Shown here: in pieces, positions 1-64,000 of the stretch | Position numbering within the stretch: the first letter of the stretch is position 1 | Layout of the letters: the number at the start of each line of letters is the position of its first letter | NCBI GenBank assembly: GCA_964570285.1 | Contig: CAZMXP010000010.1 | Location: 10,512 to 74,511, forward strand | Length of the DNA: 64,000 bases | Source: an uncultured Planctomycetaceae bacterium | GTDB taxonomy: Bacteria; Planctomycetota; PLA2 | Direction of reading: 5' to 3' | Program-made: the position numbers and the translations under genes | The notes under the pieces: generated by a model | Databases searched by the model: none | What the model saw: only the letters and a program-made list of their open reading frames with translations | What the model was told of the DNA's origin: nothing

Positions 1-777
1 GACGGCGAGAGCGTCGAGTGCGTGCTCATCCCCGAGAACGAGCGCCGGACCGCCTGCATCTCGACGCAGGTCGGCTGCGGCGTCGGCTGCATCTTCTGCG
101 CGAGCGGCGCCGACGGGGTCGTGCGCAACCTCACCGCGGCGGAGATCGTCGAGCAGGCCTACTGGCTGCGCGGCCTCGCGGGCGAACGCCTCACGAACCT
201 CGTCGTGATGGGCATGGGGGAGCCGCTGCACAACGTGGGCGCGCTGCTCGACGCGCTCGCGATCCTCCAGGATCCGCAGGGCATGGACCTCGGCGCGCGG
301 CGCATCACGCTCTCCACGAGCGGACCGGAGCGCGGCTTCGAGCAGTTGCTCGCGGCGGCGCCGCGCATCAACCTGGCCCTCTCGCTCCACGCGGCGACAG
401 ACGGCCTCCGGCGCCGGCTCGTCCCGCGCGGCGGAACCGCTTCCGTCGAGGGGATCCGCGCGATGGCGCGCCGCTGGTTCGAGTCGACGGGCCGCGACGT
501 CACCTTCGAGTACGTGCTGCTCGGCGGCATCAACGACCGCGACGAGGACGCCCTCGCCCTCGCGGCGCTCTGCGGCCGCCACACCAACGTCAACCTGATC
601 CCGATGAACCCCGTCCCCTTCGCCCCCGCGCTGCGGGCCCCCGACCCCCTCCAGACCGACCGCTTCGCGGACCACCTCCGCCGGCGCGGCATCGTCGTCC
701 ACCAGCGCCGCCAGCGCGGCGACGACGTCGCCGCCGCCTGCGGCCAGCTCCGCCGGGCCAGGAACCCGTCGGGGTAG
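1..777 (+). CDS. rlmN: 23S rRNA (adenine2503-C2)-methyltransferase RlmN, radical SAM, 5'-truncated by window edge
   Basis: Translation from frame 1 shows CxxxCxFC radical-SAM motif (QVGCGVGCIFCASG) and the conserved RlmN C-terminal half; stop TAG at 775-777. Confidence 0.85.
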   Translation, partial: DGESVECVLIPENERRTACISTQVGCGVGCIFCASGADGVVRNLTAAEIVEQAYWLRGLAGERLTNLVVMGMGEPLHNVGALLDALAILQDPQGMDLGARRITLSTSGPERGFEQLLAAAPRINLALSLHAATDGLRRRLVPRGGTASVEGIRAMARRWFESTGRDVTFEYVLLGGINDRDEDALALAALCGRHTNVNLIPMNPVPFAPALRAPDPLQTDRFADHLRRRGIVVHQRRQRGDDVAAACGQLRRARNPSG

Positions 778-805
778 CGGCTTCGGACGAGGTTGAGCCC
801 CTTGG

Positions 806-915
806 CCGACGGGTTCCCGGCCTTAAGCTCCGGGTTTCGGGCCATCCCCCCAACGGGAACCCGTCGGCCCGCGGCTCGCGCATGGTCCGGGGTCATTACC
901 CCGACGGGTTCCCGG
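806..915. repeat. Three copies of 15-bp motif CCGACGGGTTCCCGG (806-820 direct, 853-867 inverted, 901-915 direct) in rlmN-gatC spacer; copies 1 and 2 can form a ~15-bp-stem hairpin
   Basis: Read directly from sequence; copy 2 is the reverse complement of copies 1 and 3. Confidence 0.6.
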
Positions 916-932
916 GTGGTACAAACGCGGCC

Positions 933-1253
933 ATGGCCATCGACCGTGAGGAGGTGCTGCGGATCGCGCGGCTCGCCCGGCTGCACATCGATCCGGGCGA
1001 GGCGGACGCGCTGGCGCAGGATCTCGGCCGCATCGTGACGCATATCGACGCGCTGCGCGAGGTCGAGATCCCGCCGGAGGTCGACGCGCTCACCTATTTC
1101 GGCGCCGACGTCGTCCGCGACGACCGCGCGGGAGCCTGCCTCGCCGCGCCGGAGGCGCTCGCGAACGCGCCGCGGGGCGAGGCGGGCTACTTCCTCGTGC
1201 CGAAGGTCGTCGACAAGGAGGGCGAGGCCGGGGGGGCGGGGGGGGGTGCGTGA
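933..1253 (+). CDS. gatC: Asp-tRNA(Asn)/Glu-tRNA(Gln) amidotransferase subunit C with a Gly-rich C-terminal extension
   Basis: MAIDREEVLRIARLARL...GYFLVPKVV is typical GatC; ATG at 933; stop TGA 1251-1253 overlaps the GTG start of gatA (GTGA). Confidence 0.85.
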   Translation: MAIDREEVLRIARLARLHIDPGEADALAQDLGRIVTHIDALREVEIPPEVDALTYFGADVVRDDRAGACLAAPEALANAPRGEAGYFLVPKVVDKEGEAGGAGGGA

Positions 1254-2719
1254 CCGCGCTCCACCGGCGGAGCGCGCGCGCGCTGGCGGCCGCGGTGCGC
1301 GCCCGCGAGATCAGCGCGCTCGAGGTCTCGGACGAGCATCTCGCGCGCGCCGAAGCGTGGAACGGGCGCCTGAACGCGTTCCTGCATCTCGACCCGGACG
1401 CGGTGCGCGCCGAGGCCCGGGCGCTCGACCGCCGCCTCGCGGCGGGCGAGGAGCCGGGCCCGCTCGCCGGGGTGCCGGTCGCGATCAAGGACAACATCAG
1501 CGTCGCCGGCATGCCCACCACGTGCGCGTCGCGCATCCTCGAGCCCTACGTGGCCCCCTACGACGCCCATGTCGTCGAGCGGCTGCGCGCCGCGGGGGCG
1601 ATCCCGTTCGGCAAGACCAACCTCGACGAGTTCGCGATGGGTTCCTCGACGGAGAACTCCGCCTTCGGGCCGACGCGCAACCCCCACGACCCCGCGCACA
1701 CGCCGGGCGGATCGTCGGGGGGCTCGGCGGCCGCGGTCGCGGCGGGGCTCGTTCCGCTCGCGATCGGCAGCGACACCGGCGGGTCGATCCGGCAGCCGGC
1801 CGCCTTCTGCGGCATCGTCGGCTGCAAGCCGACCTACGGTCTCGTCTCGCGCTACGGCCTCGTCGCGTTCGCCTCCAGCCTCGACCAGATCGGCCCCTTC
1901 GCCCGGGATGTGGACGACGCGCGCCTCCTGCTCTCCGTGCTCGCGGGCCCCGACCCGCGGGACGCGACCTCGTCGTCGGACGGCGTGCTGCAGGCGAGCG
2001 CCGGGGAGCCGGGCGGGCTCTCCGGCGTGCGCATCGGCGTGCCGGAGGAGTGTTTCGCGGAGGGCCTCGCCCCCGAGGTGCGCGCCGCGGTCGGGGCCGC
2101 CATCGCCGCCCTCTCGCGGCTCGGCGCGGAGATCCTCGACGTGAAGCTGCCGCTGACCCGGCTCGGCATCCCCGTCTACTACATCGTCGCCCCGTCGGAG
2201 GCCTCCTCCAACCTCGCCCGCTATGACGGCGTGCGTTACGGCAGGCGCGGCCTCGGGGAGGGCGTGCACGGCCTCTTCGCGGCGACCCGCGGGGAGGGTT
2301 TTGGACCGGAGGTGAAGCGGCGGATCCTGCTCGGCACCTTCGCGCTCTCCAGCGGCTACTACGACGCCTACTACGGGCGCGCGCAGCGCGTGCGGGCGGC
2401 CATGCGGCGGGAGATCGAGGAGGTCTTCACGCGCGTCGACCTCCTCGCCTCCCCCACGACCCCCACCGTGGCCTTCCGCCTGGGCGAGAAGTCCGATGAC
2501 CCCCTCGCGATGTACCTCAACGACGTGCTGACCGTGAACGCGAACCTCTGCGGCGTGCCCGCGCTGTCGCTTCCCTGCGGGCGCTCGACGCAGGGGCTGC
2601 CGATCGGGCTGCAGCTCACCGGCCCGCGCTTCGGCGAGGGGCCGCTGCTGCGCGCCGCCCGCGCCTACGAGGCCGCGACCGGGGAGGGGCACCGCTGGCC
2701 CCCGGAGATCGATCCGTGA
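1250..2719 (+). CDS. gatA: Glutamyl-tRNA(Gln) amidotransferase subunit A (amidase signature)
   Basis: GatA-like N-terminus and amidase signature GGSSGGSAAAVAAG; GTG start overlaps gatC stop; stop overlaps gatB start. Confidence 0.9.
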   Translation: MTALHRRSARALAAAVRAREISALEVSDEHLARAEAWNGRLNAFLHLDPDAVRAEARALDRRLAAGEEPGPLAGVPVAIKDNISVAGMPTTCASRILEPYVAPYDAHVVERLRAAGAIPFGKTNLDEFAMGSSTENSAFGPTRNPHDPAHTPGGSSGGSAAAVAAGLVPLAIGSDTGGSIRQPAAFCGIVGCKPTYGLVSRYGLVAFASSLDQIGPFARDVDDARLLLSVLAGPDPRDATSSSDGVLQASAGEPGGLSGVRIGVPEECFAEGLAPEVRAAVGAAIAALSRLGAEILDVKLPLTRLGIPVYYIVAPSEASSNLARYDGVRYGRRGLGEGVHGLFAATRGEGFGPEVKRRILLGTFALSSGYYDAYYGRAQRVRAAMRREIEEVFTRVDLLASPTTPTVAFRLGEKSDDPLAMYLNDVLTVNANLCGVPALSLPCGRSTQGLPIGLQLTGPRFGEGPLLRAARAYEAATGEGHRWPPEIDP

Positions 2720-4158
2720 CCTCGGCCGCGCCGGACTACCGCGTGCTGATCGGCATGGAGGTGCACCTGCAGCTCCGCACCGCGAGCAAGATGTTCTGCG
2801 GCTGCCCGGTCCGCTTCGGCGCGCCGCCCAACACGCTCGTCTGCCCCGTCTGCCTCGGGCTGCCCGGTTCGCTGCCGGTGCCCAACCGCGACGCGATGGT
2901 GCTCGCGCTTTCGCTCGCGACCGCCTTCGGGTGCGACCTCGCGGAGCGCACGAAGTTCGACCGCAAGAACTACTTCTACCCCGACCTGACGAAGGGCTAC
3001 CAGATCAGCCAGTACGACCTCCCGCTCGCGACCGGCGGCGGCGTCGAGATCGTCACGGAGTCGGGGGAAGGCAAGCGGATCCGCCTGCGCCGCCTCCACA
3101 TCGAGGAAGACGTCGGGAAGAGCCTCCATGACGACGGGGCGGGCCTCTCGCGCCTCGATTTCAACCGCGCGGGCACCCCGCTCGTCGAGATCGTGAGCGA
3201 GCCGGACATCGCGTCGCCGGAGGAGGCGCGCGCCTACCTGAACGCGCTGCGCGCCGTCGTGCAGTACCTCGACGTCAGCGACGGCAACATGCAGGAGGGC
3301 AACCTCCGCTGCGAGCCGAACGTCAACCTGCACATCCGGCAGGGCGGGCGCACCTTCAAGACGCCGATCATCGAGGTCAAGAACCTCAACTCCGTGCGCA
3401 ACGTCGAGCGCGCGATGCAGCAGGAGGTCGGGCGCCACCTCGAGCTCTGGGCCTCCCTCGGCGAAAGGGTGGAGGACCTGCCGCGCAGCACCCGCGGCTT
3501 CGACGACGTGCGCGACACGACCTTCGTGCTGCGCGAGAAGGAGGAGGCGCACGACTACCGCTACTTCCCCGAACCCGACATCCCCCCGATCACGCTGGGC
3601 ACGACGTGGCGCGCCGAGGCGAGCGCCCGCGTGCCGGAACTGCCCGACGCGCGGCGCCGGCGCCTTGCTTCCGCCTACGGCCTCACGGCCTACGACGCCG
3701 ACCTGCTCTGCCGCGAGCGCGCCACCGCCGACCGGTTCGAGGCGGTGGTCGCCGCGGGTGCGGCGCCCAAGCCCGCCGCCAACTGGCTCCTGGCCGGAGG
3801 GACCGACATCGGAAGGCTCTCCCCCGCCCGTCTTGCGGAGTTCGTGAACCTCGTCGAGCAGGGCAAGGTGGCGCGGCAGGCCGCCGCGCGCGACCTTCTG
3901 CCGCGCATGGCCGAGTCCGACAGGCCCGCGGCCCATCTCATCGACGAACTCGGCCTCGCGCAGGTCGAGGACGCCTCGCTGCTGCGGGAGGCGGCCCGCC
4001 GCGCGATCGCCGCGCAGCCGCAGGCGGCCCGCGACGTCCGCGACGGCAAGCAGAAGGCGCTCGGCTCCCTGATGGGCCACGTGATGCGCGAGACCGGCGG
4101 CAGAGCCGACCCGCAGGCCGTAAGATCGGTGCTTCTCGATCTGCTGAAGGAGCCCTGA
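2716..4158 (+). CDS. gatB: Aspartyl/glutamyl-tRNA amidotransferase subunit B
   Basis: MEVHLQL...KMFCGC...PVCLGLPGSLP is a GatB hallmark; 4-nt start/stop overlap with gatA. Confidence 0.9.
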   Translation: MTSAAPDYRVLIGMEVHLQLRTASKMFCGCPVRFGAPPNTLVCPVCLGLPGSLPVPNRDAMVLALSLATAFGCDLAERTKFDRKNYFYPDLTKGYQISQYDLPLATGGGVEIVTESGEGKRIRLRRLHIEEDVGKSLHDDGAGLSRLDFNRAGTPLVEIVSEPDIASPEEARAYLNALRAVVQYLDVSDGNMQEGNLRCEPNVNLHIRQGGRTFKTPIIEVKNLNSVRNVERAMQQEVGRHLELWASLGERVEDLPRSTRGFDDVRDTTFVLREKEEAHDYRYFPEPDIPPITLGTTWRAEASARVPELPDARRRRLASAYGLTAYDADLLCRERATADRFEAVVAAGAAPKPAANWLLAGGTDIGRLSPARLAEFVNLVEQGKVARQAAARDLLPRMAESDRPAAHLIDELGLAQVEDASLLREAARRAIAAQPQAARDVRDGKQKALGSLMGHVMRETGGRADPQAVRSVLLDLLKEP

Positions 4159-5477
4159 TGCCCCTCTCCCGAGCCCTCACCCTTCTGTTCCTTGCGACGC
4201 TCGCCGCGGGCGAGGAGTCCCAGATCGAATGGGTCTCGACCTGGGAGCGCGCCTTCGAGATCGCGAAGGAGCAGAACCGCCCCGTCATGCTCTGCATCAA
4301 CAGCAAGGACAAGGAGTCGGCGAACGAGCGCGCCGCGCGGGAGACCTACCACGACGCCGAGTTCGTCGCGGAGTCGCGCAAGTTCGTCATGCTCGTGCTC
4401 AGCACGCTGACCCATCGCGCGAGCGGCGTCTGCCCCCGCTTCGGCATCGTCACCTGCGAGGAGCACCTCGCCTGCTGGAAGGCGCTCGCCACGGCCCATG
4501 GCGAGCAGTTCACGTCGCCCGCGGCGAAGGGCGAGATGATCTCGCCGCAGCACGCGTGGTTCCGTCCCGACGGCACGCTGCTCCGGCGCCGCGAGTATGA
4601 GATGACGAAGACGGAGCTGCTCGACGCGATGCGCTCCGTCCTCGCGGAATTGTCGGGGGGCGCGGGGGCCGGAACGGAGGTGCCCGGAGCCCCCACCGGC
4701 CGCGATGCGCCGCTCTCGGATAAGGACCTCGCCGAGATCGAGCGCGCACGCACGGCGGCCGATCCCGAGTCGCGCGCGGCGGCCCTCGGCAACGTGCTCT
4801 CCACCGGCAAGCTCGCGGCGGTCGCGGCGCTGGTGGAGCTGCTGCACAAGGGAAAGATGGACCTCCGCTGCGCGATCCTGCGCGCCTTCGGCAAGGCGGG
4901 CGCGCTCGACGCGCGCTTCGCCGTCGAGGACGCGCTCAAGGACAAGGAGGAGCTCGTGCGCTCCTTCGCCGCGGTGGCCCTCGAGCTGATGGGACAGAAG
5001 GAGTCGCTCGAGCCGCTGGAGAAGCGCGTCAAGATCGAGAAGGACACGACCGCGCGCAAGAACATGGTCCGGGCGATCGGGCGCTGCGGCGGCGGCGTCC
5101 CGGACGAGGGCGCCGCCAAGCTGCTGCTCAAGTCGATGGATGCGGACAAGCAGGCCTCGGTGCGCAAGCATTCCGCGATCGCGCTGCGCGCCTACGAGGG
5201 CCCCGGGGCGGCGCTCGTGCTGAAGCCGCTGGAGCAGACGGTCGTGAAGACCAAGGATCCCGAGATCCGCGGGGCGATCGTCTACACGCTCGCGTACATC
5301 GGCAACTCGGCGACGACGGTCCCGGTGCTGCAGGAGGTGATGGCGAAGCTGAACGACGACATGAGCCGCGCCTTCCTGCAGACGGCGATCAACATCTGCA
5401 AGGGGCGCGGCGGCGACTTCGGGCGGGCGGCGTGGTGGCTCTTCGCGGAGGACCGCAACGACCCGGCGCGGCAGTAG
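4158..5477 (+). CDS. Secreted thioredoxin-fold domain plus HEAT-repeat (PBS-lyase-like) protein
   Basis: ATG at 4158 overlaps gatB stop by 1 nt; signal peptide MPLSRALTLLFLATLAAG; C-terminal repeated helical-hairpin HEAT-like units (AAVAALVELL, RCAILRAFGKAG, and similar). Confidence 0.6.
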   Translation: MPLSRALTLLFLATLAAGEESQIEWVSTWERAFEIAKEQNRPVMLCINSKDKESANERAARETYHDAEFVAESRKFVMLVLSTLTHRASGVCPRFGIVTCEEHLACWKALATAHGEQFTSPAAKGEMISPQHAWFRPDGTLLRRREYEMTKTELLDAMRSVLAELSGGAGAGTEVPGAPTGRDAPLSDKDLAEIERARTAADPESRAAALGNVLSTGKLAAVAALVELLHKGKMDLRCAILRAFGKAGALDARFAVEDALKDKEELVRSFAAVALELMGQKESLEPLEKRVKIEKDTTARKNMVRAIGRCGGGVPDEGAAKLLLKSMDADKQASVRKHSAIALRAYEGPGAALVLKPLEQTVVKTKDPEIRGAIVYTLAYIGNSATTVPVLQEVMAKLNDDMSRAFLQTAINICKGRGGDFGRAAWWLFAEDRNDPARQ

Positions 5478-5480
5478 ACG

Positions 5481-6668
5481 ATGCTCCGGATCGCCCTCCT
5501 CCTCTCGCTCCTCGCCGCGGCGGCCTCCGCGCAGGGGTGGGCCGACCGCTACCTCAAGGAGGCGGAGGAGAAGGCGCGGGCCGACGACTTCCTCGGCGCG
5601 GCGGCGATCTATGGCAAGTCCTTCGAGCGCGCGCAGGACAACGACGACCTCGAAACCGAGGCGCGGCTGGGCCGCTCGCTCCGCGCGAGTTTCGGGCGGC
5701 TCTGGAAGCGCGAGGCGGGCCCCGACGGCGCGGGGCGCGGCGGCCTGCGCGAGACCCTCTTCACGCTGATGAAGCCGCTCGACGCCGAGCGAGGCGGCGC
5801 GTGGCTCTCGGCGCATCTGCTCGCAGAGCAGTTGCTGATGCGCGCGACCTGGGCCGGGGACTTCCGCTATGTCGCGGAGGCGGCGAAGGTCCTCGAGACG
5901 CGCGCCGGCACGAAGAACCCCGGGCTCGCCGCCGGCGCCATGCTTGCGTACGCGCGCGGCATGCTCGCGCTCGAGGCAAAGCGGGATGCCGAGGCCGGCG
6001 ACTCCCTGACCAGTGCCGTGGAGACGATGGTGCGGGAGGGCTGGAGCGATCTCGCCTTCTTCGCCGGCACCGAACTGGCCGCGCTCCACGCCCGCGCGGG
6101 GAAGGAGGGCGCGGCGTCGGAGGTGATGGCGCGGATCGCTACGCTCTGCCCCGCGGATGGCGATCCGCAACTGACCGAGATCTGGGAGCGCGTCGTCAAG
6201 GCGCGCCTCGGCGGGGCGCCGGCGGCGGTGCGACGCCCCTGCGAGGCCGCGCTCGAGGCGCAGCGCAAGGCGGGCAGCACCGGGGTCCCTCCCGGGGAGG
6301 AGGGCGAGGGGGCGACCGGCGGCGCGACGGCGACGTCGCTTCTGGGCCGCCGCCTCCCCGGCCTGTCGAAGCGCAAGCCGATCATGCAGGCCCTGCGCTC
6401 CCCGGCGGGTTTCGGCCTCAAGACCGAATTCGACGACCGCTTCAAGTTCACGCAGCCCTACCTGCCGGGCGTCCGCCACCGCGGCAACCAGGGCATCTCG
6501 CTCTCGTTCTTCGGCGCCGCGGTTGCTCTCGCGAAGTTCGACCTGACCGGCAAGGAGGACGACCCGAGGAGCTATCCGCTCCCTTCGCCCTTCGAGTGCT
6601 TCTACCACCTCGCCAACGGCGAGGAGTGGCGCATCACGAAGGGGGGGGCGGTGACGGTGGAGAGGTAG
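5481..6668 (+). CDS. Hypothetical secreted protein (signal peptide, helical repeat N-terminal half)
   Basis: ATG 5481, signal peptide MLRIALLLSLLAAAASAQG, consistent codon bias over the full ORF. Confidence 0.55.
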   Translation: MLRIALLLSLLAAAASAQGWADRYLKEAEEKARADDFLGAAAIYGKSFERAQDNDDLETEARLGRSLRASFGRLWKREAGPDGAGRGGLRETLFTLMKPLDAERGGAWLSAHLLAEQLLMRATWAGDFRYVAEAAKVLETRAGTKNPGLAAGAMLAYARGMLALEAKRDAEAGDSLTSAVETMVREGWSDLAFFAGTELAALHARAGKEGAASEVMARIATLCPADGDPQLTEIWERVVKARLGGAPAAVRRPCEAALEAQRKAGSTGVPPGEEGEGATGGATATSLLGRRLPGLSKRKPIMQALRSPAGFGLKTEFDDRFKFTQPYLPGVRHRGNQGISLSFFGAAVALAKFDLTGKEDDPRSYPLPSPFECFYHLANGEEWRITKGGAVTVER

Positions 6669-6736
6669 CCGCGGCGCGCGTCGGGGCACGCTGCATGCCG
6701 CGCCCCTGTCCCGCTTGGCGCAAAGGCGTCGCCCGC

Positions 6737-9370
6737 CTATCGAATCTGGATGCGGAGGCCCGCGTCGCCCGTCCGGACCTCTTTAATCTCCCCCTTGAGC
6801 CCCCTCTCTCTCAATTCCGCGCGGAGAGTCCAGGGCCCCGGTTCGTCGGAAGGGACCGGTACGGCAAACCGACCCTCCCGATCCGATGGCGCGGCATAGC
6901 TGACCCTGTCCCCTTCCCGGACCTGCACGGACGCCCCCGCCACGGGAGTGCCATCGGCCAGGATCACGACGCCCGAAATCGTGAGTGCTGTGCGGAGAGA
7001 GAGCGTCACCTCCTGGCCCGCAGGCAGAAGCGTGAGCGAGCGGGGCGCGACCACGTCGTCACGGCCTTGGGGCCGATGCGCCATCAGGGTGATCTCCCTC
7101 GCGTGGAGTCCGGTGAACACGGCGATGCCGTGCTCGTCGGTCAGCGTGCGCGCCCGGTCGGCGGAAACGGGGACCTGTGCCGCTGCGGTACCGTCGGGAT
7201 AGACCACCCGGACCCGCAGCGTCCGGTCCTTCTCGATCATGCGGACGCGCAACAGAACGCCCGCTGCACCGGACGCGACGCCCGCCACGCTGCCCGCATA
7301 GTCACCGCGCTCGATGGTGCGGCGCTCGGTCTCGACCCCGAAGAACTCGACGACAAAGGTCTCACCCCGGGGAACCTCCAGCGTGAAATCGCCGTCCGCG
7401 TCCGCCTGCGCGGACGCGACCTGCCGGCCGTTCTTAGTCGCGGCGACCCACGCCTCCCCCAAGGGCTGCCCGGCCTCCGCCGAGATCGTGCCGGTGATGG
7501 TCGACGCCTTCCGAAGGACGAGGCGGAACTCGTCCAAGTCGCCCTCGACGGTCACCTCCTCGCGCAGCAGGCCGCGCCCGGTTGCGAAGGGGTGCGCCGT
7601 GATTTTCGTGACCGATCCGGGGACGAAAAAGGTGACCCGTCCCTGGGCGTTCGACTGGCCATTGAAGCCGGGTGCGCCCGCCTCGACAGTAACAAAAACC
7701 GTCGGGACGGGGACACCCTCCTCGTCGACCACCGTGACCGTGAATTCCCTCCCCTCGGGTAGCACCACCTTCACATCGAGCAGGTCCGCACCCTCGGTGA
7801 CGACGAGCGGCCGATTCTCGGCTGATGCGCCCGGGCGTCGCACTTGCAGTTCGAATCGACCCGGCGAGAGGTCTGCGAAGCGGAAGCGCCCCAAGTCGTC
7901 GGTCCGCCGCGACTCGGATGCGCCGTAGAACGAATTCAGGACGGGTTCGGCGCCCCGCAGGCGACCGCGATCGCTGTTGTAGCCCGACAGGGTCACCTCG
8001 ACTCGCGTCGCGGGCGCACCGGCGCTGCTGACGACACTGCCGGCGATCAGACGGGCGGTCGGCAGGCGGACGTCGCCGAGGTCGATCACGCCGGGGCCGT
8101 TCGGATGCGGGTCGAAGTCGAGCAGGTAGCGGCCATGACCCTGCGCCATCGCGATCAACGTGTGGGGCATCTCGCGGCTCAGCCCCGAGAGCAGGAAACG
8201 GCCCTCGCCGTCCGAGGTGCTTGCCCGCGTGCAGATCCGCTGATCGCTGCCGCGAAACACGGAGCCGATCGAAGAGAGGGTCGCACCGGCCACCGGCAGT
8301 CCGGTCGCGCCGAGAAGCCGCCCCGTCACCGAATCGCCTTTGGAGAGGGCGAAGTCATGGGAGTCGCCGGCGACGAGCCATTGGGCCCTCCCGTAGCCGT
8401 CGGCTACGCAGTGGATGTCGTCGACCCCGACGCCGAGCCAGCCCGGAAGCACATTGCGCCCGCTCGCATCGCTCAAGACCGAAGGCGACATCACCCAGTT
8501 CATCCCGACGCGCGCGTTGGCAATGGCGGCACCGGTGGCTGCGTCGGTCACAACCCCCGTCAACGTCCTGCCCTCGACGAGCGTCACGAGGTGCTCGTGC
8601 TCGCCCTCCTCGGGCAGCACGACGGTCTCCCACCCGTGATAGCCGAGCGCTGCGGGACTGACATCCATCGTGTAGGCCGCGGCACCGGGAAGCGCGCCTA
8701 GCGTGCAGCGTCCCCGCTCATCGGTGACGCCGTGCAGCGTCGGGGCCTCGCCGTCGGTACGCCAGATCCGCACTTTCGTGCCCGACGCGGGAGCGCCGCG
8801 CTCGTCGCGCGTGACGACGGTGAGCCGGACTCCAGGCTCCATCTCGATGCGCACCCGCTCCCCCGCCTCACGATCCGCAAGCTCCAGCGAGGCATAGCCC
8901 TCGGCGCTGACATGCAGCGCCACCTCGGACCCCCGCCTCAGGCGCAGAGAGAAGGTGCCGTCGCGGCTGCTGACGGTGCGCGGCCCCTCGACAGTTGCGA
9001 AGTATCCGTCGTGGTTGAGCACACCTGCCCTGCGCCATGGATAGGTGAGGACTTGCAGTGCCGCGCCGGCCACGGGGGCGCCATCCTCCTTGCGCACGAC
9101 GATGCCGTGGAGGTCCAGCTCCCGGTCCACCGCCGCGAGGTCCACGGGCGGCGGCGGGACGACGCGGGAGTGGGCATCGACTGCACCATCCCTCTTGGCC
9201 GTCTCGCCGGACTGCGCATCCGACGGCGCCCCTCGGCCCCTCCGTTCCGTACGAGCCGCGGAACCCTCAGAACCTCGGCCGGTACGCCCGAAGAGATCCG
9301 AGGTCCCCACGAGCCAACCGACCAGCGCGACGGCGATGAGACCGAGGAGCCCAAGCCACCGCTTCGCCAT
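6737..9370 (-). CDS. Large secreted multi-repeat protein with carboxypeptidase-regulatory-like (CarbopepD_reg / Ig-like beta-sandwich) domains, N-terminal signal anchor
   Basis: Internal ATG (revcomp 9368-9370) gives MAKRWLGLLGLIAVALVGWLVG signal anchor; many repeats of the pattern V.G.V.D..G.P..GA.V...; the upstream 417 codons of the track ORF are antisense to the real gene at 9530-10603. Confidence 0.7.
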   Translation of the reverse strand: MAKRWLGLLGLIAVALVGWLVGTSDLFGRTGRGSEGSAARTERRGRGAPSDAQSGETAKRDGAVDAHSRVVPPPPVDLAAVDRELDLHGIVVRKEDGAPVAGAALQVLTYPWRRAGVLNHDGYFATVEGPRTVSSRDGTFSLRLRRGSEVALHVSAEGYASLELADREAGERVRIEMEPGVRLTVVTRDERGAPASGTKVRIWRTDGEAPTLHGVTDERGRCTLGALPGAAAYTMDVSPAALGYHGWETVVLPEEGEHEHLVTLVEGRTLTGVVTDAATGAAIANARVGMNWVMSPSVLSDASGRNVLPGWLGVGVDDIHCVADGYGRAQWLVAGDSHDFALSKGDSVTGRLLGATGLPVAGATLSSIGSVFRGSDQRICTRASTSDGEGRFLLSGLSREMPHTLIAMAQGHGRYLLDFDPHPNGPGVIDLGDVRLPTARLIAGSVVSSAGAPATRVEVTLSGYNSDRGRLRGAEPVLNSFYGASESRRTDDLGRFRFADLSPGRFELQVRRPGASAENRPLVVTEGADLLDVKVVLPEGREFTVTVVDEEGVPVPTVFVTVEAGAPGFNGQSNAQGRVTFFVPGSVTKITAHPFATGRGLLREEVTVEGDLDEFRLVLRKASTITGTISAEAGQPLGEAWVAATKNGRQVASAQADADGDFTLEVPRGETFVVEFFGVETERRTIERGDYAGSVAGVASGAAGVLLRVRMIEKDRTLRVRVVYPDGTAAAQVPVSADRARTLTDEHGIAVFTGLHAREITLMAHRPQGRDDVVAPRSLTLLPAGQEVTLSLRTALTISGVVILADGTPVAGASVQVREGDRVSYAAPSDREGRFAVPVPSDEPGPWTLRAELRERGLKGEIKEVRTGDAGLRIQIR

Positions 9371-9529
9371 CAGATCTCTCCTGATCACCTCGCACCCCCC
9401 GGCAGCGCCGTCCGGCCACGCTGACCCGTCCCGGAACACGCCCCCCCGGGGGCCATAGCATACGGGTTCGCCACGGTCTCCGCAGGCCCCCCCATCTCGG
9501 CGCGAGCCCCCGCTACAATCGCCGACCTC

Positions 9530-10603
9530 GTGAGCGAATTCCTCGAGTCCTTGGCCGTCGGCGAGCCGCTGTTCGAGCGCCGGAGCGATCCCGTGATCGA
9601 GCGCGAGGCGATGGCGCGCGCGGGCATGGTCTCGGAGATGCTCCACTACGTGCTGCCCAGCCGGTGGCTCGTGGAGGCGGTCACGACGCCGACCCGGCGC
9701 TCCTACGCGAGCGCGGACGAGATCAACCTCGCCGAGTTCGCGGCGTCGCAGGAGAATGCCTGCCGCCACTGCTACGGGGCGATGCGCTCGGTGCTCCGCC
9801 TGCTCGGGCACAGCGAGGCGCAGATCCTCCGGCTGGAGCGCGACCGGCAGACGATGGAGTTGGGGGCTCGGGGGCGAGGGGTCTACGACTTCGCGCGCGC
9901 GCTGGCCCGCTCGGACCCCCGCCCCGCGCGACCCGAACTGCAGGCGCTCGACCGCCTCGGCTTCTCGCGGAACGAATCGACGGAGATCGCGCTGAACGTG
10001 GCGATCGCCTGCTTCCTCAACCGCCTCGGGACCGCGCTGGCCATCCCGCCCGACGCGAATCTCGAAGCGATGCCGTCCAGGTGGATCGTGCGCCTGCTCG
10101 CCCCGCTCGTGCGCAGAAAGATGCGGGGCAGGCCGGTCCCTCCCCCCGCGGCCCCCCACCCAACTCCCGAGGTCCCGTTCGGCATGCTGATCCCGCTCCT
10201 CGGCCCCGTGCCGGGCGCGGCGAGTCTTGCTGGCACGATGGAGGCGGCCTTCCGCTCCGACGTGCTGACGCGGCGGGCGAAGACGCTCGCCTTCGCCGTC
10301 GTGGCGCGGACGATCGGCTGTGGCGTCTGCGAGGCGGAGGCGAGGCGCGCGCTCGAGGACGAGGGCATCGACGCCGCGGAGGCGGAGCGGATCCTCGCCC
10401 ATCTCGCGTCGCCAGCCCTCGATCCCGTGGAGGCGCTGCTCGTCCCCTATGCCCGCGAGACCGTGCGCTACCGGCCGGCGCAGATCCAGCAACGCACGCG
10501 CGAGTTGCTCGCCGCGCTCGGGCCCGACAGGACGCTCGAGGCCGTCGGCATCACGGCCCTCGCGAACGGGGTCGTGCGGCTCGGAATGCTCGCGGAATGC
10601 TGA
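9530..10603 (+). CDS. AhpD-like / carboxymuconolactone decarboxylase family protein, two-domain
   Basis: Two CxxC motifs in helical context (ENACRHCYGAM and TIGCGVCEAEA) typical of the AhpD/CMD fold; GTG start at 9530. Confidence 0.55.
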   Translation: MSEFLESLAVGEPLFERRSDPVIEREAMARAGMVSEMLHYVLPSRWLVEAVTTPTRRSYASADEINLAEFAASQENACRHCYGAMRSVLRLLGHSEAQILRLERDRQTMELGARGRGVYDFARALARSDPRPARPELQALDRLGFSRNESTEIALNVAIACFLNRLGTALAIPPDANLEAMPSRWIVRLLAPLVRRKMRGRPVPPPAAPHPTPEVPFGMLIPLLGPVPGAASLAGTMEAAFRSDVLTRRAKTLAFAVVARTIGCGVCEAEARRALEDEGIDAAEAERILAHLASPALDPVEALLVPYARETVRYRPAQIQQRTRELLAALGPDRTLEAVGITALANGVVRLGMLAEC

Positions 10604-11373
10604 CGTTCGCCCTCGTGGCACTCGGGGCGGCGCTTGCCGCGGCCTTAGGCGCTCTCGCGCTCCTTGAGCGATCCCGCTCCCGGTATGCGCGCGGCCTCGC
10701 GCGGGCGGCGGCGGACCTCGAGAGGCTTCAGACGGCGTTCGCCCGCTTCGCCCCGGCGGAGGTCGTCGAGCAGATCGCCGCGCGCGGGATCGCCCCCGAG
10801 GCGACGGAGCGGGAGGTGACGGTCCTCTTCGCGGACTTGAAGGGGTTCACGCCGCTTGCCGGCTCCCTCGGCCCCGAGAGCGTCGTCGATCTGCTGAACG
10901 GCTGGTTCCGCGAGATGAGCGCGGCGATCGTGGCGCACAACGGTCACGTGGCGAAGTTCCTCGGGGATGGCCTGATGGCGCTCTTCGGCGCGCTCGACCG
11001 GAACCCGTGGCAGGCGCGGGACGGGGTCGAGGCCGCGCTCGCGATGCGGGAGGCGCTTGCCCGCTACAATGAGGCGCTCCGGACGCGCGGCCTGCCGGCG
11101 CTCTCGTTCGGCGTCGGCCTCCACCGCGGCCCCGTCATCGCGGGCGTCATCGGCAGCGACGCGTGGATGGAGTACACCGTCGTCGGCGACACGGTCAATG
11201 TCGCGTCGCGGATCCAGGGGCTCACGCGGGTGCACGACACGGACATCCTCGTCAGCGAGGAGGTGCGCCTGGCCCTCGGCGACCGGTACTCGCTCCGGGC
11301 ACTCCCCCCCGCGCCGGTGCGCGGCAAGGCCGAGGCGATTCGTACCTACGCCGTCGAGCGCGCGGGGGCATAG
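10597..11373 (+). CDS. Membrane-anchored class III adenylate/guanylate cyclase
   Basis: ATG 10597 (7-nt overlap with upstream gene); N-terminal TM helix MLTFALVALGAALAAALGALALL; cyclase core FADLKGFTPLAG...GDGLMALFGA...GLHRGPVIAGVIGS. Confidence 0.8.
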   Translation: MLTFALVALGAALAAALGALALLERSRSRYARGLARAAADLERLQTAFARFAPAEVVEQIAARGIAPEATEREVTVLFADLKGFTPLAGSLGPESVVDLLNGWFREMSAAIVAHNGHVAKFLGDGLMALFGALDRNPWQARDGVEAALAMREALARYNEALRTRGLPALSFGVGLHRGPVIAGVIGSDAWMEYTVVGDTVNVASRIQGLTRVHDTDILVSEEVRLALGDRYSLRALPPAPVRGKAEAIRTYAVERAGA

Positions 11374-11397
11374 CGGCTCCCGTGTAGCAGCTCTGTT

Positions 11398-11411
11398 CGG
11401 CGGCGCCGCCG
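11398..11411. terminator. Self-complementary 14-mer CGGCGGCGCCGCCG between convergent cyclase gene and guaA; candidate bidirectional terminator
   Basis: Perfect palindrome read from sequence; sits between two convergent stop codons. Confidence 0.3.
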
Positions 11412-11431
11412 CACCTACTCCGTCGCTCGTT

Positions 11432-12970
<1,539 letters not shown>

Positions 12971-12972
12971 GC

Positions 12973-14439
12973 TCAGCGCTCGATCCTGTAGTTGGGGGCC
13001 TCCTTGGTGATCTCGATGTCGTGCGGGTGGCTCTCCGCGACGCCGGCGCCGCTGACGCGCAGGAAGCGCGACTTCGTGCGCAGCTCCTCGATGCTGCGCG
13101 TGCCGCAATAGCCCATCCCCTGCCGCAGCCCGCCGACGAGCTGGTGCACGAGCTCGGGGAGCTTGCCCTTGTAGGGCACGCGTCCCTCGACGCCTTCCGG
13201 CACGAACTTCTCCGTCGCGCGGATCTCCTGCTGGCCGTACCGGTCCTTGCTGCCCCGCGACATCGCGCCGAGGCTGCCCATGCCGCGGTATGTCTTGAAG
13301 GTGCGCCCGCCGTAGAGGACGGTCTCGCCGGGGCTCTCCTCGGTGCCGGCGAAGAGCGAGCCGACCATCACCGAGTGCGCGCCCGCCGCCAGTGCCTTGA
13401 CGATGTCGCCGCTGAAGCGGATGCCGCCGTCGGCGATGACCGGCACGTCGCGACCCGCGAGCCCTTTCGCCGCCGCCGCGATCGCCGAGAGCTGCGGCAC
13501 GCCGATGCCGGCGATCACCCGCGTCGTGCAGATGGAGCCGGGCCCGATGCCGACCTTCACGGCGTCCGCGCCCGCGTCCGCGAGGTAGACCGCCCCCTCC
13601 GCCGTCGCGATGTTGCCCGCGATGACGTCCACCTCCGGGTGGGCCTGCTTCAGGTGGGCGACGATCGTCCCGACGTTCCTGCTGTGGCCGTGCGCGGTAT
13701 CCACCGCGAGCACGTCGACCCCCTGCTCGACCAGCGCCGCCGCCCGCTCCCGCGCGTCCCCGACCGCGCCGATCGCCGCGCCGACGCGCAGCCGCCCCTT
13801 CGTGTCGAGGTTGGCCTGCGGGAACTCGAGCAGCTTGTTGATGTCCTTGATCGTGATGAGCCCCTGCAGCCTCATCTCCTTGTCCACGAGCAGGAGCTTC
13901 TCGACCTTGCTGCGGTGCAGGATGTCCTTCGCCTCCTCGAGCGTCGTGTCGATCGGCCCGGAGATCAGGTCGTCCCGCGTCATCACGTCCGCGATGCGGG
14001 CGTTGTCCTCGGTGCGGAAGCGCAGGTCGCGGCTCGTCAGGATGCCGACGACGCGCCCCTTCTCCAGGATCGGGATCCCGCTGATCTTGTTCTCCTCCAT
14101 CAGCCGCCGCGCGGTGCCCACCGACTCGTGGGGCGGCAGCGTGACCGGGTCGTAGATGATCCCGTTCACCGACCGCTTGACGAGATAGACCATCTTGACC
14201 TGCTGCTCGATCGAGAGGTTCTTGTGGATGAACCCGATGCCGCCCTGCTGGGCGAGCGAGATCGCGAGCGCCGACTCGGTGACGGTGTCCATCGCGGCGC
14301 TGGCGACCGGGATCCGCAGCCCGACCCGGCGGCTCAGCCGCGTCACGACATCCACGTCCGACCCGAGCACCTCGCTGTACCCGGGCAGCAGCAGCACGTC
14401 GTCGAACGTGATGCCCTCTCCTACGATGCGGTCCTGCAT
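12973..14439 (-). CDS. guaB: Inosine-5'-monophosphate dehydrogenase with CBS pair
   Basis: [24 protein letters not shown] start, catalytic loop [14 protein letters not shown] insert; ATG at revcomp 14437-14439. Confidence 0.9.
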
Positions 14440-14557
14440 GCGCACCTCTTCTCCCGGGGGGGCGGGAGGGGCCATCGCACGCTCTGCGGGGCGCTCTCCC
14501 ACGCCCGGACTTGAAGCCCGGCAGTGTACCCCGCTCCGGCGACCATCCCAAGGATGA

Positions 14558-14587
14558 GGGGGGGGCCGCGGGGGGGGGCGGCCCCCC
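14558..14587. repeat. G7-CCGC-G9-CGG-C7 homopolymer hairpin module directly 3' of the saccharopine-DH-like gene
   Basis: Read from sequence; same design as the modules at 28046-28170 and 45078-45116. Confidence 0.45.
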
Positions 14588-15672
14588 TACGTGGAACGCC
14601 GGTAGTACCGCCCGAAGGGCGTCGCCATGAAGGCGTCGTAGGAGACCTCCTCCATGCGGACGAAGCCGCGGGCCGGGAGTTGGCCGTCGAGCAGCAGGTG
14701 CAGCACGCCGCAGACGCCCGCCGCCGTCGAGACCTCGATGCCGGTGAAGAAGTGCGCGCCGATGCGCTGGCCGTCCACCTTGCGCCAGAAGGTCTTCTCG
14801 GTGTAGCGCCCGCCCGACGTGCCGAGCCCGCGCACCGAGACGATCACGAAGTCGTCGACCGTCGCGGGGATGCTGCGGACGAAGATCTTGACCAGCTCCT
14901 CCGGATGCTGGCCGAAGCGGAGGTCCTCGATCAGGAATCGGATCAGTTCCAGGTGGCCCGGGTAGCGGATCGTCTTGTAGTCGAGGTGGCGGATCCGGCC
15001 CTGGTAGGTGTGGCAGAGCGTGCCGACGCCGCCGGAGGTCGTGAACGCCTCGTAGGTGACGCCGTCGATGATGACGACCTCCTGCCCTTCGAGGGGCGGG
15101 ACCATCGTGACCTCGCCCTCCCGCAGCGCCTCGCAGGGGTGGAGGTACTCGTTGACGAGCCCCTCGGTGGACCAGGTGAGGTTGTACTTGAGGCGGTTGT
15201 TCGGCTGGTCGGGCAGCGCGCCGACGCGCAGCGTGAGGGTGTCGACCTCGTCGAACTGGTCGATGATGTGCACGCCGGCGAGCGTGACGAAGCCCGGCGC
15301 GACGCCGCACTGGGGGATGAACGCGGTCGAGGACTCCTCCGCGAGATCCTTGACGAACTGCGTCACCTTCACGTCCTCGGTCAGGTCGAGGTAGTGCACG
15401 CCCGCCTCCGCGGCCGCCTCGGCGATCTCCGGGTTGGCGGCGAAGGGTGCGGCGGAGACGACGGCACGGCGCCCGGCGAGGGCCTCGACGAGGGCCTCCT
15501 TGCCGTCGAGCGGCCTCTCCCACGCGCGCGCGTCGGGCACCTCGGCGGCGACCTTGCGCGCGTTCTCCGGCACGAGATCGCCGATGCCGATCTCGTAGCC
15601 CCCCGCGCCCCCCAGCATGTGCACGATGGTCCGGCCCACGCGCCCGGCACCGACGACGAAGACCTGCTTCAT
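14587..15672 (-). CDS. Saccharopine dehydrogenase family NAD(P)-binding oxidoreductase
   Basis: N-terminal Rossmann motif [17 protein letters not shown]; overall Sacchrp_dh-like organisation. Confidence 0.7.
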
Positions 15673-15716
15673 CCGGGGGATTCTCCCCCGGGTGCCGTCG
15701 GCCGGGAAGGAATTGG

Positions 15717-17399
15717 CTACCGCGCCGCCCGCACGCGCACCGGGTCGCTCTCCCCCCCGCTCAGGTCGAGCGCGCAGGTGACGGCGACGTTGCCATCGAG
15801 GTGCAGCATCACGTTCGTCCAGCCCCAGGTCGAGGCCGGCAGCGGCGCGCGGTAGTAGGCCTCGCGGGTGCTTACCTTGCGCGCCCGCTCGAACCGCACG
15901 CCGAGACCGCCCGGCAGGACCGCGGTGACTTCGCGCGGAAGGCTGCGGCCGTCCCCGCTGCGCAGCAGGCGGACGAGCACGCCCGTACGCGGCGCGGCCT
16001 CGAGGGTCGTGCGCGAGACGTAGTCGGGGATCGGCCGGTCGAGACCGACCTCGTAGCCCTCGGCCCGGAGGAGGACATGCGTCCAGAGCGGGAAGGGGAA
16101 CTCGATCTCGCCGTGCCGGTCGGTCGTCACGACGAGCGGGAGTTCGTCGCCGCGGCTCGCCGCGAGGCGGTCCCCGAAGGGCACGACCTCGAGGTCGACG
16201 CCGCGCAGCGGGTGCCCGTGGAGATCGACGATGCGCACGCGGGTGAGGGCGGCGCGGTGGGGCGCGACGGGCCCGAGGCCGGGCCGCTCGTCGCTCGTCA
16301 GCGCCTTCAGGAACTCGACCAGGTCGTCGACCTCGCCCTGCGTCAGGTCGAGGGGACGGATCGCGCGGTCGAGGTGCGCGTTGGGCGTGCCGCCGCGATC
16401 GTAGTAGCGCACGACCTCTTCGAGGGTCTCGAACGACCCGTCGTGCATGAAGGGCGGGCGCCGCGCGACGTTGCGCAGGCTCGGCGTCTTGAACTTGCCG
16501 AGGTCGGCCATCGCGAAGCTCTGGTTCCCGCGCCCCTCGTCGCCGGTGACCGACCGGCGCAGGCCGATCGTCACATGCTGGAGCGCCACCCCCGTGTTGT
16601 GGAAGTCGCCGTCGGAGAGCGCGGGCGGCCGCCCGTCGCCCGCGGTGCTGTGGCAGGCGGCGCAGTTCGCCTTCCCCTGGAAGAGGGCCAGCCCGCGCCG
16701 CGCCGCCTCCCCCATGGCGTCCGGCTCCCCGGCGAGGTAGCGGTCATAGGGGCTCGGCCCCGACTCGAGGCTCAGCAAGTAGGCCTCCATCGCATCGATG
16801 ACGCGGTCGTTGGTCACGCCCGCATCGCCGAACGCCATCCGGAACCCCACGTCGTAATGGCCGAGTTCGGACAAACGCTCGGCGACGGTCACGGTCGGCG
16901 GCGTCCCCGGCGTGAGCGGCTTCTGCGGCCCGTAGTAGGGCGGCGTCAGATCGGCCATGCGCTTCTCGAAGGTGGGGCGATCGACCTCGCCGCCCCGCCC
17001 GAGGGAGGCGGCCATGTGCTTTTCGAGCAACTCGCGCTGCTGCGTCACCGCCTCCGCCGGCGTCGCGACGCGTGCAACCAGCAACTGCCGCACGGTGTCG
17101 AACTCGCCGTCCCAGTGCATGCCCTTGCCGTCCGCGAGATCGAGCACCGGCTGGCTGTGGCGTCGCGACGGCCCGTTCTCGTCGACGCTGACGGTCCGCG
17201 GGTCGGAGAAGCCGTGCTCCGGGTTGTGGCAGGAGGCGCAGGAGGTGCGCCCGGTCTGGCTCACCGCCGGGTCGAGGAAGAGCCGCCTCCCCAGCTCGAT
17301 CCGTGCGCCTTCCCTGCCCGACGCAGGCGGCGCGGCCGCGATCGCGCCGCCGAGCAACACGCATCCGAAGACCCCGAGTAGCCAGTGACGAGCCGACAT
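15717..17399 (-). CDS. Di-haem cytochrome c peroxidase (CCP/MauG family) fused to a C-terminal ~190-aa CarbopepD_reg-like beta-sandwich domain
   Basis: Two CxxCH motifs ([22 protein letters not shown]), signal peptide; C-terminal extension [22 protein letters not shown]...[10 protein letters not shown] is not present in canonical ~340-aa CCPs. Confidence 0.8.
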
Positions 17400-17419
17400 C
17401 GCTGTACCTCCGGGAATTG

Positions 17420-17441
17420 AAACGGGCCAGGGCGCCCGTTT
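17420..17441. promoter_or_regulatory. 8-bp-stem hairpin AAACGGGC-CAGGGC-GCCCGTTT immediately upstream of the RBS of the cytochrome c peroxidase gene (5' leader)
   Basis: Read from sequence; on the minus strand it is followed by GGAGG and the ATG at 17399. Confidence 0.3.
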
Positions 17442-17477
17442 GAATCTCCGCTAATCTAGCAGAGGATTGGGGGGGCC

Positions 17478-17606
17478 CGTCGCCCGCTGCGCGGGCTATG
17501 GGCCCTAAAGGGCCCGAGGCGGTCGGCCGCTGCGCGGGCTATGGGCCCTAAAGGGCCCGAGGCGGTCGGCCGCTGCGCGGGCTATGGGCCCTGAAGGGCG
17601 CCGGAG
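17478..17606. repeat. Tandem repeat, 43-bp unit x3 (GGTCGGCCGCTGCGCGGGCTATGGGCCCTAAAGGGCCCGAGGC), each unit containing GGGCCC-TAAA-GGGCCC hairpin
   Basis: Three near-identical head-to-tail copies read from sequence; third copy has TGAA instead of TAAA. Confidence 0.85.
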
Positions 17607-17764
17607 CAGGTCACGCGCGCACGAAACGGACGCCCTCGCGTCCCTTTGAGGTCGTCATCCTCGGTCCAGAGCGTCGCCGCGTGGGCCCGCGCGGTTGCGA
17701 GGAGGATGCCGCGCGAGCTCGGCAGGGTGCAATGGCCGCCCAAGGTCACCGGGAACTGCGCGGT

Positions 17765-18172
17765 GCGGTGGATCACCGCCTTCGTCTTGAAGGAGGAGAT
17801 GAGGAACCCAGGAACTAAGGAACCGAGGAAGAGGCGGATTCGATTATCCGAGTACCGGGATGCTCCCCTTTGCTCTCATGGATTCCTCCCTTCCTGGGTT
17901 CCTCATCAAATCCGACACCCTCGTCCCTGATCGCTCGTACGCCATGCCCGCAGAGTCCTCGCCGCTGGCGCGGATCCCGACGAGTCAGTGGATTCGAGCG
18001 GGGGGAACGAAAACCACGGAGGCACGAAGACACGATGGGGCTTCCGCGACCCGGTGCGCTCCCCGCGCGCAGGCTCGTCGCTGCCCATTCTCCGTGCCTT
18101 CCTGCCTTCGTGGTCATTGTTCTGGATGACCGGTGCAGCGGCCTGCGCTGATTTGATTGCGGCGTCAAGCCG
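17765..18172 (+). repeat. Copy 1 of a ~400-bp lower-GC repetitive element with nested inverted repeats (GGAACCCAGGAA...TTCCTGGGTTCC; CACGAAG.CACGGAG...CTCCGTGCCTTCGTG); MITE or structured-RNA-like
   Basis: About 85% identical over ~380 bp to 45163-45530; partial homologs at 21023-21640 and 28262-28452 (inverted); intergenic. Confidence 0.75.
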
Positions 18173-18434
18173 CGCTGCGGCTCAACACGACCCGTCCCGA
18201 GGCGCCAGACTGTCGGCTCGGGCAGCCCTCCTCGGCCTCGGCCGCCGCGTATGGGGCCCGTCAGGACCGCTGAGCGATTCCTGTGCGAACGACTGCGAGT
18301 CCGCAGCGGGCGCCAAGACCGGCCCAGAGGAGCGATGAGGCCGAGGCGTAGGGCACCCGCCGCCCGCTCCCCCCGGGCGTGCGCGGAGGCGGCGGGGCCC
18401 TCCTAGCGGCCCCCGCCGCCTCCGACTTAACAAG

Positions 18435-18453
18435 GCAAACGCAACGCGTTTGC
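18435..18453. terminator. Palindrome GCAAACGC-AAC-GCGTTTGC (8-bp stem, 3-nt loop) immediately 3' of the DinB-like gene; candidate terminator or operator
   Basis: Read from sequence; followed on the minus strand by CTTGTTAAG. Confidence 0.3.
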
Positions 18454-18463
18454 TTTGGTCGCC

Positions 18464-18976
18464 TTACCCCATCCCCCACAGGTTCATCGTGTTGACGGGC
18501 TTGCCCTGCAGCTTCAGGTAGTAGAAGAGCTGGGACTTGTGCGCCGCGAGGTGCTTGGCGCACTCGAGCATCTGCTGGCCCAGCGGCTTCATCGTCGGGT
18601 CCCACGGCGCGGCGACCTGCTTGGTGGCGAGGTTCTTCTCGCCCGCCTCGACGATCGTGCCGAGGGCGAGCTTCTTGTCGGCGGCGAGCGCCTTCTTCGT
18701 CTCGGCGAGGCTCGCCGTCGTCGGCAGCTTCTCGGCCGGCGGCAGCATCTCCTCCGGATTCGCGTCCGCCGGCATCCCCCAGTCCCCGGTGACAAACCCC
18801 TTGCACATCGCGCCGCACGAGGTCTCGAGGTGCTTGAGAAGCTGCCCCATCGTCATCCAGTTCGAGCCCGTCGCGGGCTTCCAGTTGAGCTTGTCCTTGT
18901 CGACCATCGCCACGAGCCCCTCCGTCGCGCGGAAGGCCGATTCGATCTCGCTCTTCAGAAGTTCGGTCCAGTTCAC
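18464..18976 (-). CDS. DinB/YfiT-like (DinB_2 four-helix-bundle) family protein
   Basis: GTG start at 18976 preceded by GGAGGA RBS (7-nt spacing); NWTELLKSEIESAFRATEGLVAMVDKDKLNWKPATGSNWMTMGQLLKHLE is typical of the DinB_2 family; the remaining ~690 codons of the track ORF are artefact. Confidence 0.6.
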   Translation of the reverse strand: MNWTELLKSEIESAFRATEGLVAMVDKDKLNWKPATGSNWMTMGQLLKHLETSCGAMCKGFVTGDWGMPADANPEEMLPPAEKLPTTASLAETKKALAADKKLALGTIVEAGEKNLATKQVAAPWDPTMKPLGQQMLECAKHLAAHKSQLFYYLKLQGKPVNTMNLWGMG

Positions 18977-19017
18977 GTTGCGATCCTCCTCCCGGGGATC
19001 AGCCCCCGGACCCCCGA

Positions 19018-19815
19018 TTATCGCACCGCCGGCAGCGGGCGGTTGCGCTGTTTGACGGACGCTTCGTAGAGCTTTTTCGCCTCGGGCATCCACGCGCGCA
19101 TGTTCTCGATCCGGTTCTCCGGGTCGGGATGCGTCGACAGGAACTCCGGCGGCCGGCCTCCGCCCAGCGCCGCCATCCGCTCCCATACACCGATGGCCGC
19201 CTCGGGGTCGTAGCCCGCTTTCGCGGCGAGCATCAGGCCGTAGTGGTCGGCCTCGCTCTCGTGGGAGCGGCTGTAGGGGAGCAGCACGCCGACCGTCGCG
19301 CCCGCGCCGAGCGCCGCGACAATCTCGTTCTTGTACTTGTGGTCCGAGAGGCCCACCGACGCGCCCGCGAGCAGCACCTGCGTCGTGATGCCCTGGCTCA
19401 TGCGCTCGTTGCCGTGCTGCAGGATCGCGTGCATGACCTCGTGGCCCATCACGATGGCCATGCCCGCCTCGTCCTGCAGGATCGGGTAGATCGCCGTGTA
19501 GAAGGCGATCTTGCCGCCGGGCATGCACCAGGCGTTGACCGTCTTGTTGTCGTCGATCAGCTTGAACTCCCACTCGTACTCCGGCTTGTCCGCCGCCGCG
19601 GCGATGGCGGCGCCGACGCGCTGCAACGGCGCGTTCAGCGCAGGGTCGGTGTTGATGCGCGTCTCCTTCGACTTGAAGACCTCGGCGTAGGCCTCGGCGC
19701 CGAGTTTCGACATGGCTTCGTCGGAGTACCAGAGGTGCTGCTTGCGGCCGGTGACCGGGTTGGTCTTGCAGGTCGAGAGCAGAAGCAGCAGCAGGATCAG
19801 GGGGAGTCGCTTCAT
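19018..19815 (-). CDS. M48-family Zn-metallopeptidase lipoprotein (YcaL/BepA-like)
   Basis: MKRLPLILLLLLLSTC lipobox; HEVMHAILQH zincin motif; downstream E-x-x-x-D. Confidence 0.8.
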   Translation of the reverse strand: MKRLPLILLLLLLSTCKTNPVTGRKQHLWYSDEAMSKLGAEAYAEVFKSKETRINTDPALNAPLQRVGAAIAAAADKPEYEWEFKLIDDNKTVNAWCMPGGKIAFYTAIYPILQDEAGMAIVMGHEVMHAILQHGNERMSQGITTQVLLAGASVGLSDHKYKNEIVAALGAGATVGVLLPYSRSHESEADHYGLMLAAKAGYDPEAAIGVWERMAALGGGRPPEFLSTHPDPENRIENMRAWMPEAKKLYEASVKQRNRPLPAVR

Positions 19816-19858
19816 GGGCGCATTCTCCCCCGGAAGGGGCCCGTGGTAAACCTGTGCC

Positions 19859-21004
19859 ATGCGCGCCTACGGCTCCGCCGACGACCCCGCCCCCCCGGAG
19901 GGGCCGCTCGCCCCCGACCTGACCCGCTCGACCACCTTCCGCCACGCCACCGGCGAGCGGCTGAGGGCGGTCGGTACCGGCGAGGCCGCCGGCGAGTTCT
20001 ACCCGCGCTACGGCCACCCCAACGGGCGGGAGTTCGAGCGCGCCGTGGCGCGAATGGAGGGGGCCGCGGGGGCCGTCGCCTTCGCGTCGGGCATGGCGGC
20101 GCTGCACGCGGTGCTCTGCGGCCTCTGCAGCAGCGGCGAGACGGTGGCGGCGTCGCGCGACCTCTACGGCGGCACCGTCGCCGTGCTCGACAAGGACCTG
20201 CCGCGGTTCGGCATCGACGTGAAGCGGTTCGACCCGTTCCATCCGGTGGGGCTGCCGGTCGCGCCAAGGCTCATCGTCGTCGAGTCGCCGACCAACCCGC
20301 TCTGCCGCGTGCCCGACCTGCCGGCGCTGGCCGCGATCGCCCGGGCGACCGGCGCGATCCTCTGCGTCGACTCGACCTTCGCGCCGCCGCCGATCGGCCG
20401 CGCGCTGGCGCTCGGCGCCGACCTCGTCATGCACAGCGTGACGAAGTTCTTCGGCGGCCACAGCGACGTGCTCGGCGGCGTGATCGCGGGCCCCCACCGC
20501 CTGCTCGAGAAGATCGAGGGGTTCCGGCGCCGCACCGGCGGCATCCTGTCGCCCGACAGCGCATGGCTCGCGACGCGTTCGATGAAGACGCACGAACTGC
20601 GCGTGAGCCGCCAGCAGGAGAACGCGGGGCGCCTCGCGCGCTTCCTCGAGGGCCGCGTGCGCCGCGTCTGCTACCCCGGCCTCGCGAGCCACCCCGACCA
20701 CGAGATCGCCCGCCGCGACATGAACGGCTTCGGCACGATCGTCTCGTTCGAAGTCGACGGCGGCCTCGACGGCGCGCTGCGCGTCTACGACCGGTTCAGG
20801 CTGATCGCCCGCGCCGTCTCCCTCGGCGGCCTCGATTCGAAGGCTTCGCTGCCGCTGCACACGAGCCACGCCCCGGTCTCCGCCGAGGACCGCGCCCGCT
20901 CCGGCATCGCCGACGGCCTGATCCGGTTGAGCGTCGGCATCGAGGAGGCGGCGGAACTCGAGGCGGACCTGGCGCAGGCGCTCGGGGGCGATCGCGCTCC
21001 GTGA
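19859..21004 (+). CDS. PLP-dependent Cys/Met metabolism enzyme (cystathionine gamma-synthase / beta-lyase / methionine gamma-lyase family)
   Basis: Family fold with PLP-lysine context HSVTKFFGGHSDVLGGV. Confidence 0.8.
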   Translation: MRAYGSADDPAPPEGPLAPDLTRSTTFRHATGERLRAVGTGEAAGEFYPRYGHPNGREFERAVARMEGAAGAVAFASGMAALHAVLCGLCSSGETVAASRDLYGGTVAVLDKDLPRFGIDVKRFDPFHPVGLPVAPRLIVVESPTNPLCRVPDLPALAAIARATGAILCVDSTFAPPPIGRALALGADLVMHSVTKFFGGHSDVLGGVIAGPHRLLEKIEGFRRRTGGILSPDSAWLATRSMKTHELRVSRQQENAGRLARFLEGRVRRVCYPGLASHPDHEIARRDMNGFGTIVSFEVDGGLDGALRVYDRFRLIARAVSLGGLDSKASLPLHTSHAPVSAEDRARSGIADGLIRLSVGIEEAAELEADLAQALGGDRAP

Positions 21005-21022
21005 TGGCGCGCCGATAGGAAG

Positions 21023-21640
21023 AGCACAGAGGCGCAGCACGGCTTGACGCCGCAACCAAATCAGCGACGGCCGAAGGCCGCGCTGCGCCTAGTGAGGAGC
21101 TGCGGGATCCGGGTGACGCGCGCGGGGCAGAGGGCTGCGTGCGTTACTCCCCCGCCGCAGAGGATGGCTGCGAAGCGGCCACAGTGGCGCGGTTCGGGGC
21201 GCCGCACGAGGGCACCACCAGAATTTGCGCAGGGAGCGCGAAGTCTGCGGGTTAGTAGTACAGAGACGCAGAGGAGGAGTGAGGCCGCGACGGGACAGCG
21301 CGGGCCGTGGGCTGGCTGGTCTGCTCGGCGGGCGAGTGTTTCGGGCAGCGACGCCCGCGAACCCCAACTCGCCTCTGTACTAAGAACGCCTGGCTTCTGC
21401 GCCGCTTGGGCGAATTCATGCCCCGGGGATCTCCACGCCGCGAACGAGAACCACGAAGTCACGAAGACACGAAGGAGCCCCCGCGAGCCCGGACGCGAGC
21501 GGCGCCGCGGTCCGGCCTTTCACGTTCTCCGTGCCTTCGTGTCTTCGTGGTGATTGCTCGACATGACGCGTGCGGCGTCTTGCCGTCGTTTGGTTGCGGC
21601 GTGGGGGCCGCGCTGCGTCTCTGTGACTCTGTGCTACTCC
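21023..21640. repeat. Composite ~620-bp member of the repetitive element family; ~25-bp terminal inverted repeats (GGCTTGACGCCGCAACCAAATCAGCGACGG ... CCGTCGTTTGGTTGCGGCGTG), internal IRs (TTAGTAGTACAGAGACGCAGAGG / CCTCTGTACTAA), 3' half homologous to copy 1
   Basis: Read from sequence; segment 21425-21560 aligns to 17995-18140 (CACGAAG / CTCCGTGCCTTCGTG module). Confidence 0.65.
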
Positions 21641-21665
21641 TGCTCGCTTCGGTCGCCGCGGGAGG

Positions 21666-23330
21666 TCAGCGCCGCCAGTACACCCACCACCCGAGCATCA
21701 GGAACACGAGCCCGAGGGCGGCGGCGTGGACAGCCAGCGGGCGGTCGGGGATCGCAGGATCGCCGACGGCGGGCAGCGGGTCGCTCGGCGCGTTCGTCGA
21801 GGTCAGGTCGAGGTCGGGTGCGACCAGATTCACGGCCAGCGTCGCCTCGCCCAGCGTCCAGAACCCCGGCGGGCCGAGCAGGCGGTCGCCGACGCGCCAG
21901 CGTTGGCCGTCGGCACCCTCGGCGACGCCGGAGGTCGGGGAGGGTTCGCCGACCGCGTGGAACTCCGGCACCTCCGAGGCGATCGTCTCGGTCAGGTGCG
22001 CGATCGCGTTGCGCAGGAAGAGCGGGTAGGCGGGCGTCGCCGCGAAGACGGTGCGGTCGGGGTCGAAGCCGAGCGCGAGCCAGCCGGGGCCCTCGCAGGC
22101 GACAGGTCCGCAGGCGGCGCGCGCGAGGGGGCTTCCACCCATGAGGGGGCGCGCGCGCAGCAGCGGCACCGCCGCGGGATCGAATCCCCGCCACAGGGGG
22201 TGGTCGCGCCGCACGTCCAGCAGCACCGACGAGTCCGACCACTCCCCCACCTTGAAGGGGAGGGCGCCGGGAGGGGGAGCGAGGTAGATCGCGCGCGTCC
22301 CGGTCAGCGCGCTGGCCGGGGCGCAGCGGTCGAAGATCAGCAGGTCCGCCTCGACTGCGCCCGCATGGTCGGGGGTCGTCCGCTCCAGCGGGCCGAGCAG
22401 CGAACGCGTCTCCTCCAGGGCCACCAGCGCGGCCGTGAGGAACGGGGAGGGCTCTCCGGCGGCGATGACGACCGCGCGCGGGATGCGCCGCTCAGGCAAG
22501 ATCAGGTAGACCGCGTCGTCGGGCGAGAAGCCGTCCGGGGCACCCTGGCGCCTCAGCGCGACGCGTCCGCTGGCGGGCAGCGGCACGTCGACCGAGCCCT
22601 CGCCGACGAGGCCGCCCTCCAGCGTCACCGGTCCCTTCCCGCGCAGCCCGAGGCGCGCGATCTTGCCCCCGCCTTCGGCATCGGTCAGCACTTCGACCGA
22701 CGCGATGCCGGAGTTCTCGATGGGATCGGTCAGGGTCCTCAGGCGCAGGCCGTCGGGGCGCCCGGGCCGGAAGGTGCAGAGCACGACGTCGGCCTCGCGC
22801 AGCGTGCGCGCCCCCTCGCGCGCGAGATCAAGCGCCTCCGCTCGGTCCCCCGGCAGCCACGCGGGGCGGATCGCGCGCACGAACGCGAGCGCCTCCTCCC
22901 GGTCGCCGCCGCTCCACACCTGCGGGCCCTCGTCGGCGACGGCGATCAGCACAAAGCGCGTGCCCGGCGCGCGGCGCCGGATCTCCGCCTCGGCCAGCCC
23001 GCGAAGCCGGTCGAGGCGCCCGCCCGCCTGCGCCTCGAGGCCGCCGTCGACGACGAGCACGAGATCGCGGATGCTCTCCCTCGCCCCCGGCACGAACGGC
23101 GATCCGGCCGCGAGCGCCGCCGCGAGACAGGCGAGCAGCGCGAGCAGCAGGTCAAGGAGCCTCGTCAGCGCACCGCCGAAGCCCGCGCCGCGGCGGCTTC
23201 CCGAGACCGCCCACAGCGGAAGGAACGGCACGACGACGCGCCGCGCGCGGCGCCGGATCAGGTAGGCCGCGAGCACGAGAAGCGCGCCCAGGCCGAGCCA
23301 GAGACCCGCCGGGAAGGCGAACCGGATCAT
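21666..23330 (-). CDS. BatA-like aerotolerance-regulator N-terminal-domain membrane protein (vWA-like), C-terminal TM anchor
   Basis: MIRFAFPAGLWLGLGALLVLAAYLIRRRARRVVVPFLPLW matches the BatA N-terminal domain; ATG at 23330 overlaps the DUF58 stop (ATGA); alternative ATG at 23342. Confidence 0.6.
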   Translation of the reverse strand: MIRFAFPAGLWLGLGALLVLAAYLIRRRARRVVVPFLPLWAVSGSRRGAGFGGALTRLLDLLLALLACLAAALAAGSPFVPGARESIRDLVLVVDGGLEAQAGGRLDRLRGLAEAEIRRRAPGTRFVLIAVADEGPQVWSGGDREEALAFVRAIRPAWLPGDRAEALDLAREGARTLREADVVLCTFRPGRPDGLRLRTLTDPIENSGIASVEVLTDAEGGGKIARLGLRGKGPVTLEGGLVGEGSVDVPLPASGRVALRRQGAPDGFSPDDAVYLILPERRIPRAVVIAAGEPSPFLTAALVALEETRSLLGPLERTTPDHAGAVEADLLIFDRCAPASALTGTRAIYLAPPPGALPFKVGEWSDSSVLLDVRRDHPLWRGFDPAAVPLLRARPLMGGSPLARAACGPVACEGPGWLALGFDPDRTVFAATPAYPLFLRNAIAHLTETIASEVPEFHAVGEPSPTSGVAEGADGQRWRVGDRLLGPPGFWTLGEATLAVNLVAPDLDLTSTNAPSDPLPAVGDPAIPDRPLAVHAAALGLVFLMLGWWVYWRR

Positions 23331-24211
23331 CGCGACAGCCATCCGCGGGCGATCGCCGCGCGCACGATCTCGAAGAGGGGCTGATCCGCACGCACGCGCA
23401 GGAAGCCGATGCCGGTGCGTCGGCAGAAGGCCGAGAGCCCCGTCACGCGCGCCTCGCGCGCCCGATGGTAGGCGTCGACGCTCTCGCGCGTGATCTCGAG
23501 GCGCAGCGTCTCGCCGGTCTCGGAGTCGACAAGGCGGGTGCGCCCGGGGGGCGGCGGCATCAGCGCCTGCGGGTCCTCGATCAGCAGCGCGCGCACGCGG
23601 TAGCGGTGCCCTTGCAGGCGCGAGAGTGCCGCCGCGGCCCCCTTCGGATCGAAGAAGTCGCTGACGACGAAGGCGACCCCGCCGCGCGCGTGGCGCGGCA
23701 ACCGGCCCTTCAGCGCCGCGAGAAGATCCGTCGGGCCCGAGACCTCGCTGTCGATCGCCTCGAGCAGGTCGGCGCTCCGCCCCTCGGGGCCCATGGCCCG
23801 CGCCGCGGGCGTCGGGCCCCCCCCCGGGCCCCCCCCCGGGCCCCCCCCCATTCGCAGATGCTGCACGCGCTCGCGCTGCGAGAGCGCGATGGTGCCCAGC
23901 GCGGCGCAGACCTTCGCCGCCGTCTCCGCCGCGCGGCCGCGCATGCTCGCGGTCGAGTCCTGCACGAGCAGCAGGTCGATCGCCTCCTCGGCGTCGAACT
24001 CCTTCACGGCGAGCGTGTCCATGCGCGCATAGACATGCCAGTCCACCCGCCGCAGCGCGTCGCCGGGGTGGTAGGCGCGGTGCTCGCGAAAGCCGCTGCC
24101 CGGCCCGGCGCGGCGCATCGCGCGCTCGCCCTGCAACTGGCCGCGGCGCACCTTCGCGGCGAGCAGTTCCAACTGGCGCACCTGCGCCATCTCGCGCGCG
24201 GTGAGGATCAT
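23327..24211 (-). CDS. DUF58 family protein (MoxR-associated vWA-like)
   Basis: REMAQVRQLELLAAKVRRG...YHPGDALRRVDWHVYARMD...VKEFDAEE is the DUF58 signature; contains (GGGP)x3 encoded by a C/G homopolymer tract. Confidence 0.7.
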   Translation of the reverse strand: MILTAREMAQVRQLELLAAKVRRGQLQGERAMRRAGPGSGFREHRAYHPGDALRRVDWHVYARMDTLAVKEFDAEEAIDLLLVQDSTASMRGRAAETAAKVCAALGTIALSQRERVQHLRMGGGPGGGPGGGPTPAARAMGPEGRSADLLEAIDSEVSGPTDLLAALKGRLPRHARGGVAFVVSDFFDPKGAAAALSRLQGHRYRVRALLIEDPQALMPPPPGRTRLVDSETGETLRLEITRESVDAYHRAREARVTGLSAFCRRTGIGFLRVRADQPLFEIVRAAIARGWLSR

Positions 24212-25410
24212 CGGACCCTCCGCTCGAGCTGTTCGAAGTAGCGGCGCACGAGTTCGCGCGCGGCGGGCGAGAGGCCGGGCCGGTTCAGCGCGGCCTCCCT
24301 CCGGCGCTGCAGTTCAGGCCACGCCTCCTGCAGCGTGCGCTCCTGCGGCGCGCCGCCGCCGGGCACCTCGATGGGCACCTTCGCGAGTTTCTCGACCATC
24401 TCGCCTTCGCGCACGAGCGGCTCGACGAACTCGGGGCGGCGCACCTGCGGCGGCGACGCGCCTCCGCCGCCCGGATTCTCGGGGGGTTCGGGGGGGCTCG
24501 GCGGCGGATCTCCGGGGGTGTCGGGCGGTTCGATGCGGAAGCGGTAGACGTTGCTTGCCAGCGCGCCCGCGCGGGCGACCGCCTCATGGTCGCCGGGCTC
24601 CGCCTGCGCGAGGAACGCGCGGAGGTCGAGGGCGGCGAAGTCGATGCCCGGTGCGCCGGCCGCGAGGAAGAGCCGCCGTCCGGTCGCCTGGCCCTCGCCG
24701 CCGTCGATGGCGATCGTGACCGGCAGATCGATCTCCCCCACGGGCGGCGCGAGCGACTCGAGAACGACCTGCACGGGAACCGGCACCCCCGGCGGATAGG
24801 CCGCGCGCTCGCCGACGAGCGCGAGCCGCAACGGCAGCGCCTGCTCGCCCGCCGAGGGGTCGCCAGGCACGGGCGCCGGGCCGCTCGTACCGCCCGCGAC
24901 GCCGGGCAGCAGCGCGACGGCCAAGACCAGCAGCACGGCGAGAAGGATGAGCGGCTTTCGCGCGCGGGGCGCTCGGACGGGCACGGCCGGGGGCGACTCC
25001 ACCACGGCGCGGGCGACAAGCGCGGCGAAGGGCCCGCGGGCCTCCAGCGCCGCGGCATGCCGGTCGGTCTGCAGGGCGGCGTCGAGGTGGCGGGCGACCG
25101 CGGCGGGGCTCTGGCGCAGCAGCAGGGGAGCGCCCAAGCGCACGGCCAGGGCCGCCAGCGCGACGACGGCGAGCATGCGGGCGCCCTGGACCAGGCCCTG
25201 GACCGAGATCAGCAGGTAGCCGAAGAGCCGCTCCGCCGCGGAGGGGTCGGGCAGCGACCACGGCAGGCGCGGGCCATACCCGGCGCGGTCGAGGAAGAGC
25301 AGCAGCGCCGCGCCGAGCGCGCCGAGAAGCGCGACTTCGAAGGCAAGCCGCCGCGCCCGCGCCCGCGCGAGGGCCCGCGAGATGCCCGAGAGCAGCCGTT
25401 CGACCGTCAT
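24208..25410 (-). CDS. Hypothetical membrane protein, first gene of the DUF58/BatA-like operon
   Basis: Several TM helices; 4-nt overlap with DUF58 gene; Pro-rich linker PPDTPGDPPPSPPEPPENPGGGG. Confidence 0.5.
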   Translation of the reverse strand: MTVERLLSGISRALARARARRLAFEVALLGALGAALLLFLDRAGYGPRLPWSLPDPSAAERLFGYLLISVQGLVQGARMLAVVALAALAVRLGAPLLLRQSPAAVARHLDAALQTDRHAAALEARGPFAALVARAVVESPPAVPVRAPRARKPLILLAVLLVLAVALLPGVAGGTSGPAPVPGDPSAGEQALPLRLALVGERAAYPPGVPVPVQVVLESLAPPVGEIDLPVTIAIDGGEGQATGRRLFLAAGAPGIDFAALDLRAFLAQAEPGDHEAVARAGALASNVYRFRIEPPDTPGDPPPSPPEPPENPGGGGASPPQVRRPEFVEPLVREGEMVEKLAKVPIEVPGGGAPQERTLQEAWPELQRRREAALNRPGLSPAARELVRRYFEQLERRVR

Positions 25411-25443
25411 AACCCCTTGGAAGGGCGCATCTTACCAGTCTCG

Positions 25444-25472
25444 TTGACTTGCGCGACAGCCGGCTCTATGGT
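25444..25472 (+). promoter_or_regulatory. Sigma70-like promoter TTGACT-N17-TATGGT upstream of the 25490 gene
   Basis: -35 at 25444-25449, -10 at 25467-25472, 17-nt spacer; ATG 18 nt downstream, so a near-leaderless or short leader. Confidence 0.4.
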
Positions 25473-25489
25473 GCGGACCAGGCCCTGCC

Positions 25490-26080
25490 ATGCAAGCCAG
25501 CCCCATCAAGGTGATCGCCCTCTGCTCCTGCATGCTCGGCGTCTTCTTCCTGTTCAAGAGCGTCTCGATCAAGACGCCGAAATATGTGCTGCACGAACTG
25601 CTCTCGTTCAAGGTCAACAAGAGCCGCTTCTTCAGGCGCTACATCGGCCAGCAGCTCGACGCGCTGATCGGCTTCCTCTTCCTGACCGTCGGCTTCGTGT
25701 TGCAGGTCTACCTCGAGATCCACGGGCTGCAAGAGCAGGAGGGGGGGGGCGCGGGGGGGACCACCCGCGGCTTCGAGAGCTGGTGGATCGTGATCGGATG
25801 CACGGTCGTCATCCTGCTCTTCATCGTCTTCCTGCTCGCGAAGATCGCGCGCTATTTCGGCGGGAAGATCTTCGTCGAGCACGTCCGGTTCATGGTCGTC
25901 ACCCACGGCTTCCCGCTCGAGAGCGACGGACCGCTGGTCCTCGAGCTGGGGAGCATCATGCGCATCGAGCGCGACGAAGAGGACACGCTGGAGTCCTACT
26001 GCAAGAAGGTGAGGGAGAAGATGAAGGTGGGCCCCGCGTTGCCCGCCGCCGGCAAGGGCCGCTCCCCCGGGCTGCGATGA
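25490..26080 (+). CDS. Small membrane protein (3 predicted TM helices) containing G10 and G7 homopolymer tracts
   Basis: ATG 25490; hydrophobic segments; GC3 bias consistent with coding. Confidence 0.5.
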   Translation: MQASPIKVIALCSCMLGVFFLFKSVSIKTPKYVLHELLSFKVNKSRFFRRYIGQQLDALIGFLFLTVGFVLQVYLEIHGLQEQEGGGAGGTTRGFESWWIVIGCTVVILLFIVFLLAKIARYFGGKIFVEHVRFMVVTHGFPLESDGPLVLELGSIMRIERDEEDTLESYCKKVREKMKVGPALPAAGKGRSPGLR

Positions 26081-26400
26081 CGCTCCTGCTGCACGGCCTG
26101 TCGACGGTCCTCTTCCTCGCCTGCGGGCGCGTCTACTTCCACGGACGCTTCCGCGGCGCCGCCGCCCTCGCCGCCGCCCACGCCGCCGTCGCGTCCGCCG
26201 TCGCGATCCGGACCCTCCCGCCCGTGGCCGCCGCGGCGACCCTGCTCCTGCTGCTCGCGCTGCCCCTCGGCTTCGTCGCGCTCCACGCCGTGGACGCGCG
26301 GCAGGGGCTCTTCCTGCTGCCGACGATCTACTCGATCCCGATCGCGTTCGTCGCGGGGGCGCTCCTGTGGGGGCTGCTGACGCTCGTGCTCCTCTTCTAG
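26077..26400 (+). CDS. Small hydrophobic membrane protein (107 aa)
   Basis: ATG 26077 overlapping the upstream stop; three TM helices. Confidence 0.4.
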   Translation: MTLLLHGLSTVLFLACGRVYFHGRFRGAAALAAAHAAVASAVAIRTLPPVAAAATLLLLLALPLGFVALHAVDARQGLFLLPTIYSIPIAFVAGALLWGLLTLVLLF

Positions 26401-26406
26401 CGCCCG

Positions 26407-27531
26407 ATGCGCCCCCCCCGCTTCTTCCTCTGCGCCGGCGAGCCGAGCGGCGTCGCGATCGGCGCGACGCTGATGCGCACGCTGAAGCGCCGCTGCCCGG
26501 GCGCGACCTTCGCGGGGCTCGGCGGCGACGCGATGATCGCCGAGGGGCTGCGCCTCATCTACGACCCCGCGCGCACCGCGACGATGTGGCTCTGGGGCAA
26601 TCTCAAGCGCATCCCCGCCCACCGGCGCGCGCTGCGCGCCTGCGTCGAGGACTGGGAGCGCGAGCGCCCCGACGTCGTCGTCACGATCGACTACCAGGCG
26701 TTCCACCTCTACATCGGCACCCGCGCCCGCGCGCTCGGCATCCCGGTGGTGCACTATGTCGGCTCGCAGTTCTGGGCGCGGCGCTACTTCACGCTGGAGC
26801 CGATCCGCCGCGCCTACAGCCACGTGCTGCTGATCCACGAGTTCGAGAAGGCCTACTACGACAAGGCACAAATCCCCGCGACCTTCGTCGGCCACCCGCT
26901 CTTCGAGCGCCTCGCCGAGCGCCCCCTCGACGACGCGAAGGTCGCGCGCCTTCGCTCGCTGCCGCCGCCGCGTCTCGGCCTCCTGCCCGGCAGCCGCCAC
27001 GGCGAGATCACCGGCGTGCTGCCGGTCATGCTCGAGGCGGCGCTCGCTCTCCCCGCGCCCCTCACCCTTCTCATCTCCTGCGCGCGCCCCGACTCCCGGG
27101 CCTTCCTCGAGGCGGAGGTCGGCAAGCGCCGCCTGCGCGCCGAGATCCTCGACAGCTCCTCCGCGGAGATCCTCTCGGCATCGGACGCGGCGCTCATCAC
27201 GAGCGGCTCCGCGTCGATGGAGGCGGTCTACTTCGACACGCCCGCCGCGGTGCTCTACCGCCTCTCGCCGCTCTCCTACTTCTTCGCCAAGCCGCACATC
27301 ACCTGCCCGATCGCGCAGCCCAATCTCGTCGCGGGCAGGATCTTCATGCCCGAGTTCCTGCTTCCGTCGGGCCGCAGCGACGGCGTCGCCGCGGCGGCGC
27401 GCACGCTGCTCGTCGATCCCGGGGCGCGCGCGGCGCAGCGCGCCGAGTTCGCGGCGATCCGAGAGCGGCTCCTGCGCCACCCCGCGCCGAGCGAGGCCGC
27501 CGCCGACGTCGTCTGCAGCTTCCTGCCGTGA
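26407..27531 (+). CDS. lpxB: Lipid-A-disaccharide synthase
   Basis: N-terminal FFLCAGEPSGVAIGATL matches the LpxB signature (AGExSGD); GT-B fold length. Confidence 0.85.
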   Translation: MRPPRFFLCAGEPSGVAIGATLMRTLKRRCPGATFAGLGGDAMIAEGLRLIYDPARTATMWLWGNLKRIPAHRRALRACVEDWERERPDVVVTIDYQAFHLYIGTRARALGIPVVHYVGSQFWARRYFTLEPIRRAYSHVLLIHEFEKAYYDKAQIPATFVGHPLFERLAERPLDDAKVARLRSLPPPRLGLLPGSRHGEITGVLPVMLEAALALPAPLTLLISCARPDSRAFLEAEVGKRRLRAEILDSSSAEILSASDAALITSGSASMEAVYFDTPAAVLYRLSPLSYFFAKPHITCPIAQPNLVAGRIFMPEFLLPSGRSDGVAAAARTLLVDPGARAAQRAEFAAIRERLLRHPAPSEAAADVVCSFLP

Positions 27532-28091
27532 GCGAGCGCGCGGAGTGGGAGCGGCAGATCGAGGAGGCGCGGCCGCGCCTCGTGCTCTGGGTGGCGGCGC
27601 GCCTCGGCACGAGGCTGCGGGCAAGGATCGAAGCGGAGGACATCGTGCAGGAGATCCTGCTGAAGGCGTTCGAGGGGCTCGCGACCTTCGAGCCGAAGCA
27701 CGAGCACTCGCTGCTCGCGTGGCTCTTCACGATCGCCGAGCACCGGATCGCCGACCTCGCCGACCACTTCGGCGCCGCCAAGCGCGACGGGGAACGCGAG
27801 CGCGAGATCCACTCGCGCATCGCCGCGTCGCAGACAAGCCCCAGCATGCGCGCGAGCCGCGAGGAGCAGAAGGAACTGCTCTGGCTCGCGATGTCGGCGC
27901 TCTCCGAGCGCCACCGCGAGATCCTCCGCCTGCGCCGCTTCGAGATGCTGTCGAACGAGGAAGCGGGCGAGCGGATGGGCATCACCGCCAAGAACGCATC
28001 CGTCCTCTACGTCCGCGCCGTCGAGGCGATGCGCAAGGTGATGACGGGGGGGCTCGGGGGGGCGGAGCGCAGCGCAGTCCCCCCCGAATGA
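27528..28091 (+). CDS. ECF (sigma-70 family group IV) RNA polymerase sigma factor; last 15 codons and stop supplied by the G7/C7 repeat module
   Basis: Region 2 (DIVQEILLKAFEGLATF) and region 4 (LSERHREILRLRRFEMLSNEEAGERMGITAKNASVLYVRA); GTG start overlapping lpxB stop. Confidence 0.8.
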   Translation: MSERAEWERQIEEARPRLVLWVAARLGTRLRARIEAEDIVQEILLKAFEGLATFEPKHEHSLLAWLFTIAEHRIADLADHFGAAKRDGEREREIHSRIAASQTSPSMRASREEQKELLWLAMSALSERHREILRLRRFEMLSNEEAGERMGITAKNASVLYVRAVEAMRKVMTGGLGGAERSAVPPE

Positions 28092-28170
28092 TCCAGGGGA
28101 TCGGGGGGGCTTGCCCCCCATAGCGCGCAGCGCGACGGGGGGCGGAGCGGAGTCCCCCCTGAGTAATCCG
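28046..28170. repeat. Two tandem copies of G7-loop-C7 module (GGGGGGGC.CGGGGGGGCGGAG[CGCAGCGCAG]TCCCCCCCGA.T.ATCC)
   Basis: Read from sequence; a third near-identical copy sits at 45078-45116 at the 3' end of an unrelated gene. Confidence 0.6.
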
Positions 28171-28261
28171 AAGGGCGAGCGGTAGGCCTTGCGCCAGTTG
28201 CGCTGACATGGAGGGTTGGCAGTACAAGCCTCGGGCGCTGCGCGCCCTCGCTATGGCCTGC

Positions 28262-28452
28262 GTCAGAACCGGATCGCGGGTAGCTGATTTGCTGAGGAAC
28301 CCAGGAAGAGAGGAGTCCATGAGTGCAGGTTGGAGCATCTCGGGACTCAGATGGATCGATTGCGCCTCCACCTTGACTCCTGGGTTCCTAGATTCCTGGG
28401 TTCCTTCTTCCAACCTCACGACGAAGGCTGTGGTCCGCCGCACCGCGCAGTC
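28262..28452 (-). repeat. Partial, inverted copy of the repetitive element family (5' GGAACCCAGGAA...TTCCTGGGTTCC module)
   Basis: Reverse complement of 28380-28450 aligns to 45161-45235 (GCGGTGGACCACCGCCTTCGTCTTG...GGAAGAAGGAACCCAGGAACTTAGGAACC). Confidence 0.6.
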
Positions 28453-28638
28453 CTCGGTGCAGTTGCATCCTGAGAAGGTTGCGCGGCAAGCTCCTGGTGC
28501 GCCCCGGAACGCACTTCGCGCCTGAATCCCGAACAACCCAGGAGAGCGGCACCCGGTGGTGGCACAGAGAGCCCGTGGCGGCCTCGTACGCGGCACGAGG
28601 GGGTCTTTAGGAAGCTCGTTCCCGGTGCGCGGCTGCGG

Positions 28639-29391
28639 TTGGACGTCCTCGGCGGCAGTAGAATCTGTCGCGTGGGGCGTTGTGTCGTGCTCCTCGTGGC
28701 GTTGGGGGCTGCCGTGGGCGGGTGCGGCTTCGGCCGCATCGCCGATGCGGTCTGCAGCGCCGCCGCGTTCGGCTTCACGACCGGCTGCGACACCGGATCC
28801 ACGTCGCTGGTCGCGGGCGCGCCGCGCGTCGATGTCGTCGATGCGGAGACAGGGGACCGATCCGCGCTGTCGAGCCCGAGCCTGGGCGGCGGCGCCGACT
28901 TCGCGGTCGGAGCGATCGCCTGGGACGGCGGCGACGGCTGCGTCGTCATGGTCGCGGAGGAGAGGGACGCGCTTTACGCGGTCGACGGCGGGAGCGGCGC
29001 GCGCAGGGTGATCTCCGACCTCGGTCGCGGACAGGGCCCGCCCTTCGACGCGATGCGCGGAGTGGCCGTCGATGCGTCCCGTCGGATGGCCTACGTGTCG
29101 GACGTGGGGCTCGACGCGTTGGTCGCCGTCGATCTCGCGACCGGCGATCGCGTGATCGTGGCCGGGCCCGGGACCGGGAGCGGCCCCTCCCTAGGGAACG
29201 TCCCCTTCTTCGTGCTCGGCTCCGACCTCGAGCACGCCTATCTGGTGGACTGGGACAGCGACCGACTGCTGCGCGTCGACCTCGCCACCGGCAATCGGAC
29301 CGTGCTCTCCTCGGAGGGTCTCGCGGGCCGCACCCCCTGGTCCATGGCGCTCTCTCCCAGCCGCAACCGTCTCTACGTCACGCGCTACTGA
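28639..29391 (+). CDS. Lipoprotein with beta-propeller (NHL/YVTN-like) repeats
   Basis: Lipobox VLLVALGAAVGGCG; repeated D-x-x-x-x-R-x-[LV]-x-V-D-L and AYVSDVGLDALVAVDLATG motifs. Confidence 0.55.
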   Translation: MDVLGGSRICRVGRCVVLLVALGAAVGGCGFGRIADAVCSAAAFGFTTGCDTGSTSLVAGAPRVDVVDAETGDRSALSSPSLGGGADFAVGAIAWDGGDGCVVMVAEERDALYAVDGGSGARRVISDLGRGQGPPFDAMRGVAVDASRRMAYVSDVGLDALVAVDLATGDRVIVAGPGTGSGPSLGNVPFFVLGSDLEHAYLVDWDSDRLLRVDLATGNRTVLSSEGLAGRTPWSMALSPSRNRLYVTRY

Positions 29392-29512
29392 GCGGCGACG
29401 CGCGGCGCGGCCCTCGGCTGTCGCCCGTCTGGTTGGCGCGTGCGGATCAGAGCGGAGCCAAAGCTCCGGCGGTCGAGGATAGACTGGGAAGACCCGCCTG
29501 CCCGTCGTCGAA

Positions 29513-31390
29513 GTGCACATGAAGGACGCACCTGCTCGACTCGCGATGCTCTGCGCGGTCCTGCTCGCCTGCTGCGGCGGGGCGCCAATTGCGGAGCTGC
29601 CCCTGGGGCAGTCCGGATCGGGCACCTACCGCCTCGCGGGGCGGGTGACGGACAGCGCGGGATGGCCCGTGGAGGGCGCCGAGGTATCCCTCGGCGAGAT
29701 GAGTGGCGACGTCAGGCGGGCGGAGCCGCGGTCGACGCGATGCGCCGACGATGGAACGTTCGAGTTCGTGGGGGTCACGATGGGCAACTGCCAGCTTGCG
29801 GTGCAAGCCGCTGGCTATGCCACGACCTGTCGCTCCGTGCCCTCCGGCGATGCGGACCTCGCGTTGACGCTATGGCGCCCGGCCTCCATATCCGGCGTGG
29901 TCGTGGACGCGGCGGGCCTTCCGACACGCGCCGAGGTGTCGCGCCTCTCGGACCGCGGCATGTGGGGAACACCCTCCGATGCGACCGACGAGTCCGGCGC
30001 ATTCCGGTATGACGGGCGTACGCCGGGGTCCTTCCACATCCGTGCACTCACGAAGAGCGGCGAGGAGGCCGATCTGCTGTTGCAACTCGCCGAGGGGGCC
30101 CAGCATCACGGCCTGCGCCTGCAAGTCGGCCCCCCGCGGCGATCATGGGTGCGGCTCCGGACCGTCGACCACGGAGGCAAGGGCGTGGCTGCGGAGGAGT
30201 TGTCCTTCACCTGGTCCGACGGGCGCCCGCGCATCGAGCCCGTGGGACAGGAGGTGCTGGCCGTCTACGATCTGCCGCCCGGAAGCGAGGTCACGCTGCG
30301 GGTGCAGAGGGGCGACGAGGCCGCGGCCGATCTCCGCGCGAAGACCGCATCGTCACCCGACAGCGCTCCCGCGGAGTTGACTCTCCCCCAGATGGTCCCC
30401 GTCCGTTTCGAGTCCGAGCCGCACGTAGACCGCCTCGGCGTGGGCGTCTGGCGCGGGGACTGGGAGATCGAGTTCGGCAGGACGCCACAGCGGCTGAGTC
30501 CAGCTTGCAGCTACGACGTGCGGTTCGAGGCGCGCGGCTATCTGCCGCACATCGAGTTCGACTGGCGACCGTCGCCGGAGGGCTCGGTGCTCAGGGTCCC
30601 GCTGAAGCCCGCGGCGACCGTGACCGGCACGGTCGTGGACCTCGACGGCAGGCCGCTCCCGAGTGCCACGGTCAAGGTCGGCGGTGTCGAATACTCCACC
30701 CCGGTCAGCGACGACGGGACCTTCAGCCTCGACGCTCTCGAACCCGGGGAGCAGGTGATCTGCGCGGATGTCGCGTGGACGCGCGTGGCCGCCACGCGCG
30801 TGCGCGCGGTTGCAGGAGTGGCCACAGACATCGGCAACCTGGTCGCCCAACGGCCTCGCCGGGTCGCAGGCCGCATTCGCGACGAATCCGGCCGCCCGAT
30901 CGGCGGCGCCCAACTCACCTTCGTGACGCTGCTGCGGGGCGGGTACTTCCTCTCAGACTCCGCCGACCAGTCCGAGACCTACTCGCACCACGACGGCCGG
31001 TTCGCCTTCGAGGTGCCCGGCGTCGCCGGCACCCTGATCGCCCACAAGCAGGGTTTTGGGACGACTCCTGTCGCGTGGCCCGAGGGCGAACCGGTGGGCC
31101 TCGAGGTCGTGTTGCCGCGCCCCGCGCTGCTGCGAGTCTCCGCGCTGCCCGAGCCCGAGTGGAACGACACCGGCTGGACCTGCTCGATCCGCTGGCCGGA
31201 CGGGACCGTGTGGGACATCGACGAGTTCCTCCCCTGCGACGTGGAGGTAGCCCCGGGTGCAATCGAAGTCCTGGGCCACTTCCAGCCCTACCGCATCGCG
31301 CCCTACTTCCGGTCCGACCTCGGCGGCACGAGGACGCGCAGCATCCTCGCTGTCGCCGGCGAGACCTTCCGCGTCGAGTTCGAGCGATAG
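29513..31390 (+). CDS. Lipoprotein with CarbopepD_reg-like repeats
   Basis: Lipobox AVLLACCGG; repeats RVTDSAGWPVEGAEVSL, GVVVDAAGLPTRAEV, GTVVDLDGRPLPSATVKV, GRIRDESGRPIGGAQLTF. Confidence 0.65.
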   Translation: MHMKDAPARLAMLCAVLLACCGGAPIAELPLGQSGSGTYRLAGRVTDSAGWPVEGAEVSLGEMSGDVRRAEPRSTRCADDGTFEFVGVTMGNCQLAVQAAGYATTCRSVPSGDADLALTLWRPASISGVVVDAAGLPTRAEVSRLSDRGMWGTPSDATDESGAFRYDGRTPGSFHIRALTKSGEEADLLLQLAEGAQHHGLRLQVGPPRRSWVRLRTVDHGGKGVAAEELSFTWSDGRPRIEPVGQEVLAVYDLPPGSEVTLRVQRGDEAAADLRAKTASSPDSAPAELTLPQMVPVRFESEPHVDRLGVGVWRGDWEIEFGRTPQRLSPACSYDVRFEARGYLPHIEFDWRPSPEGSVLRVPLKPAATVTGTVVDLDGRPLPSATVKVGGVEYSTPVSDDGTFSLDALEPGEQVICADVAWTRVAATRVRAVAGVATDIGNLVAQRPRRVAGRIRDESGRPIGGAQLTFVTLLRGGYFLSDSADQSETYSHHDGRFAFEVPGVAGTLIAHKQGFGTTPVAWPEGEPVGLEVVLPRPALLRVSALPEPEWNDTGWTCSIRWPDGTVWDIDEFLPCDVEVAPGAIEVLGHFQPYRIAPYFRSDLGGTRTRSILAVAGETFRVEFER

Positions 31391-31440
31391 TCTCCCCCTG
31401 TAGTCCCGGGCGCGGGTTTCCGCTATCAACATGGAGCGCG

Positions 31441-33462
31441 ATGGAGTCCGACGAAGAACTGCTCGCCCGCCTCGTCGAGGAGTACCACCGGCGCTCGGCG
31501 CAGGGGGCGCGCCCGTCGCCGGAGGAGTTCCGCGGGCAGGCAGGCGCCTGCTACGAAAGGCTGCTCGAACTCCTCCGGCAGGAGGCGCTGCTCGACAGCG
31601 CCATCGAAGGGGGCACGGGGGAACGGTTCCCGCGCACCTTCGGCGAATACACGCTGCTCGAACTGCTCGGCCGCGGCGGCATCGGCAACGTCTACAAGGC
31701 GGTCCACCGCCCCCTCGCACGCACCGTCGCGCTGAAGGTCTTGCAGGGCGGGTGGGCCGACGACGCGGAACTGGTCGAGCGGTTCCAGCGCGGCGCGCGG
31801 GCGGCGGCGCAGGTCGAGCACGACCATGTCGTGCGCATCCACGATGTCGGGGTCTTCGAGGGAAGGCCCTACATCGCGATGTCGCTTGTCACGGGCAGCG
31901 ACCTGAACGTGCTGTTCAAGAAGCTGCGCGTCGCGGGTCCGGCCCCCTTCACCCCCACCCATCACGCGATTCTCGACGAAGCCAACATCCCGGGCCACGG
32001 CACCGACACCGCAGCCTTCGTGCGGCGCATCGCGGCGCTGCTCGCCGGTCCCGCCGACGCGCTCGACCTCTACCACCGGGCCGGAATCCTCCACCGCGAC
32101 GTCAAGCCCGCCAACCTGCTGCTCGACCGCGGCGGACGCCTCGTGCTCACCGACTTCGACCTTGCGCGACGCTTCGAGACGAGCGCGCAGACGGCCGGCG
32201 GCACCCTCGGCACGCCGGGGTACATGAGCCCCGAGCAGTGGGATCCGGCGGTGGCCGAGATCGATGCGCGCAGCGACGTCTACTCTCTCGGGTGCGTCCT
32301 CTTCGAGGCGCTGACGCGCCATCCGCCCTTCCACGACGCCGACGATCCGGTGCGGACGATGAAGCGGGTGCTGACGGAGTCGGCACCCGACCCGGTGCGT
32401 TTCGTGCCCGACCTCGCCGCGGATGCGCGCCGAGTCGTCGGAAAGGCGCTGGAGAGGCGCCGCGAGGATCGCTACGCGGACGCCGCGGCGTTTGCCGCGG
32501 ACCTGCGCGCGCTCGCAAGGGCGGGCTCGGTCGCGGCGCGGCCCGTCCCGCTCGCGCGGCGGCTCGCGCGGCGCGCGTGGCAGCGGCGGGCCCCGCTCGC
32601 CGCGGCGCTGCTGACCGCGCTGGTCGCGCTCCTGCTCTGGGCCTCCCGCGGCGCGCACCTGTCGATCCTGCCGTGGCCCGACGCCGACGTCTGGCTCGAC
32701 GGCGTCGCGCTCGGGCGCACGCCGCTCAAGGACCGCCGGGTCAGCGCGGGGGAGCACGACGTCGTGCTGCGCCGCACCGGCTTTCGGGAGCATCGCGTGC
32801 GCTTCCATGTCGCCGCGGGCGAGTCGCGCACCCTCGACCCGCGCCTGCCGATCCTCGACGAGAACGATCCCGCGGTGCTCGTGGCGATCTTCGAGGCGGC
32901 GGGCGTCCGCACGCTCCAGCCGCCTCCGCGAGCGACCTACCGCACCGAGCCCGCCCGTCGCGGCGCGCCCCTTCCGCTGCTGCCCCGTGGCAAGGTGCGG
33001 CGCGCCGATTGCAAGACCTTCGAGATCGAGGCTGCTGCGGTCGAGGATGCGGAGCTGGTTCTACAGGAGATCGACGGCCAGGAGGTCTGGCGCAGGCCGC
33101 TTCGCCTCGTCGCCGGCCGCAACCGCGCGGAGGGCGCGCCGGAACTGCTCGTCGGCGCGACCTACCGCTGGAGGACCGGCGGCAGCGAGTGGGTGGAATT
33201 CACCGTCGTGAAGGATCTCGACCTGACCAGCGTGATGTCGGTACGTGCGGACGGCCACAACTCGCTTGCGGACAAGCTGGAGACCCGACTGCTGCACCAG
33301 GAGGAGCTCTTCACCGCCCTGCTGGTGAAACTGAGGGGGCTCGGGGGCGGCGCGGAGACTGAGACGCAGATGCGCTGGAGCGCCGTCGACGCGCTGGGCA
33401 TCCGCAACTCGGCGGAGGCGGAGGTGATCGGCCGCGACCTGGTCGGCGATGGCGAGCGGTGA
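31441..33462 (+). CDS. Ser/Thr protein kinase (Hanks-type) with TM segment and C-terminal PEGA domain
   Basis: GxGxxG LLGRGGIGNVYKA, VAIK-like VALKVL, HRDVKPANLLL, DFDLA, GTPGYMSPEQ; TM LAAALLTALVALLLWA; PEGA-like ILPWPDADVWLDGVALGRTPL...VVLRRTGF. Confidence 0.85.
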   Translation: MESDEELLARLVEEYHRRSAQGARPSPEEFRGQAGACYERLLELLRQEALLDSAIEGGTGERFPRTFGEYTLLELLGRGGIGNVYKAVHRPLARTVALKVLQGGWADDAELVERFQRGARAAAQVEHDHVVRIHDVGVFEGRPYIAMSLVTGSDLNVLFKKLRVAGPAPFTPTHHAILDEANIPGHGTDTAAFVRRIAALLAGPADALDLYHRAGILHRDVKPANLLLDRGGRLVLTDFDLARRFETSAQTAGGTLGTPGYMSPEQWDPAVAEIDARSDVYSLGCVLFEALTRHPPFHDADDPVRTMKRVLTESAPDPVRFVPDLAADARRVVGKALERRREDRYADAAAFAADLRALARAGSVAARPVPLARRLARRAWQRRAPLAAALLTALVALLLWASRGAHLSILPWPDADVWLDGVALGRTPLKDRRVSAGEHDVVLRRTGFREHRVRFHVAAGESRTLDPRLPILDENDPAVLVAIFEAAGVRTLQPPPRATYRTEPARRGAPLPLLPRGKVRRADCKTFEIEAAAVEDAELVLQEIDGQEVWRRPLRLVAGRNRAEGAPELLVGATYRWRTGGSEWVEFTVVKDLDLTSVMSVRADGHNSLADKLETRLLHQEELFTALLVKLRGLGGGAETETQMRWSAVDALGIRNSAEAEVIGRDLVGDGER

Positions 33463-33508
33463 GGGTGGAATTTTCCCCAAGAGCGGTACTAACGAGCCTG
33501 GCTCCGCC
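33444..33508. repeat. 65-bp direct repeat copy 1 (contains the kinase stop codon and a duplicated copy of the CPBP gene 3' end)
   Basis: 64/65 identical to 34180-34244. Confidence 0.85.
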
Positions 33509-33513
33509 TGTGC

Positions 33514-34053
33514 TCAGAAGATCGCGGCCACAGGAAGTTCGAAGCCGGGCAGCAGGTCGCCTCCGCGAATGACTTCCGACTCGGCGAAGGCTACCGGCTT
33601 TCCGCCCGCGCGGTGGACAGCGACCGTCCGCGCCTGAGGATCCACCACCCAGACCTCCGCCGCCCCCGCCTCAAGCCACTCGGCGACCTTCTCACGGACG
33701 TAGCCAGGGCGGTCGTCGGGCGAGAGCACCTCGACCGCGAGATCCGGAGCGCCCGGGTAGAACCCGCGGACTGGCACGGGCGTGCGACCCGCACGGACGA
33801 ACGAGACATCCGGCGCGCGCACCGTGTCGGGGTCGTGCGAGAGGAGGAAGCCCGTCTCGGCGGCGAAGACCGTTCCGAGCTGGCGAGCGGTCACGAATCC
33901 GGTGAGTCGGTACGCGAGCATGTTGGCGACCCGGCCATGGTCGGCCCCAGCCGGGACCATCATCACGAGCTTCCCCCGGACGAGTTCGCACCGACCGATG
34001 TCCCCGGCGCGGAGCAGCGCCTCGGCGGTCGTGATTGCGGCGGCCATGGGCAT
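33514..34053 (-). CDS. Uma2-family (DUF820, PD-(D/E)xK-like) putative endonuclease
   Basis: AEALLRAGDIGRCELVRGKLVMMVPAGADHGRVANMLAYRL...DVSFV...PDLAVEVLSP is the Uma2 signature; TACAAT 5 nt upstream of the ATG, possibly leaderless. Confidence 0.7.
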   Translation of the reverse strand: MPMAAAITTAEALLRAGDIGRCELVRGKLVMMVPAGADHGRVANMLAYRLTGFVTARQLGTVFAAETGFLLSHDPDTVRAPDVSFVRAGRTPVPVRGFYPGAPDLAVEVLSPDDRPGYVREKVAEWLEAGAAEVWVVDPQARTVAVHRAGGKPVAFAESEVIRGGDLLPGFELPVAAIF

Positions 34054-34179
34054 CGGCGATTGTAGCCCATGCCCATTTGACGGGAGTGGGTGTCACGCGC
34101 CAATCGCGCCAGGAATAGCGCGAGAGGAGGAGGGAGGGGCTCAGGCCAGACTCAAGCGGCGCGGGAGCGGCAGTCTGTA

Positions 34180-34244
34180 CGGCGATGGCGAGCGGTGAGG
34201 GTGGAATATTCCCCAAGAGCGGTACTAACGAGCCTGGCTCCGCC
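34180..34244. repeat. 65-bp direct repeat copy 2 (contains the authentic 3' end and stop of the CPBP protease gene and a duplicated kinase 3' end)
   Basis: See 33444-33508. Confidence 0.85.
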
Positions 34245-35064
34245 CGACGGCCAGCAGCAGCACGCCCATCAGCGCCGTGCCGAGCAGGCCGTCATGGAGG
34301 CGGGGGCCGCCGAAGATCCAGGGGCCGAGGCCGACGGCCACCGACGAGAGGAAGCGTCGGTAGAAGTCGAGCGCGAAGACGAGGCCGGCGTGGAGGCCGA
34401 TGCCGGCGTAGAGCGAGCCGGTGCGCTCGCGGAGGCGATTCAGCGCGAGGCCGAAGAGAAAGAGGCTCAGGAAACCGAGAGTCGCGGAGCGGAGGTCGCC
34501 CCAGGCACCCAGGAGCTCGGGCAGCCTGCGGAGGACGAGGAGCGGATCGTAGGCGGCCGGTGCCGGAGCGCTCGTGATCGCGGGCCGCATGAAGTGCGCG
34601 CCGGCGTAGAGCGCGGCGCTGGCGACGCCGCCCAGGGCGTCCTTCAGATACCCGCGGCAGAGGATCTCCTCGAGGAAGCCGACGGCCACGCCGGCGACGA
34701 TGCTGCCCAGGATGTGCCGCAGGAACGGGATGCGGTAGGGACCGGGGAGCGGCTCGCGGCCACCCAGCATCCACGAGACGACCACCAGCAGGGCGAGGAG
34801 CACGATGCCCGCCGCGGCCCCGAGCGCGAATCGCCGTGCGCGGTGCGGGGGGCGGAGGCCGAGGGCGGCGAGGCGCGCCGGCCACGTCGCGGGCGAGCCG
34901 CGACGCACGCAGAAGGCGACGATCAGCGCGATCAGGAAGACGCGGGTCGTGACGCGATGGAAGGGGGTCCCGGGGAGCATCACGCCGAAGACCGGAGCGA
35001 GCAGCACCGCGGCGACGAATGCCCCGAGGAACCGCTTCAGGAGATCGACGTGCAGGGCGCTCAC
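34225..35064 (-). CDS. CPBP-family (CAAX protease / bacteriocin-processing) intramembrane metalloprotease
   Basis: EEILCRGYL (EExxxR) motif, FxxxH-like AGAHFM, multiple TM helices; GTG start at 35064. Confidence 0.65.
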   Translation of the reverse strand: MSALHVDLLKRFLGAFVAAVLLAPVFGVMLPGTPFHRVTTRVFLIALIVAFCVRRGSPATWPARLAALGLRPPHRARRFALGAAAGIVLLALLVVVSWMLGGREPLPGPYRIPFLRHILGSIVAGVAVGFLEEILCRGYLKDALGGVASAALYAGAHFMRPAITSAPAPAAYDPLLVLRRLPELLGAWGDLRSATLGFLSLFLFGLALNRLRERTGSLYAGIGLHAGLVFALDFYRRFLSSVAVGLGPWIFGGPRLHDGLLGTALMGVLLLAVGRSQAR

Positions 35065-36470
35065 GACTCCTCCGCGTGGGCGAGGCGGATCGTCGCCGCG
35101 AGCAGCGGGATCGCGAGGATCGTTGCCGTGCCGAGCACGAACTCCACGGGGATCGGCCCAAATCGCTCCCGCACCTGCCATGACAGCCCTGCCATCGTTC
35201 CCGCGAGCAGGACTGCCGAGATGACGAAGAGGGTCCGCGCCGCAGCCGCGCGGATGGCGCGACCGGGGCGCCGGCGGGCGCCGGCGCGCCAGAGAAGGGC
35301 GAGCATTGCCAGCGTCACGAACCAGACGCCGCGCCGGGCGAGTCGGGTCTCGAGCAGCCAGCGCAGGCCGGCCCACGCACCCGAACTCTCCAGCATGCCG
35401 GCGCCGTAGGAGGCGCTGCTGAGCGTCCCGCCGGGCACCGCGTAGAGGATGCGCGTGAGGCTGCGCCGGAGGGCGTCGACGACGCCCGCGGGGCTTTCGG
35501 CGGCCTGCGCGGGCAGGAGCGTCAGCGCCGTCACGTGGGGCCCGTACTTGTAGTCGAGCACGCCCAGCATCGCCTTGCCTAGGCGGCGGCAGGTCTCGGT
35601 CACGGCGGCCCCGCCGTGGATGTGCGCATTGACCAGTTCGGCCCCCGCAGCCCCCCCCGAGAGCACTTCGTCCAGCGGGCGCGAATGGTCCGACCAGGGG
35701 TGGGCGACAACTGCGCACCCCCCCTCCCGCTCCACGTCGGCGAGGACGCTGGCGAAGGGCAGCGCCGGGTCGTGGCGCCGCTTCACGTGGACGAGCACGA
35801 GATCGGGATCCCCGGTCCACTCGCTGCCGACCAGCGCGAGCAGCGGCGGCTCGGCCCGCTCGCGGCCCTGCTCGAGCGCGCGCCACGCGCCCTCGACGGT
35901 GTTGCGGTCGCTGACGTTGAGCACGCGGAAGCCCCGCGCGTAGTGCCAGCGCCAGAGGTCGCGCGGCGACAGGAATCCGGTCGAGTGGTTCGACTGCGCG
36001 TGCAGGCTCGCGGGCACAAATCCGCCCGCCTCGGGGCCAAGGCGGATCGAACGGCCCGGCAGGAAGCAGGAGGCGTAGACGAGGCCGACGCAGAGCGGCA
36101 CCCCCAGCGCGAGGGTCACGACGACGCGCCGCAGCCCGCACCGCAGTCCGCCGCACCAGAGCCCCAGCACGAGCGCGCAGAAGGCCGCCGCGCCGAGCAG
36201 CACGGCGCACCCCTCGGGACCGGCGTCGGCGGTGGCGTAGGCGAGGTCGAGCACGAGCGCGTTCCAGACGAGGCGGTCGCGCTCGGGGTGCTCGATGCGC
36301 GCGAACGAGGGCGGGCAGAGCGTGTCGCGGCCCGCCTCGTCCACGAGGTGGAGGTCGGCGGGACGATGCTCCAGCACCGGCGCGAGGAAGATCGCGAGGC
36401 CGAGCAGCGCGAGCGTCGAGAAGAGCCGGAGCCATCTCACGGGAGCAGCGCCAGGATCTCGCGGGCGCAC
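35061..36470 (-). CDS. Membrane-anchored PHP-like (polymerase/histidinol-phosphatase fold) phosphoesterase domain protein
   Basis: N-terminal TM helices; His-rich motifs (VLNVSDRNT, VVAHPW, NAHIHGG); start uncertain (GTG at 36470 overlaps waaA by 34 nt; alternative GTG ~36440). Confidence 0.45.
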   Translation of the reverse strand: MRPRDPGAAPVRWLRLFSTLALLGLAIFLAPVLEHRPADLHLVDEAGRDTLCPPSFARIEHPERDRLVWNALVLDLAYATADAGPEGCAVLLGAAAFCALVLGLWCGGLRCGLRRVVVTLALGVPLCVGLVYASCFLPGRSIRLGPEAGGFVPASLHAQSNHSTGFLSPRDLWRWHYARGFRVLNVSDRNTVEGAWRALEQGRERAEPPLLALVGSEWTGDPDLVLVHVKRRHDPALPFASVLADVEREGGCAVVAHPWSDHSRPLDEVLSGGAAGAELVNAHIHGGAAVTETCRRLGKAMLGVLDYKYGPHVTALTLLPAQAAESPAGVVDALRRSLTRILYAVPGGTLSSASYGAGMLESSGAWAGLRWLLETRLARRGVWFVTLAMLALLWRAGARRRPGRAIRAAAARTLFVISAVLLAGTMAGLSWQVRERFGPIPVEFVLGTATILAIPLLAATIRLAHAEES

Positions 36471-37726
36471 CGTTCGGCGGCTCCGCGATGGAGGGCGAGC
36501 AGCTCCTCGCCGGCCGAGGCGAGGCGGTTGCGGTGCCCCTCGTCGGCGAGGAGCGATTCGAGCGCGGGGGCGAGTCCGCCGGGCCCGTCGATCTGGACCC
36601 CCGCCCCGAGCCTCAGGAACTCGGCGGCGATCCGGGCGGCCTTGCCGTGGTGCGGGCCAAAGACCACCGGCACGCCGCAGACGAGCGGTTCAAGCAGATT
36701 GTGCAGTCCGACTTCCGGCGTCAGTCCGCCCCCGACATAGGCCACGCTGGCGAGATTGTAGGCGGAGGCGAGTTCCCCCATCGTGTCGAGCACGAGCAGG
36801 TCGCCGCTCCCCCCCTGCGTGCGCCGCACGGCCTTGAGCCCCCGCGCGGCGGCCCCCGCCACCAGGGCCTCCGCGCGCTCCTGCCGGCGCGGCGCGATGA
36901 CCGCGTGCAGCCCGATGCCGCGGGAGCGCAGCGCGGTGATCGCCTCGAGCAGCGGCGCCTCGTCCTCGGCCAGCGTGGAGCCCGCGACGAGCAGCGGCGA
37001 GCCGGGGGCAAGGCCTAGGCGCGCGCGCAGCGCCGGGATCTCCTCCTCGGGCAGGCGCACGCCGCTGCCGTCGAACTTGAGGTTGCCGCAGACCTTGATC
37101 CGCCCGGCGGGGGCCCCGCGCCCCCCCAGATTCGCCGCGTCCGAAGCGGTCTGCATCAGGAAGAGGTCCACCCGCGAGAGCACCGCAGCCCAGAACGAGC
37201 GCGGGAAGGAGCGCGGCCCCGCGTGGCCCGAGGCCACCGCGGAGGGCACCCCGCGCCGGCGCAGCAGCCGGACGAGGTTGGGCCAGAGGTCGGTCTCGAC
37301 CATCACGTAGAGCATCGGATGGATGCGGTTGTCGAAGCGGCGGCAGAAGAGCGGCAGGTCGAGCGGGGAGAAGGTGATCGCGTCCACCTGCCCGGCGAGT
37401 TGGCGCTTCGCCATCTCGAGGCCGTAGCGCGACGTGACGGTGAAGAGGAAGGGGTGGCCGGGGAGCGCCGCGCGCAACAGGCGGACGAGGCCGCTTGCCG
37501 AGACCGTCTCGCCGGCGGACGCGGCGTGGATCCAGACGGCGCGGCGGCCCTGGAAGGGGGCGAGCGTGTCGGGGGAGAAGATCCCCATGCGCTCGCGGAA
37601 CTGGCCCCGGTAGCGGCCGCGCGCGAAGCGGACGAAGAGCCAATAGGGAAGGAGCAGGAGCGCGCCCAGATGGAGCAGCAGGTTGTACAGCGCGTACCAG
37701 GACCGGAGGAGCGCCCCTTCGGGCAT
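36437..37726 (-). CDS. waaA: 3-deoxy-D-manno-octulosonic acid (Kdo) transferase
   Basis: N-terminal TM plus WIHAASAGE motif; C-terminal GT-B domain; length 429 aa. Confidence 0.85.
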   Translation of the reverse strand: MPEGALLRSWYALYNLLLHLGALLLLPYWLFVRFARGRYRGQFRERMGIFSPDTLAPFQGRRAVWIHAASAGETVSASGLVRLLRAALPGHPFLFTVTSRYGLEMAKRQLAGQVDAITFSPLDLPLFCRRFDNRIHPMLYVMVETDLWPNLVRLLRRRGVPSAVASGHAGPRSFPRSFWAAVLSRVDLFLMQTASDAANLGGRGAPAGRIKVCGNLKFDGSGVRLPEEEIPALRARLGLAPGSPLLVAGSTLAEDEAPLLEAITALRSRGIGLHAVIAPRRQERAEALVAGAAARGLKAVRRTQGGSGDLLVLDTMGELASAYNLASVAYVGGGLTPEVGLHNLLEPLVCGVPVVFGPHHGKAARIAAEFLRLGAGVQIDGPGGLAPALESLLADEGHRNRLASAGEELLALHRGAAERCAREILALLP

Positions 37727-37820
37727 CGGCCGATTGTAGACGACCGCCGGAGGGCTTTGTACCGGGGTACCCGGCGGTTAGACTCGGTGGCTCCCCGTCG
37801 GTCCGTCCCCTCGCGTTCCC

Positions 37821-39266
37821 ATGTGCGGCATCCTCGGCATCCTCGGTCCGGAGCCCGTCGCTCCCGACATCCTCAACGGCCTCGTGGCGCTGCAGCACCG
37901 GGGCCAGGATGCCGCGGGCATCGCGACCCTCGACGGGAGAGTGCACATCCAGAAGCGCTTCGGGCTCGTGCGCGACGCGTTCTCGCCGCGCGACGTGGGG
38001 CGTCTCTCGGGCCGCCTCGGCATCGGCCACGTGCGCTACCCGACCGTCGGCCTCGGGGACGTCGCCGACGCGCAGCCCCTCTTCGTGAATGCGCCCTACG
38101 GCATCGCGATGGCGCACAACGGCAACGTGACCAATTTCAGCGCGCTGCGCGCGTGCCTGCAGGAGGACGAGCGGCGGCAGGTGAACACCGAGTGCGACGT
38201 CGAGGTGATCCTGAACGTCTTCGCGGAGGGGCTGAGCCGCCATGTCGAACGGCCCTTCCTCGACGCGTGCGAGGAGGCGGCGCGGTCGGTCTACGCCCGC
38301 GTGAAGGGGTCCTACAGCGTCGTCGCGGCGGTCCACCAGAAGGGGCTGGTCGCGCTGCGCGACCCGTACGGCATCAAGCCGGCCGTCTACGGGCGGCGCG
38401 GCGAGACGCACATCATCGCGAGCGAGTCCTGCGTGCTCGACGCGCTCGGCGCGACGATCGTGCGCGACCTCGTGCCCGGCGAGGTGCTCGTGATCGGCCT
38501 CGACGGAAAGGTGCACTCGCGTCAGGCGGTGCCGCCCAACCACCACCCCTGCGTCTTCGAGTACATCTACTTCGCGCGCCCCGATTCGCTGCTCGACGAC
38601 GTCAGCGTCTACAAGACGCGGCTTCGCCTCGGCGAACACCTCGCGGAGCTGATCCGCGCCCGCGGCATCGAGCCCGACGTCGTGATCCCGGTACCGGACT
38701 CCGCGCGGCCCGCCGCGCAGGCGGTCGCGGAGGTGCTCGGGCTGAAGCTGCGCGAGGGGCTGCTGAAGAACCGCTACATCGGCCGCACCTTCATCATGCC
38801 GCGGCAGAGCGACCGGCGGAGGGGCGTGCGCCACAAGCTCTCGCCGATGCGGCTCGAGATCGAAGGCAAGAAGGTGCTGCTCGTCGACGACTCGATCGTG
38901 CGCGGCACGACGATGAAGGAGCTCATCCAGCTCGTGCGCGACGCGGGCGCCGCGAAGGTCTACGTCGCGAGCAGCTGCCCGCCGATCCGCCACCCCTGCG
39001 TCTACGGCATCGACATGAGCGTGCGCGGCGACTTCATCGCCAGCGGCCGCACCGAGGCGGAGATCGAGAAGCTCCTCGGCGCGGATGCGCTCGTCTACAG
39101 CACGCTGCCCGGCATGGTCGAGGCGGCCCACCGCGGCAACACGAAGATCCGCCACTTCTGCAAGGCCTGCATGGACGGCGACTACCCGACCGGCGACGTC
39201 ACCGAGGCGACTCTGGCGGAGATCGAGTCGGAGCGGCTGAAGGCGCAGAAGTCGCTCGAAGGGTAG
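37821..39266 (+). CDS. purF: Amidophosphoribosyltransferase
   Basis: MCGILGILG N-terminal nucleophile Cys; PRTase motif VLLVDDSIVRGTT; C-terminal Cys cluster for 4Fe-4S. Confidence 0.9.
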   Translation: MCGILGILGPEPVAPDILNGLVALQHRGQDAAGIATLDGRVHIQKRFGLVRDAFSPRDVGRLSGRLGIGHVRYPTVGLGDVADAQPLFVNAPYGIAMAHNGNVTNFSALRACLQEDERRQVNTECDVEVILNVFAEGLSRHVERPFLDACEEAARSVYARVKGSYSVVAAVHQKGLVALRDPYGIKPAVYGRRGETHIIASESCVLDALGATIVRDLVPGEVLVIGLDGKVHSRQAVPPNHHPCVFEYIYFARPDSLLDDVSVYKTRLRLGEHLAELIRARGIEPDVVIPVPDSARPAAQAVAEVLGLKLREGLLKNRYIGRTFIMPRQSDRRRGVRHKLSPMRLEIEGKKVLLVDDSIVRGTTMKELIQLVRDAGAAKVYVASSCPPIRHPCVYGIDMSVRGDFIASGRTEAEIEKLLGADALVYSTLPGMVEAAHRGNTKIRHFCKACMDGDYPTGDVTEATLAEIESERLKAQKSLEG

Positions 39267-39487
39267 GGGGCGCGGGGGCACGCGGCGCGTCGCGGGCGGG
39301 ACGGTACGGATCGAGGTCGCCCCGTCGGCCGCCGACGGGAAGATCCGCGTGGAACCTCGCCCACGGCGCGCCGTAACGCTTCCACCACACCGAGCGGCGA
39401 CTCACGTAACGCTCCGGGCCCGGATTCCACTGTTTCGGCTCTGGCATCGTGGTTGCGTCCGACGGAGCGGGGTAAGGAGGCTCGGCC

Positions 39488-39703
39488 ATGTGGCGGAACT
39501 TGCTCTGCGGTGTCGCGCTTGGCTGCATCGCGTCGGTGGCGGCGGCCCAGGATCCGGGGGAAGGGCAGCTGGTTGCGCGGGACGGGACGGCCTTCCCGCT
39601 GCGACACACCGACGTGAAGGCGGAGGTCTCGGGCACCGTCGCATCGGTGCGCGTGAGGGAGACCTTCCGCCCGGGCACGGTCACCACTCCACCCCGCACG
39701 TAG
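39488..39703 (+). pseudogene. Truncated N-terminal fragment (71 codons) of a secreted VIT-domain (vault inter-alpha-trypsin) protein
   Basis: Strong RBS AAGGAGG 7 nt upstream; signal peptide; DGTAFPLRHTDVKAEVSGTVASVRVRETF matches the start of VIT domains but the ORF stops after 71 aa. Confidence 0.35.
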
Positions 39704-39715
39704 CCCCGGCGCTGC

Positions 39716-39790
39716 CGCCTCCCACTAAAGGCGCATTTTGCTCAGGACCCGCGCCCTGAGTCCCGCCGCTCTCAGGCGAAATGCGCCGCG
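39716..39790. terminator. Nested inverted repeats (GGCGCATTTTGCTCAGG ... CTCAGGCGAAATGCGCC; CTCAGG/CCTGAG) between the convergent VIT fragment and ferredoxin gene; candidate bidirectional terminator
   Basis: Read from sequence; overlaps the last codons of fdx. Confidence 0.35.
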
Positions 39791-40026
39791 TTGATCTGGA
39801 TGTACTTCTGCATCGCCTCCGGCACGTCCGCCTCGGGGTAGATCGCGTTGACCGGGCAGACCGGTTCGCAGGCGCCGCAATCGATGCAGGTCGCGGGGTC
39901 GATGTAGAGCATCTTGCCCGTATTGTCGTCGTAGCCGTCCCGGGGCTGGATGCAGTCCACGGGGCATTCCGCCACGCAGGCCTTGTCGCACACCCCGATG
40001 CAGGGCTCGGTGATCACATAGGTCAT
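39772..40026 (-). CDS. fdxA: 7Fe ferredoxin (FdxA-type, [3Fe-4S][4Fe-4S])
   Basis: MTYVITEPCIGVCDKACVAECPVDCI ... CIDCGACEPVCP; 84 aa; the upstream 48 codons of the track ORF are not coding. Confidence 0.85.
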   Translation of the reverse strand: MTYVITEPCIGVCDKACVAECPVDCIQPRDGYDDNTGKMLYIDPATCIDCGACEPVCPVNAIYPEADVPEAMQKYIQINAAHFA

Positions 40027-40114
40027 CTCGTCCTCCGGCGTCTGGCCGGCCGTGGCCGGCGCCGTCCTTGGGAAACAGACTTTGCCCGATCGAGCGTGAA
40101 AGTCAACCCTTCGC

Positions 40115-42505
40115 TCAGGGCAGGGGCCGAAGGCGCAGGTAGGGCTCCAGGTCCGCGGGCACCCCTTCAAGCGGGAGCGCGCGGATCTGGGCGACCTGCC
40201 ACGGCGTCCACGCCCTGACGCCGACCTCGGCGGGCTCGTAACCCGGCGCCCTCACGCGCAGACGATAGCTGCCGGGAGCGAGGAAAGGCACGACGAGCCG
40301 CCCCCCCGCCCCCCCCCAATCCGCGAAGGTCCGCAGGAAGTCGTCGAACTCCGCGACGTCGGCGAAGTAGCCGTGGAAGCGGCAGGCCGCCGCGAGGCCG
40401 CGCACATCGAGGCCGCTCTCGCTCAGGACCCGCGCCTCCACGCCGAGGATCGGGTTCCCGGCGGGATCGGTCACGCGCAGCGTCGCCTCGACCGCGCGCT
40501 GCAGCGGCAGTTCGCACTCCTCGATGTCGGCGCGGGTGAGATCGAACGGGAAGAGTGTCGCGGGCAGGCCCGGAGCCGACGCGCACACAAGGAGAGGGGC
40601 CGCGGGGAGACCCACGAGCCGGAAGTAGCCGTCGGGGTCCACGGAGGTCGCGGCGAGGGCGCTCTTCGGGTCTCCGTCGACGAGGCGCACGGTGGCGCGG
40701 TCGAGGGGCGTGTCGGTGAAGACGGGGGGGCCGAGGGGGCCGAGCCGCCCCTCGCGGAGGAAGACCCTGCCGGCGAGGGAGCGGCCGCGGACGACCCGGA
40801 GGATCTGGGGCTCCTGCGGCGTCGCGTGGGCGAGGACCATCGCGCCCAAGGTGCCGAGGAAGCCGGGCGCGCCGACCTCCGCCACGTAGCCGCCGGTGGG
40901 CAGGTCGGTCACTTCGACGAAGTCGCCGCCGCGGGGGATCGACACCTCCCGACGCAGCGCGCTTCCGACCGCCGCGAGCAGCAGCGTGGCGCGAGCGAGC
41001 GGCCGGCCGGCGGTGTCGAGGCGGATGCGCAAGGTGCCCGCCCGCTCGAGGCGCACGACGACCCGGCTCTCCGGCCTTGCGCGGAGTTCCACGAAGGGGA
41101 GGTGCGGGTCGTCGTGCAGCGCCCGGCAGCCCGGGGCCGGGCTCAGCACGAGGGCGAATTCGCCGGCGCCCCGGGCGAGTCCCTCGAGCACAAAGGCGCC
41201 GTCGGCGCCGGAGAGAGCCTCGCAGCCGCCGCAGCGCACCTCGACGCCGGGCAGCGGCCTCCCGTCCGCGTCCGCCACGGTGCCGCGAAGCGAGGTGAGG
41301 GCGGAGGCGGGGGGTGGGGCGATGCTGCACTCGGCGACCGCGCCTGCCGCCGCGGCGACCCGCTCCCCGGTCTCGTCGAGATCGACGAGCGTGAGCAGGT
41401 ACTCGCCGCCGAGCAGGCCGTCGATGTGGAAGCGGCCGCGCCGGTCGGCGCGCACGGTGCGGCGGCCCTCCCGGCCCGTGCAGGCGACGACGGCGCCGGG
41501 CGCGGTCTGCCCCGCGACCGCGGCGCCGCGATGAAGCGTGACCTCGTGGTGGGCGCATGCGCCCGCGGGTGGAGCGGCGAAGGCCGCCACCGACTCCGGC
41601 AGGCAGCCGGGGGCGGAGACGAGGATGCGGTACTCCGCCCCCGGACTGAGCCCGCTGAAACGGAACCGGCGGCCCCCCTCGCGCCGTTCGGCCAGCACGT
41701 TGGCACGGAGCCGGGGTTCTGCGAGCACGCGTTCCAGCCAGTGCGGCATCAGCAGCGCGCTCGCCTGCCCGCCGCCGCCGCGGACCGTGAGCGAGACGCT
41801 TGAGCCGGGCACCAGCGCGATGTCGCAGCGCGTGCGCTCCTCCCCCGGCCGGAAATCGATCCGGCGCAGCGTCTCCGCCCAGCCGATCGCGCGCACCCGA
41901 AGCGAGACGACCCTGCCGCGGAATCCGCCGATGCCGAAGCTCCCGTCCGCACCGGAGTGCGCGAGGCGCCCCGTGGGCCGCCCGTCGGCAAACGCCTCGA
42001 CCGTCGCACCGGGGATGGGCCGACCATCGGGCGCGGCCACGGTCCCGACGACGACGAGGCCCGGATCGAGCTCGAACCCGAGCCGCGAGGGGCCGCGGAC
42101 GCGCACGAGCGTCCCCTCGGAGGGGACGCGGTCGGGATGGATCGCGACGAGTCGGTGGATGCCTTCGGGCAGGCGCAACTCGCCGGGCTCGAACAGGAGC
42201 CCCTCCCAGACAAGCCGCGTTCCGCGCGGCGCGTCGACCGTGACCGGAAAGGCCCGCCTGGCGACAAGGCGCGCGTCGTCGCGCACCCCGCGCGCCACCG
42301 CGCTCATGGTGCCCGGCCCCATCGCGATCAGGTCGTACTCCGCCTCCGCGAGCCCCGCGAGCAGCGCCCTCCCCCCGACGACCTCCGCGCGGGCGCGCTC
42401 CATCCCGTCGCGGTAGGCGATGACGACCTCCGCTCCGCCCTCGACCTCCGCGCGGATCTCCACCGGCGGGAGAGCGGCAAGCACGAGGATCAGCAGCGCG
42501 TTCAC
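40115..42505 (-). CDS. Large secreted CarbopepD_reg-repeat protein (paralog 2)
   Basis: GTG start (revcomp 42503-42505) overlapping htpX stop; signal peptide VNALLILVLAALP; many Ig-like repeats (GTVAAPDGRPIPGATVEA, GTVADADGRPLPGVEVRC, and similar). Confidence 0.65.
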   Translation of the reverse strand: MNALLILVLAALPPVEIRAEVEGGAEVVIAYRDGMERARAEVVGGRALLAGLAEAEYDLIAMGPGTMSAVARGVRDDARLVARRAFPVTVDAPRGTRLVWEGLLFEPGELRLPEGIHRLVAIHPDRVPSEGTLVRVRGPSRLGFELDPGLVVVGTVAAPDGRPIPGATVEAFADGRPTGRLAHSGADGSFGIGGFRGRVVSLRVRAIGWAETLRRIDFRPGEERTRCDIALVPGSSVSLTVRGGGGQASALLMPHWLERVLAEPRLRANVLAERREGGRRFRFSGLSPGAEYRILVSAPGCLPESVAAFAAPPAGACAHHEVTLHRGAAVAGQTAPGAVVACTGREGRRTVRADRRGRFHIDGLLGGEYLLTLVDLDETGERVAAAAGAVAECSIAPPPASALTSLRGTVADADGRPLPGVEVRCGGCEALSGADGAFVLEGLARGAGEFALVLSPAPGCRALHDDPHLPFVELRARPESRVVVRLERAGTLRIRLDTAGRPLARATLLLAAVGSALRREVSIPRGGDFVEVTDLPTGGYVAEVGAPGFLGTLGAMVLAHATPQEPQILRVVRGRSLAGRVFLREGRLGPLGPPVFTDTPLDRATVRLVDGDPKSALAATSVDPDGYFRLVGLPAAPLLVCASAPGLPATLFPFDLTRADIEECELPLQRAVEATLRVTDPAGNPILGVEARVLSESGLDVRGLAAACRFHGYFADVAEFDDFLRTFADWGGAGGRLVVPFLAPGSYRLRVRAPGYEPAEVGVRAWTPWQVAQIRALPLEGVPADLEPYLRLRPLP

Positions 42506-43401
42506 ACGACCCCCGCGAGCGCCCGGAGCTTCCGGATGCGCTCGGCGACCGGCGGGTGCGTCGCGAAGACATGGTTGAGCGTCTGGCGGGGACGCAGCGG
42601 GTTCACGATGAAGAGGTGCTGCGTGCCGCGCGTGGCGGTCTCGAGCTTCCGGTCGGTGGAGGAGAGCTTCTCGAGGGCGTCGGCCAGCGCGCCCGGGTTG
42701 CGCGTCATGGCCGCGCCGGTCGCGTCGGCGAGGTACTCGCGGCGCCTCGAGACGGCGAACTGCACGAGCGTCGCCGCGAGGGGCGCGAGCAGCGCGCAGA
42801 CGATCGCGACGACCATCATCGGGGCCGCCTGCTTGCCGCGGGCGCGCGTGCCGTGGCGCATGCCCCGCAGATACATGTCGGCGAGGATCGCGATGCTGCC
42901 CACGATGACGGCCATCAGCACCATCACGCGCGTGTCGCGGTTCCCGATGTGCGCCATCTCGTGCGCCATCACGCCCTGCAACTCCTCCCGCGTGAGGCGC
43001 TCCCGCAGGCCGCGGGTGATCGCGACCGCGCTCTCCTCCGGCTTCATGCCGGTCGCGAAGGCGTTCATCGCGTCGCTCTCGATCCTGAAGATGCGCGGGC
43101 GCGGCAGGCCGCTCGCGATGCAGAGTTCCTCCACCACATTGACGAGTTCGGGGTCGTCGCTCTTCCCCATCTCCTTGGCCCCGCTCGCCGCGAGCATGAT
43201 CGCGCCGCCCTGCGTCCAGGCGACCAGGGCGAGGATCAGCGCGAGGCCGGTCGCGACGGCGAGGCCCACGTAGGGCACGCGCCCCACCGCCTCGCCGAGC
43301 AGGAGCCCAAACAGGCCGAGCAGGGCGACGGCGACGGCGATCAGCACGACCGAGCGACGGCGGTTCGCGTCGGCATACTGGAAGAGGCCGGGGGAGACCA
43401 T
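42502..43401 (-). CDS. htpX: Protease HtpX (M48 family, membrane)
   Basis: HEMAHIGNRD zincin motif, TM helices, typical HtpX length. Confidence 0.85.
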   Translation of the reverse strand: MVSPGLFQYADANRRRSVVLIAVAVALLGLFGLLLGEAVGRVPYVGLAVATGLALILALVAWTQGGAIMLAASGAKEMGKSDDPELVNVVEELCIASGLPRPRIFRIESDAMNAFATGMKPEESAVAITRGLRERLTREELQGVMAHEMAHIGNRDTRVMVLMAVIVGSIAILADMYLRGMRHGTRARGKQAAPMMVVAIVCALLAPLAATLVQFAVSRRREYLADATGAAMTRNPGALADALEKLSSTDRKLETATRGTQHLFIVNPLRPRQTLNHVFATHPPVAERIRKLRALAGVV

Positions 43402-43422
43402 CGGCCCAGGGACGCCCCGCGC

Positions 43423-43986
43423 CTAGAAGGCGACCTTCGGGACCGCGCGCTGGGCGGGGTCCTCGAGCTCGAAGAACTCGAGCGGCGGGAAGTCGCCGAA
43501 GTTCTTCACGACGTTGCTCGGGAACTGCTCGCGTTTCGTGTTGTAGCGGCGCACGGAGTCGTTGTAGTGCTGGCGCGCGAAGGAGATCCGGTTCTCCGTC
43601 GAGGAGAGCTCCTCCTGCAGCGCGAGCATGTTCTGGTTCGCCTTCAGGTCGGGGTAGGCCTCGGCCAGCGCGAGGAACTTCGTCAGCATGCCGCTGAGCA
43701 GGCCCTCCGCGGCCCCGACGGCGGCGGGACCCTTCGCCGGGTCCGCGGTGGCGGTGACGGCCGCGTTGCGCGCCTGGATCACCCGCTCCAGCGTCTCCCG
43801 CTCGTGCTTCATGTAGCCCTTGGCGGTCTCGACGAGGTTCGGGATCAGGTCGTGCCGGCGCTTCAGCTGCACGTCGATCTGCGCCCACGCCTCCTTGCCG
43901 ATGTTCTTCAGGGAGACGAGGCTGTTGTAGAGCGCGACGAACCAGAGGAGCGCGACGACCGCGATGCCGATGTACACGAGGTTCAT
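43423..43986 (-). CDS. lemA: LemA family protein
   Basis: MNLVYIGIAVVALLWFVALYNSLVSL N-terminal TM plus LemA core (RRHDLIPNLVETAKGY...); the 17 upstream codons of the track ORF are probably not translated. Confidence 0.75.
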   Translation of the reverse strand: MNLVYIGIAVVALLWFVALYNSLVSLKNIGKEAWAQIDVQLKRRHDLIPNLVETAKGYMKHERETLERVIQARNAAVTATADPAKGPAAVGAAEGLLSGMLTKFLALAEAYPDLKANQNMLALQEELSSTENRISFARQHYNDSVRRYNTKREQFPSNVVKNFGDFPPLEFFELEDPAQRAVPKVAF

Positions 43987-44066
43987 CGGAATCTCGGCGA
44001 GCAGGGGGGACAGGGCGAAATCGGCGGGATCGGCCATCGGGCCAGTCTACCCGCCCCGTCCCGCGC

Positions 44067-44633
44067 CTATTCGCCCGCGGCCGCTTCCGGGGGCTCCGGG
44101 GGTTCCGCGGGCAGCGGGTTCTGCCCGAGGAACTCGACCACCTGCGGCCGGACGCGCGAGGGCAAGAGATCGGCCACGCGACCCATCGCGCGCCAGAGCA
44201 GAGGCCCCGAGCGGCTCTGGGAGATCGCCCGCTCCAGCTCGCCGCCGTCGCGGGAGACGTAGACCGCCGCGAGCAGGATCGCCGCGCAGATGAGGGCGCC
44301 CTTCAGGAGGCCGAGCGCCCCCCCCATCAGCCGGTCGTAGGGCGAGAGCTGCAGCCGGTCGATCATCTTCTTCAGCATCGCGCCGATGAAGGCGACGACG
44401 AGCACGGTCGTGACCACGATGCCGACGAACGCGATCGTTCCGTTGTGCGCGGTCGCCACCCGCGGATCGAGCAGCTTCTCGCGAAGCGGCTCGCCGTAGC
44501 GGCTCGCGAGGTAGAGGCCGCCGACGATGCCGGTGATCCCCACCATCTGCGGCAGGAACCCCCGCATCAGCCCCAGCACGAGGGTCACCGCCAGCGTGCC
44601 GAGCACGAGGATGTCCACGATCGGAATGGCCAC
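44067..44633 (-). CDS. cvpA: CvpA family (colicin V production) membrane protein
   Basis: MAIPIVDILVLGTLAVTLVLGLMRGF typical CvpA N-terminus; 4 TM helices. Confidence 0.75.
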   Translation of the reverse strand: MAIPIVDILVLGTLAVTLVLGLMRGFLPQMVGITGIVGGLYLASRYGEPLREKLLDPRVATAHNGTIAFVGIVVTTVLVVAFIGAMLKKMIDRLQLSPYDRLMGGALGLLKGALICAAILLAAVYVSRDGGELERAISQSRSGPLLWRAMGRVADLLPSRVRPQVVEFLGQNPLPAEPPEPPEAAAGE

Positions 44634-44663
44634 GTCCTCCCATTATCCATCGGCTGGCGTAGC

Positions 44664-45113
44664 ATGCGGGCCGCGGTGCCCCCCCCGGACCCCCCCCTTC
44701 GCACCCTTCTGGGGCGCGCCCTCGCGCGCCGCTGCCCGGCTTGCGCCCAAGGACGCCTCTTCCGCTCCTTCCTCCGCCTCCACCGGGCCTGCCCCGCCTG
44801 CGGATGGCTCATCGAGCGCGAACCGGGCGCGGTGACCGGCCCGATGTATGTCGTCGCGATCCTGACCCAGCTCTTCGCGGCGCTGCTGCTGGGCCTCTCG
44901 TGGCTCCTCGTGGACTGGTCGCCCGCGCTGCTCCTCGCGGTGGGTCTCCCGGTCATCGCGCTCTTCTCGCTGCTGATGCTCCCCGTCGCGAAAGGAATGT
45001 GGGTCGCTCTCGACTACATCACCGACCTGCGCACCGGCGAAGCCTCCCGCCCCGACTATGCCCGAAGAGCCTATTCCGGGGGGGCCCGGGGGGGCGAAGT
45101 CCCCCCCGAGTAA
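44664..45113 (+). CDS. DUF983 family Zn-ribbon membrane protein; C-terminal codons and stop supplied by G7/C7 module
   Basis: CPACAQGRLF...CPACGW zinc ribbon plus two TM helices; ends ...SGGARGGEVPPE*, the same C-terminus as the ECF sigma gene. Confidence 0.6.
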   Translation: MRAAVPPPDPPLRTLLGRALARRCPACAQGRLFRSFLRLHRACPACGWLIEREPGAVTGPMYVVAILTQLFAALLLGLSWLLVDWSPALLLAVGLPVIALFSLLMLPVAKGMWVALDYITDLRTGEASRPDYARRAYSGGARGGEVPPE

Positions 45114-45116
45114 TCG
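45078..45116. repeat. G7-C-C-G7-CGAAG-TC7-GAGTAATC module (third copy)
   Basis: Near-identical to 28133-28170. Confidence 0.6.
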
Positions 45117-45162
45117 ATGGCCCGGGGGGGCGTTCAGGGTGCGATGGCGCGCCGAAGGCCAC

Positions 45163-45530
45163 GCGGTGGACCACCGCCTTCGTCTTGCGCTTGGAAGAAG
45201 GAACCCAGGAACTTAGGAACCTAGGAAGAGGCGCATTCGACCCATCCGAGTCCCGGGATGCTCCCATTTCCTCTCATGGGTTCCTCCCTTCCTGGTTTCC
45301 TTATCAAATCCGATTTCCTCGGCCCTGATCGCTTGTGCTCCATGCCCGCAGAGTCCTCGCCGCCTGCGCGGATCCCGACATGTCACTGGATTCGAGCGGG
45401 GTGAACGAAAACCACGGAGGCGCGAAGGCACGAAGGAGCCTCCGCGACCCGGTGCGCGCGCTGCGCGCCGGCTCGTCGCTTCCCGGTCTCCGTGCCTTCC
45501 TGCTCTCGTGGTCCTTGCTCCACATGGACT
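45163..45530 (+). repeat. Copy 4 of the ~400-bp repetitive element (full-length homolog of 17765-18140)
   Basis: About 85% identity to copy 1 across the whole core; intergenic between the DUF983 and CBS genes. Confidence 0.75.
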
Positions 45531-45599
45531 GGACCCCTGGGCCAAGCCTCGTAACCGTGGCGCACGGGCGAGGCACGCCGGGCAGGACCGGGAGCCGGC

Positions 45600-46103
45600 C
45601 TACTTGCCGGAGAGGGGGGCGGCGTCGAGGATCGACTCGGCGATGTGGTGGTAGAGCGACGACCGGTAGACGATGCCGATCACGCGGCCGTCGCGCACCA
45701 CCGGAAGGCTCTTGACCCGGCGGCTGACGATCAGGTCCGCCGCCTCGAACAGGTCGGCGTCGGGACGCAGCGTCACCGGGTCGCGGCTCATCACGTCGCG
45801 GACGCGCACCTTCGCCGCCCACGCCGCGAGGCCCTTGAAGTCCGAGGGCTCCATCGAGGGTGCCGCCCGGTGCCCCGGCGCGGCGAGTTCGCGGACGAAG
45901 TAGGGGAAGAGGATCTCCCCGACGACATCGGACTGCGTGAGGATGCCGCTCAGCTTGCCGTCGGCGCCGAGCACGACGACGCACTTGATCCCGATCTCGT
46001 CCTCGACGAGCGGGCACTCCCGCAGCCGCTGCATCGCCGCGAGGAGCGTCGTGCCCTCCTGCACGACCTGGAATTCCGAGGTCATCACGTCGGCTACCGT
46101 CAC
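45600..46103 (-). CDS. CBS-domain pair protein
   Basis: Two CBS motifs (DVMTSEF...PLVEDE...VLGADGKLSGILTQSDV; DVMSRDPVTL...LPVVRDGRVIGIVYRSSL). Confidence 0.75.
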   Translation of the reverse strand: MTVADVMTSEFQVVQEGTTLLAAMQRLRECPLVEDEIGIKCVVVLGADGKLSGILTQSDVVGEILFPYFVRELAAPGHRAAPSMEPSDFKGLAAWAAKVRVRDVMSRDPVTLRPDADLFEAADLIVSRRVKSLPVVRDGRVIGIVYRSSLYHHIAESILDAAPLSGK

Positions 46104-46132
46104 GTGTCACCTGCCATCGCATCCATCGGCTT

Positions 46133-47665
46133 TCATCCGCGGGCCGATCCCGCGCCGGATCGCCCCGGCGACGACTCCCGCAATCCGTGGGCCGCAGCGG
46201 CCCGCGGCAGCAGCACGCGGAACGTGCTGCCCTTCCCGACCTCGCTCTCGACCTCGATCCGGCCCCCGTGCTCGCGCACGATGTCCTGCGAGATCGTCAG
46301 CCCGTACCCGGTGCCCGCCTCCCCCTTCGTCGTATAGAGGAAGTCGAAGATGCGGCCGATCGCCTCGGGCGGGATGCCGATGCCCGTGTCCCGGATCTCG
46401 ATCGACACCGTGGAATCCTGCGCGGAGACCTCCGCGAGCAGGCTCCCGCCGTCGGGCATCGCGTCCCTCGCGTTCGTGATCAGGTTGAGCAGCACCTGCG
46501 AGAGGCCCCCGGCGTCGGCGTCGAGCGTGTGGCGCCCCCGCTCCCCCTTCACCTCCATCTTGATCCCGCGCTGGTGGAGGTCGTGCCGCAGCAGCGCATG
46601 CAGCTCCCCGAGCAGCGTGATCGGGTCGACCTTGTCCTCGCGCCGCACGGTCGCCCGCGTCACCCCGCGGAGCTGGGCGATCAGCTCCCCGGTGCGCGCC
46701 AGCGCGTCCCGCATCACCGCGGCCCCGCGCCGCATCTCCTCGGCCGGGATCGTCTCGCCGCGGTCGAGGCGCTTCAGCAGCGCCTCGAGGTATTGCGCGA
46801 CGCCGTGCACCGGATTAGCGACCTCGTGCACGATGCTGCCCGCGAGCCGGCCGATCGCCGCCTGCCGCTCCTGCTCGCGCACGATCGCGTGCATGCGTGC
46901 GCGGTGGCGCATGTCCTGCATGTATCCGGTGAAGCCGACGCGCTCGCCGAGGTGGTCGAGGGTGACGACGCGTTCGTCGAACACCGGGATCAGCGTCCCG
47001 TCCTTCCCGCGCGCGAGCAGCTCGCCGCTGGCCCGGCCCTCCCGCCGGCAGAGCTCGAGCCAGTAGAGGGGGTCGTAGCCCTCGTCGAAGAGTTCCCCGA
47101 TGCCCTTCCGGCCGACGACCTCCGCCTCGCCATACCCGAGGAGCTCGCTGATGTGGCGGTTGAAGGAGGTCACGAGCCCGCGCGCGTCCAGCGTGTAGAT
47201 CCCGACCGGCACCGTCGCGTAGATCTGGCGCAGCTCCCGCGTGCGCCTGCCCACCTCGTCTTCGAGGCCGCGGTTCAACGACTCCAGCCGCTCCTGCAAC
47301 TCGCGGATGCGCAACATGGCCCGGACGCGCGCGAGCAACTCCTGGTGGGCGACGGGCTTGGTCACGTAGTCGTCGCCGCCGGCGGCGAGGCCGCGCACGA
47401 CGCTCTCGGTGTCGCGGTTGTGGGCGGTGACGAGAATGATCGGGATGCTGCGGGTCGTCTCGTCGGCGCGCAGGCGCCGGCAGACCTCGAAGCCGTCCAT
47501 GGCCGGCATCTGCACGTCGAGCAGGATGCAGTGCGGCCGCTCGCGCTGCGCGAGCGCGATCGCCTCCGCCCCGCCGGCCGCCTCGAGGACGTCGTAGCCG
47601 TCGAGGAGCAGCCGGAGCGAGTACCGGTTGTCGGCGTTGTCGTCGACGACGAGGATGCGGCTCAT
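46133..47665 (-). CDS. Hybrid sensor: N-terminal receiver (REC) - PAS - HisKA - HATPase histidine kinase
   Basis: MSRILVVDDNADN...LLDVQMPAMDG REC; PAS (VGIYTLDARGLVTSFNR); H-box HEVANPV; G-boxes DTGIGI, GTGYGL; the upstream 785 codons of the track ORF are artefact. Confidence 0.8.
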   Translation of the reverse strand: MSRILVVDDNADNRYSLRLLLDGYDVLEAAGGAEAIALAQRERPHCILLDVQMPAMDGFEVCRRLRADETTRSIPIILVTAHNRDTESVVRGLAAGGDDYVTKPVAHQELLARVRAMLRIRELQERLESLNRGLEDEVGRRTRELRQIYATVPVGIYTLDARGLVTSFNRHISELLGYGEAEVVGRKGIGELFDEGYDPLYWLELCRREGRASGELLARGKDGTLIPVFDERVVTLDHLGERVGFTGYMQDMRHRARMHAIVREQERQAAIGRLAGSIVHEVANPVHGVAQYLEALLKRLDRGETIPAEEMRRGAAVMRDALARTGELIAQLRGVTRATVRREDKVDPITLLGELHALLRHDLHQRGIKMEVKGERGRHTLDADAGGLSQVLLNLITNARDAMPDGGSLLAEVSAQDSTVSIEIRDTGIGIPPEAIGRIFDFLYTTKGEAGTGYGLTISQDIVREHGGRIEVESEVGKGSTFRVLLPRAAAAHGLRESSPGRSGAGSARG

Positions 47666-49989
47666 CGGTGTGCCCCTGGCCGCGAGGCGGCCGGCGACCG
47701 CGGCCCGCTCCCGCTCGATTCGGGGGGGGGCGGGGGGGGGGTCGCCGAGGGGTCGGGGGGCGCCGCGAACGCTTGATCGAGGTGGGGAAGAAGCCCGCGC
47801 ACCATCTCGTGGATCGGCACCGCCTCCGACCGGGAGAGCCCCTCCACCCAAGCTGTCGCCTCGACGCGATGCCGCTCGGTCACGCGCGCGGGCAGCGCGA
47901 GCGGCGGGAGGGTGCCGCAGAGGAGTCGATGGCCGCCTTCGGGCTCGGGCACAAGGCGCATCGTGCCGAGGAAGGCGCCCCGGTTCTCGGTCGCGTCGAG
48001 CCAGTAGGCGAACCGCATCGTGTCGCCTGCGGCGAGGCGCGGCGCGAGCGCGCCGAACACATCCAGCCCCTCCCCGGCGAAGATTCCCACGTCGCACAGC
48101 AGCGCGGAGAGGTTGCCCCGCTCCAGCGCGGTGCGGACGTCGCGACCGCAGACGGCCCGTCCCGTCTCGAGGCCCGCCGCCCGGAGTTCCGCGCGCAGGG
48201 CGTCCCCCGCGGGCGGCGTCGCCCCGACGACGAGGATCTCGCGCCCGCCCCCCGCGGGCCTCGCGCCACCCGAGACCCGCGCCGGGATGCGCTGAGGCAG
48301 CGACAGCCGGAACGTCGTGCCCCGGCCCACCTCCGAGTCCACGCCGATCCGGCCGCCGAGGAGCTCCGCGAGGCTCCGCGCGATCGTCAGGCCGAGTCCC
48401 GATCCCCCCGCCGCCCGGCTCATCGAGCCGTCCGCCTGGCGGAAGGGCTCGAAGATCCTGTCGATCTGCTCGCGCTCGATGCCCGGGCCGCTGTCCTGCA
48501 CCTCGAACTCGACGCCGCCGCCGGTGCGCGGGCCGCACCGGAGTTCCACGCCTCCCGCCGCCGTGAACTTGACCGCGTTGTGCGCGAGATTGAGCAGGAT
48601 CCGGTGCAGCTTCTCCTCGTCGGTGCGGATGCGCGGCAGCGGCTCCTCGCAGCGCAGGTGGAGCGTGAGCCCCTTCTCCTCGGCGATCGGCGCGACGAGT
48701 TCGCGCACGCCCGCGAGCACCGCCGCGGGAGAGACCTCCGCGGGCAGCACATCCATGTGTCCGGCGCCGATCTTGCTGATGTCGAGGATGTCGCCCAGCA
48801 TCGCGAGCAGGGCCCTTCCGCTCCGCTCGACGATCGCGATCTGCTTGCGCTGCTCCTCGCTGAGCGGCCCGCCCGCGCCCCTCAGCAGCAGGCCGCTCAG
48901 CGTCAGGATCGACTGGAGCGGGGTCCGCACCTCGTGCGACATGTTGGCGACGAACTCGCTCTTGAGCCGGTCGGCCTGCACGATGTCGGTGTTGAGGCGC
49001 TCGAGCTCGCACCGCTGGCAGAAGAGCTCCTGCCGCTGCTTCCGGATCTCGGCATCGCGCTCGCCGAGGCGGCGGTGCATCTCGTTCAGCGCCTCGCGCA
49101 CCCGCCGCAGCGCGGGGATCCCCTCCTCCGCCACCTCCCCCCCGAATTCGCCGCGCGCGGCCCGGTCGAGCGACGCGGCCATGCCCGCGAAGGAGCGTTC
49201 CGACCGCCTCCCGACGACGGCGATCGCGCCGACGACGATCGCGAAGAAGAGCGCACCCAGCGCGACGAGCCAGAGCGCGATGCGGCGAAGCGGCCCCGTC
49301 ACCTCCGCGAGATCCATCTCGGCGACCACGCGCCACGGCCCGGCCGCGGCGCTCGCGCCGAGCACGACGACTCCGCGCTCGTCGGCATAGGTGGTCCCCG
49401 GGCCGCGGGCGAAGGCGTCTTCGCCCCGCGCCTGGTCGACCCGCCTCCCGCCCGCGTCGACGAGGAAGGTCCCTCCCGTCCCCCCGGGCCCCCTCGAAGC
49501 CGCCACGCGGCGGGAGAGCAGGTCCAAAGGAAAGGCGGCGAATGCTGCACCCCCATCCGGGGCCGCGCCTCCGACGATGCAGTCGTCGCCCCGCGCGACC
49601 ACCTCGCCGGCCCGCACGCGGGCAAGGTCCTCGGGGGAGAGGGCTGCTGCCGCGTCGCCGGGGATGACGCTGCCGTCGGAGCCTGCGAAGCCGTACCGGA
49701 TCCCCGCCCCGAGTTGGGCGGGGAACTGGTCGAGACGCGACGCCACCCGGTCGCGGTCGTGGAGGGCGAGCAGGACCGCGTGGTCGCGCAGGCCCTGCAC
49801 GAAGTCTTCCACGGCCGACGCGCGGATCTTCGCCGTGGTCTCGAGGTGGTCGCGGAAATAGTCGCGGTTGGCGTCCTGCAGCACCGCGTAGGCGACCGCT
49901 GCGAGGATCGCGCTCGGGAGCACCGCCACCGCCGCGAACCAGGCGATCAGCCGCAGCGTCAGACCCCCGGGGCGTGCCATCGGCCCCAT
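47662..49989 (-). CDS. Sensor histidine kinase with periplasmic sensor domain, HAMP, HisKA, HATPase and a degenerate C-terminal receiver-like domain; Pro-rich tail
   Basis: TM-flanked ~270-aa extracytoplasmic region; HAMP; H-box MSHEVRTPLQ; DSGPGI, GGSGLGL; ATG at 49989 (or 49980); 4-nt overlap with the downstream hybrid kinase. Confidence 0.75.
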   Translation of the reverse strand: MGPMARPGGLTLRLIAWFAAVAVLPSAILAAVAYAVLQDANRDYFRDHLETTAKIRASAVEDFVQGLRDHAVLLALHDRDRVASRLDQFPAQLGAGIRYGFAGSDGSVIPGDAAAALSPEDLARVRAGEVVARGDDCIVGGAAPDGGAAFAAFPLDLLSRRVAASRGPGGTGGTFLVDAGGRRVDQARGEDAFARGPGTTYADERGVVVLGASAAAGPWRVVAEMDLAEVTGPLRRIALWLVALGALFFAIVVGAIAVVGRRSERSFAGMAASLDRAARGEFGGEVAEEGIPALRRVREALNEMHRRLGERDAEIRKQRQELFCQRCELERLNTDIVQADRLKSEFVANMSHEVRTPLQSILTLSGLLLRGAGGPLSEEQRKQIAIVERSGRALLAMLGDILDISKIGAGHMDVLPAEVSPAAVLAGVRELVAPIAEEKGLTLHLRCEEPLPRIRTDEEKLHRILLNLAHNAVKFTAAGGVELRCGPRTGGGVEFEVQDSGPGIEREQIDRIFEPFRQADGSMSRAAGGSGLGLTIARSLAELLGGRIGVDSEVGRGTTFRLSLPQRIPARVSGGARPAGGGREILVVGATPPAGDALRAELRAAGLETGRAVCGRDVRTALERGNLSALLCDVGIFAGEGLDVFGALAPRLAAGDTMRFAYWLDATENRGAFLGTMRLVPEPEGGHRLLCGTLPPLALPARVTERHRVEATAWVEGLSRSEAVPIHEMVRGLLPHLDQAFAAPPDPSATPPPPPPESSGSGPRSPAASRPGAHR

Positions 49990-50163
49990 TCTCGCAGAGG
50001 GTCGCCGCGGCTTCACGCAACGACGCACCGGAGTCCGACGGAGGGGCGGGCGGCCGAGGGCGCGGCCCGCGGGCGGGTCATCGCACCCGCAGGCCGGTAG
50101 AATACCGCGCAAAAGTCCACGAGCGGGGGCGCGATCGACTTTCGGCCCCGCGGAACAGGATTT

Positions 50164-51572
<1,409 letters not shown>

Positions 51573-51576
<4 letters not shown>

Positions 51577-52394
51577 CGCCCGCCGGAAGGCGCCTCGAGA
51601 TCCTCGTCGACGGCGTGCACAAGGCGTTCGGGACCAATCGCGTCCTCCGAGGCGTCGACCTGGAGATCGAGCGGGGCACGATGGTCGCGCTGATCGGCGG
51701 CTCCGGCTGCGGCAAGACCGTGCTGTTGCAGCACATGATCGGCCACCTGACGCCCGACCGCGGGAGAGTGCTCGTCGCCGATCACGAGAGCGAGGGCGCC
51801 CCCCTGATGGACCTCGCCACGCTCGACGAGCAGGGGCTCGACCGCATCCGGATCCACAGCGCCGTCGTCTTCCAGCGCAATGCGCTCTTTTCCGGCACCG
51901 TCCAGGACAACGTCGCCCTGTGGCTGCGCGAGATCCGGCGCCTGCCGGAACCCGAGATCGCGCGACGCGTGCAGGAGGCGGTCGCCTCGGTCGGTCTGGG
52001 CGGCGAGCCGGGCATCCTCGCGCGCCACCGCGACGAACTCTCCGGCGGCATGGCGAAGCGGGTCGCCGTCGCGCGCGCCCTGGCGATGCGGCCGACCGTG
52101 ATGTACTACGACGAGCCGACGACCGGCCTCGACCCGGCGAACGCCTCGCAGATCCACGAACTCATCGCCGCCACCCACCGGCGCCTCGGGGGCGCGTCGC
52201 GCGGTGCGACCACCGTCGTCGTGACGCACGACAAGGACCTGCTCCGCCGCCTCGAGCCGCGCATCGTGATGCTCGACGCCGGCCGCGTCTACTTCGACGG
52301 CAGCTACGACGAGTTCGAGCAGTCGGAGGCGCCGATCATCCGGCCCTACTTCGACCTGATGCCGGTCCTGCACAGCCGAAGCCTCGGCGTGTAG
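51573..52394 (+). CDS. ABC transporter ATP-binding protein (MlaF/MkL-like), no cognate permease adjacent
   Basis: Walker A GGSGCGKT, signature LSGGMAKRVAVARAL, Walker B VMYYDEPTTGLD; GTG start overlaps the NtrC stop. Confidence 0.8.
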
Positions 52395-52513
52395 GGGGTT
52401 GTCCGGGGCATCGCCCGCGGCCACACTTCGAGGCCCACCGGACCGGGAGAGACTCCCGGCCCCGGCGGGTTGCCAGCGCGGCCTCGATCCCGCAACATGG
52501 AGCATCCCCTCGC

Positions 52514-53755
52514 ATGAGTGCCCAAGAGGCCCCCCGTGGCGATGCTGCGACGGAACGCGCGGGCCGAGCGCCCCCGCCCCCCCCTCACGATTCGCGCGTC
52601 CGCGCGCTCGAGGCACTGCCGGGCACCGTCGGCCCCGTCCTCGCCCTCGCGGGCGGGGGCCTCGCGGTGGCCGTCGACCCTCGGATCGGCAGCCATCGCG
52701 CCGCGGTCGCCTGCGATCTCGATCCGGGCTTCGGCATCCGCTTCTACCGCACGGGCCTCACGGAGGAGGCGCTCTCGCGGAACGCCGGGTTTCTCGCCGA
52801 CGACCTCGCGAGGACCATCCCGGCGGGAGAGCAGAGCCAGGGGCTCGTGCGCATCGACGTCCCGCGACTCCACCGGGTGCTGCGCCACGGCGCCCGATGG
52901 GTCGTGCACCAGGGCATCGGCACGCGCGCCGATCTCGACGTGACGGTCCATGGGGGCGCCATGCCCGAGGCGGATCCCGAGGCGATCCCGCTCGACCTGC
53001 GCCGGGCGCATCTGGACGAAGTGGGCACCCTGGGCAGCGGCGAGGCTGGCATCGACCTTCTCGTGGCCGAATCGCTCGATCCCGCCTCGGGCGCGCGGTG
53101 GCAGATCCGGGAGGGCGAGATCCTGCTCCGCGTCCGTTGCGGCGCGCGCTCGCTCGGGCGGATGTTCCTCCGCCGCTGCGGCGCCGCGGGGGAGTCGCCC
53201 CTCGCGTCGCGCGAAGGGGTCCGCTTCCTCGGGGGCCTCGCCGCCGCGACGAACCTCGCGCTGGCCAACCGGCAGATCGTCGGCACGCTGGCGCAGCGCA
53301 GCCTCGCGCGCTGCATTCGCGGAGCCCATCTGGTGCCGCTCTGCGATCTTGTCGCCGATCAGGTCGAAGAGGGGGGGGAGCGGGGGGGGACGCGCCTGCT
53401 GATCCACAGGCGCGCCGCCTACCGTCTGCTCGACTCCCCGACGACGCTCTCCGCCGGCGTCGGCGCGACCGCGGCCCTGCTCGCCTCCCCCCGCACCCCC
53501 CTCGAACTGCCGATCCCCGCAGCGGTGGACCGCCGCGTGCCCGCGCCGGAGACCGGAAGCCTCTGGAGCGCCCGCGAGGTGGAGCGGGAGATGGCCTCCC
53601 GGGGGGTGATGCTCCGCTACGCCTCCCCCGCGACCCTCGAGAGCGAGGCGCCCTGGGCCTTCTCCGACCCGGAGCCGACGGAGCGCTCGCTCGAAGAGGC
53701 CGGACTCGTCACCCGGGTGGGTCGCCTGCGCCCGCTGCTCGCGATCCGCGGCTAG
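52514..53755 (+). CDS. Hypothetical soluble protein (413 aa), co-transcribed with the ABC ATPase
   Basis: ATG 52514; uninterrupted frame with GC3 bias; no recognisable motif. Confidence 0.45.
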   Translation: MSAQEAPRGDAATERAGRAPPPPPHDSRVRALEALPGTVGPVLALAGGGLAVAVDPRIGSHRAAVACDLDPGFGIRFYRTGLTEEALSRNAGFLADDLARTIPAGEQSQGLVRIDVPRLHRVLRHGARWVVHQGIGTRADLDVTVHGGAMPEADPEAIPLDLRRAHLDEVGTLGSGEAGIDLLVAESLDPASGARWQIREGEILLRVRCGARSLGRMFLRRCGAAGESPLASREGVRFLGGLAAATNLALANRQIVGTLAQRSLARCIRGAHLVPLCDLVADQVEEGGERGGTRLLIHRRAAYRLLDSPTTLSAGVGATAALLASPRTPLELPIPAAVDRRVPAPETGSLWSAREVEREMASRGVMLRYASPATLESEAPWAFSDPEPTERSLEEAGLVTRVGRLRPLLAIRG

Positions 53756-53824
53756 CCGCGCGCAATCCGCCCCGGAAACCGGAGACGGAACCCGGAATCC
53801 AAGACGAGAGGCCGATCGTGTCGT

Positions 53825-53840
53825 TGGCAGGGCTTATGCA
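53825..53840 (+). promoter_or_regulatory. Sigma54-type -24/-12 promoter-like element TGGCAGGGCTTATGCA upstream of the nucleotidyltransferase gene
   Basis: Matches TGGCAC-N5-TTGCA at GG(-24) and GC(-12) with correct spacing and 2 mismatches; an NtrC-family activator is encoded 2.2 kb upstream. Confidence 0.3.
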
Positions 53841-53864
53841 TATGAGGTCGAGGGGAGGTTGCTC

Positions 53865-54788
53865 ATGAGAGCGCAGCAGCCGGACCATGGGCTCTACGCC
53901 ATCGTGCTGGCGGGAGGGTTCGGGCGTCGCTTGGCGCCTGCGGTTCGCGCCTACGGCAGGGGGAATGTGCCGAAGCAGTTCTGCGACTTCGGCCGCGGGA
54001 GGAGTCTGCTGCTCGAGACGCTCGGCCGGATCGCGCCGGTCGTCACCGGGGAGCGCACCGCCGTCGTCGTGGATGCGAGCCAGGCGCGGCGCGCGACGGA
54101 GCAGCTTCGTCGCGCCCCCGGAGTGCAACTCGTGCTCCAGCCCTGCGACCGGGGGACCGCCGCGGGCGTGCTGCTGCCGCTGGAGCACCTGCTCGCGCGC
54201 GACCCGCATGCGCGCGTCCTGCTGACGCCGTCGGACCACGCGGTGGCCGACCAGGGGGCCTTCCGCGCCGGACTGCGCGCCGCGGAGCGCGTCCTCGACG
54301 AGGGCGCGGCCGACGCCGTCGTCTTCGGCGTGGAGTCGGCGGCGCCGAACTGCGACTACGGGTGGATCTCGGCGGGCAACGCCCTCGCGCCCGGCGTGCA
54401 CGAGGTGCGGGGGTTTGTCGAAAAGCCGCCGCCGGAGGAGGCGGTGCGACTCCATCGCGCGGGCGCGCTCTGGAACACGATGGTCATGCTCGTGCAGGGG
54501 CGCGCGCTGCGGGAGCACTACCGGCGGCGCCTGCCCGCCCTCGCCGAGCGCGTCCACGACGCGTTCCTGCTCCCCCCCGCCGCGCGCGACCGCCGGCTCC
54601 TCCGGGTCTACCCGACGCTTCCCGCCGCGGACTTCTCCCGCGACATCCTCGGGACCTTCCCGCTGCTCGCCGTCGTCCGGTGGCCGGTCACGATGGGCTG
54701 GAGCGACCTCGGGACGCCGGAACGGCTCGCGACGTGGCTCGGCGAGGAGGAGGCGCGCGACGCCAGCCTCGCGGCGCTTCCCACCTGA
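53865..54788 (+). CDS. Sugar-phosphate nucleotidyltransferase (mannose-1-phosphate guanylyltransferase-like, N-terminal domain only)
   Basis: YAIVLAGGFGRRL nucleotide-binding loop; ATG at 53865 with RBS GAGGGGAGG; the track ORF starts at an upstream TTG (53859). Confidence 0.65.
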   Translation: MRAQQPDHGLYAIVLAGGFGRRLAPAVRAYGRGNVPKQFCDFGRGRSLLLETLGRIAPVVTGERTAVVVDASQARRATEQLRRAPGVQLVLQPCDRGTAAGVLLPLEHLLARDPHARVLLTPSDHAVADQGAFRAGLRAAERVLDEGAADAVVFGVESAAPNCDYGWISAGNALAPGVHEVRGFVEKPPPEEAVRLHRAGALWNTMVMLVQGRALREHYRRRLPALAERVHDAFLLPPAARDRRLLRVYPTLPAADFSRDILGTFPLLAVVRWPVTMGWSDLGTPERLATWLGEEEARDASLAALPT

Positions 54789-54794
54789 GCGCGC

Positions 54795-55688
54795 TCACGC
54801 CTCCTTCGGGAAGACGAGCACCGCGGCGCGGCACTTCCGGGCGAGGTACTCGGAGACGCTGCCGAGCATCATCCGGTCGAACCCTCGGCGGCCGTGCGTG
54901 CGGCTGACGATGAGGTGCGGATGCCAGTCGCCCTCGACATTGACGATGGACTCTCCCGCATTGCCCGCGACGACCCGCACGAGGGGCTCCGGCATCCCCG
55001 GCTCGCGGACGACGTCCCCAAGCCTGCGCCGGGCCGCCTCCAGCAGGCGCGGGATGTCCGGCTGCGGCAGCGCGAACTCCGAGCCGTAGGCCGCCGGCGA
55101 GTAGTAGTAGGACTCCACGACGTGGACGAGGCTGAGGGCGTCGTTCTCCCGGAGCAGCGGGGCCGCCCGCCGCAGCAGCCGCGCGGGATCCTCGAGCAGA
55201 TCGACGGCGATCATCACGCGCAGCGGTTCGTCGGCGCGCGGCAGCGCGGCCCCCTTCGTGACCAGCACCGGCACGCCGGAACTGCGCACCGTCTGCTCCG
55301 CGATGCTCCCGAGCAGCATGTGCCTGAAGCCGGAGCGGCCGTGGGTGGACATGCAGACGAGGTCGGGACGGACGCGCGCGATCAGCTTCGGCACCCCGTC
55401 GCGCGCCGACTCGCCGTCGATGACCTCGAACCCGTCGAGACGCAGCGTCTCGATGTGCTGCGGGGCGAGAGCGCGCAGACGCGCCTCGTCCTCCTCCCGC
55501 GCCCAGACCGCGAGGCGCTCCTCCCCCTCGGGGCCGGTCCCGAAACCGCGCAGCGCGCGCGCGCGCGTGTGGACGAACCCGACCACGACGCGCCCGTGGA
55601 GGCGCCGCGCCAGCGCTTCCGCGGCGTCGAGCCCCGCGAGCGAGCAGTCCGACAGGTCGGTGAGGGCGAGAATCCGCTGGCAAGTCAT
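54795..55688 (-). CDS. Tandem universal stress protein (two UspA domains)
   Basis: Two Usp domains each ending with the ATP-binding G-x2-G-x9-G(S/T) motif (GSIAEQTVRSSGVPVLV; GSVSEYLARKCRAAVLV). Confidence 0.8.
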   Translation of the reverse strand: MTCQRILALTDLSDCSLAGLDAAEALARRLHGRVVVGFVHTRARALRGFGTGPEGEERLAVWAREEDEARLRALAPQHIETLRLDGFEVIDGESARDGVPKLIARVRPDLVCMSTHGRSGFRHMLLGSIAEQTVRSSGVPVLVTKGAALPRADEPLRVMIAVDLLEDPARLLRRAAPLLRENDALSLVHVVESYYYSPAAYGSEFALPQPDIPRLLEAARRRLGDVVREPGMPEPLVRVVAGNAGESIVNVEGDWHPHLIVSRTHGRRGFDRMMLGSVSEYLARKCRAAVLVFPKEA

Positions 55689-55738
55689 GGTGTCCTCCCA
55701 CGCACCCCTTACAATCCGCGTGCCGACGAGGCTTCTGC

Positions 55739-57259
55739 GTGGACCCCGTTGCGGAACAGGTAGGCCGGCTCGTTCTCGCGCTCTCGCGTCCCGACGCCTA
55801 CCCGTTCGGCGTCGACGAGGTCACGCTCGTGGAGACGCACATCTCGCTGCTCTTCTTCGCAGGGGAGCGGGTCTACAAGGTCAAGAAGCCGGTCCGCTTC
55901 CCCTTCGTGGACTACTCGACGCGGGAACGGCGCCGCCACTACTGCGGGGAGGAGGTGCGGCTGAACGCGCGCCTCGCCCCGGGGGTCTATCGGGGCGTCG
56001 TCCCCATCGCGCGCGACCGCTCCGGGGCGCTGCGCATCGGCGCCGGAGGGGAACCGGTCGACTTCGCGGTCGAGATGGTCCGCCTCCCGGCGGAGGGGAT
56101 GATGGACCGCCTGCTCGAGCGGGGCGAACTCGACAATGCGCTGCTGCGCTCGCTCGCGGAGCGGCTCGCGACCTTCCACGAGGCGGCGCCCACCGGCCCC
56201 GGCATCGACGAGCACGCGCAGCCCGCGGCGCTCCGTCGCACCCTCGACGAGAACCTCGCGGCGATCGGCCCCCGCGCCCCCCCCGCCATCCTCGCGCGGC
56301 TGTCGCGCGAACTGCTCGGCTTCGTCACCCGGGAGGAGGCGATGCTGCGCGCGCGCATCGCCGCGCACCGGATCCGCGACGGGCACGGCGACCTGCACGC
56401 CGGCAACGTCGCCGTGACGCCGCAGGGGCTCGTGATCTACGACTGCATCGAGTTCTCGGATCGCCTGCGCTGCGGCGATGTCGCCGCCGAGATCGCGTTT
56501 CTCGCGATGGACCTGGATCGCCGCGGCTTACCCGCCCACGCGGCCTACCTCTGCCGCGCGTACGCCGAGAGGGCCGACGACCCCGGCATGGCGGCGCTGC
56601 TGCCCTTCTACAAGTCGTGCCGCGCGCTCGTGCGCGCGGTGGTCGCGGGCCTGCGCCCCGGCGACGCGGCGCGCCGCGACGGGCAGGAGTATCTCCACTT
56701 GGCGCTCGGCTACCACCTTCCGCCCGCGCTCGTCTGCATCGGCGGACTCCCCGGCACCGGCAAGAGCACGATCGCGCGCGCGGTGGCGCGGCCGCTCCGC
56801 GCGGGGCTGCACCGGAGCGACGTCGTGCGCAAGCAGCTGCTCGGACTGCCGTTGACCGACCGCTGGGGCGGCGGATACGCGGAGGGGCCCTATCGCGAGG
56901 AGACGACGCTCCGCACCTACGCGCGGCTCCGGGAGCTTGCGGAGGCCGACTTGGCCGCCGGACGGAGCGCCGTGCTGGATGCGACCTTCTCGAAGTCCGC
57001 GGAACGCGCGGCCGCGCGCGCGCTCGCGGCCGGGCGGGGCGTTCCGTTCGTGCTCGCACTCGTGGAGACGCCCGAGGAGACGGTGGTCGAGCGCCTGCGC
57101 CGCCGCGCCTCGGACGCGCAGGAGGCCTCCGACGCGGGCGTCGACGTCTATCGGCGCGCGCGCGCGGGGTTCGACGCGCCGGCCGCCGGCGTCTTGCGCC
57201 TGGACGGGCTCTTCGAGCCGGGCGACTCCGCATCCCGACTGTTGCACCAACTCGCATGA
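55739..57259 (+). CDS. Bifunctional protein: N-terminal aminoglycoside-phosphotransferase-like kinase fold plus C-terminal P-loop (AAA/zeta-toxin-like) NTPase
   Basis: APH catalytic loop HGDLHAGNV and DxxE; Walker A GGLPGTGKST in C-terminal half. Confidence 0.7.
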   Translation: MDPVAEQVGRLVLALSRPDAYPFGVDEVTLVETHISLLFFAGERVYKVKKPVRFPFVDYSTRERRRHYCGEEVRLNARLAPGVYRGVVPIARDRSGALRIGAGGEPVDFAVEMVRLPAEGMMDRLLERGELDNALLRSLAERLATFHEAAPTGPGIDEHAQPAALRRTLDENLAAIGPRAPPAILARLSRELLGFVTREEAMLRARIAAHRIRDGHGDLHAGNVAVTPQGLVIYDCIEFSDRLRCGDVAAEIAFLAMDLDRRGLPAHAAYLCRAYAERADDPGMAALLPFYKSCRALVRAVVAGLRPGDAARRDGQEYLHLALGYHLPPALVCIGGLPGTGKSTIARAVARPLRAGLHRSDVVRKQLLGLPLTDRWGGGYAEGPYREETTLRTYARLRELAEADLAAGRSAVLDATFSKSAERAAARALAAGRGVPFVLALVETPEETVVERLRRRASDAQEASDAGVDVYRRARAGFDAPAAGVLRLDGLFEPGDSASRLLHQLA

Positions 57260-57348
57260 GCGCGGCGAAGTCCGCGCACAATGCCCCGCTCCGGTGCGCC
57301 GCGGCCGCGGGCCGCCGTTTGCAGAGCGATCGGGCGAAGGAGGTTGCC

Positions 57349-57774
57349 ATGGCCCGCACCGCGAAAGACGTGATGACCCGCGAACTCATCACCGTGACTC
57401 CCGCGACCCCGATCACCGAATTCGCGCGCATCTGCGCCGAGGACCGCATCTCCGGCGCGCCGGTCGTGCGCGTGGACGGCGTGCTCGTGGGCATCGTCAG
57501 CAAGACCGACCTCGTTGCGCGCATGCTCGAGGACAACCCGCGGTATGGCGCCGAGCGCGACTTCCCCGCCTGGGACCCCGACGTGCGGGCGGTCGAGGAC
57601 ATCATGCAGGCGGAGGTGCTCACCTGCGACCCCGACACGCCGCTGCACGAGATCGCCGTCAAGATGGCCGAGCAGCGCTACCACCGCGTCGTCGTCATCG
57701 AGGACGACAAACCCGTCGGCATCGTGACCAGCATCGACCTGCTCCGCCACTTCCCGAAGAACGGGGCGAGGTAG
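57349..57774 (+). CDS. CBS-domain pair protein
   Basis: RBS GAAGGAGG 5 nt upstream of ATG; two CBS motifs (DVMTRELITV...GAPVVRVDGVLVGIVSKTDL; DIMQAEVLTC...VVVIEDDKPVGIVTSIDL). Confidence 0.8.
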   Translation: MARTAKDVMTRELITVTPATPITEFARICAEDRISGAPVVRVDGVLVGIVSKTDLVARMLEDNPRYGAERDFPAWDPDVRAVEDIMQAEVLTCDPDTPLHEIAVKMAEQRYHRVVVIEDDKPVGIVTSIDLLRHFPKNGAR

Positions 57775-57973
57775 GCGGCGTCCACGGGGGTGGAGTCGAC
57801 CCTCCACCCGCGAATCAGGCGCGCAACTCCCGCAGTGCCGAAACGGGAGCGCGTCGAGGAAGGCCTCGCAGCAGCATCACGTCTGCCGACCCGTTCAGCA
57901 GGTGCATGTTCCACCATCACTCGGACGAATCTCGTCCACTCAGTGAGCCACGTCGCAAGCCCCCGCGGCTCGG

Positions 57974-60421
57974 CTATCTCGCGGCCTCCGGCTCCACAGG
58001 AATCCGGACCGTCGCCTCGGCGATGGTCTCGCGGGAGACATCGACCGTCGCGGTCAGTTCGCGCCCTTCGTGCTTGAGGACGAGGATCAGGGGGCCCGGG
58101 GGCAGGTCGGGGATCAAGTACTCGAAGTGGCCGGGGGCCACCGCGGTGGGCCACTCCAGATCCGGCCAGAGAGTGACGCCGGTGGCCGGGTCGCGAAGCG
58201 ACAATCGGAACTCGTCGCCCACGAACGCCGGATCACATCGCACGGTCAGTTTCGCCTGTGCCGCCGCCTCGAGCACGATCCGGAGTTCGTCCGCAGTTTC
58301 CAGCGGGTAGATCTTCGTCCCATATCCCTTTCGCACGGCGACAAGGTGGACCGCCCCCCTCGCCGGCACACGCACGCGGAAGGTGCCGTCCTTCCTCGTG
58401 TAGCTCTCGGCCTCGGATTCGTAGACCTCGACGAGAACGCCCCCGAGTCCCCTGCCATTCGCATCGACGACGCGCCCTCTGACGAAGCGCGGTGCCGTTA
58501 GGGTATGCGTGCCGATGTCGAGGGTCTCGCCAGCCCGTGCCACGCATGTGCCGAGGCGCTCCCTGTTCCTGAACTCCTCCTCCGCATCGACGGCCACGGT
58601 TCCAGGCGCGACTCCGGAGATCGTGAATTCGCCTGACTTGTTGACTTCCGCACGACACTGGCCGATGACGGCGAACGCACCGTCGGCTGGCGACCCATCG
58701 AAGCGCAGGATCCGCCCCCGAACGCGCGCCGCCGGCCTCATCCGGACCTCGAGAACGGCGCCCTGGGCGGGGATCGACCGGTCGGCCCTCTCGAAGGTGA
58801 CGTAGCCCTCGGCCGTGACTTTGAAGCAACAGAAGCGGGTGCCCAGAGTATTGACAGCCAGCCGCGCACCCTCACTTCCCGTCTCGATGACCTCCATTCC
58901 CCAGACGGTGCCTCGGACGCATGGTGTCACGGACGAGGGCAACGGCTCACCCTCCGGACCGCGGATCCGCACGTCGAAGGTCAGCGCGTCAAGCAGTTGG
59001 AGATCGGTCGGTTCTGCGCCCGATGCAGCCACGGTCGGCAGCGTGACGATCGGTCCCATCCGTCCGTGAGGCAGATCCGATCTCACGATCGCTCTGACCG
59101 GTGTTCCGGCGGGCTCGGGAAGGCGCAGTTCGACGATTCCGTCGGGCCCGGTGAGGAGCTCACGGGGCGTGGCCTCCGTGTAGCAGCCCCAGTTCGCAAC
59201 TGGCTTCCGGTCACGGTCGAGGATGCGAAGCCGGAGGAAGGAGAGGGCGGGAGTCTTGAGTTGCAGTGTCACTCGAGTCTCGATGCCGCCCGCGATCTCG
59301 ATCTGGCTCTCGGCGGCGCAAGCACCATGAACGGCCTTGAGGTCGACCCATCCGGGAGGCCAAGCGGCGATCCTGAAGTGCCCGGACGCGTCGCAGGACG
59401 CCAATAGCGTGTTATCGAGGAAGACCTCGGCTCCCGCTGCGGGCGCGCCCCCAGGAAGGAGGACCTCACCGGCGAGCGAAGCGAATCTGTCGAGGACGAT
59501 CCTCGCGTCAGACTCGCCGGAGATTGCTGCGATCTTGCACGGAGGGTAGCCCTCGGCCGACACGGATAGCTCGAGCCTGCCCGGCCAGAACCCCTCCAGC
59601 CGAAAGCGCCCCTCTGCGTCCGTCCGCACGCTGTGCGGCCACCGCCGATCGAAGTCGATCTCCACCCCGGACACCGGTTGGCCGGCGTCATCCACGACGG
59701 TACCCTCGACGAGGCCACCTTCGCCGAGCGCGATCGGGGAAAGGGGCTCCGCCCCAGAACAGGCGATTAGCCGGTCGGCGTATCCGGTGCATTGAACGAG
59801 CAGGGCCCAATGGGTCTCCGCCTCGATTTCGGCCCAACCATCCGGTCCGGTCCGGTAGCTGGCCAGCGGCTCGTCCGGCCCATCGATCACGCGATTCTCG
59901 ACGAACAAGAGATGGAGGAATGCCCCCTCGATCGGCGCCCCATCTTCGTTCACGACGCGCACATCGAAGCGCACCATCGGCCGCAGCACGAACCTCTCGG
60001 ATTCTCCGCCGGCGAACTCATGATACCCGTCCACCGCGGTCGCGTGACCTGCGAGTGTCACCTCGACGAAGAGGTCGCCCCCCTTCGGCAGCGAGAGCTG
60101 GAAGGCGCCCTCGCTGCCGCTGACGCTCTCGGCGAGCGGAGCGGGCCGCGCGCCGTTGGGAAGGTAGCGGCCCGGGAAGGCGACGATCCGCGCGCCGGGC
60201 AGGGGAGTCTCCTCCTCGTCCACAACAATGCCCGAGAGCCGGCACAGTTGCGGCGCGGCGCGTGCGCTCGCTGGGTCCTGCCCGGAGATGTGCGCCTCTG
60301 CCCCCGCGCCCCCTGATCTTCCGCCGCGAGTGTGTCGCGGGTTGTCCTCTCCACCCCACTTCCACCATGCGAGCGCGAGAAGCAGCAGAAGCAGAAAGAG
60401 ACCGGCGAGCCGCGCAGCCAT
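57974..60421 (-). CDS. Large secreted CarbopepD_reg-repeat protein (paralog 3), N-terminal signal anchor
   Basis: ATG at revcomp 60419-60421 gives MAARLAGLFLLLLLLALAWW; repeats GIVVDEEETPLPGARIVAF, GTVVDDAGQPVSGVEIDF, GRVVDANGRGLGGVLVEV and similar. Confidence 0.65.
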   Translation of the reverse strand: MAARLAGLFLLLLLLALAWWKWGGEDNPRHTRGGRSGGAGAEAHISGQDPASARAAPQLCRLSGIVVDEEETPLPGARIVAFPGRYLPNGARPAPLAESVSGSEGAFQLSLPKGGDLFVEVTLAGHATAVDGYHEFAGGESERFVLRPMVRFDVRVVNEDGAPIEGAFLHLLFVENRVIDGPDEPLASYRTGPDGWAEIEAETHWALLVQCTGYADRLIACSGAEPLSPIALGEGGLVEGTVVDDAGQPVSGVEIDFDRRWPHSVRTDAEGRFRLEGFWPGRLELSVSAEGYPPCKIAAISGESDARIVLDRFASLAGEVLLPGGAPAAGAEVFLDNTLLASCDASGHFRIAAWPPGWVDLKAVHGACAAESQIEIAGGIETRVTLQLKTPALSFLRLRILDRDRKPVANWGCYTEATPRELLTGPDGIVELRLPEPAGTPVRAIVRSDLPHGRMGPIVTLPTVAASGAEPTDLQLLDALTFDVRIRGPEGEPLPSSVTPCVRGTVWGMEVIETGSEGARLAVNTLGTRFCCFKVTAEGYVTFERADRSIPAQGAVLEVRMRPAARVRGRILRFDGSPADGAFAVIGQCRAEVNKSGEFTISGVAPGTVAVDAEEEFRNRERLGTCVARAGETLDIGTHTLTAPRFVRGRVVDANGRGLGGVLVEVYESEAESYTRKDGTFRVRVPARGAVHLVAVRKGYGTKIYPLETADELRIVLEAAAQAKLTVRCDPAFVGDEFRLSLRDPATGVTLWPDLEWPTAVAPGHFEYLIPDLPPGPLILVLKHEGRELTATVDVSRETIAEATVRIPVEPEAAR

Positions 60422-60522
60422 CGGCCTTGATGTTAACTGCGCGATTCTGCGCGCGGAATCCCCCGAAGGGCGCCCCGCCGGCAGGTCTGCGGCGGGGCCC
60501 GCGATTTGCGAACCGGGCCGGG

Positions 60523-61908
60523 ATGGCAACCCTTCCGTGCGTCCTGTTCGGGCTCTTGGTGTTTGGGCAGGTGGCCACGGCCGGCGAGCAAGCCACCCTC
60601 GAAGAGGTGCAGCGCCGGAACGCGCAACTGGAGGAGCGGGTGAGGAGGCTCGAGTCGGCGCAACTCGAAACGGCGATCGAGGAGTATCTCGCGACCAATG
60701 CCGCGTCCGGGGCCGACTCGATCCTGCCGGGGGGGACCTCGATCCGCTTCTCCGGCGAGGTGAGGGTGCGCGGCGAGATCCAGCACCACCTCTACTCGCC
60801 TGAAGATCCGGCCGGCGAGCGGAGCTTCGATCTCGTGCGGCTGCGGACGCGGCTCCGGGTGGACGTCGATGTGACCGAGGATGTCGGAGTGATCGTCGAG
60901 CTGCAGGATGTGCGCCTCTTCGGCGAGGAGGGGAGCACGATCGGAGACCTCGAAGGGCTCGACCTGAAGCGCGGGACGATTCTCGTGAAGAAGATCGGCG
61001 GGGAGCCGCTGTCGGCCGAACTCGGGCGGTTCGTCATGCACTACGGCGACCAGCGCATCATCGGCCACCTCGAGTGGGTCGATCAGGGGCGCACCTACGA
61101 CGGCCTCCGCCTGCACTATCAGCCGGAGCAGTGGTGGTTCGACTTCTTCGCCGTGCGCGTCCGCGAGACGACGCCGCCAGTGACGGACGACGACCAGTGG
61201 TTCGCCGGCCTCTACGGCGGGCGGGGCTGCGTCGAGGCCTATGCGCTGCTCTTCTCCGACGACAAGCCCGCGATGGGCGAGCTCGGGATGGACGACTCGC
61301 GCTTCGTCACCGCCGGGGTGCGGGTGAACCGTACGACCGGGCCGTGGGACTACACCGGCGAGGTGACGGTGCAGACGGGCGACGTGCGGGGCGACGACCT
61401 CGACGCCCTCGGCGTCGCGCTGAAGGGCGGGTACACGTTCGCCGAAGCCGAGTGGCGCCCGCGGGTGGGGCTCGAGGTCGATCTCGCGACCGGGGACGAC
61501 GATCCGGCCGACGGCAGGCAGAAGGGGTTGCAGACGCTCTTCCCGACCAACCACGCGCACTACGGCTTCGCGGACCTCGTCGGGTGGAACAACCTGCTCG
61601 ACCTGCGCGTGACCGCATCCGCGCGCCCGCGCGACAGCCTGACGATCACGCTCGACTTCCACCACTTCCGCCGTCTCGAAGAGCGCGGCCCGTGGGTGAA
61701 CGCGGCCGGCGCGCTGATCCGCCCCGGGCTTGCCGGCAGCGACCGGCACCTCGGCGACGAGATCGACCTGACCTTCACGTGGAAACCGCGCAAGGGACTG
61801 TCGCTGCTGTTCGGGTATTCTCTCTTCCTGCCGGGCGGGTTTGTCACGGCGGGCGGCAGCGACCCGGTGGCGCACTTTGTCTACCTGCAGACGAGCGTGA
61901 ACTTCTGA
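60523..61908 (+). CDS. Outer-membrane beta-barrel protein (alginate-export / porin-like) with N-terminal coiled-coil
   Basis: Signal peptide MATLPCVLFGLLVFGQVATAG; coiled-coil LEEVQRRNAQLEERVRRLE; alternating amphipathic beta-strands; C-terminal aromatic F. Confidence 0.6.
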   Translation: MATLPCVLFGLLVFGQVATAGEQATLEEVQRRNAQLEERVRRLESAQLETAIEEYLATNAASGADSILPGGTSIRFSGEVRVRGEIQHHLYSPEDPAGERSFDLVRLRTRLRVDVDVTEDVGVIVELQDVRLFGEEGSTIGDLEGLDLKRGTILVKKIGGEPLSAELGRFVMHYGDQRIIGHLEWVDQGRTYDGLRLHYQPEQWWFDFFAVRVRETTPPVTDDDQWFAGLYGGRGCVEAYALLFSDDKPAMGELGMDDSRFVTAGVRVNRTTGPWDYTGEVTVQTGDVRGDDLDALGVALKGGYTFAEAEWRPRVGLEVDLATGDDDPADGRQKGLQTLFPTNHAHYGFADLVGWNNLLDLRVTASARPRDSLTITLDFHHFRRLEERGPWVNAAGALIRPGLAGSDRHLGDEIDLTFTWKPRKGLSLLFGYSLFLPGGFVTAGGSDPVAHFVYLQTSVNF

Positions 61909-61918
61909 AGGAGGGCGC

Positions 61919-62452
61919 GTGGCAGAGTCGGATCAACCCCCGGACCGTCGTACGTTTCTCGGCGCCATCTCGACCACCGCGATGGCGGGAGGCCTCGTCG
62001 CCGGCTACGGCACCTTCTTCGGCGTCGCGGGCCGCTTCCTCTACCCCGCGTCGGGCACGAAGACCGGCTGGGTCTTCGTCGCCGACGTCAAGGCGTTCGC
62101 TCAGGGGGAGTCGAGGCCCTTCCGCACGCCAGCCGGTGCCTCCGTGCTGGTCACGCGCCAGGGGTCCGGGGACGGGGCTTCGGACTTCCTCGCGCTCAGC
62201 AGCACCTGCCCCCACCTCGGCTGCCAGGTCCACTGGGAGCCGCAGAACGACCGCTTCTTCTGCCCCTGCCACAACGGCACCTTCGACAAGTCGGGCAAGG
62301 GGACGGGCGGCCCCCCCGGCGACGCGGGGCAGTCTCTTTCGGGATACCCGCTGCGCGTCGAGAGGGGACTGCTCTATATGGAGGTGCCCCTGACGACGGT
62401 CGCGATGGGCGATGGCCACGACCCCTGCCTCCGCACGGAGGGGCTCTCGTGA
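61919..62452 (+). CDS. qcrA: Rieske [2Fe-2S] subunit of a cytochrome bc-type complex, Tat signal
   Basis: RRTFLGA twin-arginine; CPHLGC ... CPCHNG Rieske boxes; GTG start with GAAGGAGG RBS. Confidence 0.85.
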   Translation: MAESDQPPDRRTFLGAISTTAMAGGLVAGYGTFFGVAGRFLYPASGTKTGWVFVADVKAFAQGESRPFRTPAGASVLVTRQGSGDGASDFLALSSTCPHLGCQVHWEPQNDRFFCPCHNGTFDKSGKGTGGPPGDAGQSLSGYPLRVERGLLYMEVPLTTVAMGDGHDPCLRTEGLS

Positions 62453-63492
62453 TCGTCGACTGGTTTCGCGAGCGGCTGCCCATCTCGGGTCGCCAGCTCC
62501 GCGAGCTGACCAACGAACCGGTCCCGAACCACCTGAAGCACTGGTGGTTCTGCCTCGGCGGGACCCCCGCCTACCTCTTCCTGATCCAGATCGTCACGGG
62601 CATCCTGCTCGCGTTCTACTACCAGCCGAGCCCCTCCACGGCGTACGAATCCGTGCGCTACATCACCGAGGAGGCCTCCTACGGCTGGTACATCCGCAGC
62701 CTGCACAAGTGGGCGGCGACCTTCATGATCGCGACGGTGATCCTGCACCAGATGCGCATCTTCTTCACGGGGGCCTACCGGAAACCGCGGGAGATCAACT
62801 GGATCATCGGCATGTTCCTGCTGCTCTGCACGCTGATGCTCGGCTTCACGGGCTACAGCCTCGTCTTCGAGCAGCTCTCCTACTGGGGCGCCACCGTGGG
62901 CGCGAACATCACCGACAGCGTGCCGCTCGTCGGCGGCTTCCTGAAGCGGATGATGCTCGGCGGCGACAGCTACAACGAGCACACGATCTCCCGCTTCTTC
63001 ATCCTCCACGCGGCGGTGCTGCCGGTGGTGATGACGCTGCTGATCGGCATCCACCTGACGATCATCCGGCTGCAAGGGGTCACCGAGTTCGAGTTCGAGG
63101 ACGATCCGAAGGAGGGCCCCAGGCACTTCAACTTCTTCCCCGACCACCTCCTCACGGAGGTGACGATCGGCCTCGTGCTGATGATCCTGCTCTCGTCCAT
63201 GGCGATCCTCTTCCCCGCGACGATGGGGCCGAGGGCCGACCCCCTCAGCACCCCCGAGATCATCAAGCCCGAGTGGTTCTTCTATGTCGCCTTCCGCTGG
63301 CTCAAGCTCTTCCCCGGCACCGTCGCGATCCTGACGACGGGGCTCATCGTCTTCACGATGATCGTCTGGCCCTTCATCGACGGGTGGGTCCGCCGCCGGA
63401 GACCCGCGTCGGAGCTGAGCGTCTGGGTCGGCATCGCGGCGGTGCTGGCCATCATTGGGATCACCGTCTGGGAGGCCTCGGTCGCGCACTGA
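62449..63492 (+). CDS. qcrB: Cytochrome b (fused b6 / subunit-IV type) of bc complex
   Basis: Haem-ligand His in helices B and D (SLHKWAATFMI, FFILHAAVLP); PEWFFY subunit-IV-like motif; 4-nt overlap with qcrA. Confidence 0.85.
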   Translation: MIVDWFRERLPISGRQLRELTNEPVPNHLKHWWFCLGGTPAYLFLIQIVTGILLAFYYQPSPSTAYESVRYITEEASYGWYIRSLHKWAATFMIATVILHQMRIFFTGAYRKPREINWIIGMFLLLCTLMLGFTGYSLVFEQLSYWGATVGANITDSVPLVGGFLKRMMLGGDSYNEHTISRFFILHAAVLPVVMTLLIGIHLTIIRLQGVTEFEFEDDPKEGPRHFNFFPDHLLTEVTIGLVLMILLSSMAILFPATMGPRADPLSTPEIIKPEWFFYVAFRWLKLFPGTVAILTTGLIVFTMIVWPFIDGWVRRRRPASELSVWVGIAAVLAIIGITVWEASVAH

Positions 63493-63503
63493 GTGGAGTT
63501 CGC

Positions 63504-64000
63504 ATGACACTTCGCACCAAGCAATGGATCATCGCCGCCCTCGGCGCGGCCTTTCTCCTCTCGCTGCTCTTCGTGCAGGCGCTCGAGGTCGTGCGCCGGC
63601 GGGAGGAGGCGGGGCTCGCCCCTCACGCGATCGCGGTGCCGGCGAACAGCGCCCAGTGCGTGGACTGCCACGGACAGGCCAACCCGGGCATCATCGAACA
63701 CTGGAAGGGGAGCACGCACGCCGAGAAGGGGGTCGGGTGCGTCGAGTGCCACCAGGCCGCTCCGGGCGAGGCGGACGCGTTCCAGCACTACGGCCAGACG
63801 ATCGCCGCCGTCGTGACGCCGCGGGACTGCAGCCGCTGCCACATGACCGAGTTCGAGGAGTTCGAGCGCAGCCACCACGCGAAGGGGGGCAACATCCTCG
63901 CCTCGCTCGACAACTACCTCGCCGAGACCGTCGAGGGGTTCCGCGGCTTCTTCAATCCGCACTCCCCCACCCCCGGCGACAGCGTCACGACGGTGGACGG
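63504..64000 (+). CDS. Multihaem c-type cytochrome, 3'-truncated by window edge
   Basis: Signal anchor plus CxxCH x3 in the first 130 aa (CVDCH, CVECH, CSRCH). Confidence 0.75.
   Translation, partial: MTLRTKQWIIAALGAAFLLSLLFVQALEVVRRREEAGLAPHAIAVPANSAQCVDCHGQANPGIIEHWKGSTHAEKGVGCVECHQAAPGEADAFQHYGQTIAAVVTPRDCSRCHMTEFEEFERSHHAKGGNILASLDNYLAETVEGFRGFFNPHSPTPGDSVTTVD

Follow-up and report, generated by a model that had tools for sequence, protein, structure and literature searches.

Interspersed palindromic modules with tandem-octamer arms between the genes of an uncultured Planctomycetaceae bacterium

Four related repeats between genes

The window (the whole stretch of DNA analysed, 64,000 nt in length, with a GC content of 71.7%) carries four related repeats, referred to here as copies 1 to 4 (c1 to c4), all of which sit between genes. 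The repeats and their parts are listed below in order of position.

17585..17776, minus strand: what is left of the C-terminal part of a VapC/PIN toxin gene (phmmer), forming the left flank of copy 1 and partly present also beside module A of copy 4
about 17765..18125, plus strand: copy 1, composite of modules A, B and C, 86% identical to copy 2 and 92% identical to its orthologue in the sister strain L110
17798..17907, plus strand: module A hairpin of copy 1, arms 17798-17829 and 17876-17907, period 8
about 17908..18004, plus strand: module B, a connector of about 100 nt between A and C, conserved in copies 1 and 2 and in L110
18005..18122, plus strand: module C hairpin of copy 1, arms 18015-18038 and 18089-18112
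18139..18183, plus strand: solo arm of type D, 88.9% identical to the reverse complement of 21029-21073 and aligning with 21582-21621
21017..21641, plus strand: copy 3, a composite palindrome of about 620 bp, outer arms at about 21017-21075 and 21580-21641
21441..21560, plus strand: module C hairpin in copy 3, arms 21441-21474 and 21527-21560, 5' arm CACGAAGT CACGAAGA CACGAAGG
28275..28459, minus strand: copy 4, module A only and inverted, arms 28295-28330 and 28370-28405, with a decayed VapC-like flank
45163..45520, plus strand: copy 2, modules A, B and C, A arms 45198-45226 and 45274-45302, C arms 45411-45435 and 45488-45512

The initial annotation of this DNA had put the identity of the first and last of these repeats at about 85% and had described both as lower in GC than their flanks; on comparison, 17765-18122 and 45163-45520 were 86.1% identical over 359 nt (E 3.6e-118), and the GC content was 0.595–0.67 across 17700-18200 against 0.70–0.77 in the flanking genes. 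Two of the sequences searched for were more frequent than expected: GGAACCCAGGAA, allowing up to 2 mismatches, occurred 14 times in the window (3.1 expected) and CACGAAGNCACGAAG, allowing up to 3 mismatches, 22 times (6.6 expected), with 0 of 100 shuffles reaching 14 in the one case and 0 of 100 reaching 22 in the other. Folding of the 408-nt stretch that begins with copy 1 was also better than that of its shuffles, the two strands being about equal in this respect (z -4.7 for the plus and z -5.8 for the minus strand).

The intergenic position given earlier for all four repeats was borne out, and the association with gene 3' ends, which had been noted for two, extends to the whole set, every copy being 3' of at least one gene. 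Copies 2 and 3 lie between convergent genes, copy 2 having the stop codon of a DUF983 gene on one side and that of a CBS gene on the other, and copies 1 and 4 are 3' of one gene and 5' of the next gene on the same strand. Partial copies had been proposed at about 21 kb and 28 kb, and here the homology is real but each shares parts only: 21442-21621 matches module C plus a 45-nt arm (73–77% identity), and 28275-28459 matches module A in reverse orientation (76–79% identity).

Hairpin modules and their octamer arms

A single element of about 400 bp in four copies, as first described, does not account for these sequences, which instead form a mosaic of independent hairpin modules whose combinations and orientations differ from copy to copy. 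The repeat is a composite of the separable palindromic modules A, B and C and of a fourth arm type, D. Module length is 110–130 nt, with the termini AACCACGG.../...CCGTGGT and GAGGAACCC.../...GGGTTCCTC; the inverted arms of the modules measure 24–36 nt and are 76–81% complementary, and the outer arms of the 620-bp composite are about 50 nt long.

Both inverted repeats named at the outset are present, one in module A and one in module C of copy 1. The arm unit of module A is GGAACCNA, repeated three to four times; the two arms of copy 1 pair over 32 nt with 81% complementarity around the core GGAACCCAGGAA/TTCCTGGGTTCC, the 5' arm consisting of the tandem octamers GGAACCCA GGAACTAA GGAACCGA GGAAG and the 3' arm of their complement. 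The hairpin of module B is weak. The arm unit of module C is CACGRAGN, repeated three times, and in copy 1 CACGGAGGCACGAAGACACGATGG (18015-18038) pairs with TCTCCGTGCCTTCCTGCCTTCGTG (18089-18112), the 5' arm reading CACGGAGG CACGAAGA CACGATGG and the outer termini AACCACGG...CGTGGTC; within the window the distance between the partner arrays of module C is 52–58 nt. Copy 3 contains module C without modules A or B, nested in the larger palindrome, the outer arms of which contain CACAGAGN units and which holds several hairpins inside (fold z -7.2). The type D arm 3' of copy 1 matches the terminal arms of this composite.

Presence, absence and orientation among close relatives

Relatives were reached through 90% protein clusters and compared in three tiers: a sister strain (L110), with genes 90–93% identical at the nucleotide level; a single contig of a slightly more distant genome (L107 and L111), with genes 81–94% identical; and genus-level relatives (L114 and L115), covering 43 kb together. 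By its flanking proteins the organism belongs among MAGs labelled Planctomycetota: PurF was 78% identical to that of a Planctomycetota-labelled MAG, and a trans-sulfuration enzyme 66%.

An orthologue of copy 1 is present in the sister strain (283 of 308 positions identical, 92%), where module C is interrupted by a rearrangement through which a PEP-CTERM gene was introduced, and the same locus in L107 is a 148-bp spacer without the element. The break in the sister strain (L110 2547-3402) consists of a duplicated 85-nt piece of the 3' end of a DinB_2 gene, followed by the PEP-CTERM-domain gene. At the locus of copy 2, the same DUF983 and CBS genes are separated in the genus-level relative L115 by a spacer of 59 nt without the element, and L111 lacks the entire 6.5-kb block in which copy 2 lies. 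At the locus of copy 3, the sister strain has the outer arm directly after the same gene and then the reverse complement of module C, so that the composite is inverted relative to the window, and L107 has three other genes. The orthologue of copy 4 in L111 (2118-2244) is about 93% identical and shows one paired change, from GGAGTC/GACTCC to GGAATC/GATTCC, by which a stem pair is preserved. The 43 kb of L114 and L115 contain neither a copy nor an octamer array, and these particular copies are therefore young and clade-restricted.

Close relatives thus differ in both the presence and the orientation of the repeats, the particular copies are confined to one species-level clade, and the spacers that carry them are hot spots of rearrangement, a point to be kept in mind in assembly and in comparing strains. 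Between the window and the sister strain, intergenic DNA including the element is 92% identical, against 79% at fourfold-degenerate sites (n=785); conservation above the level of fourfold sites could mean functional constraint, but the contigs diverge very unevenly along their length (79–98%), and we therefore attach little weight to it.

The MITE-like character proposed for the repeat holds in part. Inverted arms, together with presence, absence and inversion at the same loci in close relatives, speak for it, whereas a target-site duplication, a clean empty site and a transposase with matching ends did not come to light. Flanks were inspected at the four copies and their orthologues, and no direct repeat was seen at the boundaries, which are themselves uncertain because no clean empty site was found among the relatives compared, where the spacers differ wholesale. 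The window ORFs scanned include no transposase, in agreement with the initial annotation, and neither a transposase nor a RAYT gene lies beside any array in the window or at the other loci examined. Likewise, no autonomous insertion sequence with the same ends was found among the scanned window ORFs or between distant partner arrays in the IMG/VR loci.

Octamer arrays in other genomes and in phage contigs

A scan of a genome collection with the pattern GGAACCNAGGAANNNAGGAACC, which is too generic to single out homologues of the element, brought up octamer arrays at more than 104 loci, spread over many phyla, with no homology to the element beyond the arrays themselves at any of them. Arrays of (GGAACCNA)n in hairpin configuration were present at 24 of the 104 loci among the matches listed. 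These arrays have a polarity: those of the GGAACCGA form, mostly from Thermoanaerobaculia MAGs, have the inverted partner upstream in 20 cases and downstream in 0, and those of the GGAACCCA form (L017, L038 and L063, which are Planctomycetota MAGs, and L096) have it downstream in 4 and upstream in 1, the polarity of module A being the same as that of the latter group.

The module C unit was searched for among viral contigs. Three tandem copies of CACGRAGN were found in at least 80 stretches of IMG/VR, whereas two composition-matched permuted controls gave 12 each, and the matches of the controls are partly rotations of the real CACGRAGN array. For the 102 CACGRAGN arrays among the IMG/VR matches listed, an inverted partner lay within 600 nt downstream in 44 and upstream in 1, and the outer ends of the arrays are conserved ((T)TCACCACGGAG or AACCACGRAG), matching the module C termini AACCACGG...CGTGGT. 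The loops of these hairpins range from 20 to 520 nt, and nested cases exist. The array type to which the arms of module C belong is widespread, its polarity being fixed and its outer ends conserved.

Across 17 distinct CACGRAG hairpins, the spacer base N agreed between the arms at 12 of 34 positions, where about 13 would be expected by chance, and, read along the CACGRAG strand of either arm, was a purine in 29 of 34; since N is mostly a purine and agrees between arms at chance level only, the constraint at this position is on the motif and not on pairing. The DNA between distant partner arrays (L118, L157) encodes phage structural proteins and not a transposase, and in two related phage contigs one and the same spacer is occupied by different array types. 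A metagenome scan with the module C pattern yielded two analogous soil contigs only (L105, L106) and no true copies, and BLAST against plasmids and cultured phages gave no match.

Two further observations concern individual array loci. An IMG/VR contig with three CACGGAG hairpins (L127) contains an Acido-Lenti-1 RNA at 3218-3263 (RF01687, 54 bits), which points to an Acidobacteria-type host for its arrays. In Streptosporangium (L011 7875-7990) and Kitasatospora (L042 2838-2860), (GGAACCAA)n lies directly 5' of start codons on the sense strand and gives repeated Shine-Dalgarno-like AGGA motifs.

Comparison with known repeat families

The literature searched for the array sequences contained no description of them except in the genome paper of Geobacter metallireducens (Aklujkar et al. 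2009, PMC2700814). Two classes of paired sites are reported there. Class 1 comprises 24 pairs of four tandem GTTGCTYN octamers on opposite strands, which are the insertion sites of an IS110-family element, with ISGme8 (IS110 family) or ISGme9 (IS481 family) at a fixed distance; class 2 comprises 21 pairs, each site having three tandem TCTCCGTS[Y] octamers and the two members of a pair lying on opposite strands at a variable spacing, 3'/3' or 3'/5' of genes (PMC2700814). The authors proposed that IHF/HU binds to these sites, an interpretation that stands as a proposal only (PMC2700814).

The class 2 unit, compared by its published consensus, is the reverse complement of the module C unit CACGGAGN. 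Three or more tandem octamers of the CACGGAGN/TCTCCGTS[Y] type are present in the module C arms of copies 1, 2 and 3, which also have the inverted partner, the variable distance, the intergenic position and the location 3' of a gene that characterise the Geobacter pairs. The resemblance accordingly covers intergenic pairs of three to four tandem octamers on opposite strands at variable distance, a 3'/3' or 3'/5' position relative to genes, multiple copies and lineage restriction. The differences are that the Geobacter sites belong to another phylum, that the A-B-C composite was not described there, and that the sites are described in the supplement of the genome paper only, as IHF/HU sites. 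The arms of the modules are not arbitrary palindromes, since their 8-base units recur with unchanged polarity and outer ends in distant bacteria and also in contigs of phages. G. metallireducens, as a cultured carrier, would allow the question of how such arrays are made, moved or read to be tested.

IS110-family elements target REP sequences, which in this respect resemble the Geobacter class 1 arrays, both being targets of the same family. BOX elements of Streptococcus pneumoniae are modular, with boxA, boxB and boxC in varied combinations as for the modules here, and the ERIC/IRU repeats of enterobacteria are imperfect palindromes of about 120 nt in which internal insertions can occur; both are unrelated to the present repeat in sequence and in host phylum, and neither has tandem-octamer arms. 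The repeats share with the RAYT-mobilised REP/BIME/REPIN sequences a palindromic and intergenic nature, a position at gene 3' ends, mosaics in both orientations and variation between strains. REP sequences are, however, 20–40 nt long with a GTAG or CGTC tag (PMC3733652), whereas the present modules measure 110–130 nt, have tandem-octamer arms and no GTAG or CGTC tag, and had no RAYT gene beside them at the loci examined. Bacterial MITEs such as Correia/NEMIS and Nezha are similar in being short, non-coding, multi-copy and intergenic, with inverted arms, insertion polymorphism and nesting; unlike them, the repeats described here have arms that are internally repetitive, and neither a target-site duplication nor a parent insertion sequence with the same ends was found.

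Interpretation of the repeats

We lean towards regarding the repeats as interspersed non-coding palindromic DNA of the REP/BIME–MITE kind, selfish in type, mosaic in structure and specific to the lineage. The building block is the hairpin-forming module of 110–130 nt, its arms being inverted runs of three to four tandem octanucleotides; the unit is GGAACCNA for module A and CACGRAGN for module C, whereas the outer arms of the 620-bp composite are built of CACAGAGN. Modules adjoin or nest, and the A-B-C composite of about 360 nt has itself been duplicated to give copies 1 and 2. The modules may spread as DNA with the help of an enzyme encoded elsewhere, recombination between the long inverted arms could flip or rearrange them, and once placed they are probably passive stem-loops at transcript 3' ends. 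On such a scheme, modules would accumulate 3' of genes and form composites there, and their gain, loss and inversion would proceed over the time in which strains diverge.

To call the repeat a single novel MITE of 400 bp or a family of small RNAs is to claim too much. It is a fairly ordinary genome feature, of modest practical consequence for this genome, and the part worth following is the recurrence of octamer arrays across phyla and in phage contigs. Octamer-armed hairpins (CACRRAGN, GGAACCNA and others) may, tentatively, constitute one cross-phylum interspersed class with fixed polarity and conserved outer ends, either made or moved by some machinery or recognised by a conserved host factor. 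Such a class, which we put forward as a possibility rather than as the expected outcome, would be common to Planctomycetota-like, Acidobacteriota-type, Desulfobacterota and Myxococcota genomes and to phage contigs, and the element in the window would then be a composite of two of its types.

A role as RNA is unlikely, although it could coexist with the selfish-DNA reading. The modules would in that case be functional RNA stem-loops (terminators, 3'-end stabilisers or RNase III-type processing sites) or independent small RNAs. The position of all four copies 3' of a gene, two of them between convergent genes, and the folding in excess of shuffles are what such a role would give, and the plus strand of module C shows G-U pairs against A-C mismatches at about 13 to 3 over three copies; the compensatory pair in copy 4 also fits, as does, with the little weight already assigned to it, the conservation of the element above fourfold-degenerate sites (92% against 79%). 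Against this, both strands fold about equally well, no T-tract terminator or sigma-70-like promoter fits the modules, and separate G7/C7 hairpins already stand right after the stop codons beside copies 2 and 4. Rfam gave 0 matches in the window at the gathering threshold and 0 in 17400-18470 at E<=1, and the arrays in 12 other loci were also unmatched. Genus-level relatives manage with 59-nt spacers, and the agreement of the spacer base between the arms of the 17 CACGRAG hairpins is that of chance. The structured small-RNA family that had been offered as one of the best explanations therefore finds little support, the lack of an Rfam match and of a promoter-like site, the similar folding of the strands and the genus-level relatives without copies all counting against it.

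Less probable still is that the octamers are double-stranded DNA binding sites for a host protein, such as a nucleoid-associated protein or global regulator, with the inversion reflecting protein geometry and not a hairpin. The preference for a purine at N (29 of 34) without covariation between the arms, which is a constraint on the motif, agrees with this idea, as does the recurrence of the same octamers in unrelated lineages, and the Geobacter sites were so interpreted by their original authors (PMC2700814). Nevertheless, there is no known cognate protein, IHF/HU being a proposal only, the 8-bp period mismatches the helical repeat of DNA, and arrays are also found in the spacers of phage structural genes. 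Since close relatives are without arrays at the same loci, moreover, there is no sign of a conserved regulatory role with respect to the flanking genes. Interspersed palindromic DNA of the selfish type remains the reading to which we incline.

Coding status and the VapC-like flank

The small ORFs inside the repeats had been judged probably non-coding from the start, and the substitution pattern agrees with that judgement. Copies 1 and 2 differ by 52 substitutions, which are distributed evenly over codon positions in all six frames (20/14/18, 13/17/20 and 17/20/14), stop codons occur within 17765-18125 in every frame except one, and the longest ORF over the element, of 117 aa, had no relative among 5.8 billion proteins. 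A small minus-strand ORF with a Shine-Dalgarno sequence in the loop of module A was considered and set aside, as it is frameshifted in copy 1 and, by inspection, the differences between copies are almost all non-synonymous. Small ORFs called inside the repeats should be left out of the gene annotation.

The flank to the left of copy 1 is a different matter, being genic in origin. Its phmmer matches end in LATARAHGATLWTQDADF...GV.F, with a weak PIN_2 match (E 0.24), and the remnant is more than 95% identical to the L110 copy, with a 1-nt indel near its end. Homology between the flanks of copies 1 and 4 extends to 17747 by BLAST and to about 17700 by MAFFT, and since copy 4 holds a decayed VapC-like flank, a segment larger than module A was copied at least once.

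That the copies align because a protein-coding gene, such as a vapBC toxin-antitoxin cassette, left decayed paralogous fragments behind is very improbable: the VapC/PIN remnant beside copy 1 and its decayed piece in copy 4 would suit such an origin, but copy 2 lacks the VapC-like flank, the longest ORF has no homologue in the protein search above, the arms are tandem octamers also found elsewhere as stand-alone hairpins, and the idea is already largely refuted by the codon-position pattern of the substitutions, with no synonymous bias in any frame of 17765-18125. Decayed-gene origin applies to the VapC flank only.

Other features of the window

Two blocks of the window are absent from the L107/L111 contig. 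The first, of 3.9 kb (6781-10695), encodes a large CarboxypepD_reg-repeat protein, and the second, of 6.5 kb (44671-51202), comprises the DUF983 gene, copy 2, the CBS-domain gene, a long minus-strand ORF and most of a sigma-54 activator gene. The counterpart of the long minus-strand ORF in L115 is a Response_reg/PAS/HATPase_c protein.

Runs of G7...C7 hairpins (e.g. CGGGGGGGCGAAGTCCCCCCCGAGTAATC) lie right after stop codons at 28045-28175, by copy 4, and at 45070-45135, by copy 2, and are probably the real terminators of the upstream genes.

A putative endonuclease gene of the Uma2 family (33514-34092, minus strand; PF05685, E 1.7e-34) is contained in an insertion of about 670 nt within 33439-34244. 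The insertion is flanked by 70-nt direct repeats (33439-33508 and 34175-34244) that are 96% identical, and L111 has a single copy of the repeat and no gene at this site.

Further repeats of other kinds are also present. After the first gene of the window lies another palindromic intergenic repeat (756-915), composed of GGCCAGGAACCCGTCGGGGTAGCGGCT and two inverted partners. A 43-nt tandem repeat is present three times at 17479-17607, each unit forming a GGGCCC-TAAA-GGGCCC hairpin, where the sister strain has one unit, and a further 43-nt unit lies on the other strand at 23779-23823. In L118 and L153, two unrelated phage contigs, hairpins with the same CTAAAG loop adjoin CACRRAG arrays.

Follow-up and report, generated by a model that had tools for sequence, protein, structure and literature searches.

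A composite intergenic region of an uncultured planctomycete as a possible mosaic of modular hairpin-forming repeats

The 661-bp spacer at positions 21005–21665 of the 64-kb window (our term for the whole stretch of DNA analysed) stands, in our estimate, about an even chance of being a mosaic cluster of modular hairpin-forming intergenic repeats of an uncultured Planctomycetota lineage, as opposed to a single transposon bounded by terminal inverted repeats (TIRs). The earlier note on this DNA had described 21023–21640 as a composite member of a repeat family (hereafter copy 2) bounded by TIRs of ~25 bp, and had likened it to MITEs or foldback elements. Judged from sequence, the 620 bp divide at ~21262, with a D-C unit on the minus strand to the left and a hairpin-X-B-C' unit on the plus strand to the right (Table 1), and we prefer two units to one because each half has its own relatives elsewhere. 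The two members, a 5'-truncated D-C (−) and hairpin H-X-B-C' (+), would thus lie head-to-head, so that the 3' module C common to both sits at the two outer ends in inverted orientation and imitates a TIR. Copy-and-paste of segments is the probable way in which the modules spread, driven by recombination, template switching at palindromes or a putative trans-acting enzyme, and not TIR-directed cut-and-paste of the 620-bp unit; the arms would lengthen and shorten by whole 8-nt units. For annotators, the case is a caution that a TIR-bounded block may consist of two elements placed back-to-back.

Table 1 Features of the spacer, its flanking genes and the other family copies in the window
Feature	Position	Strand	Description
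Family copy 1	17697–18183	+	preA-A-X-B-C; inside a 1064-bp spacer
Cys/Met-metabolism PLP-dependent enzyme (flanking gene)	19859–21004	+	PF01053; stop codon 21002–21004, 26 nt before module C
Whole spacer	21005–21665		661 bp; nested or serial inverted repeats almost throughout; no Pfam match for any ORF inside
Outer arm, left	21017–21037	+	AGGAAGAGCACAGAGGCGCAG; one CACAGAG unit; partner is 21613–21641
Module C, left copy (left 'TIR' of the earlier note)	21031–21089	-	~60-nt hairpin with G+C closing stem, inner stem and U-rich stretch UGAUUUGGUU
Left end sequence	21041–21070		GGCTTGACGCCGCAACCAAATCAGCGACGG
Module D	21090–21262	-	structured; forms a 230-nt unit with C
Inner hairpin H	21252–21383	+	5' arm TTAGTAGTACAGAGACGCAGAGG (21252–21274), 3' arm CCTCTGTACTAA (21372–21383); both arms of the CAC-N-R-AG unit type
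X-like spacer	21386–21449	+	alignable in part with the spacer of copies 1 and 4 (...GAACGAGAACCAC)
Module B hairpin	21450–21551	+	5' arm three CACGAAG+N units (21450–21477); 3' arm CTCCGTG CCTTCGTG TCTTCGTGG (21527–21551)
Module C', right diverged copy (right 'TIR' of the earlier note)	21563–21626	+	nhmmer E = 7.7e-12; fold z = −2.2; terminator-like pattern
Right end sequence	21583–21603		CCGTCGTTTGGTTGCGGCGTG
Outer arm, right	21613–21641	+	CTGCGTCTCTGTGACTCTGTGCTACTCCT; two CTCTGTG units, one more than in the left arm
Inner repeat	21615–21638		GCGTCTCTGTGACTCTGTGCTACT
BatA N-terminal domain protein, first gene of the BatA/DUF58 cluster	21666–23342	-	PF07584, E = 8.6e-5, below Pfam's cut-off; stop codon ~40 nt from C'
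Family copy 3	28213–28573	-	preA-A-E; kept at the orthologous site of a relative
Family copy 4	45133–45526	+	preA-A-X-B, without C; 86% identical to copy 1 over 359 nt

Terminal repeats and modules of the spacer

Every sequence feature that the earlier note had listed within 21023–21640 was found at the position it gave, and the block does lie between the PLP-enzyme gene (+) and the BatA-like operon (−), which converge on the spacer. The GC content of the spacer (0.67–0.69) is lower than that of the flanking genes (0.73–0.76), and its predicted fold is very stable on both strands, with minimum free energies of −372 kcal/mol (z = −9.1 vs shuffles) for the plus strand and −335 kcal/mol (z = −5.9) for the minus strand. 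Apart from one chance-level match, the seven ORFs overlapping copies 1 and 2 produced no Pfam match at E <= 0.1; a 64-aa ORF (17582–17776) considered as the C-terminus of a PIN domain had no Pfam match and was dismissed. Searches of the spacer against Rfam 15 gave no family at gathering scores and just chance-level miRNA-like matches (E 3–8) at E <= 10, tRNA and tmRNA scans found nothing, blastn detected no phage or plasmid similarity for either the 661 bp or D-C, and the B arm had no exact match in IMG/VR.

The inverted repeats at the two ends are real. Positions 21021–21081 pair in inverted orientation with 21572–21630 (50 of 55 aligned columns match, and a 4-nt TCAG indel is among the additional gaps), and local alignment of the first 100 nt with the reverse complement of the last 100 nt yielded a score of 50, which none of 500 dinucleotide shuffles reached (18.7 ± 3.0, maximum 28). 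By eye, the similarity extends outward to 21017 and 21641, where the indel amounts to exactly one 8-nt unit (CACAGAGT). The same terminal sequence closes copy 1, as had been proposed (exact pattern match at 18150–18172, 0 expected by chance); the additional inner inverted repeats were likewise recovered (Table 1), and the CACGAAG / CTCCGTGCCTTCGTG hairpin, with its arms at 21450–21477 and 21527–21551, is common to 18005–18122 and 45403–45526.

The nature of these ends is another matter. On sequence evidence, the 'TIR' of copy 2 is module C, a self-contained ~60-nt hairpin, and not an end specific to copy 2, because C folds on its own and also occurs singly elsewhere. The left C has a G+C closing stem of 13–14 bp, a fold of −45.2 kcal/mol (z = −4.9), an nhmmer E-value of 1.5e-20 and a terminator-like pattern on the minus strand, and is 93% identical to the copies in two other loci, L040 and L037. 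At three of the four loci that hold C, the module is single, namely at the end of copy 1 (18126–18188), at the end of the differently composed L037, and alone behind a transposase gene in L040, 20 nt after the stop codon. The transposase fragment preceding C there (L040/L104) was assigned to the ISAzo13 family (NF033519) with E = 0.011 over just 22 aa, and the contig ends inside the gene: the 52-kb contig stops within the transposase gene and the Logan contig begins within C, so that both assemblies break at this point, as assemblies do at repeats. A weak C-like unit, 7 nt beyond the stop at 29391, is conserved in the closest relative too. Of six metagenome matches to the C pattern, four were discarded as chance matches inside a gene read as valyl-tRNA-synthetase.

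The homology of the two ends of copy 2 exceeds C by ~20 nt (TCTGTG..CT..TCCT) that are absent from other C copies, and these shared nucleotides would also fit a local inverted duplication or, likewise, a true two-ended element.

Both halves of copy 2 have relatives in other combinations. The D-C unit (21033–21262) is 94.3% identical to positions 9293–9522 of L037, a related metagenome contig in which it follows A-E, and the consensus fold of D-C contains one G:C to C:G double change. On the other side, the right 190 nt (B+C') are colinear with the tail of copy 1 (73% identity over 180 nt), module B being 77% identical to B of copy 4 and 75% to B of copy 1. The segment between (21263–21442), including the H loop, matched nothing elsewhere, and the loop is unique to this locus. 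Within the 64-kb window, to which the search of the source genome was confined, and in the related contigs, the observed orders are preA-A-X-B-C, preA-A-X-B, preA-A-E, preA-A-E-D-C, D-C and H-X-B-C', that is, an ordered layout of preA, hairpin A, either X and hairpin B or E and D, and hairpin C. In preA, a conserved TTGCCG-N16-TGC(A/G)AT was noticed by eye ~45 nt upstream of hairpin A. When A, B and D-C were tested for covariation, single double changes only were recovered, the sequences being too few and too similar.

Comparison with relatives and mobility of the family

The closest relative, contig k141_1088467 (PLP-enzyme identity 89%), carries none of copies 1, 2 and 4, the sites of which coincide with synteny breakpoints between the two lineages. 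At the copy 1 site, the relative has a 147-bp spacer vs 1064 bp here, at the copy 2 site it has three other genes, and the 6.5-kb segment holding copy 4 (44671–51202) is missing altogether. A 66% relative has a different neighbour again at the copy 2 site, 10 nt past the stop codon; this genome and a 63% relative, used as outgroups, carry still other neighbours, so the three-gene difference is not polarised by them. The comparison with a genome lacking the insertion that the earlier note had proposed thus yielded no clean empty site. Copy 3 is retained in k141_1088467 at the orthologous site with 90% identity and one G:C to A:T double change in stem A; since the block around it is 93–98% identical between both lineages over several kb, this figure is not evidence of constraint. 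As far as can be judged from these comparisons, the data support a family that is lineage-specific and was mobile or duplicative at some point, because the closest relative lacks copy 2 and two of the three other copies. With three of its four loci at synteny breaks, the family marks rearrangement hot spots.

The coincidence of three loci with synteny breaks, the origin of the sequence from a MAG contig, and the many inverted matches of 38–54 nt at 70–76% identity that arise by chance in the window could also be taken to indicate an assembly chimera in the metagenomic contig, or palindromes that arose by chance in DNA of 70% GC. We regard this as highly improbable: both sides of each break are syntenic with one relative contig, a few kb apart, which fits indels and not chimeras, the TIR score lies far above those of the shuffles, and the modules are found again in assemblies made independently (ENA, JGI and Logan).

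A genuine non-autonomous transposon, MITE or foldback, is a more serious candidate, although on balance an unlikely one. It would move the 620 bp as a whole, with a transposase acting in trans that recognises either the inverted C units or the CACAGAG/CACGAAG arrays. The significant TIRs, the lack of a transposase gene inside, the very stable fold, the absence of copy 2 from the closest relative and the lineage-specific position of three of the four family loci in 64 kb at rearrangement points are all as expected for such an element, as are the position of C 20 nt beyond the ISAzo13-family transposase stop, where both assemblies break, and the end homology that goes ~20 nt past C. However, no direct repeat of 2–10 nt that could be a target-site duplication flanks the block (...GCGCGCCGAT / AGGAAGAGCACAGAG ... 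CTCTGTGCTACTCCT / GCTCGCTTCGG, with slashes at the borders), and neither the 64-kb window nor ~120 kb of related contigs nor the JGI metagenome scan yielded a second two-ended copy. The end unit is found singly and the two halves apart in other combinations, the two ends of copy 2 share just 79% identity, as against 93% between the left end and copies in another genome, and copy 3 has stayed at its orthologous site. Furthermore, bacterial MITEs are generally under 200 bp and reach up to about 400 bp (PMC3184786), so that copy 2, at ~620 bp, exceeds their usual size. What stands of the earlier proposal is real TIRs, a modular interior and a lack of coding capacity; the single TIR-bounded unit is not supported.

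Copy 2 resembles bacterial MITEs such as Correia, ERIC, RUP and Nezha in its TIRs, the lack of a transposase gene, the long stable fold, the intergenic position and the presence/absence pattern between relatives, but differs in that it lacks a target-site duplication and, in the sequences searched, a second two-ended copy, its end unit is also solitary, its halves occur separately elsewhere and its length is ~620 bp. Its arms of short tandem units recall foldback elements. The foldback (FB) elements of Drosophila have inverted arms of short tandem units, the number of which differs between the arms; they are eukaryotic, with kilobase-long arms, units of 10–31 bp and a transposase in some copies. 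Copy 2 shares with them the unequal unit number, its right outer arm having one 8-nt unit more, a likeness that implies no descent.

Transcription, termination and the 8-nt units

On the preferred reading, a mosaic of two back-to-back members, the cluster, if it acts at all, might form a bidirectional structured barrier where it lies directly behind the stop codons of the converging genes, serving termination, 3'-end protection of both mRNAs, or insulation. In its own orientation, C combines a G+C hairpin with a U-rich stretch downstream of it. The two C units point outward, and the converging genes accordingly run into C in antisense, which places the U-rich stretch opposite to where a classical intrinsic terminator has it; nor does a simple terminator account for the outer stem of C, 12–14 bp of perfect complementarity. 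Copies 1 and 3 lie antisense to the genes on either side, and would therefore need transcription of their own; a DNA-level element or an independent transcript fits this better than a 3'-UTR element.

The members might accordingly be non-coding RNA genes, giving structured transcripts of 250–600 nt from a putative promoter in preA (or at ~21262–21290 in copy 2) and ending at the terminator-like C, in which case the region would hold two divergent RNA genes. The C hairpin with its U-rich tail is in sense at the 3' end of copy 1, L037, D-C and B-C'; D-C is 94% identical across lineages whose orthologous genes share 79–89% DNA identity, and has one double compensatory change; the antisense position of copies 1 and 3, the motif conserved in preA and the retention of copy 3 at 90% identity would be in keeping with this as well. 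Against such genes stand the lack of any Rfam family even at E <= 10, the lack of a sigma-70-type promoter in the scan, sequences too few for covariation, the unusually similar block in which copy 3 lies, and modules that are shuffled and truncated in the fashion of selfish repeats. Nor do the window's own stems have a strand asymmetry (12 G.U vs 18 A.C), so RNA-level selection is not demonstrated by them. We consider RNA genes quite unlikely.

The hairpin arms consist of tandem 8-nt units, each the 7-mer CACGRAG plus one free base N. The same arms form hairpins in at least seven phyla (Planctomycetota, Acidobacteriota, Chloroflexota, Bacteroidota, Gemmatimonadota, Nitrospirota and Pseudomonadota), one-armed arrays occur in several phyla, and many of the cross-phylum matches lie 9–60 nt behind stop codons. 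In 16 hairpins with three units each, unit positions 2, 4, 7 and 8 are nearly invariant (46–47 of 48), the spacer base pairs in 24 of 48 cases, and position 5 is mismatched in 14 of 48 with no compensation, a lack that is partly built in because the search pattern fixed the 3' arms. Two indications of RNA in these hairpins were rejected: strand polarity, since the arms of [X][loop][rcX] follow one another in the same way whichever strand is read, and a 17:9 excess of G.U over A.C, which is predicted by the search pattern (two CTTC, one CTCC). Arrays of AGGAAC units in viral contigs are plain tandem repeats with no partner arm and are unrelated.

The octamer of the module B 3' arm, CCTTCGTG, is repeated ~11 times, one-armed, directly outside a T-DNA right-border-like sequence (TGACAGGATATAT) of pRi1724, in the position that overdrive and the 'T-DNA transfer stimulator sequence' occupy. 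The latter, an element of Ri plasmids, was reportedly described by Hansen et al. 1992, from which we infer that the pRi1724 array may be the transfer stimulator. Next to a nick site on a conjugative plasmid, that array is one-armed, whereas the arrays of the window are chromosomal, inverted pairs of 2–3 units, and no border-like sequence was found near them.

Such arrays could be DNA-level sites for a protein, the tandem 8-nt units being candidate iteron-like sites of a small DNA-binding protein and the hairpin potential a by-product. Ribbon-helix-helix proteins, for example, bind contiguous boxes of 7–8 bp. The near-invariance of positions 2, 4, 7 and 8, the pairing of only half of the spacer bases and the uncompensated mismatches at position 5 are consistent with binding sites, as are the one-armed arrays in several phyla and beside the pRi1724 border-like sequence. 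We nevertheless judge this improbable, given that the 3' arms were set by the search pattern, none of the loci is linked to a candidate binding protein, many matches follow stop codons at 9–60 nt as simple 3' hairpins do, and modules C and D have no 8-nt periodicity.

A broader proposal, which we put forward tentatively and consider unlikely rather than likely, is that the 8-nt-unit hairpins (CAC-N-R-AG plus a free base, direct and then inverted, forming 7-bp helices split by single mismatches) are an undescribed, widespread class of elements that a conserved protein recognises or a conserved mechanism makes, with the 620-bp region a nest of three of them (outer arms, H and B) and the other modules inserted into and around them. 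If a mechanism lies behind the recurrence of the unit in different phyla, for instance a protein-binding array or palindromes that extend themselves, the unit would count as a general feature of the intergenic DNA of bacteria, and a new one; as a family of one uncultured Planctomycetota lineage, the repeats are of modest interest. The literature searched held no relevant context for the octamer strings, and on STRR and octamer repeats general reviews only. STRR sequences of cyanobacteria are intergenic arrays of 7-nt units, the function of which is not known; by description, the octamer arrays found here differ from them in unit length, sequence and phyla.

Likeness to known intergenic repeats

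By analogy, the family may be comparable in kind to the pneumococcal BOX/SPRITE repeats or the enterobacterial BIMEs. Like BOX of Streptococcus pneumoniae, which is built as boxA-boxB(n)-boxC and spans 67–637 bp, it is modular, ordered, stably folded and intergenic, with modules variably present. The likeness to BOX and SPRITE extends to the position of C at 26, ~40 and 20 nt from stop codons (7 nt for the C-like unit) and to the hairpin with a U-rich stretch, from which termination is predicted only. The two differ in that there is no sequence relationship, Planctomycetota being another phylum, the arms here are of 8-nt tandem units, and each C unit points away from the gene behind which it lies. 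The family could also be a source of terminator-like parts in a phylum where hardly any regulatory signals have been characterised.

REP/BIME elements, which cluster in alternating orientation, lie preferentially between convergent genes and have a link to recombination (PMC3184786), and REPs, BIMEs and REPINs have been associated with recombination and with targets of IS elements (PMC3184786, PMC2817692, PMC3733652). Module C resembles them as a G+C-rich imperfect palindrome present here in both orientations between convergent genes, but it measures ~60 nt vs 20–40 nt for REPs, and the two C units are ~520 nt apart vs under 100 nt in REPINs. REPs are present in over 100 copies per genome and have an associated RAYT transposase gene; no RAYT gene was seen in the 64-kb window. 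REPs are defined by an unpaired GTAG or CGTC tag at one end of the palindrome (PMC3733652), and no such tag adjoins C; GTAG adjoins only two arms, GTAGTACAGAG at 21256 (+) and GTAGCACAGAG on the minus strand at the right end.

Architecture of copy 2

Copy 2 of the repeat family fills a non-coding, 661-bp spacer that runs from the stop codon of a PLP-enzyme gene to that of a BatA-like gene. The earlier note, too, had placed it between the PLP-enzyme gene and the BatA-like operon. Inverted repeats make up nearly all of this spacer. The inverted ends described in that note are likewise real: when 21021-21081 is locally aligned with 21572-21630, 50 of the 55 aligned columns match, the gaps include a 4-nt indel, and the alignment score of 50, compared with 18.7 +/- 3.0 in dinucleotide shuffles, was reached by none of the 500 shuffles. 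By eye, the end pairing reaches 21017 and 21641, and the indel there is exactly one 8-nt unit. Folding of the spacer gives z-scores of -9.1 (plus strand) and -5.9 (minus strand).

The modules of the family were delimited by repeat searches and blastn within the window, plus related contigs. Copy 2 divides at about 21262 into a left part, D-C, and a right part in the order hairpin H, X-like spacer, hairpin B and C' (the diverged right C). The right part matches the tail of copy 1 colinearly (73% over 180 nt). Judged by sequence comparison, copy 2 is two family members set head-to-head with their common 3' module C outward, and it is this arrangement that gives rise to the apparent terminal inverted repeats.

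Coordinates of the repeat family, the neighbours of copy 2 and the G-run/C-run hairpins
Feature	Coordinates	Strand	Content	Same site in nearest relative
Copy 1	17697-18183	+	preA-A-X-B-C	spacer 147 bp vs 1064 bp in the window
Copy 2, left neighbour	19859-21004	+	Cys/Met-metabolism PLP enzyme gene	
Copy 2, spacer	21005-21665			no module sequence; three different genes instead (TPR, unknown, VCPO/PAP2-like)
Copy 2, left part	21033-21262	-	D-C; 94.3% identity to L037	
Copy 2, hairpin H	21252-21383	+	start of right part	
Copy 2, hairpin B	21450-21551	+	after X-like spacer	
Copy 2, module C'	21563-21626	+	diverged; end of right part	
Copy 2, right neighbour	21666-23342	-	BatA-N-terminal-domain protein gene	
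Copy 3	28573-28213	-	preA-A-E	copy kept, orthologous, 90% identity; stem A differs by one double change, G:C to A:T
Copy 4	45133-45526	+	preA-A-X-B; 359 nt at 86% identity to copy 1	whole 44671-51202 segment missing
L037 (contig, metagenome holding the closest relative)	9873-9293	-	preA-A-E-D-C	
G-run/C-run hairpins	28045-28160, 45076-45130, 23813-23849, 47721-47760, 14555-14587, 1226-1245, 40297-40317			

No ORF of the copy 2 region matched Pfam, neither gathering scores nor a cut-off of E <= 10 gave an Rfam match, tRNA and tmRNA scans found nothing, and none of the phage and plasmid records showed similarity. G.U pairs were considered as a sign of strand-specific RNA-level selection and dropped; the order of hairpin arms is identical on both strands. 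Because the G.U excess in the cross-phylum hairpins is that predicted from the search pattern, and the window stems hold 12 G.U against 18 A.C, this measure speaks neither for nor against an RNA-level role.

A 43-bp unit (GTCGGCCGCTGCGCGGGCTATGGGCCCTAAAGGGCCCGAGGCG) forms 2.8 tandem repeats at 17479-17599, adjoining copy 1, where the nearest relative has no such array, and an inverted copy, 87% complementary, lies 6 kb off at 23779-23823. Runs of 7-10 G or C form G-run ... C-run hairpins in many spacers (e.g., GGGGGGGCGGAGCGCAGCGCAGTCCCCCCC), often beside the repeat family, and may represent a further family of short palindromes.

Module C and the 8-nt-unit arms

Module C is a separate unit, a 12-14-bp G+C stem enclosing a second small stem and the sole U-rich stretch (GAUUUGGUU). 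An nhmmer profile found five clear copies (three in the window, one each in the metagenome contigs L037 and L040; E 1e-20 to 8e-12) and a marginal pair, 29398-29441 and the orthologous site in the relative. A scan of JGI metagenomes with a C pattern gave two true matches, each a single copy; four further matches, inside a coding gene read as valS, were rejected as chance. A terminator-pattern scan flags 3/3 window copies in C's own orientation. In copy 2, the two converging genes have their stop codons 26 nt from C and about 40 nt from C', respectively, and since C points away from the interior of the element, the flanking genes read it antisense. In L040/L104 a solitary C follows an ISAzo13-family transposase fragment, 20 nt beyond its stop codon, and directly precedes genes for a predicted antitoxin (RHH-like by eye; no Pfam match) and a PIN-domain toxin. 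One assembly of the sample breaks off within the transposase gene at this locus (L104 1-900 = L040) and a second, independent assembly within C, consistent with gene and module each being repeated in that genome.

Tandem Repeats Finder and inspection of the sequence show that A, B, H and the outer stem have arms composed of tandem 8-nt units, AGGAAC+NN, CACGAAG+N and CACAGAG+N. When one genome per species was scanned with the 3' arm of B (20 specified bases; ~1-5 chance matches expected), 32 loci in at least seven phyla were returned. At about 17 of them three CAC-N-R-AG units lie upstream and form the partner arm, across loops of 5 to ~160 nt; several loci carry additional arrays. Among 16 hairpins, tabulated with the bias that the search fixed their 3' arms, unit positions 2, 4, 7 and 8 hardly vary, pairing of the spacer base is seen in half of the cases and position 5 is mismatched in 14/48. 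At loci with usable gene calls, the distance from hairpin to gene end is mostly 7-60 nt. Recurrence of the unit across phyla is the part that merits following up; that it reflects a shared mechanism is doubtful. Our literature search yielded no paper with the 8-nt-unit strings in a relevant context.

Hairpins with arms of at least three tandem CAC-N-R-AG+N units (e.g., L001 6317-6369, L009 5586-5643 and L021 2846-2985) occur in MAGs or genomes of Acidobacteriota, Planctomycetota, Chloroflexota, Bacteroidota, Gemmatimonadota, Nitrospirota and Pseudomonadota, and those of the 32 loci matched no Rfam family. One sits between nusG and rplK in an Acidobacteriota MAG (flanking ORFs read by eye).

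Ri plasmids were the sole plasmid matches. In pRi1724 (NC_002575.1, 2470-2600), CCTTCGTG occurs ~11 times, followed by two copies of CCCTCGTG, directly outside a T-DNA-border-like sequence (GGTTTGACAGGATATATTC) with RolB on the other side. We take this position to be that of overdrive or transfer-stimulator sequences, and an 8-bp-repeat "T-DNA transfer stimulator" has reportedly been described at the corresponding position of pRi8196.

Comparison with relatives and origin of copy 2

The window comes from an uncultured Planctomycetota MAG; its proteins have 100% identical records at NCBI alone, homologues at 61-66% identity were named Planctomycetota, and the nearest relative is contig k141_1088467 (L033 and L095; PLP enzyme 89%, WaaA 81%). 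Presence or absence of the family differs from this relative at three of the four loci, so that it was gained or lost there since the lineages split, and each of the three coincides with a synteny break; more distant relatives have different genes again after the PLP enzyme. For copy 2 there is no clean empty site. From presence and absence between relatives we infer that the family is probably mobile.

As a kind, hairpin-rich modular intergenic repeats are already known; what is new about this family is its sequence, its host phylum and its 8-nt-unit arms. We hold with about even confidence that copy 2 is a mosaic of a modular repeat family resembling BOX, SPRITE and BIME elements. Such a family would have spread through segmental copy-and-paste, and copy 2, lying behind two genes that converge on it, might act as a structured barrier, possibly in both directions, a function that we infer from position and shape only. 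The single MITE or foldback element proposed in the earlier note is unlikely: its inverted termini and modular interior stand, as do ~20 nt beyond C common to both ends and the IS adjoining C in L040, but the element splits into two separately related halves and its flanks show no target-site duplication. Two divergent ncRNA genes, each ending in C, would be in keeping with how C is oriented and with D-C being 94% conserved; we regard them as decidedly unlikely. Candidate protein-binding arrays of 8-nt units, acting at the DNA level, would agree with the statistics of the units and with the array in pRi1724, and seem very unlikely. Assembly artefact or chance can hardly be the explanation, given synteny on both sides at every break and recurrence of the modules in independent assemblies.

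Other differences from relatives were observed in the window. Block 28834-33505 shares 93.6-97.7% identity with 13474-16982 of the closest relative (L095), compared with 74-85% in neighbouring blocks, which suggests a recent exchange between the two lineages; within it, 1.15 kb (29480-30630) has no counterpart there. Compared with the closest relative, two segments are found in the window only: 6701-10762, about 4 kb, with a large ORF (6737-10621, minus strand) and a 357-aa ORF, and 44671-51202, 6.5 kb, encoding Zn-ribbon-like and CBS-domain-like proteins and a 1295-aa histidine-kinase/response-regulator hybrid (domains read by eye from translations). Direct repeats of 70 nt (33439-33508 and 34175-34244, 96% identical) bracket a 179-aa ORF (33514-34053, minus strand) that by eye looks like a Uma2-family endonuclease; L095 has a single 70-mer without the ORF, in another relative, L098, this place is occupied by a Uma2 gene, and 33439-34244 resembles the insertion of a small gene accompanied by a long duplication. 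Beside waaA, L098 (WaaA 89% identical) also encodes a 1245-aa protein (4825-8562), absent from the window, whose Pfam matches to Cas6 (weak), reverse transcriptase and Cas1 suggest a fusion.

What the first reader, a model, noticed from the sequence alone, without database searches (positions are those of the whole stretch)
28262..28452. Inverted, truncated copy of the element 3' of the ECF sigma gene
The reverse complement of 28380-28450 matches the 5' module of copies 1 and 4 (GCGGTGGACCACCGCCTTCGTCTTG ... GGAAGAAGGAACCCAGGAACTTAGGAACC) and keeps the GGAACCCAGGAA / TTCCTGGGTTCC hairpin, but the rest has diverged. It shows the family inserts in both orientations and decays. Its position directly after a regulatory gene (the ECF sigma gene) and before a lipoprotein/kinase cluster could affect read-through.
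Basis: seen in the sequence. Interest (0 to 1): 0.5.

Follow-up and report, generated by a model that had tools for sequence, protein, structure and literature searches.

The report
Mosaic palindromic repeat beside sigma gene
The flagged stretch is a real and complete copy of a non-coding, hairpin-forming repeat scattered through this uncultured planctomycete genome; it belongs to an undescribed family of an ordinary kind of bacterial intergenic repeat, and whether it affects the neighbouring genes is untested.

Summary
The match is real. The reverse complement of window ~28271-28460 aligns to copies 1 and 4 at 84-86% identity (local score ~160; shuffles 20 +/- 2.5). It is not a truncated, decaying relic. 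The whole ~110-nt hairpin is kept, and the element extends in both directions to about 28173-28570. Its 3' partner is a different module (D) that follows the same hairpin at two unrelated loci in relatives. The family is a mosaic of non-coding modules in a 72% G+C Planctomycetota genome: a 5' region, a leader, hairpin A with GGAACC-octamer arms, hairpin B with CACGAAG-octamer arms, and modules C, D and E. Two related strains carry this copy at the same site, where it is more conserved than third codon positions of the flanking genes. Window copies 1 and 4 are absent from the orthologous sites of relatives. Octamer number varies (+24 nt in L094 and in L080). There is no Rfam, Pfam, phage or plasmid match. 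Best reading: a new member of the MITE/BIME/BOX/Correia kind of interspersed palindromic repeat. It probably acts as a single-stranded stem-loop between the ECF sigma gene and the downstream lipoprotein gene. That function is inferred, not shown.

The parts
27528..28091 (+). ECF-type sigma factor gene. The GTG start overlaps the lpxB stop. The last ~15 codons and the stop codon lie inside poly-G/poly-C repeat modules.
   Evidence: Translation. Pfam Sigma70_r2 E=2.8e-12 and Sigma70_r4 E=1.2e-11. The ortholog in L094 is called with the same 4-nt overlap with lpxB.
28040..28170 (.). Cluster of short poly-G/poly-C hairpin modules (GGGGGGGC...GTCCCCCCCGA[A/G]T[A/G]A). This is a different small repeat, not part of the A element. 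It varies between strains.
   Evidence: Direct repeat D16 with 45077-45130. The 47-nt unit 28047-28093 is absent in L090. L094 has another module there.
28173..28270 (-). Module D, joined to the 3' tail of hairpin A. It contains the GGGCGC-TGC-GCGCCC stem-loop.
   Evidence: BLAST: 86% to L084 14384-14455 and 90% to L090. L094 216-452 aligns to window 28173-28417.
28271..28295 (-). 3' tail of module A (sense strand: CTCAGCAAATCAGCTACCCGCGATCC).
   Evidence: Aligned in all copies.
28296..28404 (.). Hairpin A. The outer 12-bp stem pairs 28296-28307 with 28393-28404. The inner 7-bp stem pairs AGGAGTC (28311-28317) with GACTCCT (28375-28381). The arms are built of 8-nt units and the apical region is poorly paired.
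   Evidence: I18; dG -55 to -60 kcal/mol, z about -4 on either strand.
28405..28459 (-). Leader (sense strand: CACCGAGGACTGCGCGGTGCGGCGGACCACAGCCTTCGTCGTGAGGTTGGAAGAA). This is the best-conserved part of the family.
   Evidence: It is 96-100% identical in the orthologs L090 and L094.
28460..28570 (-). 5' region of the element (A5), shared with L080, L084 and L090 and partly with copy 1. It carries a positionally conserved TTGCCG-N16-TGCAAY motif.
28571..28638 (+). Unique, non-repeat remainder of the intergenic region, upstream of the lipoprotein gene.
   Evidence: No paralog in the module BLAST. It is 91-95% identical in the orthologs.
28639..29391 (+). Downstream gene: a putative lipoprotein (signal peptide ...VVLLVALGAAVGGCG). 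The start is TTG 28639 or GTG 28672.
   Evidence: ORF list, sequence, gene call in L094. No Pfam family.
17697..18183 (+). Paralog copy 1: partial A5, leader, hairpin A, linker, hairpin B, then C.
   Evidence: The whole complex 17446-18463 is replaced by ~100 nt in relative L091.
45128..45523 (+). Paralog copy 4: 5'-truncated A5/leader, hairpin A, linker, hairpin B.
   Evidence: Window 45112-45594 corresponds to 34 nt in relative L098.
21029..21620 (.). Composite with hairpin B but no hairpin A: C (inverted), E, F, B, then a C-like end.
   Evidence: (D1, I4). The orthologous region in L094 carries a different mosaic: B(rc), D(rc), A(rc).

Best explanation
The feature is a complete member (the 'A-D' subtype) of an undescribed family of non-coding, modular, palindromic interspersed repeats. 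The host is an uncultured high-G+C Planctomycetota bacterium. The family is the same kind of thing as MITE-, BIME-, BOX- and Correia-type intergenic repeats.

Shown:
- The modules (5' region, leader, hairpin A, linker, hairpin B, C, D, E) recur in different combinations and orientations.
- Copies are present or absent at orthologous sites of close relatives.
- The number of 8-nt units in the hairpin arms varies, as expected from replication slippage.
- This particular copy is old. It sits at the same place in three related strains, and its hairpin and leader change more slowly than third codon positions of the neighbouring genes.

Inferred:
- The element acts in single-stranded form, as RNA or as ssDNA. 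Nearly all transition-type mismatches in the stems are G.U-compatible on one strand only. At this locus that is the + strand, the one transcribed with the sigma and lipoprotein genes.
- In transcripts leaving the ECF sigma gene, the ~110-nt stem-loop followed by UUCCUUCUUCC most likely marks or protects the mRNA 3' end and insulates the downstream lipoprotein/kinase genes from read-through.

I put identity as a mosaic interspersed repeat at about 0.85. I put the terminator/insulator role at about 0.35. The confidence given for this entry (0.55) is for the statement as a whole.
For: Family membership: alignment scores 162/159 against 20 +/- 2.5 for shuffles.

Modular recurrence: BLAST of each module against the window and related loci. 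The A-D junction occurs at three independent loci.

Non-coding: no Pfam hit at E<=1 for ORFs crossing the element. There are 1-nt and 8-nt indels between copies. No Rfam family.

Presence/absence:
- The copy 1 complex (~1 kb) corresponds to ~100 nt in L091.
- Copy 4 (483 nt) corresponds to 34 nt in L098.
- The 21-kb intergenic region has different mosaics in L094 and L091.

Unit-number variation: +24 nt, (CCTTGATT)x3, in the L094 ortholog, and (AGGAACCG)x3 in L080.

Age and constraint:
- The element is at the same site in L090 and L094.
- Tail, hairpin and leader are 180/190 and 181/190 identical, against 409/499 and 445/501 at third codon positions (Fisher p=6e-6 and 0.008).
- One stem pair runs A-T (L090), G.T (L094), G-C (window).

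Strand asymmetry: 18 stem cells are A.C on the sense strand (G.U on the antisense strand), against 2 of the opposite type. Antisense RNA folds are more stable in 6 of 8 copies.

Structure in context: the hairpin is an independent domain in a fold of the 671-nt intergenic RNA.
Against: Mobility:
- No target-site duplication or clean insertion boundary was found at either empty site.
- No autonomous element or transposase with matching ends was found.

Structure:
- Formal covariation is weak. Most pairs never vary, 3 pairs show double changes against 2.0 in shuffles, and 25/500 shuffles reach the observed score, on a hand-curated core alignment.
- The strand asymmetry shrinks to 6 against 2 when each column state is counted once.

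Constraint: conservation above third-codon-position level could come from gene conversion among paralogs, or from a local recombination tract. The start of the lipoprotein gene is 97-100% identical between strains.

Function:
- There is no canonical intrinsic terminator; only a 5-bp sub-hairpin was flagged.
- Orientation relative to flanking genes is mixed over seven loci (and the gene maps).
- One copy (L080) lies between divergent genes, where a terminator has nothing to terminate.
Confidence: 0.55

Rival explanations
1. The element is a gene for a small regulatory RNA (or a family of them), transcribed on the element's sense strand (the - strand here). Transcription would start from a promoter in the 5' region. 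The conserved leader would act as a single-stranded seed, and hairpin A as a stabilising or terminating stem-loop.
For: The leader is the most conserved segment (96-100% in the orthologs). A TTGCCG-N16-TGCAAY motif sits at a fixed place 2-14 nt upstream of the leader in six copies. Hairpin and leader are more conserved than third codon positions.
Against: The -10-like hexamer lacks the key A2/T6 in most copies, and the promoter scan found nothing. Copy 4 lacks the -35 part and the first 20 nt of the leader. Stem mismatches favour pairing on the opposite strand. No U-tract follows the hairpin on the sense strand. No Rfam family matches. Modules are shuffled and lost between close strains.
Confidence: 0.15
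2. It is an inert, decaying relic of a once-longer element. It would have no function and would be drifting neutrally.
For: It lacks module B. The apical part of the hairpin pairs poorly, and L085 has a 20-nt deletion there. Covariation is weak.
Against: The 'diverged' part is module D, which recurs after hairpin A at two other loci. The element extends further at its 5' side than copies 1 and 4 do. Hairpin and leader are more conserved between strains than third codon positions. One stem pair was restored by a second substitution.
Confidence: 0.15
3. It is a duplex-DNA protein-binding array. The repeated GGAAC units resemble the -35 element of ECF sigma promoters. They could serve as promoters or decoy sites for the adjacent ECF sigma factor or another regulator.
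For: GGAAC recurs every 8 nt in the arms. The element lies next to an ECF sigma gene. The resemblance to the -35 consensus comes from my own recollection.
Against: The other copies (17.8 kb, 45.2 kb, L080, L084, L085) are not next to sigma genes. No suitably spaced -10-like CGTC partner was seen by eye. An 8-nt period does not match helical phasing. The strand-asymmetric mismatch pattern argues for a single-stranded form rather than duplex DNA.
Confidence: 0.05
4. It is part of a small protein-coding gene, the 105-codon ORF 28208-28525 on the + strand.
For: An ATG-to-stop ORF spans the element. The reading frame across the leader (KTKAV..RTAQ) is shared by several copies, and one 12-nt indel keeps the frame.
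Against: No Pfam match at E<=1. Equivalent frames in copies 1 and 4 contain stop codons. 1-nt and 8-nt indels separate the copies. By my count, G+C at third positions of the ORF's tail is about 71%, against 85-100% in genes of the window.
Confidence: 0.02

Closest known systems
BOX elements of Streptococcus pneumoniae (boxA-(boxB)n-boxC)
   Same: Both are non-coding, intergenic and multi-copy. Both are built of modules found in different combinations, with a variable number of internal repeat units. Both are predicted to fold into long stable stem-loops, and both occur in either orientation near genes.
   Different: There is no sequence similarity: no Rfam hit. The variable unit here is an 8-nt repeat inside the hairpin arms, not a 45-nt boxB. 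The host is a Planctomycetota bacterium. Knowledge of BOX is from my own recollection, not tested here.
REP / BIME / REPIN elements (GTAG- or CGTC-tagged palindromes; PMC3733652)
   Same: Both are palindromic intergenic repeats clustered in mosaic arrays with other motifs. Both are often found at gene 3' ends. Roles in termination and mRNA stabilisation have been hypothesised for them. Their mobilisation uses a single-stranded hairpin.
   Different: REPs are 20-40 bp, with 5-13-bp stems and a GTAG or CGTC tag directly at the stem (PMC3733652). Hairpin A is ~110 nt, with arms that are not themselves palindromes. A GTAG lies 12-15 nt from the stem and only in some copies. No RAYT gene was seen.
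Correia/NEMIS elements of Neisseria and bacterial MITEs in general
   Same: Both are small (100-500 nt) and non-coding, with terminal inverted repeats able to form a long hairpin. Both are insertion-polymorphic between strains. Both are co-transcribed with neighbouring genes, where they can alter mRNA processing and expression.
   Different: No target-site duplication was found, and no parent insertion sequence with the same ends. Here whole composites of several modules are gained or lost. Knowledge of Correia elements is from my own recollection.
Intrinsic (Rho-independent) terminators
   Same: A stable stem-loop in the 3' untranslated region of a gene, followed on the + strand by a pyrimidine/U-rich tail (UUCCUUCUUCC).
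   Different: The stem-loop is about ten times longer than usual. The tail is not a U-run. The consensus scan did not call it. The same element also occurs between divergent genes (L080).

Membership tests
This window's repeat family (copies 1 and 4) | Sequence homology to the leader and hairpin A beyond chance | tested here: met
   Scores of 162/159 against 20 +/- 2.5 for shuffles; 84-86% identity; alignments A1 and A2.
MITE-like interspersed repeat | Small, non-coding and multi-copy | tested here: met
   Three hairpin-A and three hairpin-B copies in 64 kb, plus 6 more hairpin-A copies in loci of relatives. No Pfam hit.
MITE-like interspersed repeat | Terminal inverted repeats | tested here: inconclusive
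   Hairpin A has 12-bp plus 7-bp inverted arms. However, the unit that is gained or lost is a larger composite, and its outer ends are not inverted repeats of each other.
MITE-like interspersed repeat | Target-site duplication flanking the insertion | tested here: not met
   Empty and filled sites were compared for copy 1 and copy 4. There is no direct repeat at the boundaries, and the junctions are blurred.
MITE-like interspersed repeat | Presence/absence polymorphism at orthologous sites | tested here: met
   Copy 1 is absent in L091. Copy 4 is absent in L098. This copy is present in L090 and L094.
MITE-like interspersed repeat | A cognate autonomous element or transposase with the same ends | not tested
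   No transposase was seen next to any copy in the loci held. A whole-genome search was not possible.
REP/BIME (GTAG or CGTC super-families) | A 20-40-bp palindrome with a GTAG or CGTC tag adjacent to the stem | tested here: not met
   The hairpin is ~110 nt. GTAG lies 12-15 nt away and only in some copies (sequences). Criteria are taken from PMC3733652.
REP/BIME (GTAG or CGTC super-families) | Association with a RAYT (Y1 transposase) gene | not tested
   None is present in the window's Pfam-scanned genes, but most ORFs were not scanned.
Any Rfam RNA family | Covariance-model score at or above the gathering threshold | tested here: not met
   There were 0 hits over the whole window. Only sub-threshold chance hits appeared in 27900-28800.
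Structured functional RNA (generic) | Compensatory base changes exceeding controls | tested here: inconclusive
   Three pairs show double changes against 2.0 in shuffles. The covariation score is 0.049 against 0.036, reached by 25/500 shuffles. There were 9 sequences in a curated core alignment.
Intrinsic terminator | A G+C-rich stem-loop followed by a U-tract | tested here: inconclusive
   The scan flags only a 5-bp sub-hairpin at 28387-28400 followed by TTCCTTCTTC. The full hairpin is followed by a U/C-rich tail rather than a U-run.

The most novel reading that the evidence does not exclude
Hairpins with GGAACCCAGGAA arms, asymmetrically expanded in 8-nt steps, could be a strand-specific single-stranded signal. 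The signal could be RNA or ssDNA, and could be shared by many Planctomycetota and by some Verrucomicrobiota, Acidobacteriota, Latescibacterota and Sandaracinaceae. It might be an unrecognised class of factor-dependent terminator or processing site, or the recognition hairpin of an unknown mobilising enzyme. Octamer copy number might tune its strength. The evidence does not exclude this. The same 12-nt arm occurs in otherwise unrelated hairpin repeats of at least 5 Planctomycetota MAGs and other phyla. Stem mismatches are strongly strand-biased.
Probability: 0.12. Interest if true: 0.6.

Novelty: new member of a known kind. Interest (0 to 1): 0.3.

Why it matters
If the reading is right, this is mainly an annotation matter.

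- **Annotation.** About 400 nt between an ECF sigma gene and its neighbouring lipoprotein/kinase cluster is repeat DNA. It should not be mistaken for a gene; a 105-codon ORF crosses it.
- **Genome plasticity.** The intergenic regions of this uncultured planctomycete lineage are rapidly reshuffled mosaics. These break assemblies and create strain differences.
- **Gene ends.** Related small modules supply the stop codon and C-terminus of the sigma factor.
- **Regulation.** The copy is fixed in three strains and is more conserved than third codon positions of the flanking genes. It is therefore a reasonable candidate for a co-opted 3'-end or insulator element in an ECF-sigma/Ser-Thr-kinase signalling locus. 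That would be a modest but testable case of repeat domestication.
- **Wider question.** The recurrence of the same 12-nt arm across phyla is the only aspect that could lead to something broader.

Tried and rejected
**Host taxon.** I first guessed a Myxococcota/Sandaracinaceae host, from the G+C content and the GTDB hits. I rejected this: lpxB, CBS and Cys/Met-enzyme homologs at 56-76% identity are all labelled Planctomycetota.

**Coding potential.**
- Leader as the remnant of a PIN/VapC gene: the reverse-strand translation of copy 1 looked like '...ATARAHAATLWTEDDDL'. No Pfam hit at E<=1, so rejected.
- Small ORF 28208-28525: rejected.

**Database searches.**
- Rfam, at gathering and E-value thresholds, and tRNA/tmRNA: nothing.
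- Phage, plasmid and IMG/VR searches for the element or for the hairpin pattern: nothing.
- Literature searches for the octamer string, for Sandaracinus repeats and for planctomycete REPs or MITEs: no description of this family. Only the general REP survey PMC3733652 turned up.

**Promoters and terminators.** I looked for sigma-70, sigma-54 and ECF-type promoters by eye and with the scanner. Nothing convincing appeared. There is only a weak TTGCCG-N16-TGCAAY motif.

**Insertion boundaries.** No target-site duplications were found at the two empty sites.

**Look-ups and scans.**
- Exact look-up of window proteins to name the source record: not on record, or unnamed.
- 7 of the 11 metagenome pattern hits were chance matches in coding sequence.
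- Most of the 79 GTDB hits are simple (GGAACCCA)n arrays, or a conserved Clostridia gene. They are not members of this family.

**Alignment.** MAFFT shifted the octamer register in copies with extra units. I therefore used a hand-trimmed core for pair counting.

Full report

Yes. The 12-mer GGAACCCAGGAA occurs 9 times in the window at up to one mismatch, in three clusters (17.8, 28.3 and 45.2 kb), against 0.11 expected. The repeat finder links 28253-28459 to 17747-17945 and 45163-45226 as inverted repeats (I1-I3).

A local alignment of the reverse complement of 28200-28500 scores 162 against copy 1 (151 of 175 aligned columns identical). It scores 159 against copy 4 (125 of 148). 300 dinucleotide-preserving shuffles give 20 +/- 2.5, with a maximum of 31-35. 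The hairpin is present: the outer stem pairs 28296-28307 with 28393-28404. It folds at -55 to -60 kcal/mol on either strand, z about -4.

**2.

The homology does not stop after 70 nt.

- It covers the whole hairpin, including the apical part, and a 25-nt tail.
This '5' region' (28460-28570) is shared with copies from a related organism and partly with copy 1.
- The part called 'diverged' (28173-28270) is a separate module, D. D follows hairpin A at two unrelated loci of relatives, L084 14384-14455 and L094 216-455.

This is therefore an 'A-D' type element, not a truncated 'A-linker-B' type. It spans about 28173-28570. That is most of the 547-nt spacer between the sigma stop codon (28091) and the first candidate start of the next gene (28639).

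**3. The family**

BLAST of each module against the window and the related loci shows a mosaic system. The modules are:

- the 5' region and the leader;
- hairpin A, with arms of AGGAACCN octamers;
- a linker;
- hairpin B, with arms of CACGAAGN octamers;
- modules C, D and E;
- poly-G/poly-C mini-hairpins and a 43-nt tandem unit.

The combinations differ at every locus:

- copy 1: partial 5' region, A, linker, B, C;
- copy 4: 5'-truncated A, linker, B;
- the 21-kb region: C (inverted), E, F, B, C-like end;
- L084: C (inverted), 5' region, A, D, E (inverted);
- L085: A, linker, and part of B.

Nothing in the family is coding. ORFs across it have no Pfam match at E<=1. Frames are broken by stop codons and by 1-nt and 8-nt indels. 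There is no Rfam family and no tRNA. There is no phage, plasmid or IMG/VR match. I found no paper describing it.

**4. Host and gene context**

The window is 71.7% G+C. Homologs of its lpxB, its CBS-domain gene and its Cys/Met-metabolism gene at 56-76% identity are all labelled Planctomycetota. The source record itself is unnamed.

The genes around the finding are:

- lpxB (26407-27531);
- an ECF-type sigma factor (27528-28091; Sigma70_r2 and r4);
- a putative lipoprotein (from 28639 or 28672);
- a CarboxypepD_reg protein;
- a Ser/Thr kinase with a PEGA domain.

From memory, ECF sigma factors linked to Ser/Thr kinases are typical of Planctomycetes. I did not test this. In more distant relatives (lpxB 72-74% identical; L096, L097), lpxB is followed directly by an Rce1-like gene on the opposite strand. 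The whole sigma-to-kinase block is therefore lineage-specific.

**5. Comparative evidence**

A metagenome scan with a leader-plus-arm pattern returned four true copies, all from one JGI sample. One of them, L090, is the orthologous locus. A second ortholog, L094, comes from another sample and has lpxB 95% identical.

All three strains carry the element at the same place and in the same orientation. This insertion therefore predates their split.

The other copies in the window are not shared:

- The ~1-kb complex holding copy 1 (17446-18463) corresponds to ~100 nt in L091.
- The 483 nt holding copy 4 (45112-45594) corresponds to 34 nt between the two stop codons in L098.
- The repeat-filled spacer at 21.0-21.7 kb is a different mosaic in L094. 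In L091 it is replaced by three genes.

I found no target-site duplications or sharp boundaries. The mechanism of gain and loss is therefore open: transposition of composites, or recombination between modules.

**6. Octamer instability**

The ortholog in L094 has 24 extra nucleotides, three more CCTTGATT units, in one arm. L080 has three extra AGGAACCG units. The window and L090 copies have one unit more than copies 1 and 4. The arms behave as a period-8 variable tandem repeat, as expected from slippage.

**7. Is the copy constrained?**

Between the window and L090, tail, hairpin and leader are 180/190 identical, against 409/499 at third codon positions of lpxB and the sigma gene (Fisher p=6e-6). 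Against L094 the figures are 181/190 and 445/501 (p=0.008). The leader is 96-100% identical. The 5' region and module D, at 88-92%, are nearer the third-codon-position level.

One inner-stem pair reads A-T in L090 and in most paralogs, G.T in L094, and G-C in the window (G28315-C28377). This is a stepwise compensatory change. A neighbouring pair is C-G in three copies, T-A in three, and C.A in three.

The formal test is weak, however. On a hand-trimmed 25-pair core of nine copies, 3 pairs show double changes against 2.0 in shuffles. 25 of 500 shuffles reach the observed covariation score. Most pairs never vary.

Two other explanations for the conservation remain. One is gene conversion among paralogs. 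The other is a local recombination tract: the first 167 nt of the lipoprotein gene are 96-99% identical between strains.

**8. Which form is active?**

Transition-type mismatches in the stems are strongly one-sided. 18 cells are A.C on the element's sense strand, which makes them G.U on the antisense strand. Only 2 cells are of the opposite type. Counting each column state once gives 6 against 2. Antisense-strand RNA folds are 2-9 kcal/mol more stable in 6 of 8 copies and about equal (within 0.3 kcal/mol) in the other two.

This suggests that the hairpin matters in single-stranded form, as RNA or ssDNA, and on one strand. At this locus that strand is the + strand, the one transcribed with the sigma and lipoprotein genes. 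On that strand the hairpin is followed by UUCCUUCUUCC. It persists as an independent domain when the whole 671-nt region is folded. The consensus scanner finds no canonical terminator or sigma-70 promoter.

Over seven independent loci the orientation relative to neighbouring genes is mixed: two antisense-codirectional, two sense-codirectional, two convergent and one divergent. No simple positional rule emerges.

**9. Most likely mechanism**

I commit to the following. The element is a fixed copy of a mosaic, non-coding interspersed repeat. Transcribed as the 3' untranslated region of the sigma mRNA, it forms a long stem-loop. That stem-loop, together with the poly-G/C mini-hairpins upstream, ends or protects that transcript and limits read-through into the lipoprotein/kinase genes.

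- Identity: about 0.85, shown.
- Function: about 0.35, inferred from position, structure, conservation and strand bias.

Rivals are an sRNA gene on the sense strand (0.15; a weak TTGCCG-N16-TGCAAY motif lies just upstream of the leader), an inert relic (0.15), a protein-binding GGAAC array (0.05), and a small ORF (0.02).

**10. Comparison with known systems**

It works like BOX, BIME/REP, ERIC and Correia-type elements. It is modular, palindromic, intergenic, strain-variable and potentially co-transcribed.

It is not a member of any of them:

- There is no sequence or covariance-model match.
- It fails the REP definition of a 20-40-bp palindrome with an adjacent GTAG or CGTC tag (PMC3733652).
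- It lacks the target-site duplication expected of a classical MITE.

**11. Wider pattern (not resolved)**

Many are plain (GGAACCCA)n arrays, and a few lie in a conserved Clostridia gene.

At least five Planctomycetota MAGs contain hairpins with the same 12-nt arms but unrelated loops and flanks. So do a Sandaracinaceae, an Opitutae, a Latescibacterota and a Spirochaetales MAG. These hairpins are often multi-copy and at contig ends.

The pattern itself selects octamer arrays, and no control 12-mer could be scanned. I therefore cannot say whether this recurrence is meaningful.

**12. Verdict**

The 'truncated and decaying' interpretation is wrong. The element is a new member of a familiar kind of bacterial repeat. 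Interest is modest (0.3). It would rise only if the strand-specific structure or the cross-phylum arm motif proves to be functional.

Noticed in passing
window 28040-28170 and 45077-45135: Short poly-G/poly-C hairpin modules (GGGGGGGC...GTCCCCCCCGA[A/G]T[A/G]A) overlap the 3' ends of the ECF sigma and DUF983 genes and supply their stop codons. The 47-nt unit 28047-28093 is absent in the ortholog L090, and L094 has a different module there. The C-terminus of the sigma factor therefore differs between close strains.
   Followed up: partly
window 17479-17607 (also 23778-23811; L094 ~7290-7330): A 43-nt unit (GTCGCCCGCTGCGCGGGCTATGGGCCCTAAAGGGCCCGAGGCG) is repeated three times in tandem upstream of the cytochrome c peroxidase gene. 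Related units occur elsewhere in the window and at the sigma 3' end in L094.
   Followed up: partly
window 21090-21262 versus L084 14442-14614: A 173-nt module (E) is 95% identical between the window and a non-orthologous locus of the relative. That is clearly above the 82-90% seen for orthologous genes. It suggests recent spread or strong constraint.
   Followed up: no
window 33439-33508 and 34175-34244: A 70-nt direct repeat (96% identical) brackets about 0.7 kb just after the kinase gene.
   Followed up: no
window ~27528-34000 versus L096 and L097: The whole block from the sigma gene through the lipoprotein and CarboxypepD_reg genes to the Ser/Thr kinase is missing between lpxB and the Rce1-like gene in more distant Planctomycetota relatives. 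It looks like a lineage-specific insertion.
   Followed up: partly
window 28834-29479 versus L090 241-886: This stretch is 97.7% identical to the relative, while neighbouring DNA is about 82% identical. L090 also has ~284 extra nt and lacks window 29479-30630. Possible causes are a recombination tract, a rearrangement in the repeat-containing lipoprotein gene, or an assembly chimera.
   Followed up: no
loci L001-L079 (GTDB genomes): (GGAACCCA)n octamer arrays, often as hairpins with more units in one arm, occur in many phyla. In the Planctomycetia MAG SRP077602_co5_567 they are multi-copy and frequently at contig ends.
   Followed up: partly
window 6781-10695; L098 2070-4187: Further kilobase-scale presence/absence differences exist between the window and its relatives. 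3.9 kb is present only in the window, and 2.1 kb with several small genes is present only in L098.
   Followed up: no

Follow-up and report, generated by a model that had tools for sequence, protein, structure and literature searches.

A putative sigma-54-dependent stress island with two-component control and a probable non-catalytic RtcB pseudo-enzyme in an uncultured Planctomycetota bacterium

What does a sigma-54 activator control when its gene stands divergent from two sensor-kinase genes, overlaps the gene of an ABC ATPase without a permease, and is followed by an open reading frame (ORF) for a hypothetical 413-aa protein? The question is raised by a locus within a 64,000-nucleotide stretch of DNA (the window) from an uncultured member of the Planctomycetota. 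The original prediction held for the gene arrangement and the ATPase without a permease, but not for the 413-aa protein, which it had called motif-less and proposed as the output of the system. Here, we interpret the locus, with moderate confidence, as part of a sigma-54-dependent stress island with two-component control that also carries a non-catalytic RtcB pseudo-enzyme.

A GC3 frame plot backed all five ORFs from HK-A to the RtcB-like gene (Table 1). Both proposed gene overlaps were present; the HK-B stop and HK-A start share ATGA (47662-47665), and the activator stop shares GTGA (51573-51576) with the GTG start of the ABC ATPase gene. Loci of relatives are denoted by L numbers.

Table 1. 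Genes and sites in and around the locus, in window coordinates
Feature	Position	Strand	Evidence
CBS-pair protein, last gene of kinase operon	45600..46103	-	Pfam (CBS x2)
HK-A, soluble REC-PAS-HisKA-HATPase_c hybrid kinase, 510 aa	46133..47665	-	Pfam
HK-B, membrane sensor kinase, 775 aa	47662..49989	-	2 TM, HisKA, HATPase_c
Divergent intergenic region HK-B/activator, 174 nt	49990..50163	.	Sequence
REC-AAA+(sigma-54)-HTH_8 enhancer-binding protein (activator)	50164..51576	+	Pfam, NCBIfam, motifs
Stand-alone ABC ATPase, 273 aa, GTG start	51573..52394	+	Pfam, NCBIfam, motifs
Upstream element GGTTGCCA-N-CGATCCCGCAAcATGG (TTGCCA-N17-CAACAT)	52468..52501	+	Conserved blocks in window, L001, L003
RtcB-like putative pseudo-ligase, 413 aa	52514..53755	+	Pfam, PDB alignment, AF2, Foldseek
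Sigma-54-type promoter TGGCAGGGCTTATGCA, 25 nt before NTP-transferase ATG	53825..53840	+	Conservation
NTP-transferase, 307 aa, ManC-like N-terminal domain only	53865..54788	+	Pfam, NCBIfam
Tandem universal stress protein (Usp), 297 aa	54795..55688	-	Pfam (Usp x2)
Sigma-54-type promoter CGGCACGCGGATTGTA, 22 nt before Usp ATG	55710..55725	-	Site scan
APH + AAA_33 two-domain kinase-like protein, 506 aa	55739..57259	+	Pfam
Sigma-54-type promoter CGGGCCGCCGTTTGCA, 26 nt before CBS ATG	57308..57323	+	Site scan
CBS-pair protein, 141 aa	57349..57774	+	Pfam; start from tblastn

The divergence of two kinases from a REC-type sigma-54 activator was real and is kept in relatives. HK-A orthologues adjoin the activator in L076, L077, and L078, where the slot downstream of HK-A is likewise occupied; HK-B had an orthologue in L078 alone, again with the 4-nt overlap. 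The HisKA match of HK-A was weak, and no transmembrane segment was found in this protein. HK-B has transmembrane segments at residues 9-39 and 233-263, an extracytoplasmic domain of ~190 aa, and an H-box reading HEVRTP. The degenerate receiver predicted at the HK-B C terminus had no Pfam match at E≤1; phmmer against the PDB aligned this region in register with response regulators, weakly (E=0.27 to 1), and in that weak alignment a possible degenerate receiver keeps the acceptor Asp but has GA in place of the acidic DD. The L078 orthologue gave a faint Response_reg match, and a single-sequence AF2 model of the HK-B region (pLDDT 50) was too low in confidence for use. Multi-step phosphotransfer may plausibly operate here. 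The 174 nt separating HK-B from the activator held no good match to a sigma-54 or sigma-70 consensus.

Assignment of the activator to the NtrC family was borne out by Pfam (Response_reg, 1.6e-26; Sigma54_activat, 2e-64; AAA_lid_14; HTH_8, 8.9e-14), and the sequence shows the LLVDDEP and LLD motifs of a REC domain. Orthologues in Planctomycetota MAGs are 71-74% identical and 463-466 aa long, which argues that the long start (GTG 50164 or 50179) is correct. The loop that contacts sigma-54 in this family reads GAFTDA here, a variant of GAFTGA that retains Phe and Thr and is a point against the stress-island reading; G(A/S)FTDA occurs in 116 of 120 close homologues (GAFTDA in 113). As in NtrB/NtrC and AtoS/AtoC, a REC, AAA+, and HTH_8 activator is encoded beside kinases, and AtoS is the best match of HK-A. 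Unlike those systems, all scores here fall below equivalog cutoffs (for the activator, best match AtoC, 420 bits versus 714; NtrC, 385 versus 559), the kinases number two and include a REC-PAS-HK, the loop differs as above, and the predicted regulon comprises stress genes rather than nitrogen or acetoacetate genes. RtcR models also matched the activator (NCBIfam, 322 bits with a cutoff of 650; PADLOC RtcR_PspF2, 1e-103), over residues ~90-468, the generic AAA+/HTH core only; unlike RtcR, the activator has at its N terminus a phospho-receiver (REC), presumably served by the histidine kinases, in place of a CARF sensor. No rpoN gene was present in the 64-kb window.

Candidate targets of the activator lie close by. 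Neighborhood comparison recovered the order M48-LemA-CvpA, DUF983, CBS-HK-A(-HK-B), activator, and NTP-transferase/Usp/CBS in the window and in L076 to L078, and the island around the activator orthologues carries Usp, CBS, HSP20, HPF, NTP-transferase, and a canonical archease-RtcB operon, the last preceded in sister lineages by a sigma-54-type site. In L076 to L078, the gene immediately downstream of the activator is that of the NTP-transferase (L076, L078) or Usp, with no ABC gene. Tandem Usp orthologues occur in L001, L076, L077, and L078; the APH + AAA_33 protein is 84% identical in L001, and the 141-aa CBS protein is 66% identical to the product of the L076 CBS gene.

A search for sigma-54 promoters, suggested with the original prediction, located sites ahead of the NTP-transferase, Usp, and CBS genes of the window, all three with a common promoter-RBS-ATG layout. 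Across island and window genes, 24 of 117 starts had a sigma-54-type site 8-60 nt upstream on the sense strand (1.8 expected; Poisson, 4e-19), compared with 6 on the antisense strand, and nearly all genes behind the 24 sites are stress genes. Consensus matches across the whole window were not in excess (153, versus 156 in shuffles), so the promoter argument rests on position, orientation, and conservation. Ahead of the NTP-transferase gene, whose true start was placed at ATG 53865 by alignment, the -24/-12 blocks of TGGCAGG-N-TTATGCA are identical in three lineages while the spacer varies, and counterparts of this promoter exist in L076 and L078. Upstream of the Usp genes of L076 and L078 are CGGCACGCG... 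sites similar to that of the window. A search upstream of the promoters identified no activator-binding site common to them. In L003, which has no local activator, the NTP-transferase promoter is perfectly preserved; therefore, either another activator can serve it or the local activator is not its regulator. On this evidence, the regulated outputs are likely the neighboring stress genes (NTP-transferase, Usp, and CBS) rather than the 413-aa protein.

That protein is not without motifs; it matched Pfam RtcB (PF01139; E=9.5e-33), and phmmer against the PDB aligned residues 34-413 with solved RtcB structures (TTHA1785 and PhoRtcB; E ~4e-30). A structure check likewise ran counter to the motif-less label: the AF2 model (pLDDT 88, pTM 0.88) has the RtcB fold, and its top Foldseek matches were all RtcB (TM 0.83-0.85, E ~3e-33), with a TM of 0.85 to Pyrococcus horikoshii RtcB. 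It thus resembles canonical RtcB (P. horikoshii, Thermus TTHA1785, human RTCB, and the M. xanthus paralogues) in fold over its full length. Sequence identity to canonical RtcB is ~31%, and NCBIfam scores are below equivalog level (PRK09588, 37 versus 407 bits; RtcB_rel_intein, 109 versus 1150 bits).

Residue by residue, the catalytic center differs from canonical RtcB (residue roles from PMC10630183 and PMC8051266). Asp95 (D70) and His329 (H298) are retained; Cys98, Asn202, His203, and His234 are replaced by F73, E177, A178, and R208, respectively. Three of the five ligands of the two-Mn site (Asp95, Cys98, His203, His234, and His329) are lost; the changes Cys98 to Phe, His203 to Ala, and His234 to Arg are invariant in the three known proteins of this clade, which also have the Asn202 replacement in common. 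The nucleophile, a histidine to which GMP is transferred (Pho His404, Eco His337; PMC10630183), aligns to D339 or falls in a gap; residues 326-345 contain no His, and all three members lack the nucleophile. Arg190, Gln194, His242, and GMP-binding residues are also altered, and two deletions remove 8 aa in the PDAHWGYGF loop and 14 aa after HRKGA. Arg238 and the GSG, ANRQ, and EAP-A motifs are kept. Of 131 columns at least 95% conserved in canonical RtcBs, 51 are retained (61% changed). Since the GMP-accepting His and most metal ligands are lost, RNA ligation by the RtcB mechanism is not expected, and the ORF reads as a non-catalytic RtcB pseudo-enzyme from its residue losses, fold, and selection. 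The searchable literature yielded no account of an RtcB clade that is catalytically dead.

The gene is rare. Its clade spans three lineages (the window, L001, and L003) in a search of 5.8e9 clusters, and a search of 1.84e9 representatives recovered a single cluster; below this clade, the best match was a canonical RtcB at 165 bits. The ORF is intact in all three lineages at dS values of 0.6-0.8, with all indels in frame, and 229 of 413 positions are invariant. Its dN/dS of 0.34-0.44 indicates purifying selection (bootstrap 95% upper bounds ≤0.56) and is about twice that of neighboring genes (0.17-0.26), so partial decay is possible. The three genomes are syntenic over tens of kilobases, and conserved adjacency among them is therefore weak as an argument about function.

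Where the gene came from is suggested by two observations. A profile of the three proteins scored the island RtcBs of L076 (188 bits) and L077 (185 bits) highest, with the best other canonical RtcB at 178 bits, and one JGI contig has the order activator-ABC (4-nt overlap)-HSP20-archease-RtcB, so that RtcB there occupies the slot of the RtcB-like gene. From this ~10-bit margin and the position, the gene may derive from the island's own RtcB. No archease partner is encoded in the window.

Upstream of the RtcB-like gene, the element in Table 1 keeps its two blocks, with a variable spacer, across the window, L001, and L003; no sigma-54-type promoter precedes the gene. In L003, the kinases, activator, and ABC gene have been deleted, leaving a fused remnant which indicates that the ancestor had the window-type arrangement; the RtcB-like gene is intact and the element persists. 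The element is probably the gene's own promoter or operator. The kept fold, this conserved element, and the purifying selection argue for a pseudo-enzyme rather than an output of the two-component system; the earlier proposal of the 413-aa protein as the real output also sits poorly with its confinement to three lineages, the missing sigma-54 promoter, and its retention in L003 without the activator system.

An undisrupted but decaying and functionless relic of the island RtcB might look much the same, with all catalytic histidines gone but one, most highly conserved columns changed, archease absent, the dN/dS twice that of its neighbors, and an extremely narrow distribution. We think this unlikely; against it stand the intact ORF with in-frame indels in three lineages under the dN/dS bounds given above, the invariant positions, the compact and confidently modeled fold, and the upstream element retained through the L003 deletion.

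The ABC ATPase has what a nucleotide-binding subunit needs, with intact Walker A (GGSGCGKT), LSGG signature, Walker B (VMYYDE), and H-loop (VVVTHD) motifs (ABC_tran, 8.2e-28) and no transmembrane segment. As predicted, it stands alone; no permease, MlaE, MlaD, or binding-protein gene was found in the 64-kb window (~55 ORFs, essentially the whole window). A permease neighbor was likewise absent at all 15 other loci examined of its family, and MlaE/MlaD adjoin none of the 16 (neighbors from precomputed Pfam tables, a Pfam scan of immediate neighbors for L012 to L016, and crude ORF calls only for L017 and L018). The label MlaF-like, also from the original prediction, agrees only with the JGI KO assignment of homologues ([quoted passage not shown]); the MlaF model of NCBIfam gives 115 bits, short of its cutoff (441), and ECF, FtsE, and ArtP ATPase models score equal to or above MlaF. 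PDB matches were generic (MlaF/MceG at 105-108 bits, equal to ArtP), with the MlaF and MceG alignments reaching furthest, to residue 261; among the matches is chain 8fed_G, which we take to be a solved MceG/Mkl-type ATPase. The protein thus resembles MlaF and MceG/Mkl as a single nucleotide-binding domain of ~270 aa encoded without a permease, but the similarity is only generic and no partner gene was identified at the 16 loci.

Could this ATPase be a regulatory, non-transport partner of the activator, with the 413-aa protein as effector? The 4-nt overlap with the activator gene recurs in a second lineage, the two genes are convergent neighbors in a third and share an island, 12 kb apart, in a fourth, and the L003 remnant points to the same arrangement in its ancestor; the permease-less loci and weak CGGCAC-type elements 13-16 nt before the ABC start in L079 and L080 are in keeping with this idea. 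Most family members (60-70% identical, in Planctomycetota and Alphaproteobacteria), however, lie in unrelated contexts without an activator or RtcB-like gene nearby, next to purD, aminotransferase, asd, Na/Ala symporter, or AcrB genes. The activators of L076 to L078 lack an adjoining ABC gene, and the proposed effector has the distribution, promoter, and L003 survival described above. Separately encoded MlaF-type ATPases also have a precedent, as the gene of mycobacterial MceG/Mkl lies away from those of the Mce permeases that this ATPase powers. We accordingly give the regulatory partnership only a small chance; most probably, the ATPase would serve a transporter whose genes lie elsewhere or have an accessory role.

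In the stress-island reading that we prefer, a set of sigma-54-dependent, "dormancy-like" stress genes would be kept together across a group of uncultured Planctomycetota. HK-B and HK-A would be co-translated from one operon and presumably phosphorylate the receiver of the divergent NtrC-type activator, which would then turn on sigma-54 promoters 12-30 nt before island start codons. Predicted targets are the NTP-transferase, the tandem Usp, and the CBS protein in the window and, in relatives, also HSP20, HPF (a ribosome hibernation factor), and a CBS-archease-RtcB operon for RNA repair. In this sub-lineage, the ABC ATPase would ride on the activator mRNA, and the RtcB-like protein would be a derivative of the island RtcB that lost its archease partner and kept its fold and a promoter-like element of its own. 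By domain content (tandem Usp of ~297 aa, CBS-pair, HSP20, HPF-like, APH+AAA, and ferredoxin), the island presumably resembles the mycobacterial DosR dormancy regulon; DosR differs in being a NarL/LuxR-type response regulator from another phylum, in place of a sigma-54 enhancer-binding protein.

With RtcR-RtcBA of E. coli and Salmonella, the locus shares a sigma-54 activator gene adjoining an RtcB-family gene, and sister-lineage islands hold a canonical archease-RtcB pair with a sigma-54-type site. Unlike RtcR-RtcBA, it has no RtcA, its RtcB homologue lacks the nucleophile, metal ligands, and a sigma-54 promoter, and the RtcB-like gene runs in the direction of the activator gene instead of divergently.

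Two further roles for the RtcB-like protein were weighed. A neo-functionalised, non-ligase enzyme with a rebuilt metal site (candidate ligands Cys67, Asp70, Cys209, and His298, invariant in the three proteins) would fit the new invariant Cys 3 residues before the kept Asp, where the canonical Cys 3 residues after it is lost, as well as the retention of Asp95, His329, a Cys beside the former His234, Arg238 (a 5'-OH strand contact), and the ANRQ and EAP motifs, but it is improbable given the altered Asn202, Arg190, Gln194, His242, and GMP-binding residues and a comparison of three sequences only.

More speculative still, and in our estimate a long shot, the dead RtcB might still recognize the ends of broken RNA (3'-phosphate or 2',3'-cyclic phosphate), leave them unsealed, and serve as a sensor or adaptor, possibly with the ABC ATPase, that tunes the activator or ribosome/RNA quality control. 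If this were true, the RtcB-like protein would serve, in trans, as a functional counterpart of the RtcR CARF domain and be the first RtcB pseudo-enzyme with a signaling role.

The anatomy of the region in the original prediction proved right. All of its ORFs and strands were backed by the codon-position GC plot (window G+C content, 72%), and both gene overlaps are real: an ATGA shared by the two sensor kinase genes (HK-A and HK-B) and a GTGA that holds both the stop codon of the NtrC-type activator and the GTG with which a 273-aa ABC ATPase begins. HK-B has two hydrophobic segments (residues 9 to 39 and 233 to 263). The degenerate receiver proposed for its C terminus is a tentative assignment: the acceptor Asp is kept, the acidic pair has become Gly-Ala, response regulators aligned in register only at E values of 0.27 to 1, Pfam gave no match, and a single-sequence AF2 model of the C-terminal 212 aa was unusable (pLDDT, 50). 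The kinases and the activator score under every equivalog cutoff and are ordinary members of their families. Among 120 close activator homologues, 116 have G(A/S)FTDA, not GAFTGA, as the sigma-54-contacting loop (GAFTDA in 113). In the public annotation, the activator (430 aa) is given a start 40 codons downstream of the true one, which truncates the REC domain; orthologues are 463 to 466 aa long.

Features of the region and of related loci (window coordinates unless a locus is named)
Feature	Coordinates	Strand	Details
HK-A	46133-47665	minus	REC-PAS-HisKA(weak)-HATPase_c (Pfam)
HK-B	47662-49989	minus	HisKA + HATPase_c; H-box HEVRTP
Activator	50164-51576		Divergent from kinases; REC + sigma-54 AAA+ + HTH_8
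RtcB-like gene (413 aa)	52514-53755		119-nt gap after ABC ATPase gene
Sigma-54-type site TGGCAGGGCTTATGCA	53825-53840		Between RtcB-like stop and NTP-transferase start
Sigma-54-type site CGGCACGCGGATTGTA	55725-55710		Before Usp gene, 22 nt from ATG; layout as NTP-transferase
Sigma-54-type site	57308-57323		Before CBS gene, 26 nt from ATG; layout as NTP-transferase
104-aa fusion ORF, L003	9624-9938		
104-aa fusion ORF, L004	826-1140		
104-aa fusion ORF, L011	about 9582-9896		

Work on RtcB ligases has concerned their enzymatic roles in tRNA splicing, in the unfolded-protein response, and in RNA repair in bacteria. The 413-aa protein, wrongly described as motif-less, matched Pfam RtcB (E = 9.5e-33), and its residues 34 to 413 aligned with Thermus TTHA1785 and P. 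horikoshii RtcB (E ~4e-30). A confident AF2 model was obtained from a 52-sequence alignment (pLDDT, 88; pTM, 0.88), and its significant PDB matches were RtcB structures only (TM, 0.83 to 0.85; E ~3e-33). In RtcB, one Mn site is formed by Cys98, His234, and His329 and the other by Asp95, Cys98, and His203, with His404 as the GMP acceptor (PMC10630183); the 5'-OH strand is positioned by Asn202 and Arg238 (PMC8051266). The RtcB-like protein keeps Asp95 (D70), His329 (H298), and Arg238 (R212); Cys98 is changed to Phe, Asn202 to Glu, His203 to Ala, and His234 to Arg, and the CHGAG segment bearing His404 is replaced or deleted. Eight residues are deleted from the PDAHWGYGF loop and 14 after HRKGA, and of the 131 positions with ≥95% conservation in 49 canonical RtcBs, only 51 survive. 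Every catalytic membership test for RtcB was negative. Judged from sequence, the losses of Mn ligands, His404, and conserved columns argue that the canonical ligase pathway is excluded and that the protein is a putative catalytically dead RtcB.

A search of 5.8e9 protein clusters returned only two other members of this clade, with 71% (locus L001) and 64% (L003 lineage) identity, and the next matches were ordinary RtcBs of ~476 aa at 31% identity. In a profile search of 1.84e9 cluster representatives, a single clade cluster (770 bits) was followed by canonical RtcB (165 bits). Searching the contigs of 185,579 species genomes with the RtcB-like alignment found no relative, a metagenome scan yielded one extra locus only, matching the L003 lineage, and exact look-up of the window's protein gave no record. 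The active-site losses are identical in all three proteins. None of the three ORFs is disrupted, every indel being in frame, and pairwise dN/dS is 0.34 to 0.44 (bootstrap 95% upper bounds, ≤0.56) versus 0.17 to 0.26 for flanking genes; purifying selection thus acts on the RtcB-like protein, in somewhat relaxed form. No report of a conserved and selected clade of dead RtcBs was found in the searchable literature, and a selected, lineage-specific RtcB pseudo-ligase, as these alignments predict, would be new here.

Many activator orthologues (71 to 74% identity) occur in Planctomycetota MAGs. The neighbourhood is conserved, with M48 peptidase-LemA-CvpA, DUF983, CBS-HK-A, and activator in the same order in the window and in three relatives (L076 to L078), one of which (L078) also has HK-B with the same 4-nt overlap. 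Directly after the activator, these relatives carry an NTP-transferase or Usp gene, of the kinds found downstream of the RtcB-like gene in the window's own stress-gene neighbourhood (the island). Further on, the islands of relatives encode CBS proteins, a response regulator and PAS kinase, a CBS-archease-RtcB (476 aa) operon, HSP20, and HPF. At L079, another relative with the activator, the ABC ATPase lies 12 kb downstream of it, followed by a Pat-like acetyltransferase, Usp, and an AAA_33 protein; on a JGI contig the ABC gene is convergent with the activator. On a different JGI contig, of 4 kb, the gene order is activator-ABC (with the window's 4-nt overlap)-HSP20-archease-RtcB, and the RtcB-like gene therefore sits in that relative's archease-RtcB slot. 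A profile of the three RtcB-like proteins scored the island RtcBs of L076 and L077 at 188 and 185 bits and the best other RtcB tested at 178 bits, and by tblastn archease, canonical RtcB, HSP20, and HPF were all absent from the window, L001, and L003. From this we infer in-situ degeneration of the island's RtcB as the origin of the RtcB-like gene, with which the data are consistent, short of proof. A phage or defence module was rejected, as PHROGs and PADLOC gave only generic ABC and AAA+ matches.

After CvpA, the lineage represented by the 64% homologue (L003, L004, and L011) has a 104-aa ORF and then intact RtcB-like and NTP-transferase genes. The 104-aa ORF is an in-frame fusion of the activator's AAA lid (activator residues 344 to 402; 56% identity) with the C terminus of the ABC ATPase (residues 243 to 273; 55% identity), and the flanks (CarboxypepD_reg, M48, LemA, and CvpA) are syntenic with the window; DUF983, CBS, HK-A, and HK-B have therefore been lost from this lineage, together with the greater part of both the activator and the ABC gene. 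It follows from the deletion that the clade's ancestor already had the genes in the order activator-ABC-RtcB-like and that the RtcB-like gene needs neither the local two-component system nor the ABC ATPase in cis. The L001 contig extends upstream of its RtcB-like gene only far enough to show the last 33 ABC codons. Four large CarboxypepD_reg-repeat proteins are encoded in the window (6737-10621, minus; 30080-31390, plus; 40115-42505, minus; and 57974-60529, minus), with one flanking the island on each side, an arrangement shared with L001, L003, L077, and L078. Rfam and tRNA scans of the window returned nothing.

The ABC ATPase has a full set of catalytic motifs and no TM segment. Its description as MlaF-like is weak, since it scored 115 bits with the MlaF model (cutoff, 441) and as high or higher with those of several other ATPase families. 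The reported lack of partner genes was confirmed: Pfam detected no ABC permease, MlaE, MlaD, or binding protein among ~55 ORFs, essentially the whole window. Homologues with 50 to 70% identity are abundant in Planctomycetota, with some in Alphaproteobacteria, and their neighbours vary (purD, an aminotransferase, asd, an Na/Ala symporter, AcrB, tRNA genes, and others). A permease lies beside none of the 15 other loci examined, so orphan status characterizes the family as a whole and is not peculiar to this locus. A widespread ABC ATPase family, never beside a permease in the examined loci, is thereby defined; only in a sub-lineage is it associated with the activator. The conservative reading is a transporter partner encoded elsewhere, for which mycobacterial MceG, an ATPase encoded apart from its transporter, is a precedent; a non-transport role, such as the regulatory one of the original prediction, is a conceivable alternative. 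In two Planctomycetota relatives (L005, about 150-212; L007, about 7940-8000), the ABC ATPase gene is directly downstream of an apparent tRNA gene 3' end (GGTTCGACTCCCACCTCCCCGACCA).

Matches to TGGCAC-N5-TTGCW numbered 153 window-wide versus 156 in shuffles, so only the position and conservation of sigma-54 sites are informative. The strongest individual match (12705-12720; 1 mismatch) was attributed to chance, with no plus-strand gene downstream and guaA on the minus strand there. In all three RtcB-like lineages, the TGGCAGGGCTTATGCA site has identical -24 and -12 blocks and a variable spacer; after it come a conserved GGGGAGG ribosome-binding site and the NTP-transferase ATG at 53865. In the window and L076 to L079 together, a sense-strand site lies 8 to 60 nt upstream of 24 of 117 gene starts (1.8 expected from background density; Poisson, 4e-19); on the antisense strand, these zones gave 6. 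Sense-strand sites precede Usp, CBS, NTP-transferase, HSP20, HPF, the CBS-archease-RtcB operon, L078 HK-B, and a few other genes. No sigma-54 site lies 8 to 60 nt upstream of the RtcB-like gene, where the spacer holds a different conserved element, TTGCCA-N17-CAACAT (52470-52498), kept in L003. A conserved TGG-N11-GCATG before its ATG was rejected as a sigma-54 site, the spacing being one nt too long and the -12 abutting the conserved start codon. Generic sigma-70 and terminator scans gave nothing useful in 72% GC DNA. The neighbouring stress genes, with their sites, are therefore the likely outputs of the activator, and the idea that the 413-aa protein is the output is unsupported. The link to this particular activator, which we infer, carries three caveats: L003 keeps the NTP-transferase promoter despite loss of the local activator, the activator family carries GAFTDA, not GAFTGA, and aligning spacers of distant relatives, which are too divergent, found no shared upstream activator site.

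Several other elements were recorded. The activator-NTP-transferase spacer of L076 (10402-10470) holds the direct repeat CGCGCGCGAAGGAC twice, a candidate activator-binding site, for which no alignment to the window was obtained. At 53785-53815, an imperfect inverted repeat, GGAAACCG...CCGGAATCC, is conserved in all three RtcB-like lineages, 10 to 40 nt upstream of the NTP-transferase sigma-54 promoter and with no T-run after it; it could be an activator site, an IHF-type site, or a weak hairpin. At the usual distance from gene starts, sigma-54-type sequences also precede an alginate-export-type porin gene (60523-61908) by 13 nt (GGGCCCGCGATTTGCG; 60495-60510, plus; identical in L001) and a di-haem cytochrome c peroxidase gene (15717-17357) by 23 nt (CGGCTCGTCACTGGCT; 17395-17380, minus). 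A further match (TGGCATCGTGGTTGCG; 39442-39457, plus) lies ahead of a small high-GC3 ORF (39476-39703, plus; up to 75 aa; no Pfam match) between purF and a ferredoxin gene.

Of the known systems, RtcR-RtcBA comes closest; there, too, a sigma-54 activator stands beside an RtcB gene. The window's system differs in that the activator's sensor is a REC domain and not the CARF domain of RtcR, in that its RtcB homologue is negative in all catalytic membership tests, and in that the RtcB-like gene is not the sigma-54-driven one. In domain content only, the island (window 54795-57774 and L076 to L079) resembles the mycobacterial DosR dormancy regulon; the island's genes in question are tandem Usp (297 aa), CBS pairs, HSP20, HPF, APH+AAA_33, ferredoxin, and a Pat-like acetyltransferase.

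Current understanding is not overturned, and the components are all of known kinds. For RtcB roles besides ligation, e.g., the binding of ends or the recruitment of partners, the RtcB-like protein would offer a natural separation-of-function variant. The wider result, also new here, concerns the poorly studied Planctomycetota: a stress and RNA-repair regulon is predicted, in which a compact stress/hibernation set of Usp, CBS, HSP20, HPF, NTP-transferase, and archease-RtcB would answer to the REC-type sigma-54 activator with its kinases. If this prediction is true, RNA repair would be under sigma-54 control as in enterobacteria, with a two-component input and not a CARF sensor.
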